From: Lytechinus pictus
Taxonomy: Eukaryota
NCBI RefSeq assembly: GCF_037042905.1
Contig: NC_087250.1
Location: 27,158,001 to 27,222,000 of the forward strand
Direction: 5' to 3'
DNA length: 64,000 nt
In this document: one piece after another, positions 1-64,000 of the stretch
How the letters are laid out: every line of letters begins with the position of its first letter
Position numbering within the stretch: the first letter of the stretch is position 1
Translations under genes and position numbers: made by a program
Notes under the pieces: generated by a model
Seen by the model: the letters and a program-made list of their open reading frames with translations, nothing else
What the model was told of the DNA's origin: nothing
Database searches by the model: none

Positions 1-17
1 TTAACTGTGGAACGCCC

Positions 18-658
18 TTAAAGTGATTGTTTAACATTGATTTGAATTTTTAAAAATCTGAGCTAGAAGGTCAAACTTGTCACCTGTGTCTGTGATATGT
101 TACAAAAATGAAGCCCAGAAAAAATTGCGTTCGAAAATAATTATTAAGTGCTTCAAAAATTGAAATATAAAGTGACCGGAAACACCACCTTAATTTCATC
201 CCATACACTTATGTGTACTATTTAGGCGTCTATTAGACGCCTATTTACAAAATCAGGGTTTGCCTTGTAGTTTTAGCTTTTCATTCTCAATAATGGTTGT
301 TTTCAGGGTTCATTAGTTCTAATACATGCACTTGTACACATGTTTCATCTTGGTTTAAGAATTTTTTAAATCAGCTGCTCACAAAGTAAAATAATTATTA
401 AGTGCTTCAAAAATTGAAATATAAAGTGACCGGAAACACCACCTTAATTTTATCCCATACACTTATGTGTACTATTTAGGCGTCTATTAGACGCCTATTT
501 ACAAAATCAGGGTTTGCCTTGTAGTTTTAGCTTTTCATTCTCAATAATGGTTGTTTTCAGGGTTTATTAGTTCTAATACATGCAATTGTACACATGTTTC
601 ATCTTGGTTTAAGAATTTTTTTATATCAGCTGCTCACAAAGTTAAACAATGCCTTTAA
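18..658. mobile_element. Non-autonomous TTAA-target DNA transposon (Kolobok/piggyBac-type) with internal 254-bp tandem duplication
   Basis: Imperfect terminal inverted repeats ttaaagtgattgtttaac (18-) and gttaaacaatgcctttaa (-658), both with TTAA at the outer end. 134-387 is repeated almost exactly at 388-~642. Confidence 0.7.
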
Positions 659-816
659 CTCATTGAATTCATTTTTGTAACATAATTTTTCGTAGTAAGT
701 AAAAAGCAAACAATCTAGTAATGATGACGATGTCCCCAAATTAATATGAACACGGAATACCTTCTGTAAATTATAATTTGCTGAGTTTACACTCTACATT
801 GATTCATGTAATAAAG

Positions 817-967
817 ATTCTCGAGGAAAGAAAGATACGCTACCTGACAGACCTGAACCCCAAATTCAAGGTGGACACGACGAATATCCCAGATGCTGAG
901 ATGATAGTTACTTTTTTATTGAAACAGAGCACAACAAGTGAACTCCCGGTTAAAATGCAGTTAATTG
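817..967 (+). CDS. Internal coding exon of gene A (C-terminal death-fold protein); upstream exons lie outside the window
   Basis: Open frame ILEERKIRYLTDLNPKFKVDTTNIPDAEMIVTFLLKQSTTSELPVKMQLI bounded by AG (815-816, weak acceptor) and G|GTAGGT donor. The phase-1 end matches the next exon. Confidence 0.6.
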
Positions 968-1585
968 GTAGGTCTTCACTTTGTTTAATCGAATAAACCG
1001 TCTATGGCATCGCATCATTCTATCCCCTTAAGCAGCCATGAATTTGAATATCAATAGTCATTTATACTCGTTGCTATGCTTTCATTCATTTCCAATGTTT
1101 TCTATTCAAGTCTGTGGTATATTGATTGAATATTATTTTGTACATTCTGGCATTCTTGGGAGAGCTGTCCATTCGAAACATTCTGCTCTTGCACGTAAGC
1201 ATTTCAACAACGGAGTAAATTTTGCTGAAATATATATTTGAACAAAATCACAAGTATTCATGACGATATTGCGTGATTATGAAAAAATATGCCATACATT
1301 GAAAGAATAAAGATAACGGGGGTAGCAGGAGTACCGGAACTGATTTTGAAAGTTTTTGTGAGGGGGATGCTGACTATTCAAAAAACAGAAGCTAATGGTA
1401 ATCGTAAAGCCTTTGTACGCGTTTTTTTTTAAGGGGGGGGGGGGTATTTATTGGCGATGCCGAAACATAAAAAAACTCTCACCAAAATATTAGCCGCAGT
1501 GGCTTCACATGAATTCAAAATACTTATCATCATTAAAAATATCATTTTTTTCTTACAAATCAACTTGTTTGTTTCACACAATTAG

Positions 1586-1742
1586 AGACTCCTAGTACAT
1601 CAACAAGATACCGTGATTCTAGAACCGATAGTTCATCATCAACTCCAGACTTAGATATACTCCAAGCAGAACAATGGAACACTGCTCCTGTGTCAGTAGG
1701 TGCTCAACCTAGAGTTGATTTATCAGCCGGCGCGACAAAAAT
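1586..1742 (+). CDS. Ser/Thr/Pro-rich linker exon of gene A
   Basis: caattag|AG acceptor, stop-free frame ETPSTSTRYRDSRTDSSSSTPDLDILQAEQWNTAPVSVGAQPRVDLSAGATK, AT|GTTAGT donor. Phase 1 in and phase 2 out match both neighbours. Confidence 0.65.
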
Positions 1743-1999
1743 GTTAGTTGACAATTGCAATTCATATTCTTTTTCACAAATATTACTAATAACTAACCAC
1801 CATTTTTGTTTTAGCATGAGGAAGAAGTAAGATGTCTGTCAGCGCTTAGGGAGGAGTTTCGTGAAAGCTGAAAGCACTGACCAAATTATCAGCGCTAAAC
1901 TGCTAAAGACAATTTCTATGAAATCTTAGTTTTGATACTCTCAGAAGGTCAATCATCTGACCGTTGTTGTGGTAACTTTCGGCGAAAGACGACTTGTCA

Positions 2000-2340
2000 T
2001 TGCTTCGTCTTCTTCTCGGGTCACTACACAAGTCATGTCCAGCATGTCCAGTGGAGGGCACACGTTTTGGCTTTGAGGATAACGGACTCCAGATCTTCGG
2101 CAGTGCACGACTCTGATAGGAAGGGGCAGACAAAAAGGTGTGGCATCGTCTGATCCTTCGCACAGTCACAGTTAGTGTCTCCATCCATGATGTAGCCCCA
2201 ATTCTGCATAAGGAGTCCGCAATGTCCTGCTCAAGACCGTTGGTGATTAAAGACATAGCCGGGTTATCCATTCCTCGCTTGAACTTGGGGGATTTCTAGC
2301 GAGAGTTTGCGCATCACAGACTGGAGGTGGTAGGACCATA
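2000..2340 (-). mobile_element. 3' fragment of a decayed non-LTR retrotransposon (Ingi/Vingi-like)
   Basis: The minus strand translates to CDCAKDQTMPHLFVCPFLSESCTAEDL…AKTCALHW, resembling the C-terminal CCHC region of Vingi/Ingi ORFs, followed by a GAAGAAGA-type tail. Stops and frameshifts are present. Confidence 0.55.
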
Positions 2341-2369
2341 GGGAGACCCTAAGTTTGGTTGTGTATATT

Positions 2370-2540
2370 TTAAACGAAATAAAGAAAGGCTACGTGTGGG
2401 GGAATTTGTATGGACCTGTCGAAAATATTTGACACCATTGATCACCACTTCCTTAAAAAAAAAGATTGAACAGATATGGAATTAGATGTTATCCTTTACA
2501 GTGGTTTCAACGTTTGGGCTACTTATTAAACAGAAAACAG
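2370..2540 (+). mobile_element. Degenerate LINE reverse transcriptase fragment
   Basis: Frameshifted GICMDLSKIFDTIDH…YGIR…LQWF…YLLNRKQ, homologous to the RT motif of ORF 7248-10250. Confidence 0.6.
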
Positions 2541-4030
2541 TTGTTGTTTTGGATCATCTGCGTCAGCTTAAGGTCCTTCGTCATCTCAAAGTTTTTTTTT
2601 GTCGTGAGTATCCTATAATATTAACCCTGTCATAAGCTGCAGAGAGGTCAACAATGGGTGTTGCAGTTATCAGCTGTTTCTCAAAGCCATCCTCAATGTA
2701 CATTGCCAGATTCAGCAGTTGACTGGTACAATATTTTGCTGCCTGAATCCTGCCTGTTCTGGAATGAAGAGCAATGATGTAGGATGAGTAGGATTATTGT
2801 CAGTGCTGACTAGTCTCATGAAACGGTTCCCTGATATTTAGATGACATACGTTATGATGATCTTATTTGCTCTAACATGATTTGTCTGGTCCTATTCTTG
2901 TTCCGTTTATGAATACAATCGATGCTCAAAGTGTGCCATTTTAGATCATTCAATTAAAAGAACAATAAATATACATTTTTTTTCATGCGATATGTAGTGT
3001 CCTCTGTCTAAGATATGAAGTGGAGAACCTTGTTGATTTACAGCTAAAATGTATCGGGATTTTTTAAACCTAGGTTTCAAAATTGGATAGAGAGCAAACC
3101 GACATATGGACCGTCCTGATTGACATAGATTTTGTAGATATTTAAAAACATATGTATTTTGTATTGTATTGAGGGAGAGTGGAAATACTCTAATTTATTC
3201 AATAATATATACATGTAAAAACATACAAATATCATACATTATTTTGAACATAAATATAGAAATATAATCATGAAACATTAACATGAGATTTGAAAAAAAA
3301 AATATGAAAGAAAAACGTATCCCAAAAAGCCTCAAAGGCTTGAAGAACAGGAAACCAAGAATAAAACATAAGAATGATTATAGAAAATGATTTACAAATA
3401 GAACAGAGTACCTGAATGCGTCGCCACAACAGTAACATTAGAGTTTGATTGCGATGATCGTAATTCAATACGTATTCAATCTGTAATTTCATTACACAAT
3501 GTAATGTATTTCGAGTTGCTTTTTTCTCCACAAATCGAATGGAAAAGCACCACGTTTAATTGGATAATCCTTGAGTCACTGGCATACATGTGGGGGGGGG
3601 GGGTTCTTTCCCCCTTCAAATCACGCCCCTCCAAAAAAAAATAGAGAAAAGGAAAGAGAAAAAGGTGAAATGTGATATTATACTATGAATAATGTTTCAA
3701 AACTATCACTAAATTTGATTTTTTTTGGCATAAAAATGTCAAAATTTGTGTTCCCTCGCTCGCAACTTTTTATCAACTTTAAGCTATACACCATCATTTT
3801 CAGCCACCTCAAATTTGTGGGCTCATTACGCCACCGCCTGGTGTAAAACTCGTGTAATGCATTTTCTCACCAAATCCGACGAAATATTCTGACCACAAAG
3901 AATTAAATCTTACTATGACACTTTAACGGTCTGTGGTTAATCTATTTATATATTCATCTTTACTTATTAAGTTCATCAGAAAATTGTGTTTCTTACTTTC
4001 GCCAAAAATACATTAACTTTTCTTTACCAG

Positions 4031-4323
4031 TCCATCTCAGGTAGATATGCCAAGACATAAACTGACTGATGCCATTTTGCTTGAACTTGCCAACCAAATT
4101 AATTCCACGGCTTATCCAGTCAGAGAGTTTGCTGTAGATCTAGGCTTTGATGAAGCCACCGCAGCTTCTGCTGAGCAGATGGCGACACTGACTATGGATC
4201 CGCAAAGGGGATACACGATTATTCTTAATAAGTTTGTCTTGGTGAATGGACGAGGTGCTCAGAAACTCATAAATATATTTACAGAGAAGAAAAAGAAGCT
4301 CCTTGTAGACGTTATAACGGAAG
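4031..4323 (+). CDS. Death-fold (DEATH-like) domain exon of gene A
   Basis: tctttaccag| acceptor (phase 2) and G|GTAAGC donor. The peptide LTDAILLELANQI..REFAVDLGFDEATAASAEQ..YTIILNKF..AQKLINIF..KKKLLVDVI follows the six-helix death-domain hydrophobic pattern but is divergent. Confidence 0.7.
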
Positions 4324-4538
4324 GTAAGCTGTATGATTTGTAGATGGGGTGAAAGAATACCCCAAATATTTTACATTTTAAATAAAAAGCTATCAAAAGT
4401 TAGACAATTAGGACAAATCTTGGATTTCCCGATACTGTTCATATTTTAGTCCTAATCTTAAGTTTTTAAAGGTTGTTGCTCCTTCTTGGTGAATCCCAAA
4501 TCCAGTATTTTATTTCTTGCATAAAGCATTTTTTTCAG

Positions 4539-4549
4539 GACATGGATGA
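4539..4549 (+). CDS. Terminal coding exon of gene A (…EGHG*)
   Basis: ttttttcag|GA CAT GGA TGA. The phase-1 acceptor completes a codon and reaches a stop. Confidence 0.55.
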
Positions 4550-6237
4550 ATATGGCACTCTGTGATCATGGTGATGTAATCAATAATGTACTTTATCTTG
4601 ACAAGGTAATGTATTTAGTGCGTCCCAGAGAAAGAAGAAGGAACAAACAACAAATCACGAGAAACATACCAGAATTAGAAATGGACATAAAAAAATGAAT
4701 ACACCATCACAGTATTGTTCTCTTTTGTTCTTTCCCTTTCGCATTTTTGAGACAATTAGACCAGTACTCACTGGCAGAGAATAGGACTAAATAAAGCATC
4801 AAAGATAAGTCCTTTACGGTTTCCTCTCAATAAGAAGTCATTTAGATCAACCAGTGCTGTTCCATGTCAAATTTGAAAAACTTAGTTTATCGGCGCTAAA
4901 CGTGGTTTTTCAATTTTTCAATTCTAAAAACTCAGTTTATCGGATTTAAAAAACTAAGTAAATATTGTTAGTTTCTTATAATTGATAATGAAGGTACGAT
5001 TGATAATGTAATTTTACAAAATGGCGTCTAGATGACGTCACGATGACATTTCGACCTCGAACTTGTTTCAAACAGATGGCATGATAAGTCCCCATATACC
5101 TGATGATATTATAAAGAAAAGTTACTATGTAGATTTGGAGATTTTATGGTCACAAGAAAAGGGCGGAAAAAATAAAGAAAGAAATAAAAAAGAAAGTTTG
5201 TACGAAATTAATAGTTGATCTGTCGATTGACAGTTCACTTAATTAACAGTCCCCTTTTTATTGAAAAACTTCAAACCGAATACTATAAAAGATCATGTTG
5301 TTATCGTGACTCTAAAATATGGAATACTTTATCCCCTTCACTCTGTTTAGCAAATTCACTAAAATTCTAAAAAAAAAAACAGTGTAAATCGATATCCCTC
5401 ACACAAATGTGTTTTTAAGAATTCAATGAATACTTTCAATTGTTATAAGTTTATTAGTGATTTTAATTTATTGTTACTTTATGTATTACATTTTTTTTCT
5501 CATTGGTTATGATGTTCATTTTGTTGCCTTTTTTAATGTAAAATTGTTTTGTTATGTTTTAATACAGGGCCTCTTGGTCAAGCAGTTCTTGTAAAAGAAA
5601 GAACTTCCCTGTTAAAATAAAGCGAGAAATAAAACAAAAAATAAAAAATATATTAACCCCTCAAAGAGAGTTTGTAAATCTGTGTTTGGCTATAAATTTC
5701 TTCAACTCCCAATGTTACACAATGCATATTTTACATCATTCAAAAGATCGTTTATTTCTCTTTGACGTGATACCATGCTTGTTAACATAATGCCATCACA
5801 CAAAGAGCAGTATTCAAAAGTGCTGGATGAGGTCTGAACTGGAAAGCTGCAAACGAGCAGAAATGGTCATGAAGGGTCAATACAGAACAGGATTTTTTTT
5901 TGTCTGTGTCAATACAGTTGAAATTCCATTCAAATCAAGCCCCTACTTCTGTAGTAATGGTTATGTGAGATAACATGTTTTGAGTCGTGGTTTGAAATAC
6001 CCATGCATGTTTGTTTGTTTGTTATGTGTTTGCTTGTGCAGAGGTATGTTTGATTCCATGTTAATGTTGATGTTAAAGTGCATGAGAATAATTACAAGAA
6101 ACCGCTGAGAAACTCACTCATCACCACTAATAAAAGAACAGTGGCATTCAATATTGTGTCATTCTGCAACTTTTGAATTTTGACATTTGTCACATTTCAA
6201 TGCATTGCTCCTCGATGACTACGTAATCTCTAATGAC

Positions 6238-7071
6238 ATGTCGAAGATATCCACCAGATCGAGGGGCCGTTTGCACTCAGCTGATCCATGTACCCCACCC
6301 TCTGCTCCATCGTTGACTGGATCTAAACAAAGTCCAGCGTACCTAGATCGTATTGATGCAGTCGTTCAAAGAGCGGTGGCCGTGGCAATGGAACGCGAGA
6401 GACAAAAACTCAATGATGACATGGATAAGCGCGAAAATCAATTGCGTGAAATACTTGATGAGAAGCTCGCTAGTCTACACGTTCTTGAAATATCTATCGA
6501 TAGTAAATTGAAGCAACTTCGTGATTTTGAAAAATCGGTTTCTGATAACACGACTAACACTAATGCTTTGTCAAATAGGCTTGACCACATCGAGCAGTAC
6601 TCCCGTCGAAATAATATCCGTATCCTGGGAGTTAAGTCTACTCCTGATGAAGATACCGATGAGATCGTTCGTAACGTAGCTAAGCAGATTGGTATCGATC
6701 TTACACCATGTGACATTGATCGATCCCATCGTCTTCGCCGTCCAACTAGCCATGATGTTCAACCCCAAGGATCATACGCCGGCGTGGCCCGTAACGCCAA
6801 GTTAGCACCTCCACCGATCATTGTAAAATTCACTTCATACAGGCCGAAACGAATGATGATGATAAATAGAAGAAAATTAAAAGGCTCAGGAACAGTGATT
6901 GTTGAGGATCTGACGAAGAAAAATTCAAATCTCCTCTTCCAGACGTCAAAACACATAAGTGTGAAGGCTTCCTGGACTGTTGACGGACGTGTTTTTGCCT
7001 TGGTCAAATCTACAAGCGGACATGAAATGAAAAAACTCATCTCTGGTCTTCCTGACCTAAACTCTATCTGA
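6238..7071 (+). CDS. LINE ORF1 (coiled coil + RRM + CTD, L1/Transposase_22-like RNA-binding protein)
   Basis: Motifs IEQYSRRNNIRILGV, DIDRSHRL, PPPIIVKF, RRKLKGSGTVIVEDLT, WTVDGRVF. The first ATG inside the element is at 6238. Confidence 0.88.
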   Translation: MSKISTRSRGRLHSADPCTPPSAPSLTGSKQSPAYLDRIDAVVQRAVAVAMERERQKLNDDMDKRENQLREILDEKLASLHVLEISIDSKLKQLRDFEKSVSDNTTNTNALSNRLDHIEQYSRRNNIRILGVKSTPDEDTDEIVRNVAKQIGIDLTPCDIDRSHRLRRPTSHDVQPQGSYAGVARNAKLAPPPIIVKFTSYRPKRMMMINRRKLKGSGTVIVEDLTKKNSNLLFQTSKHISVKASWTVDGRVFALVKSTSGHEMKKLISGLPDLNSI

Positions 7072-7247
7072 CATTCGTTTTGATATACCATGCATTGGTG
7101 TAATGAACATGATATTCCATTGCTTTTTAGCAGTTTCTTGAATGTTTTCCTTTTCCGGTGGAAATTTAATTCTTTTTGCTAACATAGACTGATTAAGTAT
7201 CTAGTTTAAGTATAATATTTTTTTGTACTTGTAAATAAACTTTGATT

Positions 7248-10200
7248 ATGCCTGATCGTGAATTGTATCTCCAATTTCTCAATAATTTACATTCTACTTC
7301 AATATCTGATCAATTATCTCCTTTAATTAATGATGAATTTACAAATGGTCCCCTCCAAAACTTTTTCACACCCGATGAATTCAAAACATTTACTGCTAGA
7401 CAAAATCTTGATAACTCATTTTCATGTATTCATGTAAATTGCAGAAGCATTAAGAAAAATATTCTGCACCTTGAAACCTTTTTAAGTATGATCGATTACA
7501 AACTTTGTGCAATAGCAACAACAGAAACTTGGATGAAAATTAATGACCCAGTGTATAATATCAATGGCTACGAATTTATTGGTAACTGTCGTAATACCCG
7601 TTCTGGAGGCGGGGTAGGCATTTATATACGAGATAATTTAAGTTATTCTCATAGATTCGATCTTGATATAAATACTGCCGAACTGGAATCTGTATTCATT
7701 GAAATAAAAACAAAAAAAAAAAATATAATTTTTGGCAGTGTTTATAGACCGCCGAATACATCTTTCCAGAATTTCATTTTCTCTTTTAATACTGTTATTG
7801 ATACAATCAATAAAGAAAATAAATTTGTCTACCTCGCTGGAGACTTTAATATAAACTTACTCAATGCCAATTCTTGCCCTCAAGTTAGTGATTTTCTTGA
7901 TGTACTTATGGTTAATTCCTTCTTTCCAGTTATACACTATCCTACTCGTATTACTATGAATTCAGCTACATTAATTGATAATATATTCACTAATAACAAT
8001 AACATAGAAACTATTAATAGTGGTATTATATTTGCTGATATCAGCGACCACCTTCCATTTTTTTGCATTAATGATACTATAATCGATAATGATGAATACA
8101 TTCCAATCATAAAACGTGATATGTGTGAAAATAATATTAAAACATTTACAGACAAACTTAAAGACGAATACTGGCAATTTGATAATAGAGATCCTAATGC
8201 CACTTATAATTATTTTCTAAACAAATTCAAGTCTATATATGATGCTTGTTTTCCAAGGGTTCAGAAACCCATAAGGCCAAGAAAAGATAAACTGTGGTTT
8301 AATGACGATCTACGTAAAATATGCAAAAAGAAATATCGCTTATATAAAAGATACCTAAAATCTCCAACTACTAAAAATCATAATTCTTATAAAATATATA
8401 GAAATGAATGTAATAATAAAATCAAAAGAATTCGAAATGAGTATTATCACAACAAATTTTTACAAGTACAATTTGACATGAAAAAAACATGGAAATTAAT
8501 TAACAAATCCATGGGAAATTTTTCAAAAAACACCTTCATTGATGAACTGATTGTAGGTGATCGATCATTTAAAGAAAAAAATGAAATCGCTAATGAATTC
8601 AATAAATATTTTATCAATATTGGACCTTCTTTAACGCAAAATATAACTTCTGATTTCACATGTAATTTTGTGCAATATTTAGATAGAAATGACCAATCTG
8701 CCTTTTTTATGCCCATTACTCCAAAAGAAATAATCAATATTGTTTGTAATCTTAAAAATCGATCAAGTACTGGCTTTGATGATATTGATATTTCTATTGT
8801 TAAAAGAGTTATTCATATTATTTGTTTTCCGTTAAGCGATATTTTCAATTGTTCGATGTTGACAGGAATTTTTCCTGATAACTTAAAAATTGCCAAAGTT
8901 ATACCCTTATTTAAAGGCGGTTCTCATGCAAATTCTAATAATTATCGACCAATTTCTGTGTTACCTGTATTTTCCAAAATATTTGAAAAGTGTATTTATA
9001 ATCGATTGTTTAAATTCCTAGTTCAATACAATATTTTATCTAATAGTCAATACGGTTTTCGTCCTGGGTACTCCACATCTTCTGCTTTAGTTGATTTTGT
9101 TTGTAAAGTTTGTAAGTCACTAGATAACAAGAAAATACTTATTGGATTATTTCTCGATTTAAGCAAAGCTTTTGATACTTTAGATCATTCAATTCTTTTA
9201 TATAAATTAAATAATTATGGTATACGAGGTGTTCTTTTAGATCTTTTTAAAAGCTATTTGTCAAATCGTATGCAATATGTCTTAGTTAACAATCACAAGT
9301 CTGATTTACAGATCATTGGATGTGGAGTACCCCAGGGATCCATACTTGGCCCGCTTTTGTTTTTAATTTATATGAATGACATTTGTAATTCATCTCGCAT
9401 TCTTCAATATATACTATTTGCAGATGACACCAGTGTGTTCTTGAGTGATTACAATATCGCAAATCTGATTCTCAATTTTAATAACGAAATCAACAAAATA
9501 AATTCATGGCTGATGTCCAATAGATTGGTTTTAAACACTAATAAAACTCATTACATGATTTTTTCTAACAAGATAATTGATTATAATAATATAGTTGTTT
9601 CTATGAATGATAACATTATTAATAGATGTACTTCTTTAAAATTTCTGGGTGTGACTATTGATAGTAGGTTATCATTTAATGAACACATTGATGTCATCTG
9701 CATGAAAATTTCGAAAAGTATAGGTATCCTAAACAAGTTAAAGTTTTTTCCAAAAAAGATTCTCATAATGATTTATAATTCCATTATTTCACCGTATTTT
9801 CGATATTGTAACATTGCCTGGAGTTCTTGTACTTCATACTCAATGCAACGTTTATACCGGCTACAAAAAAGAGCAGTGAGAATCATCACACATGCCAATT
9901 TTCTTGCCCATACCAAGCCGCTGTTCAGTCAGTTAAATTTGTTGAATGTTTATGATTTCTCTGATTATGAAATTGCAATTTTTATGTATTTATGTTACAA
10001 AAGCTATATTCCAATCAATATCTCTGAAATATTTTGTTACAATGCCGATTTTCATTCTTATCATACGCGAGGATCTGCAGACTTCCACATACCCAAAATA
10101 CGCACCTCTTTAGCAAAGAATTGTATTTTTTACAAAGGACCCGTTATCTGGAACAAGTTACCATTTTCTGTTAAATCTAGTCCATCATTAAATGTTTTTA

Positions 10201-10249
10201 AAAGGAGATATAAAACTCAACTTCTCAGTAAATATTCAAATAATGTATG

Positions 10250-10250
<1 letters not shown>
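7248..10250 (+). CDS. LINE ORF2: AP-like endonuclease + reverse transcriptase
   Basis: APE motifs HVNCRS, TETW, GGGVGIYI, YRPP, GDFNIN, IDNIFTN, SDHLP. RT motifs NYRPISVLP, QYGFR, DLSKAFDT, GVPQGSILGP, LFADDT. No stops over ~1000 codons. Confidence 0.95.
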
Positions 10251-10300
<50 letters not shown>

Positions 10301-11730
10301 CCCTTTTTATGTTTAATGTTTATGTCTGGTATTCAGTATTTATTACATCATGTATTTTACAATATCATATATATATATATACTCAGTTTCCAGATTTTGT
10401 AAAGGTGGCAGCGCTAATAAGGCTTTCCCTTTCTAGTTGCCTCCTCATTCATTTATAAATCATGTACTTTATTCAACTGTTTCCCAGATTTTATCATTGT
10501 AATATCTGCAATTTTCTCATGTAATTTATGTAAACTTTGTATGTGCCTTGTACTTGTTTTTATGATGAATGGAATAAATGCTATCAATTCTATCAATTCT
10601 ATCAATTCTATGTGAACGATAATCACATTATATAGGGTATCATTGTAAAGAAGATTAAATGGTCTGTTCATTGATATTAATTACACATTGATATTTACTA
10701 AAACCGATGTGGAATTATCGATCAAAATCATAAGAAACCGCTGAGAAACTCACTCATCACCACGGAAAAAAGAACAGTGACTTTCAATATTGTGTCATTT
10801 TGCAACTTTCGGACTTGGACCTTGCCCCACATTTTAAGGCACTGCACCTCCATGTGAACCATAATCATATCATGGAGGGTATCATTTTAAAGAGAATTAA
10901 ATGCTCTTTTTATTGATATTAATTACACATTGATATCCTTTAAAACCGAGGAGGGATTATCGATCAAGTTCAGATTTCCAAAAAAAAAAGAAGTTTACAT
11001 CTATATTGCAAAATGCATTATTCCCACGTTTAAATTATTTAATAAACAATGAATAAGCTCAAGGTAGTTAATTTTTAATCAAAATGATAATTCTGATAAT
11101 TTGCACCATCATTATTATTTTGGTCTTTACATCTATTGTTTCCTGATTAAGAGTTGCATATTTGTATTGCCATGATGTCATTTGATATCACGTCTGAACT
11201 ATGACATTATTACTTACCTCGTAATGTTTAAACGCCATCTGCGGTAGATATGAAATAATTTTGTTTCATATCTTTCATCGTTACAGTTAGGAGATATTCC
11301 CGGTTATTTGAACACGTATAATTATACAAGTCACGAGGTTAATGTTATGATTTATAAATGATTCATCACAATACATGCGATTAGCCTGGTAATAAGAATA
11401 ACATTCAGTAAAATATATTCTTAAGAAATTATTAATAGAAAGCAAGTTTTATTTATTTGTCCTATGTGTCTTTCTTGAAATTAACAAGGCCCCGTCAATG
11501 TGACAAGAGATTAGCAAAAAATGTACAAGGGAACTGCATTTAATAAATCATTATTTAGTATTTTTTTTCTGAATGAAAAGTTAAATCATTGCGTAACAGT
11601 ATGTGGGAAGGAGTGGTGGGATGTGGTGCACGGGTGACAGGTTGGATGGATGAATCACTCTCTATGACAGAAAATAGAAGGTGATTAGAGACATCAGCAT
11701 ACCAAAGGAAGGGTCTGTTCATCTGATACA

Positions 11731-11785
11731 CACTAGCGTACCTACGGGGGGGGGCAGGGGGGGTTTCTGACGAGTTTCTTAAGGA

Positions 11786-11825
<40 letters not shown>

Positions 11826-11972
11826 TGTCAAATTTTTTCTGGTACGAAAACCCTCATTTTTTAATTGAAGACCTTTTTTTTTTTTTTTTTTTTTTTTTTT
11901 TGTGCTTGCTTGTCAAATTTTTTGGCGACCGATTTTGCCCCCCCCCTGTGGAAAATCCTAGGTACGCCACTG
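11731..11972. mobile_element. MITE with 8-bp TSD (hAT-like)
   Basis: TIR cactagcgtaccta / taggtacgccactg, flanked by CTGATACA at 11723-11730 and 11973-11980. Confidence 0.85.
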
Positions 11973-12317
11973 CTGATACAGTATTCTAAAATTGGGTTTT
12001 CATGTGTATGTTGATGTTGACAGGGATGGGATGATCATTGCTGCTCAGGAACACCAGCCTAATATCTACGTCATCAATCCTGCCAATGATAAGATAGTAA
12101 ACACTATTACGATGAAGGTTAAGAAGGTGTTGGGTGAGATACAAGCCCTGTCATCAGGTGATATCGTTGTGAAGACAGGTAATGATAAATACACTGTCAT
12201 CTCACGATCAGGAAAAGTGAAGGCTGTCATACACTGTGATGAGTGGAACGTACCACAGTGTCGCGTTGACAAACTGACAGACACACTCTACATCGCGTAC
12301 TGGGATAGAGGGCGTAA

Positions 12318-12723
12318 AGGCGACCGCACACCTTACGATTGGTTTGCGGCGACCCGATTTAAGAATAGAATGTAGTAGAATTTAATGCTAATATTTAGAC
12401 TTGGAATATCTTACTGTGTAATGTTCTAAATCGCCATACGAATACATATGTTCAAATTTGCAACTATGCTATCATCCTTAGAACAAAAGATAATTTAATA
12501 TCTAGTCGTAATGACATCATAGCCGTCGTACGATTGGCTACGATTTGAAACTGATTTGGCCTTTACTCCAAAATAAAAACTTGCAATCTTTCAAAATGGT
12601 TATATTAGTATTCTTTCAATAAATTTCAACCTAAACAAATGATATGTTCTATTCACATTTTCAATAAATGAGCAAAATGTGATTTGTTCGAAAATCGGAT
12701 CGCGAACAGTTGTGCGGTCGCCT
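12318..12723. mobile_element. MITE (PIF/Harbinger-like termini) inside the pseudogene
   Basis: TIR aggcgaccgcaca / tgtgcggtcgcct in a TAA/TAAA context. Confidence 0.6.
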
Positions 12724-15700
12724 AAAGAAAAAAAAGGTTATCACCCCAAATGTAAGGGGGCATTTTGACCAAAAAAATGACAAGCAAAAAAAAGAAAAGA
12801 AGGTTATTACCCAATAAGTATGTTCACCTCGTCCTAAATACATGTCTTGTTTCAATTTCTTTCTTTCCATCACAAAAGACCGAAATATTAGGCGGAGGGT
12901 GACATTATTTTGATATTAAGTCCCCCTTCTTTTTTGGGTCGGCGGTACACGTCCCCCGTCGAATTTCCGTCCAAGACATGATGGTATCATCCAGGCAAGG
13001 AGGATCGTGAAATTCGTGAAATCAGATCGCTTTGACTGGGTCAGCCCTTGTCTCGTTACTCCTTCTAGTAACCTTGTAGGATGTGATGGAGACAAACTTC
13101 TTATCTACAGGAAGACATTCCTCTTGTAAATCATCTAGACGATCAAAGGAGTGATACCGGATTTGTAAGAGAAATATAGACTAGAGATTTGTTTTCACTT
13201 TTACTTACATTTCAATTTACGTCCTTCTAGCTCTATTATGTACGTGACTACATATTCATATACACATGGTCATGGTCTGTAAAATGTTGTCTCAATCCAA
13301 ATCAAATAGAAAGCTTCCCTAGTATTCAAATTTAGGTCTGTAATGCATGTCCTCAGATCCAAATGAATAGTTTACTCGTATCATGACAAAAAAAATAGGT
13401 AAATGAATTGCCTACTTGAACCAGATGGTTATTGTAGAAAGTCTTTTAGAATGGCTGAATTCAGTGTTGAATGTGTTAATAACTGATTTCTGTGAAGTGA
13501 ACGCAATCATTTACCAAACAACATTTCGTTCAATTTCATTCGATGTTATTCTCCTAATAGTGGTCGGGCTATTCCTTGATTGAAATTGCTCTCGACTTTT
13601 AAGGTATTTGATTTCAATCAATTCATCAGGACCTCATTTTATTTTTAAAAAGTTGGCTATGATAGCAATTGCTGCTGGTATGTCAACTACTATGACAACA
13701 ATAACAATTTTGCTTTCCGATTGGCTCTTCCAATAAAATTTGACATTCGAAATGGAGCTGTTATCATAGACAGTTTTTATGAAATGGCACCCTAGTATGA
13801 AATGGAAGTTTCGTATTTTACACAATCCCCCTCATGAATGTTCAAGAAAAATAAGACTAAATCTCGTAAATATTGGTGTTCAATAGCATTCTTGCTTAGT
13901 CTGCATTCATATGACAATAGATGAAAATAAAAAGAAGGGGATAATAATACCCATATAATTCTCTTTCCACCAACTGAATATTCTCTTATTATGTGTCATC
14001 TGTTCAATCCATCTCAATGTATATTTATCATATTCATGAAAGTATTGCATCATATCAATCAGTTTATTTTTCTTCGTTTGTACAGCTCTTACATTATTCT
14101 CATATCGGCTTATTATTGTCAAGATAGATTACTGATATAATATATAAAAATATATGATAACATATATAATCCCAACATGATTTTTTTTTTTAAATTGGCT
14201 ACCTGACTAGGGAATCTAAAGTAACAATCACATGGAATAGAAGGATTTTTTTTAGTTGTTTGTGTCGACGTACTGTAATGATGTGTTTGCGCCCGCTACG
14301 TTCAGTAATGTTTATCAATATCATGATATTATGTCAAATTAATTTCATTATAAAGATCATATGAAAAAAAAACATATGATAGTTGATCGTACCATGCTGT
14401 AAATAAATAAAACAGGCATATACAATAGAGAGAATTAGATTATTTGTCAAATAACTGCACATAATGTAGCTTTCGTTCGTGGTTTCATGTTAATCTAATA
14501 TTCAATTTGTTAATTTCGTTTCCATTTTAAATTTTATTTATTGTGTAAACAAGAAGTCTATGCCAGAGGCATTAGCTAAAGTGAATATTCTAAAGGTCGT
14601 ATGAAAATGGTCGTATTCTTCTGATCATTATTGATTCACATCGTAGTTATCCTTATACATCTACCCCCCCCCTTCTATCTATCTCTCCTTTTAACCCCTA
14701 AATAATCAACTATACATATTTTGTTTAGTTAGGGTTTATGTTTTATTTCAACTATGAATTTAATTGCTTGTCGTTGTCTATATAGTATAGGTTATTCAAT
14801 ATTCGTTCCTAAAATGGAATGGGGGAGAGTGCTTTATATCAATATTTTCTTCCGGCAATATGTCAGATCTAACGACTTTTCTTGATTTAGATTGCCTGAG
14901 AAGCACTCTTACTATGGGAACTGTTGAATGAAACGCTTGATAATTCATTTTTTTTTATTTGTTCAATATTTGTTGTTTAATATATACAGCTGATATACAG
15001 CTGATTACAATTTGCTTCATAAAATTTGGGAAACCATTGTACATAACATGCATGATGATCATTTATAATATGAGATAAATTGAGGATATCATGATCTATT
15101 ATTTTCAAATGTGTATTGCAAGATGAGTAGAAAGTATATGTTTGCTTTTGATATAATAAATTTTCATTATGCTTTGTTGTGAATTACTAACACTGTTAAA
15201 TAGAAAAAAGCCAATGTTTATTGTTGTGTAGACTTTAGTCAAGACGAAATTATGGTCATCTACTTGAGAGCGGAAAATAGTCATTTGGAAATAGAAAGGA
15301 AATATCTTTCTTTACTGTAAGCTACGGTATTTAGAACATTTCGATAAATGTTTGCCAATGCAATGATAGTTTTAAACAAATAACTGATCCAATTATCAAC
15401 CGATCTGAAGAAATATCTAAGATTTTAAATTGATCGAAATCTTTGCATGGTTTATTTTGAGGTCATCATCACGGTGATGAGGAGGGTGTTTTCTAATGCA
15501 CAAATAATCATGTAATATTATTATCAAGAAATTTTGTCACCATAAACGAAATTAAATGTCAAACTCCCAAAACCCGACTCTATAGGCATTTCATATTTCT
15601 AATTTACAAATGAGTATATTGGACATGTAGAAATGGTTGAAAATACTATATAGAATGATGGTGACAGACGAAGGGGATAAAGATAAGAGAAAGAGAGAGG

Positions 15701-15892
15701 GGTTGGCAAAGTGGTGCGGAGTGAGAGAAAACAAAATGGAGAGACGATGAAAATAAGAACGGAGAAAGAAGGGAAAAAAGATAACAATAGAAGGATGAAG
15801 AGACGGAAGATGGGAGGGAGAGAGAGAGAGAGGAAGAGAAGGATGCCAACGTTTCTTACTTTTTTGTATAACCAGGAAATGCGATACGATTA

Positions 15893-16468
15893 TATAATAT
15901 TAACATAATATTGACTGGCCTTGAGGGGAACATCAAATATATTGCCAGCAAAAGAATCATATTGGCCCGAGTCTTTAGACGAGGGCAATATGGGTCTTTT
16001 AAGGGCAATTTATTTGATGTTCCCCGAAAGAAGAGCCAGTCAATATTTTTATTATCATCCAAATCAGATATCTAGAGCAAGAATCATGAAAATCGTGATA
16101 TTTCTTTGAAGAATAGAGTTCTATCGTGTCATGTCATCATCAGGGTCTAGGCTCTGCATTTTACCATTATGACGTACTTGCAAGTGCCCAGATCCGGCGT
16201 TGTCTTTACTATGACGTAGATTGTTGGTGCGCGGATCAATATGAAGCGTATCTCTTCATATGCATCCTCAAATTAGTCCCGGATGTGAGACCAGGGAAAA
16301 AGCAAAGGTATATTTTGCGTCGTCTTTGCAAGCAAAGTCATTACGCGCATTGAGACCGAATAAAAATACAAACAATATACCTATCCCTTCCCGGTATTCA
16401 GAAAATGTAGGGCAATACGGTTTTGGAAATGACCAGCTCAGATGTCTGATACGGATGATAATAAATTA
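15893..16468. mobile_element. Non-autonomous element with internal inverted repeat (possibly CryptonV-like)
   Basis: atattgactggc…ggaacatcaaat / atttgatgttcc…gccagtcaatat inverted pair around gcccgag…cgagggc. Not seen in the paralogous block. The family call is tentative. Confidence 0.35.
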
Positions 16469-16713
16469 TATTAAATGTGACCATTATACTACTTCAATGT
16501 ATTAAAAGAAAAACACCAGTCATGACTGTCATGTGGAATTTATGTTCCGTGCTTCAACAAAATAATATATCAAAAACAATATCACAATACAAGAAATACA
16601 TTTGATTATATACAGAATACAGAAGATTATGACAATTTCATTAAATGAAATTGAAATACATGTATGTGAAAGAACCTGGATAAAAAGTTGAGTTTGTAAC
16701 GTCTGAAGGTTTC

Positions 16714-17296
16714 TTAAAGGAAACCAAAACCCAAGAAGAGAAGCAATCTTATTGGAAAGATTAAAATGAGAGGAACAATTTAAAAAAAAAGTTTCATCAA
16801 AACCGGTTATGAAATAAGCAAGTTATGGACGATTAAAAAGTCTTGTTGTACTTTCTATGTGGATCCTCAAATTGGCAACATGCTTCAAAATAGTTGACTT
16901 TGTGGACAACTCTCCATTTGTTTTGCACATATTTTCAGATTTCCCCCTTTATTTTACATATTTCACATTATCACCTCCTGACCTAGACATATAGGGTATG
17001 TATTATATTTTCCCATGATATGTGTTGTGCTCAGAAGGAGGCAATATGCAATTTGAAAGATAATGAGGAAAATATGAAAATTCGTGTACAAAACAAATGG
17101 AGAGTTGTACACAAAATCAGCCATTTTGAAGCACGTTTGCCAATTTGAGGATGCCCATAGAAAGTACAACAAGAGTTTTCAAACTCCCATAACTTGCTTA
17201 TTTCATAACCGATTTTGATGAAACTTTTTTATTGTTCCTTTCATGTTACTCGTTCCAATAAGATTGCCTCTCTTCTTGGGTTTTGGTTTCCTTTAA
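16714..17296. mobile_element. Kolobok-type fold-back MITE (TTAA TSD)
   Basis: ttaaaggaaaccaaaaccc … gggttttggtttcctttaa with ~230-bp inverted arms. Empty site in the paralog near 59415. Confidence 0.85.
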
Positions 17297-17801
17297 TACG
17301 GTATGGATGCTGTTTTCATGGTACTTCCTCTCGGGGGAAGGGGGCTTTAAGTATATCTAACAAAATATTATATATGCATAGACATACTGAGCAACTCACC
17401 TGTCTTATTAAAGACCCCATTGAAAGTGATTTTCTTCTGCTTTAGAAGCCTAAGTATTTTGGCCTCCTTAAAGTGTCAACGATCTGAAGTTGGATATCAT
17501 CTATACCCCCTTCGTATATTCTTCCATTCTATCTCAAAAGATGGCGCTCTTTCAAGCCTACATTACACTCACATTGAAGCACTTGATAAAGATGTGGTTT
17601 TGGACATTAAATCAGTTCAAATCAGAAGCTATATGCAATCCACATTTGAATTGACATGGAACTATTAAGTTTAAAGCTAAATAGAGAGAGGGAGAGGGAG
17701 GGTAAGAGCTGGCGGGTTTTTTTTCTGAAAAGTTGTAAAATTAATGATCGAATAAGATATTAATTGATCGGTGTAAGTGATTACATGGGTAAATTACAAA
17801 G

Positions 17802-18013
17802 TGTTGTGTATTTATAGGGTTCTTCATAGGGAACATCCAGTAATCAGTCTCGAAGACTACAACTGTGTTTGATCAACGTTCATCTTTAATACGCACAAAC
17901 TCTGGATTCACACTACATCAAGTTCGTATAACACGGAGTTCAATGAGTAACTATGTCGTTACTACGCTATCTATGAAGTGCCAACTGTATCAATGAAATA
18001 TGTATATCTAACA
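17802..18013 (-). repeat. 3' LTR
   Basis: Near-identical to 24439-24650. Confidence 0.95.
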
Positions 18014-19031
18014 TTTCTCTCCCCTCCTAATATAAAAGTTGTTTACCTGTGGTATAAAGAAATATGCATTTCATACATATTAATATGCAATTCTGTCACT
18101 TGTAATTCACCTTAAAATAACAAAAACATGATAATTGAACCATTATACCAATTATTCAATGTATCATACTATTGGTTTACCCATGTCCGTTTTCGATAGT
18201 AGAATAAACATTCTTTACTGTAATACCTTCACATATCCAAGTATAAATATTATTCTGTAATGAAACCAAGTCTGTCAAATTTACATCTTTGTGAGTTTAA
18301 CTGTGTAATAAAATATCACTCAACCAAAGTAACTGTTCGTTTTGGGTAATTATTTGTGTTTGCTTCTCTAGTACTTATAAATTTTTAACATATGCATCTC
18401 TCATATTTAATGAGTTTGTTAATGTTAAATCTCCAAAGAACCTACTTTTCCATGGTTCATGGTAAAAACTGAACATATTATCTCCAAAGAAAATAAGTTA
18501 ATGCTACTGTTTGTAATAGTTAACCTTTAACATCAATATGCAAAATAAACAAAACAACTGGTCACAGACTTTTGTGACACCTTTGAACACCAGATGCAAT
18601 AACACCAATAAATCTTTAACTCACATAGTTTCAACAAGTCTACTGGGTTGCTTTCTTACCCTGTCAGATCTTCTCAACCTGAAGCTGTCAGGTTTGGGAA
18701 AATCCACCTGATTCCCATTTGTTTCATTTTCCATACTACCCATTCGTTGAGATGGTTCTAGCATAGACAAATCTGCCCTAGTTTGAGGCTCCCTGGTACC
18801 AATACCTATTGGATCTCTACCAACATCATTGTATCTACTCTGTAACTTTTCTATCTCTGTATCTAAGTCAAACTCTGTACCTGGAGTTTCAGTCTCTCCA
18901 TCTTCCTTTACTAATCTAGGCAACAATTGATCTACATGTCTTCGCCATACCCCTTTCTCAACCTGTACTTTGTATCCTAAAGGACCTTCCCTGTCTACTA
19001 TTTGACCTGGTACCCATCTAATCCTTCCTAC

Positions 19032-20529
19032 CACTGGCGTAAATCCGTGTTGATGGGTGGGGGGGATGACTGAAATATTTTGGCATTTTTTTTGCAATCA
19101 TGTTTTTAGATATGCAAGGAATTGCCATTGATATGTCCACAGTGGCGTACCGTGGGTCACGGCATGGGGGGGGGGGGCACCAGCAAAAAAATTGAATCAC
19201 TGAGTGAGTGCGCTAGTGAGCGCGCTCAGTTGCCAGTTATACTGACCTAATAGAGACATTTTTAAGGACAATGTCATTAAACTGATATGTATCTCACTGA
19301 TCAAATAATGCGAGCGCGAAGCGCGAGCTGAAATTTTTTTATATTCACACCTAAAAAGGGACATTATAATCAAATTTGTGTAAACATGATAGGTACCTGT
19401 CTCGCTAAACAATGCGAGCGCGAAGCGCGAGCTGAAAATTTAGATAATTCAGACCTGAAGTGGGGCATTCTAAGGTTTTTTTGTAAGAATTAACTAGGAC
19501 CATACGTATTTCATTAACCAAATGATGCGAGCGCAAAGCGCGAGCTGAAAATGTTTGATATTCAGATTAGAAGGGACATTTTAAGGACTGATTTTAGTAA
19601 TTTATGAAAAGCAGACATATCTCACCAATCCACTAATGCGAACGTAATCACGGACAGGAAATGTTTCATATAAACGAAGACCTTAACATGGGGCAATCAC
19701 TTTTTGAGTCGTGAAAAAGAAGCATATGTCACTACATAAAACAATGATAACTCAAGTGCTAGGAAATATATTTGGTTTATATTGACTTGAAAACGGGATG
19801 TTTTAGTACAACAGGATTATATATCACGTTAAACAGACAATGCGAGCACCAGGAACAATGAAGACGTAGGCCCTGGGCAAATTATGTTTCATAAAGTTAT
19901 GATAAATATGTTTCTTTTGTAATGTAACATAACATAATTATAATATAATATAACATTATAATGAATAATATTTTCTTCTTTCCCACTACGTTTCTCTTCC
20001 TTTCTCCCTCTTTTTCCTTTTCCCCTTTCCCCGTTTTTTTTTGGGTCAGCCGATGGGGGGGGGGGGGGGGATGTGCCCCCCATGCCCCCCGTAGTTACGC
20101 CACTGTATGTCCATATGGCAAATACCCCTCCAATATTATTATCTTTTTTACCCCATGATGGTTTAATGGTTTTATTAGAGATTACATTAAAAAAAAATTG
20201 ACATTCCATCTTAATCCCTTCCCAAAGACCCCAACATTGATGAATTGGAAGAAACGGGGATTTCTCTTCAATGTTATAATAAGGACATAAGTATTTCGTT
20301 TGGAAATGGTGAACTGGCTCTTTATTTGCATTTTATGATTCAATAATATTGTTTTATTTGTTAAGCGGTATTTTAGGAAGAATTTTCACCAATAAAACAA
20401 TTATCTCTTGTGATTTTTTTTTCATTTATTTCGCAAAAAGTGGGGGGGATGTTTGTACAGGCCATCCCCCCCTCCTCGAAAAGTGGGGGGGATATATCCC
20501 CCCCATCCCCCCCGGGATTTACGCCAGTG
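19032..20529. mobile_element. hAT-like non-autonomous element inserted in the Gypsy integrase
   Basis: TIR cactggcgtaaatcc / ggatttacgccagtg, 8-bp TSD CTTCCTAC (19024-19031, 20530-20537). Confidence 0.9.
19140..20105. mobile_element. Second hAT-like element nested inside the first
   Basis: TIR cagtggcgta / tacgccactg, 8-bp TSD TATGTCCA (19132-19139, 20106-20113). Confidence 0.9.
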
Positions 20530-23500
20530 CTTCCTACACAATCACGGGCCAAAACATGGTCACCTATCTCAAATTTTCGCAATCTATTGGTCTTCCTGTG
20601 TGTTTCTCTCTGCATGGTTTGCTCGTGTAATTGGCTCGCAAACCTTCTTGTGACGTTAGGGCTGAGGTTATCCAACCTACTACGCAAAGGTCTATTCAAG
20701 AACAACGCTGCGGGAGATTCGCCCGTAACCGAATGTGCGGCATTCCGGTATGCCAAAAGAAATCTGACCAATCTCGACTGAACATTTCCTGCGTCTGATT
20801 TGGATGCTCTCAGTGCTTGTTTCACTGATTGTACGAAACGCTCGGCCTGCCCATTTGTACTCGGATGATAGGGCGCGCTTCGCTTATGCACTATTCCATT
20901 CAACTTCATGAATTCTGTGAATTCCGCGGATGTAAACTGTGGACCATTGTCCGATACTAGGATCTGTGGTAGTCCAAATCTTGCAAATATGCTTCTCAAT
21001 GCTTCAATGGTTTTCTCGGTAGTAATATTTGGCATAATAGTCTCCTCTGGCCATTTACTATATGCATCAACAACAATCATGAACATCAGTCCTTCCAAGG
21101 GACCCGCAAAATCTACATGAATCCTCTCCATAGGCCGCGTTGCTGGGATCCATGGATGCAATGGACTTGGCGATGGTTGCTTCTGAACCACCTGACATGT
21201 TTGACATTGCTTCGCCGCATCTTCAATTTGCGCATCAATGCCAGGCCACCATACATGGCTGCGCGCAATGGCCTTCATTTTGACTACGCCTAAGTGCCCT
21301 TCATGTACTTCTTGCAAAACTGCACTGCGCATTTTCAGTGGTACCACGATTCGCATTCCCCATAACAAAATTCCTTTTTCTATGGTAATCTCGAATCTGC
21401 GCCCATAGAAGCCTTGCAGATCTTTGTCTGCTTCCGGTAACCGCTTAGGCCACCCATCTAGAGAATAGCGCATTACTCTCGACAGTGTATTGTCCTTGCG
21501 CGTCGCGTTGCGCAATTCCTCATAACTCATCGGTAAAGTATCTACGTGACAGATAGCTACATTTTCCGGTTCTTGAACATCCGGTTCTTCCTTTCTGTCA
21601 GGTAACCGTGAAAAACAATCGGCATTGGCATTCGCTTGGGATGTACGATATCGAATATCATAATCAAAGCCTGCCAGGTACATCGCCCATCGCTGCATTC
21701 GTTCGGCTGCTAGAGCAGGCAAGCTCTTGTACGGTCCGAATATAGCTGTGAGTGGCTTATTGTCAGTCACCAGTGTGAACTTACGACCGAATATATACAT
21801 GTGGAATCTTCTAAGTGCGAACACTATCGCCAACGCTTCTCTCTCTATTTGCGGATAATTGCGTTCTGCCTTTGTCAACGCACGTGAGGCAAACATGACT
21901 GGCCTTTCCTCACCACTCGCATAAATTTGCGATAGAACCGCCCCTATTCCTATCGGACTGGCATCCGTGGCAACCGTCATCGGTAAAGTCGGATCAAAAT
22001 GTGCAAGAAATCCCGATGATTTCAACAATGACTTGGAGCGTAAAAATGCTCGCTCTGCTTCGATATTCCACACAAATTTTCGTTCTGACTTCAATAAGTC
22101 TGTAAGCGGCGCGATTTCGTGGGCCAAGTTAGGTATGAACTTCCTGTAATAGTTCAATAGGCCTAAATAAGACCTCAACTCTGAAACACTTTGTGGTCTT
22201 TCTAGCTCCTCGAGCTTCTTCATTTTGTCGGGGGTCTTATGTACTCCGCTCCTATCAATGACATGCCCCAAAAACTCAATCGATTCTTGCGCAAACCTGC
22301 ATTTCTCCTGCCTTAGAGTGAGATTTCTCTCTTCTAAGCGCGTGAGCACTTTGTCTAGATTCTCGTAGTGCTCTAGCTCAGTACGACCGATTACTAAAAT
22401 GTCGTCTAGGTATACTTGGACACCCGGGAGTCCTTGCAAAACTTGTTCAATCGTCTGCTGCCAAATACTCGGTGCGCTGGTAATTCCAAACACGAGTCGA
22501 TTCTGTTGATAGAAACAGACCCTTGTGGGTTGAGAGTATCAAATACTTCTTTGACTCTTCATCGAGTTCCAACTAATTGTACGCATGTGCCAAGTCTAAC
22601 TTCGAAAAGAGGACCCCTCCATTCAAATTCGCTAGAATATCTTCGACATTGATATTTGGAGGAGGTACCGGTTCGAGATTTGGATTCACTGTGGTCTTAT
22701 AGTTACCGCAAATTCGTACGCTACCGTCTTTCTTGGGCACGGCCACTATGCCTGTGCTCCACCTGGGTAAGTACGCCATTTTCTTGCAAGCGCGTCAATT
22801 CTTTTTCCACTGCTCCCTTCATCGCATAAGGTACCCGAAACGGTTTTGTTACGACCGGCTGTGCATCTTCGCGTACTGTGATATGCGCCTTGACTTTTGT
22901 CAGACGGCCTAGCCGCTGCTCAAACAAGCGATCATGTTTGCCCAAAATCTTATCTAAGCTATGCACTGCCGTAACTGCCTCAGTACTTCGCGAACTAGTA
23001 CTTCTACCAGACTGGGAGATTATTGCAGCCCAATCTAACTTTATAAAACTCAACCAATCTCTGCCGAATAACACAAACTCGGTGTCTACAACGTACAACA
23101 TCAAACTACCTCTGAAGCTCCCATATTTTACTTCTACCTCTATCTTACCTCGAGGTACAGTCTCACCTGGACTTATTGACACGAACACCTTTACACTAGA
23201 CTCTAGAGGAATATGAGTAAAATACTGCATATACATGCTGTACGGAATTATACTAACACCTGAACCGGTGTCCAACTCCATAGCGATCTTGTGACCCTCT
23301 ATCTCTACCTCTACTATTATTGGGGGTGGGGCATTACCCTCTGAATTACCAACTGAGTGAACCTCATTCTTGAACATAGTAGTACGATCATAATCCTCAT
23401 TATGGCCAGTGTGCCTATCATCATACCTATCATACTCTTCTTGTGTTTCATTTGCACCAACCTTCTTTACACTACTTCTCTTAACGTCTCTCTTTTGATT

Positions 23501-24438
23501 ACTGTCTCTGTCTTTCTTTACATCAAATTTATACTTTTCACAGTCTTTGCTCCTGCATTTTCTAGCAATATGCCCCTTCTTTCCACATTTTCTGCACTGT
23601 CCTCGGAAGCTGCACCCTTTCGCCAAATGTCCTTGCTGTCCGCAACGAAAACACTCAAAGTCCTTGTGCTGGTTCTGCTGTCTTCCTGTTCCAGACCTCT
23701 TAGACAGGTGCGATGCGCCGGGATTGCCCTGACGCGCGCCGGGATAACCCTGGCGCTGGCCGGGATTGCCCTGACCAGAAAACATTGATCCTGCTCTCCT
23801 CCTCTGATCAGCTACTGCGTGCACAGAAACACCATCTGACCCCGTTCTCATAGCTTTCGCTTCTCCCAGCGTGACCTCACGATCCAGGGCAAAAGACACA
23901 GCATCCTGGAATGACCTTTCCATCAACTTTAAGGCTGTTCCTTCATCCTTAATTCCGCTGATAAACCTATCACGAAGCTGTTCATCGAGCTTATCAGCAA
24001 ACTCACAATTCAGACTCAAATGTTTCAGCTGCACAACATAGTCTTTCGTAGACTCTCCCTGTGCCTGATCCCTTCGGATAAACTTTCGTCTTTCCGCTAC
24101 AATAATCGGTGTCTTCTTATAATGTCTGCGTAATACTGCTTTCAGCTCATGGTACGATTGATCTGCCGGCTTAGCTGGGGCTAACAAATCCCTAGCTCTC
24201 TTATAAACATCTGCTCCTAACGCATTCAGAAACACTGCCACCACCTTCCTCTCCAACGCTCTCTCCGCCGGAGTCTGCTGGGCGCCGCCCGGTGCAGTCG
24301 CCTGTGGGACCTCGTAGCCGTGCGCTACCAAATGAAGCTCAAAGCGTTCGATATAACAATCAAAGTCCTCGTCCCCCAACTGTCCGAAATTACTCACATT
24401 TGCCATCATGACATTCCCCAACCAACTCGTCGCCAAAC

Positions 24439-24650
24439 TGTTGTGTATTTATAGGGTTCTTTATAGGGAACATCCAGTAATCAGTCTCGAAGACTACAAC
24501 TGTGTTTGATCAACTTTCATCTTTAATACGCACAAACTCTGGATTCACACTACATCAAGTTCGTATAACACGGAGTTCAATGAGTAACTATGTCGTTACT
24601 ACGCTATCTATGAAGTGCCAACTGTATCAATGAAATATGTATATCTAACA
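24439..24650 (-). repeat. 5' LTR
   Basis: Near-identical to 17802-18013 and followed on the minus strand by the PBS. Confidence 0.95.
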
Positions 24651-25089
24651 CAAAGGAATCTGATTTTATTCAGTCAACATTAATCACATGATTTTGCATT
24701 TAGAAATTATGGCGTTCATAATTAAAGTGAAAACCCGAGGGGGTCGTAATAGGTGACATCATTTTGCACGCAAATTAGTCCTAGAAATTATAATCAATAT
24801 ACACGTAAAACGAGCTACAATATAATTTTTATCTTTCCCAAACCATGTCAACACGGCTTATAATAATAATAATGTGTATATCGTTCAGTTTTGACAAAAT
24901 GAATACTAACATGTTTAAAGAAAAGTGCAAGCCCCTGAGACTGGACTTGACTTTTTATTCATTTTTACAACATTGTTTGCTATATGAACGTTAATAGATT
25001 TGGGAAAGTTGTTTAACAGTTCAAACAAGTTTTTAAAGACTTGAACAACAGAGTTCGATTTTTTTAAAATAAATCTAATATGCAATATA

Positions 25090-25385
25090 GGCGCATTGTG
25101 GTCTAGTGGTTCTGACTCCAAGGGTTCGAACTCTAGCCATGGCGTGTTTTCTTTCAGCAGGAAATTTATCCACACAGTGCTGCACTCGACCCAGGTGAGG
25201 TAAATCGGTACCCGGCAGGATTGATTCCTTAAATGCACTGAGCGCTGAAATGCACCTCGAGCTAAAGCCTTGCTAACAATAACATCAATGCACCAAGAAA
25301 AAGATTGTTTCTAGATAGATGGCGCTTTACAATTGAATGTCTATTTTATTATTATTATTACTATTGTTATAATTATTATTATTGT
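25090..25385 (+). mobile_element. tRNA-derived SINE
   Basis: A box TGGTCTAGTGG, B box GGTTCGAACT, conserved core ctcgacccaggtg…ggtacccgg, (TTA)n tail. Related copies at 36008 and 62776. Confidence 0.75.
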
Positions 25386-27786
25386 TATCATCTTAATTAT
25401 TATTCAATAGATAAAACATGGTTGTATAAAAACTAAACAGCGCTTTATTATGGTTATCAAATATTTTTCTTGAATAAGAAATAGTAGTTAGATCTTGAAT
25501 ATTCATTATTTAATTCCGAACGAGAGTTACACATATAAATCAAACATAAATGATTACCCAAAGAACCGAAAGAGTTCATGATGCACGGTTTATACGCAAA
25601 TGAATATCCTAAGAATCTATAGAAATAAGGATAGGGGTTGGAGGGGAAAGTTACACCCCTCGGTTTTCTAGAATTTTGACATGCAAGAATGCTTACTAGT
25701 GTATGTTTTGTGCGCTAGACAAAAAGATAAGATTATTATTAGCGAAACGTCATAAATTACCTTCTTTGTGATTTTTAAATGAATTTATTAGGAATTCACC
25801 CCGAACGAAAATAAAATCTTAACACAGTTCGCCAGTATAGTTATGTTCATAATATTCCATCGCGTGTCAACAAGCACTCTTCTATTACGTTGATAATATT
25901 TTACTGCGTGTCAACAGACACGATACCATTGTGTCGATAATAATGTACCGGCATCCACTGGAACGTGAAAAAAGCGAAACAATAATAAAAGAGAACAAAA
26001 TCGATTTGGTGGGCGTTTTATAAAGCAGTTCGAGGTACGAATTTCGTAAAGGTACGAATGAATTTACGCATGACTGGTACATATGTTCTTAGGTGATAAA
26101 GTCAGCTACATATTGGCATCCGTCAACCAAAGAAAGGGTCACCAGTAGTATTACGTCATTCGTCATAACTCATGGGCAGCTTTATGAAAAACCCAGCAGA
26201 GAGATTTTCACATTGACTGCTAACAAAAGATTGCCAAAACCTTTGACCTTTATTATTGAAAGCAACTCGGTTTCAAGTATGTACGTTTACATGTATGGTT
26301 TGAGGGTATGACGAAATGATTGTTTACGCGAAAAGAAGGCGATAATATTTTAACATCCGTTAATGAGAGCCGCTATAGAAAAGTATATCACGGCAATCAT
26401 AAACGATAGTAGAAATAAACAAGTGACACTGATTATGCACTTTGAACACTCCACAAGTTATTTTGTGTTTTTTTAATATTAATTTTACTAATATTATTAT
26501 CATGTATCTATATACACTGAGAAAATGTAAATTTCCACATGTTTCTCAAATGTATGACAGAAGTGAAATAGAGCAGAGGGGATTGGATATGACAGATAAT
26601 GGTATTTTATTTATTACAAAACTACACGACTAAGACCAGACTTTCTTTAAATCTTATTTAGCCGAGTCCGTTAGGTATTAATAATTTTCAAGCAAACCAT
26701 TACTCTTGTATTTGTGCTATTAAATGGATTTGATTTTTCGCTTGCATATGGTCTTAGTAATCATTTTGGAAGAGAAGACACCTGTAAAAAGTGATAGGAA
26801 CTTAATGTTGGATTCTCGACCAAACTTGTACAGTGTTTTACTTACTTAATAAATCTTATTTTATAAGGTAGTTTTCATTCTGAAACTTCTCTTACTACAT
26901 TCAAGATGAAACTTCGGACCACATTAGCTCAACACTTATTATAATTCCCCCCTTACTGCATGCTACCCCCCCCCCCCCCACACACACCATCCCCTTGTTT
27001 TTTTTTTGTTTTTTTTAGAATTTGTTTTTTAATAAGTTGTGTTTTGTAGTCGTAAGTTGTTTTGTATAGCATGGATTGATGTTTTCTTTATATAATTATG
27101 TATTTATTTGTATATTGTATGTTTGTATTTTTAAACGTGTGTACTGGACCCCTCAGAAGAACAGACTGTGGCTGAAGAGGGTCATCCAGCCCACGAGTGG
27201 AAAATAAATAGATAAATAAATAAATAAAAATTTACATTTTATGTTGTACCGCATGAAAAATGTTGTAAAATGTTGTAAAATGCAGCATGAAAAAGCTAGC
27301 CGCTATGTTGTATTAGGATTCCAACCTTTGACACAATAAACACCATCACGGAGCGACTAATACAGATTTCAACAATTTTTTTAATACTCATTATTAAGAA
27401 TCAACAACCATTACTTTACATATATTAAGAAGCCTACACTAATTTCTACAGCCTCTACTATTTAGTCAGGTTCCCAACGTTTGTTATACACTCTAGTGTA
27501 CCCTATAATAAATACTTAATTTGATCTTAGAATGCTGTGTTTAAGAACATATTTCTGATATAACCATTGACCATATCTCATTTATTGTAAAAGTGTAACA
27601 AATAAATTCTGATTCAATTCAATACATCCTGTATTATTTCTTCCGTTTCAGTTATTACTAAACCCACCATTACTGTATGTCATTGCTATACTGTAAGCCA
27701 CATTAAACTTGTAGTTGTGTAAAATTGGATCGTAATGATATCTAACATTGGGTATTTTATTTGATTTGTGCACTGACCCAAGATGT

Positions 27787-27797
27787 GGAAAATCCCC
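27787..27797 (-). promoter_or_regulatory. Candidate NF-kappaB site
   Basis: GGAAAATCCCC is GGGGATTTTCC on the minus strand, matching GGGRNWYYCC. It lies ~55 bp upstream of an Inr-like TCATTC (27851) and a strong CG|GTGAGT donor (27909). Confidence 0.35.
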
Positions 27798-27852
27798 AAT
27801 ATGTTTTAAACCACATTGCAGGTCTACTCAGTTGCACACTAAACTCGTATTC

Positions 27853-27908
27853 ATTCAAACAGTGTGCAGAGATTGTTTATAGCTGAAAGAGTATACTTGA
27901 ACTTATCG
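27853..27908 (+). other. Candidate non-coding first exon
   Basis: Inr-like TCATTC, ATG-free 56 nt, consensus donor GTGAGT. Confidence 0.3.
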
Positions 27909-27934
27909 GTGAGTATGTAGCTTTGGAAATATGG

Positions 27935-30193
27935 TGTTGGGTTGAAACTTCAGGATACTATACCTAGGTGTCAGAAAAGCTTTCTTGATTTTTTGCATGA
28001 ACCGTATAGCGGCACACTTTTTTTGACACCGACAAATGAAACAGAAGTTATAAATCTTCTGAATTCGCTTAAAAATAATAAGAGCCCCGGTTTTGATGGC
28101 GTTAAAAATGAGTTAATTAAATATGTCATACATGAAATTGTAAAACCGCTTGTTCATATTTTCAATTTATCTTTCTCTTTTGGTACTGTACCAGAACGAA
28201 TGAAAATTGCGAAAGTTGTGCCAATCTTTAAAAAGGGTGATACTCAAACTTTAAATAATTATAGACCTATCTCGTTGCTGACATCTTTTTCGAAAATCTT
28301 AGAAAAATGATATATAAAAGGACAGTAACATTTTTAAACAAGACTAAAATATTTTCGAAATTCCAGTTTGGCTTTCGTGAAAAGCACACCACTACACATG
28401 CTAGTTTACATTTTGTAGATAAAATAGCTCAAGCATTAGATGACCACCATCATACAAAAGGTATATTTTTGGATTTCTCGAAAGCTTTTGATACTGTTGA
28501 CCATGAAATACTTATCAGAAAGCTGTCTCATTATGGAGTCAGGGGCAGCTGGTTCAAAAGCTACTTGACTGATAGGAAGCAGTATGTATCATTGAATGGA
28601 ATTGACTCAAGACATCAAGCTGTATCATGTTTAGTCCCTCAATGGTCCCTTCTGGGTCCCCTACTTTTTATATAATATATCAATGATTTTTCCTATTCAT
28701 CTGAGGTTTTGTCATTCACTTTTTTGCGGATGATTCGAGTGTATTTTTTGAGGTTTTGCTAGAAAGAGTTAATAAAGAGTTGAAAAATGTCATTTTGTGG
28801 ATACATGCAAACAAGTTGTCTTTGAATCTTCAAAAGACAAATTATATGCTTTTTAGTAATACCCTAAAACACTTACCTGGGCATTTACTTTTTGATAACA
28901 CTAACATTATCATAGTAACTTCCACCAAGTTTCTTGGTTTACACATCGATGAGAATTTAAGTTGGAAATATCACTGTAATAATATTTGTAAAGTTTTGTC
29001 TACAAATACTGGTGTAATCTACAAGTTAAAACATTTTGTCCCAAAAGAAATTTTGCTTATTTTGTATTCAACTCTAATTTTGCCTTATCTTCATTACGAA
29101 GTTTTGGTATGGGGAAAGTCTCTAAAAACCCAACGAGAAAATATACTTGTCACTCAAAAAAGGGCGATAAGAATTGTTTTCAATGCAGATTACCGTGCAC
29201 ACACTAATATTTTGTTCTACAATAATAAACTATTAGAGGTAGAAGATATCTATCTTCTACAGTTAGGTTAACTCATGTATGATCATGAAAGTGGTAGACT
29301 CCCGAATGCATTTGTGCAAATGTTTAGAAAGAATAATCAAGTTCACAGTTATAATACTAGACAGGCACTACATATGCCACGGGTAAGAACCGCCTTTCTC
29401 TAAAACACTCGCTTATACTGGTCCTAAGTATTGGAATTCACTTCTTATTGATGTAACTTGTTCTGTCAGTGTCTCTGTTTTCAAACGCAAACTGAAATTG
29501 CTTTTACTGAGTAATTATGTTGATAATATTTAATGTAAATACGATGCCATGTGACCTGTTTAAGTTTTATTACTATTTTCTTAGCTCATTTGTCTATCCC
29601 CTCTTTTTCCAGGCTGTCCCTTCAATATTCAAATCAACTTTCCTCTTGTGACTATGTTTGTTTTCCCTTTCTCTATCTCACTCCTTTTCTTTCTATCTTC
29701 CTAGCCCCTACCTGGAACTAGGCAAGGGAACTCTTCTAAGCCTATCACTTTTCTTGTTCCTTTGTTTTGTTTTGTGTCCACTTTTCTCTCCATCCTTCAT
29801 CCCCCTGCTTACCTTTTCCCTTTGTAGATATCAGAATCTCCTTTGTAAATATTCCCTCACCCTCACCTGATTTTATGCAGTTTTGTTTTGTTTTTTCTGG
29901 GTAAATTTTACCTCTTATCTCTTTTAAACTATATAGTTAAAATTTCATACCATGTATTCTCTTTTGGGGGACCTTGCTTTGACAAGCTCAGCTTCTTGAA
30001 GGTCTCCTCCTCTTTCATAACATACATGTATATATACTTTTTCTTGTTAACATGATCTCATCTTTGTATATTTTAAGTATGCGTGACAATGAAAGTACTG
30101 AAGATGTAAAAAAGCATCTTTTTATGATGTTGTTAACTAATGTTATGTGAAAATGTTGTGAAAGAAGAAATAAATGAACCATGAACCATGAAA
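27935..30193 (+). mobile_element. 5'-truncated, decayed CR1/L2-group (Crack-like) LINE
   Basis: RT fragments in shifted frames (KSPGFDG, NYRPISLL, QFGFR, DFSKAFDT, VPQWSLLGP, FADD), a long 3' UTR, and AATAAA plus a (TGAACCA)n tail at ~30168-30193. Confidence 0.88.
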
Positions 30194-30856
30194 TATATTG
30201 TTTGTGAAAATAGTAAAGAACATGACTGATTACTTACATTAAATACATTTGATCTGCTTTACTATACTTTGGCTATTGTTTTGGACATGACTGTGCTTAA
30301 AAACAAATGCCCTACCGAGTCTTTCTGATAAAATCCCTTTTAATGACGTCATCCCTACAACACATGTAGCTCGTCTAATTTCCTATTAGCACTGACAAGG
30401 ACAATGGTTGCATAAAAGCAAAGATCCCATTCTTGGGGGATATTTTTTTTACTGATAATGAATGAAATCTCGTATCACACTGTACTTTTTTTCCTTAAAC
30501 TTAGCCCGTTTCGTTTTCACACTACGTTTTAGCAAAGTGGGGCTGGCACGGTAGATAATACGGTACTATCTGGCCCTGCCCCAAAATCAGGGTAAGCCGG
30601 TGCTAATTGCTGTGCTAAGAGATGCAGTGTGAAACGAAAGTGGGCTAAGGAGGAAGAGTGGGGCTAAGCATTAACCGATCACAAAAGTCGAAATTGCACG
30701 TTAATCGCGTTCTGTATGGTAAAATCATCAATATTCATGAGCTGTGTGCTAGTTCGGGGTGATAACCCTCGCTAAGCAAATAGTATGAGGTTAAGAAAGA
30801 CAGTGTAAATAAAAAAAATATTATAAGATTAAGGATAGTACGGGGTTAAAGAAAGG

Positions 30857-31180
30857 GGTTACACCTCGTAATTTCGAAGGTTCGTAATTCCGAAACACGT
30901 AAATTGCCTATACCTCGATGTTCGTTAATCCGAAAACGTAAAAGGGTTCGTTAATCCGAACATTTGTAGCGTTATTCTGAAGGTTCGTTAACCATTTCGT
31001 TTTCGGACTAACGAACCTTCGGAATTACGAACCTCATTTCGTTTTCGGATTAACGAACCTTCGGAATTACGAATCTCACTTCGTTTTCGGACTAACGAAC
31101 CTTCGGAATTACGAACCTCATTTTGTTTACGGACTAACGAACCTTCGGAAATACGAACCTTCGGAATTACGAATGTATGC
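30857..31180. mobile_element. Fold-back MITE with internal ~41-bp tandem repeats and 6-bp TSD
   Basis: Inverted arms built of ttcgtaattccgaagg / ccttcggaattacgaa, GAAAGG on both sides. Confidence 0.7.
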
Positions 31181-31526
31181 GAAAGGAAAGTATGGGGTTA
31201 AAGAAAATGCAGTGTGAAAAAATATAGGTAGCAGTGTTTTTGTTCTCATAAATCAAAATAATCTAATCATTGTAAAATGAAATATATCACAAGGCATGTC
31301 ATTTATTGGAATTCATAGCAAAATTGAAGAAAATATGAATTTGAACTCCGTAGATTGATCTAGTTTTGTGAAAATCAAGTAAAAGAAAACATAACTAGGA
31401 GACTTGCCAGGAAAGATTAAGTTTAGGAGATCAAAAAATGGGGATAAAAGAGAAAGAGATTAAAGAGGAGGGAAATAGCTAGATAAGAAAGAAGCAGAAA
31501 ATAGAGAGTGTGCGGGGAGGTAGATA

Positions 31527-33032
31527 CACTGTAAAAAATGAAATTCTAATTTAACACTTACGGTGCTTGTATAGTGACTGCACTACGGGTGCTGAATAGC
31601 ACTTCGAGATAGCAAGCATGAGTGGAAAGAAGCAGAAAATAGAGAGTGTGCGGTGGGGGGGGGGGTAGATACCCAAATTTACTTTTGCAAGTTCTGCGGT
31701 GATTTTCTTGCTAACCCAATACACCGAAAACGAACTGGCCTCCCTCCCATTGTGTGGCAGGCTACTAGCTAGGCATGTACAGTAGGATCGGAGCAGATTC
31801 TCTCCACCAAACATGCCAAAATAATCACAAAATCGGCGGGAAATTTGTATGACTATATAATAGGTTCTCAGATTACTGATTTGGAGATGTAATCTCGGAG
31901 GAACAAGTTATTGAGTTTTCATAACTAGATCTAGTTGTTTCAGCTTTCGTTTTGAGTCTTGTTGTGTATGATGCCGCGATGTTTCATCAAAATTTTAAGT
32001 AAAAAAAAAATCAGTTTGGAATTCTATTCATTTCTAGAACATATTGTTTTAAGTTTTTAATAGTTTAAAAATGTATTTGAAAAACACTAAATAAAAATTG
32101 TCATTATGATTTTTGTTAGATGATTGGATTTTTTTTGCTTCTATCCTTCCTGCTTGCCCGTTTTTGTTCCATCTATCTTTATTTCCTATTTGTCTTTCCT
32201 GATCCTTTCTCTCTCTGTTTGTTCATTTTTCTTTCTTTCCTATTTTTTCTTACCCGTTTTCTTTATCAAAGTTCCCTTTTTTATAAGTTCTTTCTTTCTT
32301 AAAACTTTTATTCTCGCCCCTCACTTCCTCTCCTTTTTCTTTTAATTCTTTCTCTTCTTCCATTATGTTTTCATTCCCTCCTCACTTCATTCTTCCTCCC
32401 ACTCTTTCCTCCTTTCTTTCATTCTTCATTTTACTTTTACTTCTAATTCTTTCTCTCCCTCCCTCCCTTAATTTCTTCCTTCCTTTCCTCCTCCCTTACT
32501 GCTTTCTTTCTTTGCTTTTTTCTTTCAAAGAATGAAACATTCCTTCATTCTTTCTTTCCTCCTCCTTTTTCTTACTTTTTTTTCTTTCTCTCCTTTATTT
32601 TGTCTTTCACACATGTATTCTTCTTCCATTCCTAAAGGGAATCTTTCTTTCTTTCTGTATTCAATTCAAAGAATGACGGAAACATTTTTCTCTCTTTTAT
32701 TCTTTCTTTCACCCTTTTATTCTAATTTTTTCCTTCATTTTCCCCTTAATTTTTTTCTTTCTTTCTTCTCAATTCATCTCTTTTCTTTCGTCTTTTCTTC
32801 CTCTCCTTCATTCTTTCGTTCACCCTCTCTTCCAATTCTTTATAATTTTTCACAAGTGTAACACTGTGTTCTTTGTTGATCTTTATTGTCGATTGTCCCG
32901 TATTTCATTTTGTGAAATGTGGTCACCCTGGCTGAATTTTTAGTTAACATTTAAGCTATAAAATTAGCACTCGTAGTGCAGTCACTCTACAAGCACTGTA
33001 AGTGCTAAATTAGCACTTCACTTTTTAAAGTG
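31527..33032. mobile_element. CACT…AGTG (EnSpm/CACTA-like) non-autonomous element, TA flanks
   Basis: ~70-bp imperfect TIR (cactgtaaaaa…gtgcttgtatagtgactgcactacg / cgtagtgcagtcactctacaagcac…tttttaaagtg), pyrimidine-rich interior. Confidence 0.7.
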
Positions 33033-35487
33033 TAGATCCCAACGCCCCTTTGCTTTGTGCATAACCAGGGAATGCCAGCACGATTATAAGCTCGTTGGAC
33101 GGCATGAAATTATGTCATTTCTCTACAAAGGTCAATATTGGGGAAACCCATTTATTATGCTTATCCATTCTACATCAAAAGATGGCGCTCTTCCAAGCTT
33201 TGATTACACTCACATTAAAGCACTTGATGAAGATGTGGTTCCGGACATTAAATCATTTGAAATCAGAAACCATGGAAAGTCTACATTACCTTCATTTAAT
33301 AACTTCAATAAGCTATACACCGAATCCATCTAAACAAAACACTAAACTCACATTATATTTGGATTCAAGATATAATACTAAAATTGAGCATCCTTGCATA
33401 GAACAAACATGAATTCGGATGGTTATTTTTTAAAAAAAGACATATCTGCCATATACATGCTACTAACTATCACGTGCATAATGTGTCAAAACATTGTAAA
33501 AGAAGATCAAATGAAATATTTCCAAAAATAATTTCGTCTATCACTATTTTTCAATCGATCATGGCGATTGTGACCCTGTGTAAAGCACTTCATTTCCATT
33601 ATTTCATTATGAAAATTGGGAAGATGGACATCATTTCTACTCTGCACTTTGAATGATGAAAGTATTTTAGTTAGCTATAGACTTTTTTCATATTTCTATA
33701 TAAGCAGTATTTACCCTGTATCAATAAATGTAATCGTAGATGGTTGTTATATGTTTTTTATAATGCGGTATATAAGTCTTGCAATGATGTGAAACCTCTC
33801 TGTATAAAGTTTAATGCGATATATATATATTGATCGCCTGATTTGCTAGGATACCCTGTATTGCTTTAAATAATAATTGATTTATGATTACTTAACAGCT
33901 CTAATGTACATTATGTTACATATTTAATGTACATTATGTCAAATTTTTAACGTACATTATATTACATCTTTAATGTATATTAATTTACATCTTTAATGTA
34001 CATTATGTTACATCTTTAATGTACATTAATTTACATCTTTAATGTACATTATGTCAAATTTTTAATGTACATTATATTACATCTTTAATGTACATTAATT
34101 TACATCTTTAATGTACATTATGTTACATCTTTAATGTACATTAATTTACATCTTTAATGTACATTATGTCAAATTTTTAATGTACATTAATTTACATTTT
34201 TAATGTACATTATGTTACATCTTTAATGTACATTATGTCACATTTTTAATGTACATTATATTACATCTTTAATGTACATTAATTTACATCTTTAATGTAC
34301 ATTATGTTACATATTTAATGTACATTAATTTACATCTTTAATGTACATTATGTTACATCTTTAATGTACATTATGTCAAGTTGTTAATGTACATTATATT
34401 ACATCTTTAATGTACATTACTTTACATCTTTAATGTACATTATGTTACATCTTTAATGTACATTAATTTACATCTTTAATGTACATTATGTCAAATTTTT
34501 AATGTACATTATATTACATCTTTAATGTACATTAATTTACATCTTTAATATACATTATGTTACATCTTTAATGTACATTATGTCAAATTGTTAATGTACA
34601 TTATATTACATCTTTAATGTACATTAATTTACATCTTTAATGTACATTAATTTACATCTTTAATGTACATTATGTTACATATTTAATGTACATTATGTTA
34701 CTTCTTGAAGGTACATTAATTTACATCTTTAATGTACATTATGTCAAATTTTTAATGTACATTATATTACATCTTTAATGTACATTAATTTACATCTTTA
34801 ATGTACATTATGTTACATCTTTAATGTACATTAATTTACATCTTTAATGTACATTATGTCAAATTTTTAATGTACATTAATTTACATCTTTAATGTACAT
34901 TATGTTACATCTTTAATGTACATTATGTCAAATTTTTAATGTACATTATATTACATCTTTAATGTACATTAATTTACATCTTTAATGTACATTATGTTAC
35001 ATATTTAATGTACATTAATCTACATCTTTAATGTACATTATGTTACATCTTTAATGTACATTATGTCAAATTGTTAATGTACATTATATTACATCTTTAA
35101 TGTACATTACTTTACATCTTTAATGTACATTATGTTACATCTTTAATGTACATTAATTTACATCTTTAATGTACATTATGTCAAATTTTTAATGTACATT
35201 ATATTACATCTTTAATGTACATTAATTTACATCTTTAATATACATTATGTTACATCTTTAATGTACATTATGTCAAATTGTTAATGTACATTATATTACA
35301 TCTTTAATGTACATTAATTTACATCTTTAATGTACATTATGTTACATATTTAATGTACATTATGTTACTTCTTGAAGGTACATTAATTTACATCTTTAAT
35401 GTACATTATGTCACATATTTAATGTACAATATGTTACATCTTTAATGTACATCAATTTACATTTTTAAAGTACATTAATTTACATAT

Positions 35488-35890
35488 TCAAAGGTAAATG
35501 CTAGTTTTGGTAACGATATCAAAATGAGTTCGTACAGAATCAAATAAAATGACCACCAAAGTGTCTGTTTGTATAAATAAAACGTATGTGCCAAAGGATT
35601 CTGGAAGAAATTGTGTTATTGCTGAGAAATCAGCAAATAAGCACAGGATTTGGGTAGAGCGTCGGGCCCGACATTCAAAGCAATAACTATACACTGTCCC
35701 ACGTGCGCTTATCTGTGTTGGGAATCTTCAGTCTGAATATTTTTCAGCGTAGATTTCAAGATTTCACAAAGTTCAGTTTATGTAACTGTACCAGATCTAG
35801 ATCTTTGATGATATACTGACAATTAAGCCTTGTTTTACAGACTTTCTCATGAAATCAGTGTTTACTGCAAATACTGGAATTTCTCTTTAA
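35488..35890. mobile_element. Kolobok-type non-autonomous element inside the minisatellite
   Basis: tcaa|aggtaaatgctagt … actggaatttctct|ttaa imperfect TIR, satellite units on both sides. Confidence 0.6.
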
Positions 35891-36007
35891 TGTGCATCAA
35901 TCTGCATGTTTAATGTACATCAATTTACAGAATTAATGAACATTATTTACATCTTCAATGTACATTAATTTACATCTTTAATGTAAATCAATTTACATAT
36001 TCGTGTG

Positions 36008-36367
36008 GAGGAGCCGTGGTGTAGTGGTTCTGACTCTCGCCTTGTAAACAGAGTGTTCGAATCCCACCGCGGTCTAGCGTCCTTTGGCAAGGAGTTAATC
36101 CACAATTTGCCACTCTCGACCCAGGTGCTAAATGGGTACCCGGTAGGATGTGAAAGTCATTGTAGCTTGTCCAGTACTGTGTGCGCCTCACAGGCGACTG
36201 ACTGGGATACTCCCCAGGGATTGGAGGATGTGCACACATTTTTTGCGGAAATGACTGATTGAATCCGACGACCGGGGTAATAATATATATGTAAAGCGCT
36301 TAGACACGTCGTTCCGATGGATTAAGCGCTTTATAAAAGCGGTTATTATTATTATCATTATTATTAT
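36008..36367 (+). mobile_element. tRNA-derived SINE
   Basis: A box TGGTGTAGTGG, B box GTTCGAATCCC, core ctcgacccaggtgctaaatgggtacc, (TTA)n tail. Confidence 0.8.
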
Positions 36368-36906
36368 ATTCAATGCATATCAATATACACTTTTAAGACA
36401 CATCAGTTAAGATCTTTAATGCACATCATTTACATACTGCATCAATTTACATTTTTAATTTACATCAAATTACATCTTTAATGTACACCAATTTTCATTT
36501 TTTTATTTACATCAAATTACATCATTAATGTACATCAATTTACATATTGGATGAACATTATTTTACATCTTTAGTGTACATCATTTCTAACTAGATTGCC
36601 TACCTTATTTATTTCACCATCTCCTTTCATTTTCCATTAGTCATCACTAAACATCCCTAAACTAAGGTGTTTTAACTAGAACATTTGAATTTATGAGTCA
36701 ATAATAAACTTCGTTCTATTGACCTTGCAAAATATGTATGCCCGGGGGGGGGGGGGGCACTCGACCAAACAAGTAGTAGGGGTGTGCCGCGGGCGAGACA
36801 AAAAACGGGGGCCTTGGAGCGGGCTTATTATAAAAAAGGAGGGTCCTCGGAACGGGCTTCGGAACGACAAATGTTTGGAACGGGCCTGCGTGCATGATGC
36901 AGCTAG

Positions 36907-39900
36907 CCCGGCGGCGAAATTAATTTTCCCACCGAGTTCTAGACCAACATATGAATATTCATGACTTGCGTCTTCGGATTAAGAGTACGCATGCGCGTGG
37001 ACTTTGCCTCGACCAGTGCCGGTCGTAAGCATTCACGTTCAGTTGCTCAGAATGAATTTAGCATCGTCAAATTACCGGTACCCTTACATAGTTACATAGG
37101 CCTTGCAGGCTTAGATCTATATGTATATATCCAATTCTTAAACATTTATCACACTAGCTGCCATTAATGGCAAGACATGTGCTAGGCTAGGGCTCGCTTA
37201 GGCTAGCGTATTAACTTTACCTCAAATCTGGACCTGTCTAATGCCTAGTACTAATCAGTGTTGTAGTTCCTTGATGCTCGGCCTTGGCCTTAAGGCGCCT
37301 ACTTTTTCAAATCCTTGGCCTTGAACATTCAAGCCTTGGCCTTGAGGATATTGAGCCTTGAAATTTCAAGGAATTTTCAAGGCCTTTTCAAGGCATTTTG
37401 TACTTTCACTGTTTTAAATAAGTAATTATAAATTTTTCAATTGTTTTTTTAAAATATATTTAATGACACTAATGGTCAATACTACCAGTCACCAGTAACA
37501 TTAGCAGCAACAGTAGTAAGTGTACTAGCAGTGTCAACAATTGTAATTGTCACCATTCCCAAGAATTTTCAAACAAAGAATACATCAGTTATGAGAAATA
37601 GCATTATGTATTGGTATTGTGTTGTAATCATGACTAATGATGATAATGACAGTAAATAATAATGATCATGATCAAGATAATTTAGTGCTTTGATGACAAG
37701 AATACATTTGACATCTGACTGCAATTTTGACAACAATTTTATTTACTTTAAACGTAGCTTACTCTAAAGAACGATAACAAGATTGATTTCTATTCCATCA
37801 TTTAGGATTTTCCTTGTATTATTTTCTTTGGCCAACAAGATTGTTTTAAGTCTTAATGATATTCTGAAAAAATTTGGTAAACTTGAACACAAGCTTCAAT
37901 TTTGTCATATCCAAATGGGTTATGGCATGATAAGCCAGAAACTTTGAGGGCCAAGCCTGGCATATAGAGCAACATTTCTGTAAAAAAAAAGAAGAAAGCG
38001 ATTGAAGCGAGCGAGTGAATAAATTTGTCCCCCTCTTTCTATAGGAAAAGCTAATTTTGCGATAGATTGTTTAAAAAATAATATCACATTCACTCCATCT
38101 TTTCCTTTTCTTTTCCCCCCTTGTCTAAGTTTATTCGTGGTGGTGGAACTTTTTCTTCTCTCTATCTCTTTCCTAAATTGTATATTTGTTTTGGGTCAGA
38201 TTGACAAAACAAAGGGGGAAAATGTTTACTTCTTTTTAATCATTTATCGTTCAACAGTGAATTTCATTTCTCTACAGTTTCATTGAAACAAACAACGTAT
38301 TTGTTTTTGTGTCAATATGGCTTCAAAAGAAATAATAATTAATGATAAAAATAATAATTGAATAATTGATAATTATCAATATTATCAATAAGTATTAATA
38401 ATCAATGAATGGATAACTGTTTAAAGAAATAATTAAGATTTACCCTCTCCCAACTAAGGGTATGGGGTGCGCCCTGTTTATTTTATATCCTTTTGAATAT
38501 AACTTTATTTTGTAAGTATTCTTTATTCTGTTTTTAAGGTAAAATAAGTGTAGAAGATACAAGAAATAAGAATTGAAATTTAAAAGTGGTCAGTTGTAAG
38601 CTGAAAAAAATATGAAAACTGACAAGAGTCCTAAAAATGACTCATTTTCAGTTTTAGCATTTGAAAATTTTAGCTTGCGCTCTGTGCTCTCTTCCCCCCG
38701 CCCCCCCTCCCCCCCAAAAAAAAATTCCCTGTAGGATTTTTTTTTCAAAATGAAATATGCCCTTTAAAAAAAAAGAAATATACCTTCTTAAATAATAAAA
38801 CATAATACATTTTAGGTTCGAAAATCACAGATTTTGCATCGTGCTTGCATCAGTTATTGTTTAGTACTAATCCTGCTCATGGTTACAAAAATGTATAGAA
38901 TGTTGCTTTATGGTTGGAATATCACAATTTTTTGGCTCGCTTCCTGCACTCCATCAATTATTTACTCGTTCTTCCCGTAAACAAAAAATGCCTAGAATGT
39001 CCAGTTTTCAGGTTGGAATATCACAAATTTTTGAGCTCGCGCTTTGCACTCGCATTTATTTTCATTGGTGAGTTATGTATCTTATTCAAAATGCAGTAAT
39101 TAACTGCTTCCTTTACTGGTCAGTACATAAAAAAAATTAGCGGGCGTAAAATTATTTTTTAGTTAGATACACATCTTTTTCATGATTACAAAACCAGCTA
39201 AGAATATTTGATTTCCATGTCTTATTACACGACATGTCAAGAAGTTTGAGCTGGTGGTTCGCGCTGGCAATATTGCGCAAGGATGCCCTTTAACAATGAT
39301 TAGCCCCATAATTGACCATAAATCAAGTTTTACAACTTCAGAATCACTTTTTTTCAAAACCGCTTGCTCGCTATGTTTTGTCGCTGAAAAGTAAAACCTA
39401 AATCAAAATATCTATCTTATAATTAAAAATCACTTTAGAAAGCCTTTGCTCAACTTAATTTCTACAAAACACACAATTACTTCACGCAGTTCATGATCTC
39501 ATTTTGAAAATACATGTATCTGTTTGCACAAGAAACTCATTTTGATAAATGAGTGCCTTTTGGCGTTGACCCCCCCCCCCCCCAATAATAATTTTCTGCT
39601 GCCCCTGTCCCAGGGAGTGGAGAAAAACATACGTTGAGAATGCCAGGATCAGATGTAGGCTAATCAGATGACCGTGGTAATAATTATTATTGCAATGTTA
39701 ATCGCCTAGAAAAAATTATGGATTATGTGTACACAGGTAACTATATCATTATTTTAGTATGTCTCTATCATGAAATTATTTTTGTTTTAAATGTAAAAAG
39801 GTTATTTTTTCTCGCTCAGTCCCCTCGCTCACATATTCTACCATGTGTGATGTCTGCCGCCTAAGTATTGTTAGTTCGTTGTTAATGCGCTAGCCTATGG

Positions 39901-40132
39901 ATATATATATATATAAAGAGAGAGAGAGAGAGAGATCTAAGCCTATAAGGCCTATGTAACTATGTAAGGGTACCGGTAATTTGACGATGCTAATTTAATC
40001 TGAGCAACTGAACGTGAATGCTTACGACCGGCACTGGTCGACGCGCATGCGTGCTCTTAATCCGAAGACGCTAGTCATGAATATTCATATGTTGGTCCAG
40101 AACTCGGTGGGAAAAATAATTTCGCGACCCGG
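36907..40132. mobile_element. 3.2-kb element bounded by ~215-bp inverted repeats, no coding capacity
   Basis: 36907-37120 is the reverse complement of ~39932-40132 with high identity. No TSD seen. Confidence 0.75.
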
Positions 40133-40134
40133 AC

Positions 40135-40480
40135 GTCAATTTGATGTTTGAACTAGGCGGCGCCAAAATGATGTTCGAACTATGGGGCGCCGAACTGATG
40201 TTTGAACAGGGAGGGGGGCGCCAAATTGATCTTCGAACTATGGGAGCGCCGAATTAATGTTCGATCTAGCGGGGCACCAAATTGATGTTCGAACTAGAGA
40301 AGCGCTAATTTGAATTTTGACCATAATGCGACAAATACATGTTTCAGAGGGGGGGGGGGGGATGGAGGGCAAAGTTATATTTCACATTGGGGGCGCAAAG
40401 TTTATGTTCAACCGAGGGCGCCAAATTGACCTTGGACTTAGGGGGCTTCATGCAAATTCATTTTCGACCGGGGGCGCAAC
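40135..40480 (+). repeat. Degenerate ~30-bp tandem repeat (gcgccaaattgatgttcgaactatgggg)
   Basis: Six or more diverged units at 40135-40315 and further units to ~40480. Confidence 0.7.
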
Positions 40481-43400
40481 ATTGCTCGTATTGCCTGTTT
40501 ATAGTGAAATATATTCAATTCAATTGAATTCAAATAAACATTTATTTTTTTTCCATTTCAAACATTTTTCATATACATTAGTTCATACAAAAATCAATTT
40601 GTTATAAAGAATATAAATATGTACATGTTTGATATAAAGAAGAAGGCGTATATGCCCTAAAAGCCGAGGCTTGTGGCGGGATATGCCTATAGACAGAAAT
40701 ACAATACAAAAATATTACAAAAGAAGGGGCAGAGAAAAGAGAAGGAAAGGGAACTAGAGCTTAAATTGATGCGGCTGAATTAAAATATCCCGTTTTTACG
40801 ATAATAGACAAAAACAATGTTTTCGAGTTTTAAGTCTGGTTAGCGAGATAGATATCCTGTTCAGGGTCACAAAAAGGGGTAATTATCAAATTCAGCTCGC
40901 GCTACGCGCTCGCAATATTTCATCAATGAGGTATGCATCTTCTTCATCAATCCCAAATGTAAGTGTTAGTGTTTTTCAAGTCAACATACATAGGCCGATC
41001 CAAGGGGAAAAGATTTTGCCCCCCACCCCATGGTGGCGCAAAAAAGGGATAAGAAACAGAAAAAAGAAGAGAAAAGGACTTTCAATTATAATAGGAATTA
41101 TACCTTAGTCCTTCTTAAGTCAGTATATAAAAAAATTGAGCTCGCGCTTCGCGCTGGCATCAATAAATTGTTAATTTACATACGCATCCCGACCTCACCG
41201 TTTTTTTTATGCGAACGAGAAGCACAAGCTGAAAATATTTGATATTCTAACCTGACAACTGAAAATGTATTTTTCGTTTTCATCATTATAAAAGTTTTCA
41301 GCTAGCGCTTCGCGCTCGCATTCATTTCTTAATATAAATGGATCGTGTTCATCATAACAACTATACTAACATAGGCGGATCCAGGGGCCCCGAGGGCCCC
41401 TCCCCCTATTGGCGGAGCAAATAAATTGGGAGAACGGGGAAAGAAAGAAAAAAAGGGGGAAAGATAGGAGAAAAAAAAGAAGACGAAACATAAAAGGAGG
41501 AAGACGAGTATATAAGATTATCAAAATATTTCTTTTTCAGGTGTCTCGATTCTAAAGAAATGGTCAATGCTAACGCTGTGCTCTCGCATTTTTGTGAGTT
41601 ATGTACACCTTATATATTAATTCTATAACAAACTACTTAAATCCCCACCCCCCCCCCCCCATTTAAAATTTTCGGTTCGCGATTTGCTGTCGCGTTATTT
41701 GCTAAAAATATATCAACCAATGAATCATATTCATGATTACAAAAATACTTAAAATTTCCAGTTTTCAGGCCTCGTACACTGTCAACAAATTTCACACATT
41801 CATTATGCTTATTAGATTAATAAATATGAAATAAAATTGTTATGAATTAATAACTAAGTTGTCCCTTTTTCATAAATAAATATCGACACGTTTTTGGAAA
41901 AAAATTGAAGATAGTCATCATACTTTTATGATGACAAAATATCATCAGGCCTAAAACGTCTCGATCCGGGTTAAAATAATAATAAAATATCAGGTCACGC
42001 TTCGCGCTCGCATCATTCATTTAGTGCTATCCACATAGTGCTTAAATTGACTCATTTCATATCGGAATTTCAAATATTATTTTCAGCTCGCGCTCTGCAC
42101 TCGCATTATTGATTTTCATGATGAAAAATGGAATGTATTCAGTATGCAGGTTCTGAGATACACAGCTTGATCTTATTCAAAACGTACTAAAATTATCAAG
42201 TTTCAGATCAGAATATCAAAAATTTTCTGCTCGCGCTTTGCGCTCGCATTATGAAGATACCAAAAATTACCCATCCTTTTTCATGATTGACAAAACATGA
42301 TTCGAGTGTCCCGTTGGGGGGTTTAAAATCTCATCTTTTTAGGTTGGAATATGAAATATGTTCAGCTCGCGCTTCGCGCTCGCATTATGTTATCGTTGAA
42401 ATATGTATCGTCTTAATGGCTAACTGCAAAACGTCCTTAACAGGTCCCTTTTCGACTAGGCCAGGATGCATATTTAACACTTCTGATCGCGCTTTGCGTT
42501 CATGGCAATTATCTAGTTACATAACGCGTTCTGTTCAGGTACACAAACATTGCCCAGAATTTTCAATTTTCAGGACAAAATACATGAAATTTCATTTTTT
42601 TTAGGTGCATAGGGCTTATGAGATTATTACACATTTATGTTGTTTACAAAGTAAAGCGAGGAAATGAATGTTAGGACATGGGCGTTTTGCCCTCCCCACC
42701 CCCCCCCAAAAAAAAGAATTACGAACAAGAAAAAAAAGGGAGAAAGGTAAAGGGATTAGGATGAAATATATCATTTTCCAAATATTATGTCAAAATCTAT
42801 CAAAACCTTGTATTTTTGTAATAAAAATGTCAGCAAATTTGTTTGCTCGCTTCGCTCACTGGAAACTTCTTATTACTTTTATGCGATACGCCATATCGAG
42901 CCCCCTCAAAATTGTTGGCTCATTACGCCAATGGAACAACCCCTTCAAAGAAACAAAACAAAAAATCAACATTGAGCGGCCGATCGGGGAAAATATGGGT
43001 GAAAAAATCGCCCCTCCTTATTTGCGGAAGCTGGGTCCGCCCCCGGAATTAGGCTTTCAGGATAAAATACATGAAAAATAAAAAAAAATCAGATCGCGCT
43101 TCGCGTTCTCATTATTTATTTAGGCCTTGTGAAATACCTCAATGTGTTTTTAAAAATAAAATCTCAGATATTCTTTAACTTCTACCGCCCCCCTCATTTC
43201 ATTTATTTTTTAATCTTGGTACCCTCTACAAAAGTTCAACAAGACCCCCCCCCCCCCACCTCCCGTGCACCCATGCTGAATAAATACGCCATAAATGAGG
43301 AGTATGATTCGATTGCTTCGAGATTGCATTATTCCCAAGAAGTTATCATGAATATTATTGAAGGCTATTCTAAAACAACTAGTAAAGAAATTACAGCTCC

Positions 43401-43733
43401 CGTTCACACAATATTCTAGTAGGGCCTACTCTGGTGAGAAGTTTAACCAAATTGAAACCCCCCCCAAAAAAAAAAATCGCTGACGCTTTGCGCTCCCACT
43501 GATATTTCATTATACATGTATATTCATGGTTTTTTTTTTCAAGAACACATGAAAAGAGTGGTCTTTAATTGCCTTTTTTAATGTGATTATAAGATAATTC
43601 AGAATCCATTTAAGGCACTTAAGTTAGCCTGGCTGGGAGGGAGTGGGTGCCATTTTTAGAAAAGTACACATGGGCGCCAAGAATCAGGTCAAATCTGCCC
43701 CCCCCCTTCTCACGAAATCCTGGATCCGCGTCT

Positions 43734-44396
43734 GGGTTCTATAACAATAACCCAATTAGGGCAATCATCCCCTGACAACTACTTGAAGGAAAATATGATC
43801 CCCATATTTTTACCACCGGGGACTGTTACCCCCGGAAATTTACCCTCCAGACAATTACCCCGGATAATTACCCTTAGTACGGAGCCTTTACAATACCATC
43901 GACGTGATGACATGGCGTGATACTTTATCTTGCCATGTATAATTAATAAGCTTATTATTTCGACATGGCGATATATTCTATCTTGTCAAGTCGATATGTC
44001 GACATGGCGAGATATGAAGTGTACAAGTCCCGGCGAGAAGCCCGATATATCGCCATGTTGACATATAACTTGTTACAAGTCGACTTGGCAAGATAAAATA
44101 TCTCACCATGTTGACGTATAACTTTTTATATGTGGACCTGGCAGGATAACATATCTTGCCATGCGGACATAATAAGCTTATTTAGTCGACATGGCAAGAT
44201 AAAGTATCTCGCCATGTCGTCAAGTCAATGGCATTTGAAAGGCTCCGTACTAGGGGTAATTGGCGTCTAGAGGATAAATTTTCGGGGGGGGGGGGGGTAA
44301 CAGTCCCCGATGTTAGAAATATGGGGATAATATTTTCCTTGAAGTCCATGTAGTCGTCAGGAGGCGATTGTCCTTTGGGTCATCGTTATAGAACCC
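43734..44396. mobile_element. ~660-bp composite palindrome (fold-back element with a nested palindromic MITE 43878-44249)
   Basis: Outer arms gggttctataac … gttatagaaccc, inner arms tacggagcc … ggctccgta with internal gacatggc repeats. Confidence 0.8.
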
Positions 44397-44476
44397 CATG
44401 GACTCGTATCATTTACCTTTTGACCCGTCTTCATGACATTGGATCTCACTATATCCTGATCATAATTTTACACACA

Positions 44477-44595
44477 CCGCGGACTATCGGACCCGCGGAC
44501 AATCGGACCCGCGGTCTATCGGACCCGCGGTCTATCGCACCCGCGGACTATCGGACCCGCGGTCTATCGGACCCGCGGTCTATCGGGCTGTAACC
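44477..44595 (+). repeat. 16-bp tandem repeat (GCGGWCTATCGGACCC) x7
   Basis: Direct inspection. Confidence 0.9.
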
Positions 44596-45302
44596 GATAT
44601 TTCGATCTGTCAGAGAACAAGAGTCGATTTGTTGATATGGTTTTTAATTGATTTCTTAATATAGTTTTACTATTGGCAAAAGGAGATATGTGTGTGGGGG
44701 GGGGGGGGGGTCCACGGAACCGTAGTGCCCCCTCTTATATCGTTTCGACCTTATAGGTTGGCAATCAACTCACTACAGATACCAGGATTTCATTTATTTG
44801 TTTACTCAGTACTCTGCTGAAGTCAAAGGTTAATATAATGTTGTCTTTTTTGGCCAAGCATGCACAAATCTAACTCGGCCCTATGGCTGGTTTGTGTGCA
44901 GTTTACAAGACGCATAAAAGCTCGAAACTTGATAGCCTGGAGCGAAGAGACCGATCGCTCGTGGGGCCCTCTTGTATTTTAGGGAGAGATTGAGGATTTA
45001 GGGCAAATTATTGGGCCTTTATTTAATTTTCAGCACCATTCACCTCACCTGAGTCGATCGAGTGCAGCACAGTGCGGGTAAATTTCTTGCTGAAAAAACA
45101 GAGAGGGCATCAGGTTGTCGCGGACCCACCCCCACATCCCCGTTTGCCAACACCAAAACTGTACTTTGTAATGTTTGTAATGCTACAACAATCTAAGCCA
45201 TGTACGGCCATGCTTAGTTGGTCTGGATTGGTTTTGACTGTAGCAATATGTTTTGGTTTTGATTTGTTTCTTTCTACATGTAACCCAGATTAACAGGAAG
45301 AC

Positions 45303-45579
45303 ATGGAAGATTTTGATGAACTTTTGATCAAAGTTGCCAAACGAGTCCAACAAAACTCGGAAATCGACACATTAGGAAAAAAACTTGAATTCCCTCCAGA
45401 AGATGTTGGACGTTACATAGCAACTAATCACAAAACACAAAACATTACTTGGGATGGAACTCTTCAGATGCTCCGGGATTGGCGTAAAGGTCAAGAAATT
45501 GCTAAAGAGAGAGATAATTTGGAGACTGCTCTGAAGAAAGCAGGTCAACTTCGTCTTGCTGAGGAACTCTTTCCTTCAA
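45303..45579 (+). CDS. Coding exon 1 of gene B: N-terminal DEATH domain
   Basis: FDELLIKVAKRV…EIDTLGKKLEF…DVGRY…GTLQMLRDWR…LETALKKAGQLRLAEELF is a classic death-domain pattern (ML..W, L..AL, LAE.L). Acceptors at 45288 and 45296, in-frame TAA at 45291 upstream of the ATG, A|GTAAGA donor (phase 1). Confidence 0.88.
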
Positions 45580-46206
45580 GTAAGATAAAGAAAATAATAT
45601 TGAAACTGTTAAAAATCTCATTTATTAGGAAGAAGCATCAAGGTTTTTTTCTTCTGACAATGCATTACATGTTTCATACTATTACACCATGCTTATTATT
45701 TTGTTGTTTTTGATGCTATAGTAATTGTCTCTCTTTACTACTCCATGACGATAATGATGAAAATAATAATAACAGTCAAAATAATAATACTAAAAAAATA
45801 ATGATAATAATATAAATAATAATATCAATAATAATAATAAAAGTACTGATGATAATAATAATAATAACAATAAACAAAATAATCATAACAATAATAATAA
45901 TGATAATAATAGTAATACAACTAAAATTCATATTTTTTAGATAGTGAAATACATTGTGAATGCAGTTGGTTTTCTAAAAGCAGTTTCCCCACAATCCTTT
46001 TTTTTCCATTGTTTATGTAGAAATGTAAAAAATTGTTAGCTCACGCTTCGCGCTCGCATTTTTTGATTGTTAAAATATATACGTCTCCATGGCTAAGTGC
46101 AAGCAGCCCTTACTGGTAGGGCCTACTTTTAAACAGTTCAAAACGTACATAAAAGTTATCTGCTCCCGCTTTGCGCTCGCATTATTAATTTAAGGAAGAT
46201 CCCCAA

Positions 46207-48989
46207 TTACTCATCCTGATCATGATTTCCAAAACATGAATAGAGTGTCTCGTTTCTAGGTCTAAATCTCGAAATTTACCGCTCGCGCTTCGCGCTCGCA
46301 TCAGTTGTTAAGTTATATATCTATTCTGTTTAAGTTACAAAAAGGGCTTGTAATGTAACGTCTTCATGGCTAACTGGAAGCAGTAGGTAGGCCTGCCTTT
46401 TCGATCAGTTCAAATCGTGTATCAAAAATTTCTGCTCGTGCTTCGCGTTCGTAGTCAGAAGCGGATCTAGAGGGGGGGTTGGGGGGGTTGCAACCCCCCC
46501 AAAAAAAAAATCCGGGGACCATTTTTTTAAATCTTATCTTTTTTTAAAAACTTTTCATGGGGGTTAATTTGGCAACGACCTCTATACCAAAAAGAGTGGT
46601 GTTTTAGATGCAAGAAAACGCCATTTTCACACACAGATTTTCAAAAATTTTCCCTACTGTGGGAGGGGGGACACCCCCTCTCACACCCTCCCCCCTCGCT
46701 CGCTCCGCTCGCTTGGACTCGGTCGCTACGCTCCCTCGCATACCACCCCAACCCCCCCTTTATAAAAAGCTGGATCCGCCCCTGGTAGTAATTATGTAGT
46801 TGCAAACACATCTTTTTCAGGATACCAAACATTGCCTAGAATGTTCAAATTTTAGGAAAAAAAATATGTTAAATTTCAAAAAAAATTGCTGGCGCTCCGC
46901 GATCGCATTTTATAAATAAGGATTACGATATTATACATTTATGTTGATTTATAATAATAAAACTAAGAAGTAACTACTAGGACTACACCCTTTAAAGAAA
47001 CAAACAAAAATCATGTTCGAAAGGCCGACCGTGGGAAATATAGCTGAAAAAAAAATTCCGCCCCCCTTCCCTATTGGCGAAGGCTGGATCCGCCCCCGTG
47101 TTCTGTAGACATACAGTTACCGAACCATTGTATTCTCACTCACAAGTAATAACTCCCGGGGTGGGGGACGGGTAATCAGAACAATGGACATTCATGGAAG
47201 GAGGGGGGGGGGGGCGACGTTACATATTGTAATACAATTCATTTATTCTCTTCTGATATCATTTACTACATCATTTTGACACCAGTACTATATACTACTT
47301 CATGCTGGAATTAAATTTCACTCATCAAACACTCTAGCCGATCATTATCTTTTACTTTAATAGAAGCAACCAAGATTCCCATTTACATTGACGAGTGGAT
47401 ACCATGCGCGACCCAAACAATAAACACGTAAAAAGGATATCCTTTTCAAGATAGGGCACATCAGGTACGTAATGTAATAAGGGTGTCAAAAACACTTAAA
47501 TAATGAAAAAAAGGTATCAAATTTGCTAGGAAAGCTACGTGTTTAGGGTCAAATTTTCGGCGGTAAAAAGAAAAAAATGTTAAATGATGTACTTTTTGAC
47601 CCGACAGTCAACACTACGTGTTTAGAGTCCGATTGGCTTGAGACGTGGGAGTTGGGGTCGTACTAATAACTAAACCAAATGATGTTGGTAGAACCGATGT
47701 CCAACATATCGCTGTACTCGTTGTTTAGGGTTTCAATTCAGGGAATACTTGCGAAGGGTATCGTTACTCATCCTGATCATGATTTCCAAAACATGAATAG
47801 AGTGTCTCGTTTCTAGGTCTAAATCTCGAAATTTACCGCTCGCGCTTCGCGCTCGCATCAGTTGTTAAGTTATATATCTATTCTGTTTAAGTTACAAAAA
47901 GGGCTTGTAATGTAACGTCTTCATGGCTAACTGGAAGCAGTAGGTAGGCCTGCCTTTTCGATCAGTTCAAATCGTGTATCAAAAATTTCTGCTCGTGCTT
48001 CGCGTTCGTGGTAATTATGTTGTTGCAAACACATCTTTTTCAGGATACCAATCATTGCCTAGAATGTTCAAATTTTAGGAAAAAAATAATATATTAAATT
48101 TCAAAAAAATTGCTGGCGCTCGGCGATCGCATTTTATAAATAAGGATTACGATATTATACATTTATGTTGATTTATAATAATAAAACTAAGAAGTAACTA
48201 CTAGGACTACACCCTTTAAAGAAACAAACAAAAATCATGTTCGAAAGGCCGACCGTGGGAAATATAGCTGAAAAAAAAGTTCCGCCCCCCCCCCTCCCCT
48301 ATTGGCGAAGGCTGGATCCGCCCCCGTGTTCTGTAGACATACAGTTACCGAACCATTATATTCTCACTCACAAGTAATAACTCCCGGGGTGGGGGACGGG
48401 TAATCAGAACAATGGACATTCATGGAAGGAGAGGGGGGGCGACGTTACATATTGTAATACAATTCATTTATTCTCTTCTGATATCATTTACTACATCATT
48501 TTGACACCAGTACTACATACTACTTCATGCTGGAATTAAATTTCACTCATCAAACACTCTAGCCGATCATTATTGTTTACTTTAATAGAAGCAACCAAGA
48601 TTCCCATTTACATTGACGAGTGGATACCATGCGCGACCCAAACAATAAACACGTAAAAAGGATATCCTTTTCAAGATAGGGCACATCAGGTACGTAATGT
48701 AATAAGGGTGTCAAAAACACTTAAATAATGAAAAAAAGGTATCAAATTCGCTAGGAAAGCTACGTGTTTAGGGTCAATTTTTTCGGCGGTAAAAAGACAA
48801 AAATGTTAAATGATGTACTTTTTGACCCGACAGTCAACACTACGTGTTTAGAGTCCGATTGGCTTGAGACGTGGGAGTTGGGGTCGTACTAATAACTAAA
48901 CCAAATGATGTAGGTAAAACCGATGTCCAACATATCGCTGTACTCGTTGTTTAGGGTTTCAATTCAGGGAATACTTGCGAAGGGTATCG
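46207..48989 (+). repeat. Near-identical ~1.23-kb tandem duplication in the intron (46207-47763 and 47764-48989)
   Basis: Both copies start ttactcatcctgatcatg and end gcgaagggtatcg. Copy 1 carries an extra MITE. Confidence 0.92.
46456..46784. mobile_element. MITE with 5-bp TSD present only in duplicate copy 1
   Basis: cagaagcggatc … gatccgcccctg flanked by GTAGT. Empty site gttcgtggtaatt at ~48005. Confidence 0.85.
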
Positions 48990-49478
48990 TTTTGCTTCCA
49001 ATACTTGTTAAAAGGAGGGTTTCACACGCCAATACTTGTTAAGGGGTGCATTTTCAGAATATGAAAAATACATGTTTATGGTGCTTTTCGGGACCCCATG
49101 GTCACGCATGGTATCCACTCGTCAATGAAAGTGGCCCCCGGGAGTTCCAAAGAGGCGACATGAAAGAGAAATGTTAAAGAATTTATGGATGTTTAATGTC
49201 CAGTTTTCAAGTAAATATGCACAGATTATTTTCGAGATTCGAGTTGTCATTATTTGTTAATTTTTCATAATATTAATAAAAAATAAATTCTCGAAATTAA
49301 TTGAGATTATAATTAAATGAATGTACAGTTGATATTGATGTAATATAATTGGATGATTAGATGTAATGAAACTGTTGTTGAAGACGAAAATATTTTATCA
49401 TATATCTTAGAATAGGTAATCATTCATTCGGATCTGTATATAGAACTGTATAAATGTGACGTATTTTTTGTATTTTAG

Positions 49479-50000
49479 ACACCATGGATCTTACTGGAGT
49501 GCGCAGGAAACCGAACGGTGATGACCCTTCATCGAACACCGCCCTCTCTCAAAATGAATTCTACGACATTTATCTCTGGGCATCGTCTAAAGATACAGAC
49601 TATTTTCGTAAAATGAAAGATTGTATTCATTCCAATAGATGGAAAATGACATCTTGTTTTGATCATAAGTTGGGTGAACTAGTGACGCAAAGCATCGAAA
49701 ATGCTCTCTTGAAATGCTCCCACATGGTATGTTTGATCACAAAAGATGACTGTAAAACAGACAACCTTCAACAGCTTATGACAATAGAGATGGCGATTCA
49801 GTCGCTTCCACGAACGACAGGAAAAGGATTAGAAGGCCGGGTTATTCCTATCCGTTGTGACGTTCCAGAATCTTTTCTTACTCCTAAACTGAAGGCATTG
49901 ACAGGAGCGAGTATTAAAGATCGCGACCTTGAAGAAAGACTAAGGAAAAGTATTAATACGAACATCCGGATGGAGAGAGAAGAAAAGGAGAATGTCACAG
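49479..50000 (+). CDS. Coding exon 2 of gene B: TIR domain
   Basis: ttttag| acceptor (phase 1) and G|GTGATT donor (phase 1). YDIYLWASSKD (box 1), DHKLGELVTQSIENALLKCSHMVCLIT (BB-loop/alphaB/betaC), RVIPI (betaD), TPKLKAL. Confidence 0.82.
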
Positions 50001-50230
50001 GTGATTTGATAGATTTATTTTCCCTACCAAAGGTATATTATTATTTGGCACATTGTGGTTATGTATGGGTAGTTTTACTCTAAATAGTCTACATCTATGC
50101 ACTACACTCAACCATCCGTAGCAAAATACACAGCGATGTAAAAAAATTCGACCCCGCTCTCCTCAAATCATCACTAACATGATGGTAATAAATAAATAGG
50201 ATTTAGGATATCATGGATATAGGAATGATA

Positions 50231-51812
50231 TAGTGCATACTAGAAAAAGGGAAACTGTTATAACTCAGTGATTTGTTCTCCTATATCATGATCATAAATT
50301 TACTTCATAAAGTGTACATGAATGAAAAAAATATACTTCTTTTTTTTTTCATTTGAGACCCGTCTAAACGTTCCTAATGCACGCATGACTGAGTTAGAAC
50401 AATGAAACGTCGTGCTACCAAATTTCCATTCGCACGTAAAATTATGTTTTTTGAGTGAGTTTTGCTGGTTTTTACTGCTATCTATTCGGAAAACGAATTT
50501 TATACCTTGAGTATAAAAATTTTCCCCCTCTTTCATACGAGACCTTATGCGTTAAAAATATGAATGACGCAAGCCATAGTCAAGAAAAAATGTTGCATTG
50601 AAACATGCTCGATTTCTTCCTATTCAATGGATCGTTGAAAAAACAAGCACTTCCTTTTCCCCCAACAAAGAAGGAAACAATCATAAAAAAGGTCGGTGAA
50701 GGAAACCCCTTTATTCAGTGGCTGCGGAAGCGGGGGAGGGGAGCCCATATCACATGGGCGTCAGAATATGTTTGATCGGGGAGGGGCGCAGCAGAAAAGG
50801 GTACGCGTACATCACTTTTTTTTACAATTGATGGGGAGAAATTCATTTTCGTGTTTTCCTTTAAATGAGTAACCCCGCCCTATCCAATATTCCACCGCCC
50901 CTACCTGGTCTTGTCATATGAAGCATATTTTTACAAGTTTTACAAATAGAATTCAAACATTACTTTCAAGCCAGCAATAATATCACACTCGCCGTGCATT
51001 CACTGGTATAGCCCGTTTTCTGTCGCTTGTTGGAAATACTCGTTTTCCTATGATCAATAGGGAGAAATCAAGCATCGCATGTCTTCAGGACACACACCAC
51101 TAACTATTTCCCCATAGACTCATGTGTTAAAAATGAGATTTGAAAAAATCGCAAAAAAAAAGTCTTAATAAGGACATCATTTAGGTTGTTCTTCCAATAT
51201 CTTTCAAACGCTAAAGATATGAAAAGGTGTTTTTCAGCATTTTTTCGCGCTACGGGGGCTCAAACCAAGACTACATGCAAACTTGGTTGCAGTGACAGTG
51301 CTCACAGGGTTTCTTGGGCAACTAATTAAGTTCCCATAAAATCCAGAATTGACAAATTACTACTCTCCCATAGGACTGAACAGATCAAGTAGTAATCCCT
51401 CTCTATGCCCATGTGAAAAAAAATGTTCAGATAGGCATTGTTTATTTCATTTGAATATTTTTTCCCAACCATTAAGGGTCTAAAGGGAGTTCCCTAAATT
51501 GCCTGATCCCATTAGTGGTGTGTGTCCTTCATGGATTTTTTTTCGACAATGTGTCAATCATATTTCATGCACAAGGTCTCATATGAAAGATGAAAAATGA
51601 ATATAAAAGTTTTGAACTTATTTTCCCAAATACATAGCAGTAAAAGCCAGAAAGAGTCTCTTTAATTCGTAATTTGCTTGTGCAAAATGAAATTTGCTAG
51701 CACCACTTTGTTCTAACTCAGTCATGCGAGCACTATGAACGTTGAGATGAGCTTCAAATGAAAGATGCGGAGCGTATCTTTTCATGGTTTCCTTTTTTTC
51801 TAGGACGCACTG
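50231..51812. mobile_element. Tc1/mariner-like non-autonomous element with long decayed TIRs
   Basis: tagtgcatactagaaaaagggaaac … gtttcctttttttctaggacgcactg|ta, with inner inverted match gcatgactgagttagaacaa / ttgttctaactcagtcatgc. Confidence 0.6.
51088..51527. mobile_element. Nested MITE with TTCA target duplication
   Basis: TIR ggacacacaccactaa / ttagtggtgtgtgtcc, TTCA on both sides. Confidence 0.8.
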
Positions 51813-51880
51813 TATATTGCACATAATTATCATCTTTGTTAGGCATGTTAGGTGCTCAAGGAACTTCTGTAGTCGGCTAA

Positions 51881-52482
51881 TTAAAGGACAAGTCCACCCC
51901 AACAAAAATTGATTTAAATAAAAAGAGAACATTCAAACAAGCAAAATATCGAAAATTTCATCAAAATCGAATGTAAAATATATGACATTTTAAAGTTTCC
52001 CTTAATTTCACCAAACAGTTATATATACATCCTCGTCGGTATGCAAATGAGGAGACTGATTATGTCATCCACTCACTAATTCTTTTGTATTTTATTATAT
52101 GAAACATGAAATATTTTAATTTTCTCCTCCTTGTCCGGTGGAACAGCAATTAATTCCTCCATGAAAATTTGGAATTAGTATTGTTTAATACTATATGGTT
52201 CAGTCAAGTTGGTCCTTATCGTCAAATCTGTAAAAAATGAAATATTGTATAATTTAAACAATAGAATATAAAATAAATAGTGACTGAGGGACATCATCGA
52301 CGATCTCATTAGCATGTCACTGATTTGTGCATATCACTGTTTTGTGAAAGTAAGCAAAAATTTTAAATGTAATAACTTTCTTATTTTACATTTGATTTTG
52401 ATGAAGTTTTCAGCATTATGCACGTTTGATTGTTTCTTATTTATTTAAATCAGCTTCTTTCTGGGGTGGACTTGACCTTTAA
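51881..52482. mobile_element. Kolobok-type non-autonomous element (TTAA TSD)
   Basis: ttaaaggacaagtccacccc … ggggtggacttgacctttaa. An extra right end sits at ~52605-52626, and the same family occurs at 56046-56640. Confidence 0.85.
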
Positions 52483-52801
52483 TGATGTTGATAAACATTA
52501 CTGAACGTAGTGGGTGCAAACACCTCAATACAAATAACTAACAAAATGTTTTTTTAGCGTTACGCTTGTCTTAATTTTCTCTACTTATTCAAACTCACAT
52601 TATTCTGGAGTGGACTTGACCTTTAAGCTAGACTACCGATTTAGGTGCTCGCAGCTTTTTGAAAAATTACCTTCTGCTGGTACCCAATTACCTAACCTGG
52701 GTTGGGTGCAGCGCAGTATGGGTAAAATCATCATTATTATTAACAAACATACTACCAAACATCCATAATTGAAGTATTTTAAACTATTATTTACGATATA
52801 G

Positions 52802-54390
52802 GTTGCTATGTGTGTCAACCTGAAAGAGATGTAACAAGAAAGCGACGCTATGTCAAAATGTCTTCTGGTCGCCCGAGCACTACCAAAGACGACGAACAGA
52901 AACAACGTGAGCTAGATGAGATGAGGAAGAAGCTGAATGAGAAACGGGCCATGTTAGAGGAAACAAAGCAAAGACACAAGGTAGTTGAATCGAAAATTGA
53001 AGCCGTTTCAAATTCATCAAGTAAGCATTTTCAAACGATCCATGGTGATATCCAGGAGACATTGGACAAAACATTACTAAAGTTAAAAGTTAAAGAAAGG
53101 GAAAATATAGAATGCATTAATGAGATAAACAAGGACGCAGATAAGCAAATAACAGACATAAATAAAAAGCGACAAAAAAGGATAGAAGCTAAAAAGGTCG
53201 AGCTAGAACGGGAACGAAAAATAATCAAAGACAATGAAGCCAAACTGTCATCATGTATAACAGACAAAGATGAAATCAGGAAAAAAGTTTCCGAGAAGAT
53301 AAGCGATGTTAATAGTAAGATTCAGGATGCAATAACGAATATTGAATTCACCATCACACGTATAAACCAACATGATGAAACATTGGTGAATGAAGCTCCT
53401 CAAGTACTTGCATCTATTGATGAAAATTTAAGTTTGAATGTTCATCAAGATGTTAGCGTCTGTCTTGACCGAATACAGAGTGAAGTTGAGAGAGTGAAGT
53501 TTGTAGAGGGGGAAGTAGGTGGAAAATACTATGGTAGAATTGATGGGTATATCAGTAATTGGGAACTTGTCAAGTCAATTCACATTCCATCGGTTGTTAA
53601 TAAGCCGTATGTGTGTGGTTTAGTCAGTGATGATGAGATATGTGTGCGAGACGTAGGTAACAATGACATGTATATTACAAACATCAACACTCAACACACA
53701 GAGAAAGTCATTGATGGAGGTGTGTGGATTACATCATGTGCGCCCATAGACAGTAACGTAATAGTATGTGGTAAGGTGAGAGATGATTGCACGGGTGACA
53801 GGTTGGATGGATGCATCACTCTCTATGACAGACAATTGAACGTGATTAGAGACATCAGCATACCAATGAATAGATACGGTTATAATAGTGTGTATGTTGA
53901 TGTTGACAGGGATGGGATGATCATCGCTGCTCAGTACAATCAGTCTAATATCTACGTCATCAATCCTGCTGATGATAAGATAGTAAACACTATTACGATG
54001 CAGGGTAAGACGGTGAGGGGTGGGATACAAGCCTTGTCATCAGGTGATATCGTTGTGAAGACAGATTATAATGAATACACTGTCGTCTCACGATCAGGAG
54101 AACGGAAGGCTGTCATGCACTGTGATGAGTACGAGTGGGGCTGGAGCTCAGAGTGTCTCGTTGACAAACTGACAGACACACTCTACATCGCGTACGTGGA
54201 TACAGTGCGTAATACCATTGCAATTGATCAGGTGTCACGTGATGGTATCATCCAGGCAAGGAGGATCGTGGAATACGTGAAATCAGATCGCACTATATTC
54301 ATGGGCCCTTGTCTCGTTACTCCTTCTGGTAACCTCGTAGGGTGTGATGGAGACAAACTTCTTATCTACAAGAAGACATTAATCTTGTAA
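52802..54390 (+). CDS. Coding exon 3 of gene B: long coiled coil + C-terminal beta-propeller (NHL/TRIM-tail-like)
   Basis: gatatag|GT acceptor in phase 1. ~200 aa E/K-rich heptad region, then beta-rich repeats (VYVDVDRDGMIIAA, IYVINP, IQALSSGDIVV, LVTPSGNLV), 529 codons to TAA. Confidence 0.85.
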
Positions 54391-56045
54391 ATAATCTAGA
54401 CTATCAAAGGAATCATATCGGATTTGTAAGAGAAATATAGACCAGAGATTTGTTTTCACTTTTACTTCCATTTCAATTTACGTCCTTCTATCTCTATATG
54501 TACGTGACTACATTCATATACACATGGCCATGGTGTGTATAATGTCGTATCAATCCATATCAAATAGAAAACTGTCGCTAATGTCCACTCCGTCTAGATT
54601 TAGGTCTGTAATGAATGCACTCAGATCCAAATGAATAGTTTACTCGAAACCTGAACAAAATAAATGCAAAATGTGTTAACGAATTGCCTACTTGAACCAG
54701 ATGGTTATTGTAGAAAGTCTTTTAGAATGGCTGAATTCAGTATTGAACGTGTTAATAACTTATTTCTGTGAAGTGAACCCGATCATTTACCAAACGACAT
54801 TTCGTTCAATTTCATTCGATGTTATTCTCCTAATAGTGATCGGGTTATTCCTCGATTAAAATTGCTCTCAATTTTAAGGTATTTGATTCGAATCAATTCA
54901 TCAGGACCCCATTTCATAAAAAAAATGTTGGCTATGAAAACAACTCTTGCTAAAATGTCAATTACCATGACAACAATAACGATTCTGCTTCCTGATTGGC
55001 TCATCCAATGAAATTTGATATTCAAACTGGAGTTGTTATCATAGCCAGGTTTTATGAAATGGTACCCTGGTTGATTTGATTTTTTTTTATTCTGTGGTAA
55101 AAAAAAAAGTGGGAATGGGTCAAAACTGTATGAAATAGAAGTTTCGTAATGTACACAACCCCCCCCCCCTCATGAAGTTAGATTAAAATAAGATAAAATC
55201 TCGTAAATAATGGTGTTTAATAGGGTTCTTGTTTAGTCTACATTCATATGACAATATGAAGGGAAAGGGATAATGTTTCCCGTATAATTCTTTTTTTCGC
55301 CAATTAAATATTCTCTAGTCATGTATAACAAAATAGGTGAGATTTTTCTCAAATATATTTAGCACACGGTATATTCATCATATTCCTGAAAGTATTGCAT
55401 CATATTACTTATTTCAATCAGTTCATTTTTCTTCGCTTGTACAACTTTTATTTTATCCTCATATCGCTTAATATTTTCAACATAGATTACTGATTAATTG
55501 TATCCCTACACGAATAATATCATCTTACACATTGGCTACCTGACTTTCAAATCTTAAGTAACAATGATATGGAAGTGAAACATTTTTTAAAAATAGGTAT
55601 TTGTGTCGACGTTCTGTAATGATGTGTTCGCATTACTACGTTCAGTTATGTTTATCAACATCATGAAATTATGTCAAATTAATTTCATTATAAAGATCAT
55701 ATGTCAATAAAAAAAAAACACATGATAGGCTAGCGTACAATGCTGTAAATAAATAAAACAGGAATCTATTTTGTTTAACAGACAGGATTAGATAATTTGT
55801 CAAATATCTGCCCATAATGTAGCTTTTGTTCGTGGTTTCATGATAATATAATATATAACTCGATTCAATCCATTTGTTTATTTTGTTTGCATTTTAAATT
55901 GTGTTTAGTGTGTAAACTGGAAGTCTATTCCAGAGGCATTAGCTAAAGTGAATATTTTTTTAGATGAAAATGGTTGTATTCTTCTGATCATAATTTATTT
56001 ACATTGTAGTAATCCTTATACATGTGCCCCCTATATCTCTCTCTT

Positions 56046-56640
56046 CAAGTTTACCCCGACAAAAAATGATTTGAATAAAAAGAGAAAAATCCAACAAGCA
56101 TAACACTGAAAATTTCATCAAAATCGGAATAAAATGTAAAATAAGAAAGTTATGACATTTTAAAGTTTCGCTTAATTTCACATAACAGTTATATGCACAT
56201 CCGGGTCGGTATGCAAATGAGGAGACTGGTGATGTCATCCACTCACTATTTATTTTGTATTTTATTATATGAGATATGAAATATTCTAATTTTCTCCTAA
56301 TAGTCAAGTGAAACAGTGATTAATTCCTCACTGAACATGTGGAATTAGCATTGTTAATACTATATGGTTCAGTCAAGTCTGTCCCTATGGTTAAATCTGT
56401 GAAAATGAAATATTGTATAATTCAAACAATAAAAAACAAAAGAAATAGTGAGTGATGGACATCATCAACTGACTCACCTAGTTGTGCATATCACTTTTTT
56501 GTGAAAAATAAGCGAAACTTTAAAATGCCATAACTTTCTTGTTTTACATCTGGGTTTGATAACATTTTCAGTGTTATGCTAGGTTGATTTAACTCTACAT
56601 ATTCAAATCAATATTTTGCTGGGGTGGACTTGACCTTTAA
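56046..56640. mobile_element. Kolobok-type element (same family as 51881), left end eroded
   Basis: Colinear with 51889-52482. Absent at the paralogous site near 14690. Confidence 0.8.
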
Positions 56641-58552
56641 CCCCCAAATTAGCCCTTTTACTGTATAATACGACATGGGTATCCATGTTGCTGTAATAAG
56701 TTGTATATAAATCGTTATTGTTCAAGGTGTGTTGTTTTAAGGTAGGAGTATATCATTTTTCAAAAGAAAAAAAAAATCCATTCGAATTTATTCTTGCAAT
56801 AATCAACTTTGTACAGGTTGAGTTTAGGTAGGGTTTATGCTTTATTTCAACTATCAATTCAATTGCTCGTTATTGTCTATATAGTATAGGTTATTCAAAG
56901 TTTGTTCCTAAAACTGGAATGGGAGAGAGTGCTATATATCAACATTTTCTTCCGGCAATATGTCAGATCTAACGACTTTCCTTGATTTTGATTGCCTGAG
57001 AAGCACTGTTACTATGGGAGCTGTTGAATGAAACGCTTGACAATCCCATCTTTGTTTTTATTTGCTCAATATTTGTTGCCTAATATATACAGCTCATTAC
57101 AATTTGCTAAATAAAATTTGGGAAACTATTGTACATAACATGCATAATAAACATTATTATGATATAATGTATATCATGATATCTATTATTTTCAAGTGTA
57201 TATTGAAGGATGAGTAGATATTATACGTTTGCTTTTGATATAATATATTTTAATTATACTTTGTTGTGAATTACTAACATTGTTGAATAGGAAAAAAAGC
57301 CAATGCTTGCTGTTGTATAGACTTAAATCAAGACGAAATTAATCTTAAATACTTGAGAGCTGAAAGTAGTCATGTGAAAATAGTTAGGAAATATCTTTCT
57401 TTACTGTGGGTTAATGTATTTAGTACATTTCGAGAAAGGTTTGCCAATACAATATATACATGATATAGTTGTATACAAATTACTGATCAAAACACCAATT
57501 ATCAACCGATCTAACTATATCTTCACTATGGGTTATCTACTACATTTCGAGAAAAGCTTACCAATCCACAATGAGTTGTATGCACATTATTCATCTAAAA
57601 ACCAAGTATCAACCGATCTGAATAAATGCTTAATATTTTTAAACTGATCGAAATCTTTGCAGTTTTTTTTAGGTCATTATCATGGTGATGGGGAGGGTGA
57701 TTTTAATGCACAAACAATCATGTAATGTTATAATCAAATAATTTTGTCAGCATAAACGAAAATAAATGTAAAAAAACCCGACTCGATATGCAGTTCATAT
57801 TTGTGATTTACAAATGATTTTATTGGACATGTAGGACTGATGGTAACAGACAAAGGGGGGGGGGGGGATGAGAAGATAAAGGGAAAAGAGAGGGGGTGGC
57901 AAAGTGGAGGGGAGTGAGAGATTAAAAAAATGGAGAGACGAGGAAAGTAAAGATGGAAAAAAAGATAGAGAGAAAAAATATATATATGAAAATAAAAGGA
58001 TAAAGAGACGGAAAGGAAAGGGATAGAAAAGATGAGAGAGAGAGAGAGAGGGGGGGGGGGGGGAGAAAGATAGAAGAAGGGGAGAGAAAAGAATGGAGAG
58101 ACAGGGTGAATACAGATGGAATAAGAGCGAGAGAAAGAGAGAAGAAGAAGAAGAACTACCGAGAGACAAGGAATGATAGAGAGAGATGGGGGAAAGGGGA
58201 CGGGGTGAATTTGTAATTGAGTTTGTATTGGTATTTTCCTTTCTTAAGAAACAAAGAAAAATTACATTACAAAGTGAAATACATCACAAACCATGTCAAT
58301 CATAAAAATTCATAACAAAATTGAAGATAGGATGAATTTGAACTCCGTAGAGATAGATCTGGCTTCGTCGAAATTAAGTAAAAGGAAACATAACTGAGGG
58401 GCTTGCCAAGAACGAATGAATTTAAGAGATAAAAAAAAATCATAGAAAAGAGTGAGAGAGAGAAAGAGGGGGGGGGGGGAGAGAACAATCCGAACGCTAC
58501 TTTTTTTTGTATCACTGGGAAATTTTGTACCATTAAATAATATTAAATTATA

Positions 58553-59183
58553 TTAAAGGGATGGTCCAGGCTGAAAATGTTCATAATAACTAAATAGAGT
58601 AAAATCCACAAAGCCAAATGCCGACAATTTAATTAAAATCGGATAACAAATAAGGAAGCTATTGAATTTTAATTTGTCTAGTTTTAAATATTTTGTGAAA
58701 ACAGTTATTTGCATATGGTCATGATTGTTCATTAGGTGGGCTGATGATGTCACATCCCCACTTTCATTGTTCTTATGTTATTACATGAAATCATACACGT
58801 TTCATTTCTTCATACATGTGCAAATGATGTGTCTCTATTACGATAAAATAGGTTGCAGCAATAAATAACTAATGCACTTGATCAGTTGCCATCCAATTGT
58901 TTTAGCTCTTGGTAGAAAAAGTTTAATAAATCTAATTTCATATAATACAATACAAAAGAACTGGCGGGGATATGACTTCATCAGCCTACCTCATGAATAT
59001 TCATAAAGACATGCCTAGAACAGTAGAACTCAGTGTTTCACCGGAATGATAATGCAAATCTTTAAAATTCAAATAACTTCGTTATTTTCTACCCGATTTT
59101 GATCAAATTTTTAGCATATTGCTTTTTGATTTTTTTTCTTTTTATTGAGATTTGGATATCTCCAGCCTGGACCATCCCTTTAA
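58553..59183. mobile_element. Kolobok-type non-autonomous element (TTAA TSD)
   Basis: ttaaagggatggtccaggctg … cagcctggaccatccctttaa. Empty site tatattaaatgtgaccatt at ~16470. Confidence 0.88.
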
Positions 59184-61018
59184 ATGTGACCATTGTGCTA
59201 CTTCTAAAAATTCAAAGAACTACGCCACTGTCATATTGAAATTATGTTCAACGCTTCACCAAAACAATATATCAAAATATAATAACACAACACAAGAAAT
59301 ACATTTAATTATAAAATTATAAAGAATAAAGAAGATTATGGCAATGTCAATTAATGAAATTGAAATGTGAAGGAACCTGCATAAAAAGCAGAGCTTTATA
59401 ATGTCTGCTGGTTCCCTAATATGGTTTGGATGCTTTGATATGGTAATTGTTTAACTGGGGGCTGGGGGGGGGGGGGGTCAAGTATATCTAACACAAAATA
59501 ATGTATACACTGACAGAGCAACGCACGTTGCTTATTGAATCATCCATTGAAAGTGAATTTCTTCTTCTTTAGAAACCACCCAGTAATGGCTTCCATAAAG
59601 TGACAGTGATCTGAAGTCGGGAATCCACCTTCATGTCTATCCATTTTACGTCAAAAGATGGCGCTCTTTCATGTCTACATTACACACACATTGAAACACT
59701 TGATGAAGATGTGATTTCTGGCATTAATAAAATCAGTTGAAATCAGAAGTCCTAGCAGTCTACAATGAAGCTGAAATGAAACGATTGATTTCCGTAATGT
59801 CAATACGCTAAAGACGCACTCCCTCACTCCTCACTTTTTTCCTTGCACAGAGCAAATATGCAACTAAATAGCTCATGAAATAAATTCGATGAGATTGAGG
59901 AATACCCCCCCCCCCCCCATTGCCCAATTGGCAAGCATACACTGTTACTTTACAAACATGCATGTCAGGTCAAAATTTTTATGCAAAAGGAAGATCAAAT
60001 GAAATATTTTCAAACTGAGAATGTCGTCTTCCATTATAATCGTTGGAGGAATCATGTCGGGGTTTTTTTGGTGAGGCACCGATCCCTCAGATATGCCAAA
60101 TAAGCTGGAGGTTTCGTGTTGAGATAGAAAGGCCAACGCAAAAAGCAGGGTAAAAACATGGTGTTGTGATCATGTATCAAGATGCTCAAAGCTACCCGTC
60201 ACAGGCTGAAAATAATATAGAGTGATACTCACTTACCTAAATGCTGAAAATTTTCATTAAAATATGATTACAAAATACTGCTGTTAGTGTATTTTAATGG
60301 GCTGGTGATATCACGTCCAGTGCCATAGAAAGGACTTTTCAAATAGCGGGTGCTGGGGGATTCGTTAAAAAAAAAATGTTAACTAGATGATGCTCGAGGG
60401 GATTTCGGTAACTAAAAAAAAAGAAGCAAAAAAAATAAATAATAATAATAAATAAATAAATAAATAAATACATATATAAATAAATAAATAAGTTTCTGCT
60501 GCCAAATGTTCCTGTATTTCAATCATTTTTTTTTCTTGTCAACTTGATGGCAATGGAGTGCTTCCTATGTGATAGCATACGCAACACCCTCTGAAAAATC
60601 ATGAGGGATGCTTCCGCATTCACCCCAGTACCCCCGCTTCATATTTTATTAAGTTATTAGATTAAATCATATTCCTCTACTATCTGAAGACTTGTTTGCA
60701 TGATAAATATATTACACATTTAATCAGTAGTCAATTCATGTTTTCCGACCTTGGTGGACGAAATTTGACGAAATATAATTTTCCAAAAAAAAAAGAAAGA
60801 ATAAGTGCGGATTAGTCTGCAGGCACAGACCCTGATTAGAACTTCGACCAACCAGTGTGCCTCCACGCAAAGACTAGCACATACAAAACTTGCTGTTCCA
60901 AGATAACCTTCAGTACACAAGGCATATAAGTAGGCTGCACATTAAGACCCTTAACTCGAGTGAAGGGTTTGCCCAGCAGACTAAGTGCGGATAGACATCA
61001 TCAACTTGTTCATTGTAT

Positions 61019-61348
61019 TGTAGCGAACCCGTCCGCTACGGTTTTTAGTTATAATGCAGTAAACGTAGATGGCGCTATAGCATTTGGTGCGTTAGAATTC
61101 AATGATCGACTTACGCAACGCACTGCGTAAGGCAGCTCTCGGAGACTATAAATAGCGGAGTTTCGCGGTGATCCCGTCACTTCGACGCTGGCAGAGGTCG
61201 AAGTCGGACGAAGAACTCCCTGAACTCCCTGCGCTCCTCTCCAACTGGGCTGAATCAAGAAAAGTTTGGAAATGAACATTGCTCGCTTAATTTCTACTAC
61301 TGCAAATACAATTCTGGATAATTGGTGACGGTGTTAAAGGTGATAACA
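61019..61348 (+). mobile_element. Possible solo LTR
   Basis: GC-richer island, TG…CA ends, internal TATAAATA, flanks TGTAT/TGTAA (one mismatch). Confidence 0.4.
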
Positions 61349-62775
61349 TGTAAGAGATGCTGAATGTATAATTAAATTATGACCGTTGTCATAAACCAAA
61401 TGTAATCATCGTCTCCAACCTGTGTGATCTATGGAATCCGATTGACTTCTACAGTATAAGCCTTCCCATAGAGATTATACAGCTCCAATAGAAATCCCCT
61501 GTAATTCTATATTTCACCTGTTCACACTACCTCTCAACACTCCACCCCCATATATTTTGGGAAAACGGAACACGCCCGGGTCTCTACATAACGCCATACG
61601 GAAACCGCTCGCATTAAGGATGGCTAGCAATTCATCAACAGATGAAGGTGATAGAGGCAAGGAACAGGCCGGCCCCCCAGCATCTAGGACCCGATCCAAG
61701 ACGGAGGGCCGCCACAGTATATTCATGAAGACATGCAGAGGCCCGTCTCATCAGAACAATGAAAGTGCTTAAAATATCAAAAATCTATCATTTCTTATCC
61801 GGTTTCAATGACATTGTCAGTATTTTAATTGTCTAATTTTACTTTTTCTATTCAAATCACATTATATCCAAGCCTAGAGTACCCCCTCTAAGCTTCCTTT
61901 CTTAGGCACGTCAACCCACATGAAATAATAATATTTGTTGACAACGAAACTACATAATTTTTATCATGTCATCTCTGCCTTCCAGAAGGTGTACGTTGTT
62001 CATTGAATCACATGGATCCTTTTAATTTATACAGTCTTTTATATATCTATATAATACACTGAAATATGAAGAGTTAATGGACGAGGTGTAATGTTTAATA
62101 CTTAATTCTTATATTGCCCCCTTTCCTGTCCAAACGACGGTGTAATATTCGCAACAATCACCCTCATGAACATTTGGTATTTGCATACTATACCAGCATG
62201 CTGACAATCACCATGTAGAAGCATGCTCATTATAACTGTAACGTTAAATATTTTTTAAATGATATGTTATTTTTCCTGTTTAACCATCCTTGTGATCCCA
62301 TACAGAGTGTTGTGCATATGAAGAGTTTAGTTACAAAAGGGGTTAGGTCCACTATGGACCATTTCGAGAAATAACATGTTTTTTATTCTCACTTATGTAA
62401 TGTTAAGTTGGTGGAATGACACTGTATATCACTGAGATGGACACGTGACTGATTGAACTCTCAAATAACAAGTTTATTAACAACCACTTAGCAACCACGC
62501 GCATGCGTAAACATATATCATAACCAGGGCCGTAGCTGGAGGGGGGGGGGGGGTATGGGGGTGTGACACCCCCCCCCCCTACATTCATGGCAGTCGGCAA
62601 AATCATGTACCAGTTGGCAAAATGGAGGATAGGGGAAAAAGAAAGAGGGAAAGAAAGGAAGAGAAAAAAAGAAAGAAGGAGAGAGGGGAAGAAAGAAAAA
62701 GAAAGAAAGAAAGAGAGAGAGAGGGGGAGAAGGGGGGGGGGGGGAGAAAGTGAGATAGAAAGAAAGAAAGAAAGA

Positions 62776-63006
62776 AATAATAATAATGATAATAATAGGC
62801 ATTTATATAGCGCCATCTATCTAGAAATATTCTATTCCGAGGCGCGTTGTTATTATTATTATCACCCCGGCTTTAGCTCGATCTGCCTTTCAGCGCTCAT
62901 GCATTCAAGGAATTAATCCTGCCAGGTACCCATTCACCTCACCTGGATCGAGTGCAGCACAATGTGGATAAATTTCTTGCTGAAGGAAATTACGCCATGG
63001 CTGGGA
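62776..63006 (-). mobile_element. 5'-truncated SINE of the 25090 family inside a (GAAA)n tract
   Basis: Reverse complement of the core tttatccacattgtgctgcactcgatccaggtgaggtgaatgggtacc, with a (TTA)n tail. Confidence 0.75.
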
Positions 63007-63007
63007 T

Positions 63008-63009
63008 GA

Positions 63010-63052
<43 letters not shown>

Positions 63053-63053
63053 T

Positions 63054-63084
<31 letters not shown>
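63008..63084 (+). repeat. (GAAA)n microsatellite
   Basis: Direct inspection. Confidence 0.95.
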
Positions 63085-63085
<1 letters not shown>

Positions 63086-64000
63086 CTTTTTTGACTTTTC
63101 AAATGAAAACTTTATTTACAAATTATAATCACAAAAGTCAGGTATATAATAAAAGAATAGTTTGACATAAACATTCAAATGAGATCAGGTTGATTACAAG
63201 CACAGAGTTATAAAATCAAATGTTTAAATGAGCCATGCAATGCTGCCCTCGTTAATTGTAAAAAGTAATCTATTCATACACCATTTACGTGAAAAAGCAT
63301 CAATATTAGAACATAATTTGTAATAAGTAAATTCATAGAGTATTCTGTTTTTGAGACGATGTAACCAAATTATAAGTGGATCGGTGAAATTTGAGGTACG
63401 GTACATAGAATAAATTGTACTTTTTAAACTAATAATAAGGAAATTAGCAAGGCGGATAGTCTTTCCGTCACGCCCTCTGGCATGCGGAATGAGTGCCCAG
63501 TACAGGTCAAAATTAAGTTTGAGAGAGGGGAGGAGATTGTTCAACAGTCTATGAAGAAGATTGAGAGGGGGTTGAATTCCTTTACATTCGATGAACAGAT
63601 GTTGAATGGTTCCTGCTTCTCCGCACCATCCGCAAAAAGAAGAAATGTCTGTATTAAGATGATGGAGTACAGTGAGCGACGGTAAAATATTGTGAAGGAG
63701 TTTGTATTGAATATCAGCCTCTTTTTTAGGTGTTGGTAGTTGATAGATAGATAGCCAGTTCACTTTTGTAGATGGATCGAGAAATCCAGTATCATGCCAA
63801 TGTGAGCTTGATGAGATTGTCGTGTTATCTAGTTCTTTCCTGTAGATTGTGTAGATGGCTTTAGAAGAAGCAGTAAGTCCATTTTCGGAAGAAGCCAGAG
63901 TGAAGTTGATCGGAGTTACTGGAGCAGACAATAAATCAGAGTATTCGTGTTGACAGCCTGAGTCATTAAAATATGTAGGAAAAACTTTAGAGAGTGCAGT
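63085..64000 (-). mobile_element. 3' end of an L1/Tx1-clade LINE (ORF2 C-terminus, zf-RVT region), continuing beyond the window
   Basis: The frame is open from 64000 to 63224 with W.SIY…ADIQYKLLHNILPS…CGWCGEAGTIQHLFIEC. Short 3' UTR, AATAAA, and AAAAGTCAAAAAAGT joined to (CTTT)n. Confidence 0.85.

Follow-up and report, generated by a model that had tools for sequence, protein, structure and literature searches.

A Sea Urchin Gene That Joins Death and TIR Domains to a TRIM-type Coiled Coil and an NHL-like Propeller

A three-exon gene of the sea urchin Lytechinus pictus encodes a 795-residue protein whose Death and divergent TIR domains precede a coiled coil and a predicted six-bladed NHL-like β-propeller. 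The gene is real, and its initial annotation is confirmed exactly. With about even confidence, it is interpreted here as a lineage-specific chimera produced by exon shuffling, which encodes a putative Pyrin/TRIM5-like sensor with a Death/TIR assembly output.

Gene Structure and Transcript Evidence

The sequence is from NC_087250.1 (GCF_037042905.1), positions 27,158,001-27,222,000 of the forward strand, and coordinates are those of this 64,000-nt stretch as a whole (the window). It had been proposed that three open reading frames join exactly; when exons 45303-45579, 49479-50000, and 52802-54390 were joined by script, they were in frame and gave 2388 nt, corresponding to 795 codons and a single terminal stop, and the product is identical in every letter to the 795-aa RefSeq "uncharacterized protein" P0004 of L. 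pictus. The four-part protein is therefore already a RefSeq model, under an "uncharacterized" name, and its paralogs form a series that differ by exchanged heads. A stop-to-stop ORF spans each of the three exons. The start ATG at 45303 has an in-frame TAA 9 nt upstream, and no Met-initiated frame begins at the 5′ edge of exon 2 or of exon 3. Reading of the sequence shows both introns to be GT..AG and in phase 1, with caa/gtaag at the exon 1 donor (after 45579), ttttag/ac at the exon 2 acceptor (before 49479), cag/gtga at the exon 2 donor (after 50000), and atatag/gt at the exon 3 acceptor (before 52802); exon 2, with 174 codons, is symmetric (1-1). The features of the gene are as follows.

45303..45579, + strand: coding exon 1 (277 nt, ending in phase 1), ATG and Death domain, residues 1-92
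45580..49478, + strand: intron 1 (GT..AG, phase 1), containing repeat-derived stretches and, at 45751-45917, a simple repeat of the ATA type
49479..50000, + strand: coding exon 2 (522 nt), linker and divergent TIR domain, residues 93-267
50001..52801, + strand: intron 2 (GT..AG, phase 1), mostly repeat-derived around 51804-52451
52802..52878, + strand: start of exon 3, basic linker of low confidence, at the position of the B-box in paralogs
52879..53493, + strand: coiled-coil region, exon-3 residues 26-230 (AF2 model)
53497..54381, + strand: six-bladed NHL-like β-propeller, exon-3 residues 232-526 (predicted structure)
54388..54390, + strand: stop codon
54391..54664, + strand: probable 3′ UTR, to the first AATAAA at 54659 (predicted from AATAAA and contig coverage)

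The junction 50000^52802, for which a transcript check had been suggested, is present as a GT..AG joint skipping 2801 nt (cut +2) in one assembled contig each of X1 and X18, public runs that are not recorded as RNA, with a shorter side of 80 nt. Over 269 nt of exon 2, the X1 contig differs at 1 letter; that of X18 differs at 6 letters and may derive from the 97%-identical sister locus. The 15 joints listed, of 43, do not include that between exons 1 and 2, for which the support comes from the RefSeq model, from the reading frame, and from an X18 contig that covers 45288-45579 and ends exactly at the exon 1 donor. In X1 the exons are covered and depth is zero in the intron bins of unique sequence (45648-45971 and 50184-50831); summed depth is very high on the intron 1 repeats 47268-47591 and 48888-49211, and contigs of both X1 and X18 span 54365-54698. 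In X21 and X22, which are recorded as RNA (raw reads, ∼6% of each read), exon depth is 0-0.8, indicating that expression is low or absent in those samples. The assembly contains no intron-less copy, and all three TIR+tail loci retain introns of 3-4 kb.

Domains of the Product

The Death, TIR, coiled-coil, and six-bladed propeller folds suggested by the initial annotation are all supported by predicted structures. In the domain checks proposed with them, the AF and Foldseek folds match, Pfam Death and TIR_2 fall below their cut-offs, and the Pfam NHL model is unmatched. The product is cytosolic, without a signal peptide or hydrophobic span (maximum Kyte-Doolittle value 1.1).

The Death domain is matched by Pfam with an E value of 5.3e-4 (20.5 bits versus a cut-off of 22.6; profile positions 4-82 of 86). 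Its model has six helices at residues 4-89, with pLDDT mostly >90, and aligns in VIA-align with the PIDD/RAIDD DD 2of5_H (Z 12.3, 90 residues aligned, rmsd 3.1) and RIPK1-DD (Z 11.6, 86 aligned, rmsd 2.5). Exon 1 shares 62-75% identity with urchin Death proteins, and of 10 such proteins 5 exceed the Pfam Death cut-off; its nearest relatives are urchin tandem-Death and Death-NACHT proteins, not MyD88. Relative to the closest copy it has 11 non-synonymous and 0 synonymous differences, and dN/dS versus another copy is 0.53, values that suggest no clear constraint.

Residues 95-112, between Death and TIR, are disordered in the model (pLDDT <50), and β-α elements of a TIR fold follow at 121-266. 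Pfam matches TIR_2 (E = 4.5e-4, 21.1 bits versus a cut-off of 28) and not the TLR/IL-1R-type TIR model, but the top-ranked Foldseek matches of the head are TIR domains, the best being oyster TIR-STING, and VIA-align Z values are 13.2 with the TRAM TIR and 12.1 with the MyD88 TIR. In hhalign, the TIR-family profile matches the bona fide TIR protein P0138 with a probability of 96.3% (E = 1.8e-9). The match of a family profile to solved TIRs is weak (BtTir, E = 0.023). Among 1.84 billion proteins, 21 are related to the TIR exon at E ≤ 0.001. Of 10 looked up, all 8 with names are echinoid, and of 20 scanned, 11 match TIR_2 at E ≤ 0.01 and 4 have Death above cut-off; the nearest form an echinoid-only Death/TIR family that is not MyD88. 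The description of the head as MyD88-like is therefore apt for the domain order, but not for these relatives or those of the Death exon. Values of dN/dS for the TIR exon are 0.29-0.32 versus paralogous copies (dS ∼0.25) and 0.14 versus a donor-like gene, and the ratio of ∼0.3 points to purifying selection. In a BB-loop-like stretch of the alignment, the L. pictus protein departs from the family consensus, with Leu in place of Pro.

The tail has no Pfam match, including to the NHL model, and Pfam and domain scans find no B-box in the 795-aa protein. Following exon-3 residues 1-25 (pLDDT <50), the AF2 model has coiled-coil helices at 26-114, 118-188, 191-209, and 213-230 (pLDDT ∼83-96) and a propeller of ∼29 strands. 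The propeller aligns with the NHL domains of Mei-P26, Brat, Thin, TRIM3, TRIM2, and Lin41 with VIA-align Z values of 21.6-23.6 (247-263 residues, rmsd 3.0-3.6, identity 12-16%), versus ∼18.3 for seven-bladed Gβ chains, and its target-normalized Foldseek TM with Brat NHL is up to 0.73; in the predicted structure it is six-bladed and closest to TRIM-NHL domains. Among paralogs, the coiled coil has a median dN/dS of 0.39, with no value >1 in 120 pairs, which suggests purifying selection. In the NHL region of 16 paralogs the median is 1.42 and 113 of 120 pairs exceed 1, at a dS of only 0.075; the pairs are mutually non-independent, and gene conversion complicates the estimate; bootstrapping places dN − dS at 0.007-0.054, with 1% of replicates ≤0. 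The hypervariable positions lie in loops and recur about once per blade, and this pattern, with the excess of dN, is as expected of a recognition surface. For the whole tail versus copy 3, dN/dS is ∼1.0, a value that relaxed constraint would also yield.

Paralogs and Origin

Echinoids have a large family of ∼550-aa proteins with B-box, coiled coil, and NHL but no RING, and the tail is a member of it. At E ≤ 0.001, 117 proteins are related to exon 3, and many of them carry a B-box; the exon is 56-72% identical to direct paralogs over 93-97% of its length, and in these the B-box (PF00643) lies in the N-terminal part aligned to the start of exon 3. The proposal that the head replaces RING/B-box is correct for the B-box, which these paralogs carry, but not for RING, which the parental family lacks. 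The L. pictus genome has at least 80 tail matches at E ≤ 1e-30, many in tandem on the + strand of contig C6 at 27.0-27.95 Mb. Within this 1-Mb cluster on the same chromosome, other tail paralogs have heads of Death only, Death+B-box, or TIR only, and another copy combines Death with a ZU5/Death tail. The Death+B-box copy uses the same acceptor as the Death-TIR gene, and Death-to-tail splicing through this acceptor is modeled in P0062 and P0146. Such modular heads indicate that exon shuffling is ongoing in the cluster. Of three Death+TIR loci, only the gene at 45303-54390 is intact; the tail and Death exon of copy 2 and the Death exon of copy 3 are broken, so the head does not appear to be strongly maintained.

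The gene may have originated when a Death exon and the symmetric phase 1-1 TIR exon were placed before the single large exon of a RING-less TRIM-like gene, with loss of its B-box. The TIR exon would have been copied from the echinoid-only Death/TIR adaptor family, which lies on this chromosome at a distance of 3.4 Mb.

DISCUSSION

Like MyD88 (Death - intermediate domain - TIR), the protein has a Death domain, a short disordered linker, and a TIR domain, and these match Death domains of the MyD88 complex (3mop, Z 9.1) and the MyD88 TIR, respectively; unlike MyD88, it has 528 further residues of coiled coil and propeller, and only the TIR_2 model is matched, below cut-off. Orthology with MyD88 is rejected on the basis of the nearest relatives of both exons. 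The succession of coiled coil and six-bladed NHL is shared with TRIM-NHL proteins (TRIM2, TRIM3, TRIM32/Thin, TRIM71/Lin41, Brat, Mei-P26, and NHL-2), which are conserved single-copy RNA-binding regulators, but RING, B-box, and filamin domain are missing and the many genes of the tail family form a cluster that is diversifying rapidly. The echinoid B-box-coiled coil-NHL genes (RefSeq "uncharacterized" or "TRIM5-like") are paralogous in exon 3 and have the same pattern of NHL variability. They have their own Met and B-box in that exon, whereas the Death-TIR gene has an acceptor and basic linker there and takes its N terminus from two upstream exons. Oyster TIR-STING, bacterial TIR_2-WD40 proteins, and plant TIR-NLRs also unite TIR with a separate sensing or repeat domain in a single chain, but none joins it with Death and a TRIM-type coiled coil; the present propeller is of the NHL type rather than WD40, and there is no NACHT/NB-ARC switch.

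It is very improbable that the gene model is an artefact in which ORFs of two or three separate genes join by coincidence. The exon 1-2 junction is missing from the joints listed, and in older annotation the sister locus was divided or fused in another way, the models P0005 and P0077 differing between annotation releases and the present assembly. However, two runs have contigs that cross from exon 2 into exon 3, exons 2 and 3 lack initiating frames of their own and have consensus splice sites in matching phase, two paralogous loci show the identical layout of three parts, and the shared acceptor is spliced to Death exons in P0062 and P0146. A real gene might nevertheless be a young, near-neutral by-product of a shuffling-prone cluster, with low transcription and no maintained function, and heading for decay. 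This is unlikely, but it would be consistent with stops or frameshifts in two of the three Death+TIR loci, the whole-tail ratio versus copy 3, the exclusively non-synonymous changes in the Death exon, the near-zero depth in two RNA-seq runs, and the varying sister-locus models. On the other side are the intact 795-codon frame and four of four splice sites and the low TIR dN/dS between copies at dS ∼0.25. The NHL excess of dN is common to intact B-box paralogs and falls mainly in loops, whereas the coiled coil that this exon also encodes is under constraint, a combination that does not fit plain decay.

The remaining alternatives concern the output. Cleavage of NAD+ is known for the TIR domains of SARM1, plant TNLs, and bacterial TIR proteins, and clustering of a sensor with an enzymatic TIR could trigger NAD+ depletion or a nucleotide signal, with Death providing a second, scaffold output. 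The match to TIR_2 rather than the TLR/IL-1R-type model points in this direction, as do the Foldseek matches, of which several of the best are bacterial (BtTir, PdTIR, TcpB, and AbTir, one of them NAD+-consuming) in addition to oyster TIR-STING, and the cluster of bacterial TIR_2 + WD40 propeller proteins among the Atlas structural neighbors. Glu196, in a family-conserved motif, begins the helix that follows strand C, close to the position expected for the conserved TIR Glu, but hhalign pairs the Glu of the W-C-x-x-E motif of a true TIR with Gln instead, with ambiguous gap placement, and the scaffold TIRs of TRAM, MyD88, and TRIF reach equal or higher Z; an enzymatic role is considered quite doubtful. 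Distinctly improbable is a negative regulator or decoy, whose Death and TIR would sequester canonical TLR/Death partners and whose coiled coil and NHL would serve localization only. Short MyD88 isoforms and SARM are vertebrate precedents for sequestering, and the adaptor-like order of Death and TIR, the BB-loop-like Leu, and low expression in two RNA runs agree with it. This leaves the dN>dS of the propeller loops unexplained; the relatives of the head are echinoid-specific families rather than MyD88, and its binding to the canonical pathway is putative.

In the sensor with a Death/TIR assembly output, the hypervariable face of the NHL propeller would bind a non-self or danger ligand, and two chains would be held together by the TRIM-type coiled coil. 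A multivalent ligand would cluster them and bring Death and TIR domains close, and these may nucleate homotypic assemblies that recruit downstream Death- or TIR-bearing signaling proteins. Overall, this would be a Pyrin/TRIM5-style sensor with its B-box exchanged for a Myddosome-style output. Ligand binding, dimerization, signaling, and any immune role are putative, and the proposed receptor or adaptor function is supported indirectly by the purifying selection on the TIR exon and the dN>dS of the propeller.

Pyrin/TRIM20 consists of PYD, B-box, coiled coil, and B30.2 without a RING and acts as a sensor in the cytosol, where its death-fold head seeds a signaling assembly. The Death-TIR protein resembles it in having a six-helix death fold before a TRIM-type coiled coil, a C-terminal recognition domain, and no RING, but has a Death domain proper instead of PYD, an added TIR, no B-box, and an NHL propeller in place of B30.2/SPRY. 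A closer parallel still is offered by L012, a paralogous locus with the order Death - B-box - coiled coil - NHL. In PMC3137616, the Pyrin domain is counted among TRIM-associated domains as a death-fold member. The likeness is convergent, a fusion without common descent. Pyrin/TRIM20 is thus a known precedent for a death-fold head on a TRIM body, and the L. pictus product is a plausible candidate for a new type of cytosolic immune sensor.

Gene Structure and Transcript Evidence

The gene lies on the forward strand of the window, and a stop-to-stop ORF encloses each of its three exons. The following boundaries were read from the window sequence.

45303, + strand: start codon ATG, opening exon 1 (45303-45579)
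after 45579, + strand: exon-1 donor caa/gtaag
before 49479, + strand: exon-2 acceptor ttttag/ac, opening exon 2 (49479-50000)
after 50000, + strand: exon-2 donor cag/gtga
before 52802, + strand: exon-3 acceptor atatag/gt, opening exon 3 (52802-54390)

Spliced in silico, the exons give 2388 nt, or 795 codons and a single terminal stop, and the joined translation is identical letter for letter to the 795-residue RefSeq entry "uncharacterized protein LOC135154451 [Lytechinus pictus]," the best match of the exon-3 product; public records thus already hold this gene model, though without a name. The three-exon join proposed in the initial annotation is thus borne out to the base, in splice sites, length, and RefSeq identity. 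A TAA lies in frame 9 nt 5' of the ATG. Both introns are in phase 1, so that the intervening 522 nt of exon 2 form a symmetric 1-1 exon, the loss of which by skipping would preserve the reading frame.

Four public sequencing runs were compared with positions 45000-54700 for contigs, joints, and depth; X1 and X18 have no record as RNA, and X21 and X22 are recorded as RNA, about 6% of each being read. One 349-nt contig in X1 and one in X18 contain a joint with GT..AG ends across a gap of 2801 nt; with the cut moved by 2, it is 50000^52802, the junction predicted by the initial annotation between exons 2 and 3. Each contig has 269 nt in exon 2 and 80 nt in exon 3; the exon-2 part differs from the gene by 1 letter in the X1 contig and by 6 in the X18 contig, which might therefore originate from the 97%-identical sister locus. 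Because this joint is present in contigs and the assembly contains no intron-less copy able to give such a contig from DNA, splicing is shown, for exons 2 and 3 alone; no 45579^49479 joint is among the 15 of 43 joints listed. An X18 contig covers 45288-45579 with 0 differences and ends precisely at the exon-1 donor, and its unplaced letters (29 before and 73 after) suggest an upstream 5'-UTR exon and onward splicing. In X1, the exons have depth and the unique bins of the introns (45648-45971 and 50184-50831) have none. In X21 and X22, depth is almost nil on the exons, and a look-up of public runs for exon 3 listed no RNA run. Two intronic segments, 48888-49211 and 51804-52451, where summed contig depth runs into the thousands and RNA reads map to either strand, are high-copy interspersed repeats outside the gene proper.

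The Death and TIR Domains

Exon 1 matches the Pfam Death profile (positions 4-82 of 86) at E = 5.3e-4 with a score of 20.5 bits, short of the 22.6 cut-off. Its relatives are 11 other urchin proteins with 56-75% identity, the nearest being tandem-Death and Death-NACHT proteins; Death was found at E <= 0.01 in 9 of 10 scanned (above the cut-off in 5) and NACHT in one. In the model of the head (residues 1-267; 22 sequences in the alignment, mean pLDDT 84), residues 4-89 fold into six helices, residues 95-112 form a disordered linker, and residues 121-266 consist of beta-alpha elements. Comparison of residues 1-95 by VIA-align with a target set of 48,161 chains gave Z values of 11.2-12.3 for Death-domain structures (PIDD/RAIDD Death, 12.3; FADD, 11.6-11.8; RIPK1, 11.6, with an rmsd of 2.5 over 86 residues), although it should be noted that values below about 13 may be generic for helical bundles. 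Exon 1 is thus predicted to encode an N-terminal Death fold.

Exon 2 matches Pfam TIR_2 at E = 4.5e-4 with 21.1 bits, short of the cut-off of 28, and this protein has no match to the TIR model PF01582. A search of 1.84 billion representatives found 21 relatives of the exon at E <= 0.001; 8 of the 10 looked up are named, and all are echinoid, annotated as "uncharacterized" or as UNC5-like Death/TIR proteins. Among 20 scanned, TIR_2 occurs at E <= 0.01 in 11 and above the cut-off in one, a bona fide TIR, with which the family profile aligns in hhalign with a probability of 96.3% and E = 1.8e-9; Death occurs in 6 of the 20, above the cut-off in 4. When the head was searched with Foldseek, the top-ranked structures were TIR domains (oyster TIR-STING; bacterial BtTir, PdTIR, and TcpB; MyD88), and VIA-align gave Z values of 13.2 for the TRAM TIR and 12.1 for that of MyD88. 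The family profile matched solved structures weakly (a designed Rossmann protein, E = 3e-4; BtTir, E = 0.023; TRIF, E = 0.34), and sequence searches of the three exon products against the PDB returned nothing useful. A TIR domain following the Death domain is accordingly the structure indicated by the models.

The Coiled Coil, the Propeller, and Their Paralogues

In the tail model (83 sequences in the alignment, mean pLDDT 87), residues 1-25 of the exon-3 product form a low-confidence linker, aligned to the B-box of the paralogues, followed by helices at 26-114, 118-188, 191-209, and 213-230, all of high pLDDT, and about 29 strands. The helices are modeled as a long coiled coil behind the N-terminal modules; its dimerization would be expected by analogy with TRIM proteins, and a two-copy complex prediction for exon-3 residues 20-235, run without controls, scored 0.00 and gave no verdict. 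VIA-align matched the propeller to the NHL domains of Mei-P26, Brat, Thin, TRIM3, TRIM2, and Lin41 at Z values of 21.6-23.6, as compared with about 18.3 for seven-bladed G-beta chains, and a WD40 propeller was rejected on this ground; the Foldseek TM was up to 0.73. A Pfam scan of the tail gave no match, NHL repeats being undetected at E <= 1, and the six-bladed NHL propeller is thus assigned by predicted fold. The Pfam matches include no RING, whether for the exons (E <= 1) or for the entire protein (E <= 0.01), and no PF00643 B-box was found in this protein. A signal peptide or membrane anchor was ruled out, there being no hydrophobic span in 19-residue windows. The protein is cytosolic.

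The exon-3 product has 117 relatives at E <= 0.001. Paralogues of about 550 residues from Lytechinus and Strongylocentrotus (database proteins P0007-P0104) match it at E values of 1e-122 to 1e-235 with 48-70% identity, and their own Met and B-box open the same exon as the tail; their Pfam record is B-box alone, except for one chimeric model, P0105, and RING was not seen in any of them. The Atlas structural neighbor of the tail is an echinoderm B-box cluster (TM 0.74); an ESM Atlas search by features gave no usable match. Across coiled coil and propeller, the alignments point to homology with an echinoid B-box/coiled-coil/NHL-like family. The description of the tail as TRIM/NHL-like in the initial annotation holds for the predicted coiled coil and six-bladed propeller, and the suggestion that Death and TIR replaced a RING/B-box output holds for the B-box, which is missing here, but not for RING, which the paralogues also lack. 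The folds that had been expected (Death, TIR_2, and propeller) were recovered, although Death and TIR_2 fall below their Pfam cut-offs and NHL is unmatched.

The Gene Cluster and Head-swapped Loci

The genome contains at least 80 tail matches at E <= 1e-30, many of them tandem copies on the + strand within 27.0-27.95 Mb of contig NC_087250.1. The TIR exon is present in this cluster in three copies (100%, 97%, and 83% identity), and a fourth (61%) lies at 23.84 Mb inside the Death-Death-TIR gene LOC129263083, for which L. variegatus and S. purpuratus possess orthologues. Copies of the Death exon give 92 matches at E <= 1e-5, and several cluster members are preceded by one.

Table. Architectures of this gene and its paralogous loci (G000:C6, contig NC_087250.1 of assembly GCF_037042905.1)
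This gene: Death - TIR - coiled coil - NHL; intact
Copy 2 (L009/L010, G000:C6:27026501-27041500, 173 kb upstream): degraded Death, TIR 97%, broken tail
Copy 3 (L011, G000:C6:27857001-27866500, database protein P0006): Death with two stops, TIR 83%; TIR and tail intact
L013 (head of RefSeq protein P0146, directly upstream of the window): Death - coiled coil - NHL
L012 (G000:C6:27946501-27951500; exons at 998-1273 and 2394-4042): Death - B-box - coiled coil - NHL

The tail of copy 2 is 92% identical over 310 residues and then contains a frameshift and stops, being closer to a B-box paralogue; two older RefSeq models, P0005 and P0077, seem to divide this region in different ways. The L012 Death exon is 90% identical to that of this gene, with the same flanks, and its tail exon, about 1.1 kb downstream, has the same acceptor and closely similar first few residues but keeps the B-box. 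L012 is likely to be an intermediate form, and a parsimonious order of assembly would have the Death exon captured first, the B-box lost next, and the 1-1 TIR exon inserted last, within the phase-1 intron. Upstream of the Death exon, L012 and this gene have the same repeat-like ORF, in which a short peptide motif recurs (window 44354-44664 and L012 74-355), so that at least about 900 bp of 5' flank belong to the duplicated segment.

Elsewhere in the window, the + strand pieces 793-966, 1582-1743, and 4032-4325 correspond to residues 871-1079 of P0146 (LOC135154580, 1081 amino acids) and are its last three coding pieces; this entry is a long read-through RefSeq model with the order Death - coiled coil - NHL - ZU5 - ... 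- C-terminal Death. Segments 11627-11704, 11989-12315, and 12980-13126 (+) are three separate stretches of a paralogous NHL propeller, 70-85% identical to residues 596-795 of this protein and lacking a coiled coil, and are probably a pseudogene fragment. Two long ORFs of 295 and 1003 amino acids occupy 6184-10250 (+), and the longer, to judge by eye, resembles a LINE-type retrotransposon ORF for endonuclease/reverse transcriptase; those at 18621-24448 (-), of 158, 721, and 575 amino acids and interrupted around 19889-20372, similarly resemble gag/protease/RT/integrase of an LTR retrotransposon.

Selection

All dN and dS values are Nei-Gojobori estimates. The TIR domain is constrained: dN/dS is 0.32 between this gene and copy 3, 0.29 between copies 2 and 3, and 0.14 against the donor-like gene LOC129263083, for which dS has reached saturation (1.9). 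Between the Death exon of this gene and that of L012 there are 11 non-synonymous and 0 synonymous changes, and dN/dS against L013 is 0.53.

For the whole tail, dN/dS against copy 3 is about 1.0, an average that hides two regimes. These were resolved in a set of 16 intact tails, those of this gene, copy 3, L012, and L013 together with 12 high-scoring stop-free matches on the same contig from the at least 80 (loci other than this gene: L011-L013 and L015-L026), which give 120 pairs that are not independent. In the coiled coil, median dS is 0.37 and median dN/dS 0.39, with none of the 120 pairs above 1; in the propeller (window 53497-54381), median dS is 0.075 and median dN/dS 1.42, with 113 of the 120 non-independent pairs above 1. 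A codon bootstrap (500 replicates) of the mean propeller dN-dS gave 0.007 to 0.054, with 1% at or below 0. Exon-3 positions with at least five residue types (267-271, 325-327, 358-362, 403-405, 447-448, and 497-500) are in loops, roughly one cluster per blade. The combination of low dS with dN > dS would fit gene conversion together with diversifying selection on a binding face, and suggests that the whole echinoid B-box/coiled-coil/NHL family may be a recognition repertoire.

Discussion

The order Death then TIR is common to MyD88 and the head of this protein, and this much of the MyD88-like head described in the initial annotation stands. However, MyD88 is a two-domain adaptor, whereas this protein has 528 more residues after the TIR domain (linker, coiled coil, and propeller), and MyD88 is not its nearest relative: those of the Death and TIR domains belong to other families, and phmmer retrieved no MyD88 among PDB sequences. 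A long coiled coil is shared with the TRIM/RBCC proteins, but without RING or B-box, and the protein belongs to neither the MyD88 nor the TRIM family. The system closest to it in its presumed working is Pyrin/TRIM20, in which a PYD is carried on a TRIM body, a death-fold head on such a body being found here also; the Death - B-box - coiled coil - NHL arrangement of L012 parallels it as well. PMC3137616 names the Pyrin domain alongside TRIM domains.

Sea urchin and amphioxus are documented to have expanded their TIR, Death, and NACHT genes on a large, lineage-specific scale and to have shuffled the domains of these genes (PMC2858798, PMC2575513), and the phenomenon is therefore known. The available text of these two papers has no B-box, NHL, or propeller, "TRIM" occurring in that of PMC2858798 only within "trimmed." Neither a Death-TIR-coiled-coil-NHL protein nor the echinoid B-box/NHL expansion was found described in the full-text literature that could be searched, most subscription journals aside, and protein-database searches returned no such fusion from L. 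variegatus or S. purpuratus. The initial annotation, which knew of no characterized protein with this architecture, agrees with the literature searched, but there are several head-swapped paralogues, a RefSeq entry, and the conceptual precedent of Pyrin; the interpretation in that annotation is a reasonable hypothesis, and the gene is less singular than it supposed.

We regard it as an even bet that the gene product is a ligand sensor with a Death/TIR output. The propeller would bind ligand and the coiled coil would pair chains, and clustering by ligand would let Death and TIR nucleate homotypic assemblies, taking the place of the B-box, which in TRIM5-type proteins is a higher-order assembly module. 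That the gene is instead a near-neutral young chimera is supported by the decay of two sister loci and the low RNA depth; given beside the constraint on the TIR domain, this explanation is considered unlikely. We think it rather less probable again that the output of the TIR domain is enzymatic; Glu196 is conserved within the TIR family, and hhalign places the Glu of the reference TIR elsewhere, with gaps nearby. A role as decoy or negative regulator is distinctly improbable, and an artefact of the gene model, set beside the exon 2-exon 3 joint, extremely so.

A broader proposal extends the ligand-sensor reading, and we advance it tentatively and with considerable doubt. Sea urchins may have germline-diversified cytosolic pattern receptors on a RING-less TRIM scaffold, neither NLR nor TLR, in which hypervariable NHL propellers would recognize pathogens and a few members, only this one intact in this genome, would wire recognition directly to Death/TIR supramolecular signaling in one polypeptide; if so, they would form a new class of intracellular immune receptor in animals, caught mid-assembly by exon shuffling.

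If the gene is functional, a TRIM-type recognition scaffold can plug directly into Death/TIR signaling, in parallel with the PYD on the TRIM body of Pyrin but with domains of the Toll pathway. Knock-outs are feasible in L. pictus, a laboratory urchin, so that the hypothesis is open to test. The cluster keeps apparent intermediates (Death with B-box, Death only, TIR only, and decayed copies) and is a rare natural series for the assembly of a new immune receptor by exon shuffling. On the propeller loops, dN strongly exceeds dS while dS itself is low, which makes the whole B-box/coiled-coil/NHL family a candidate echinoid recognition repertoire.
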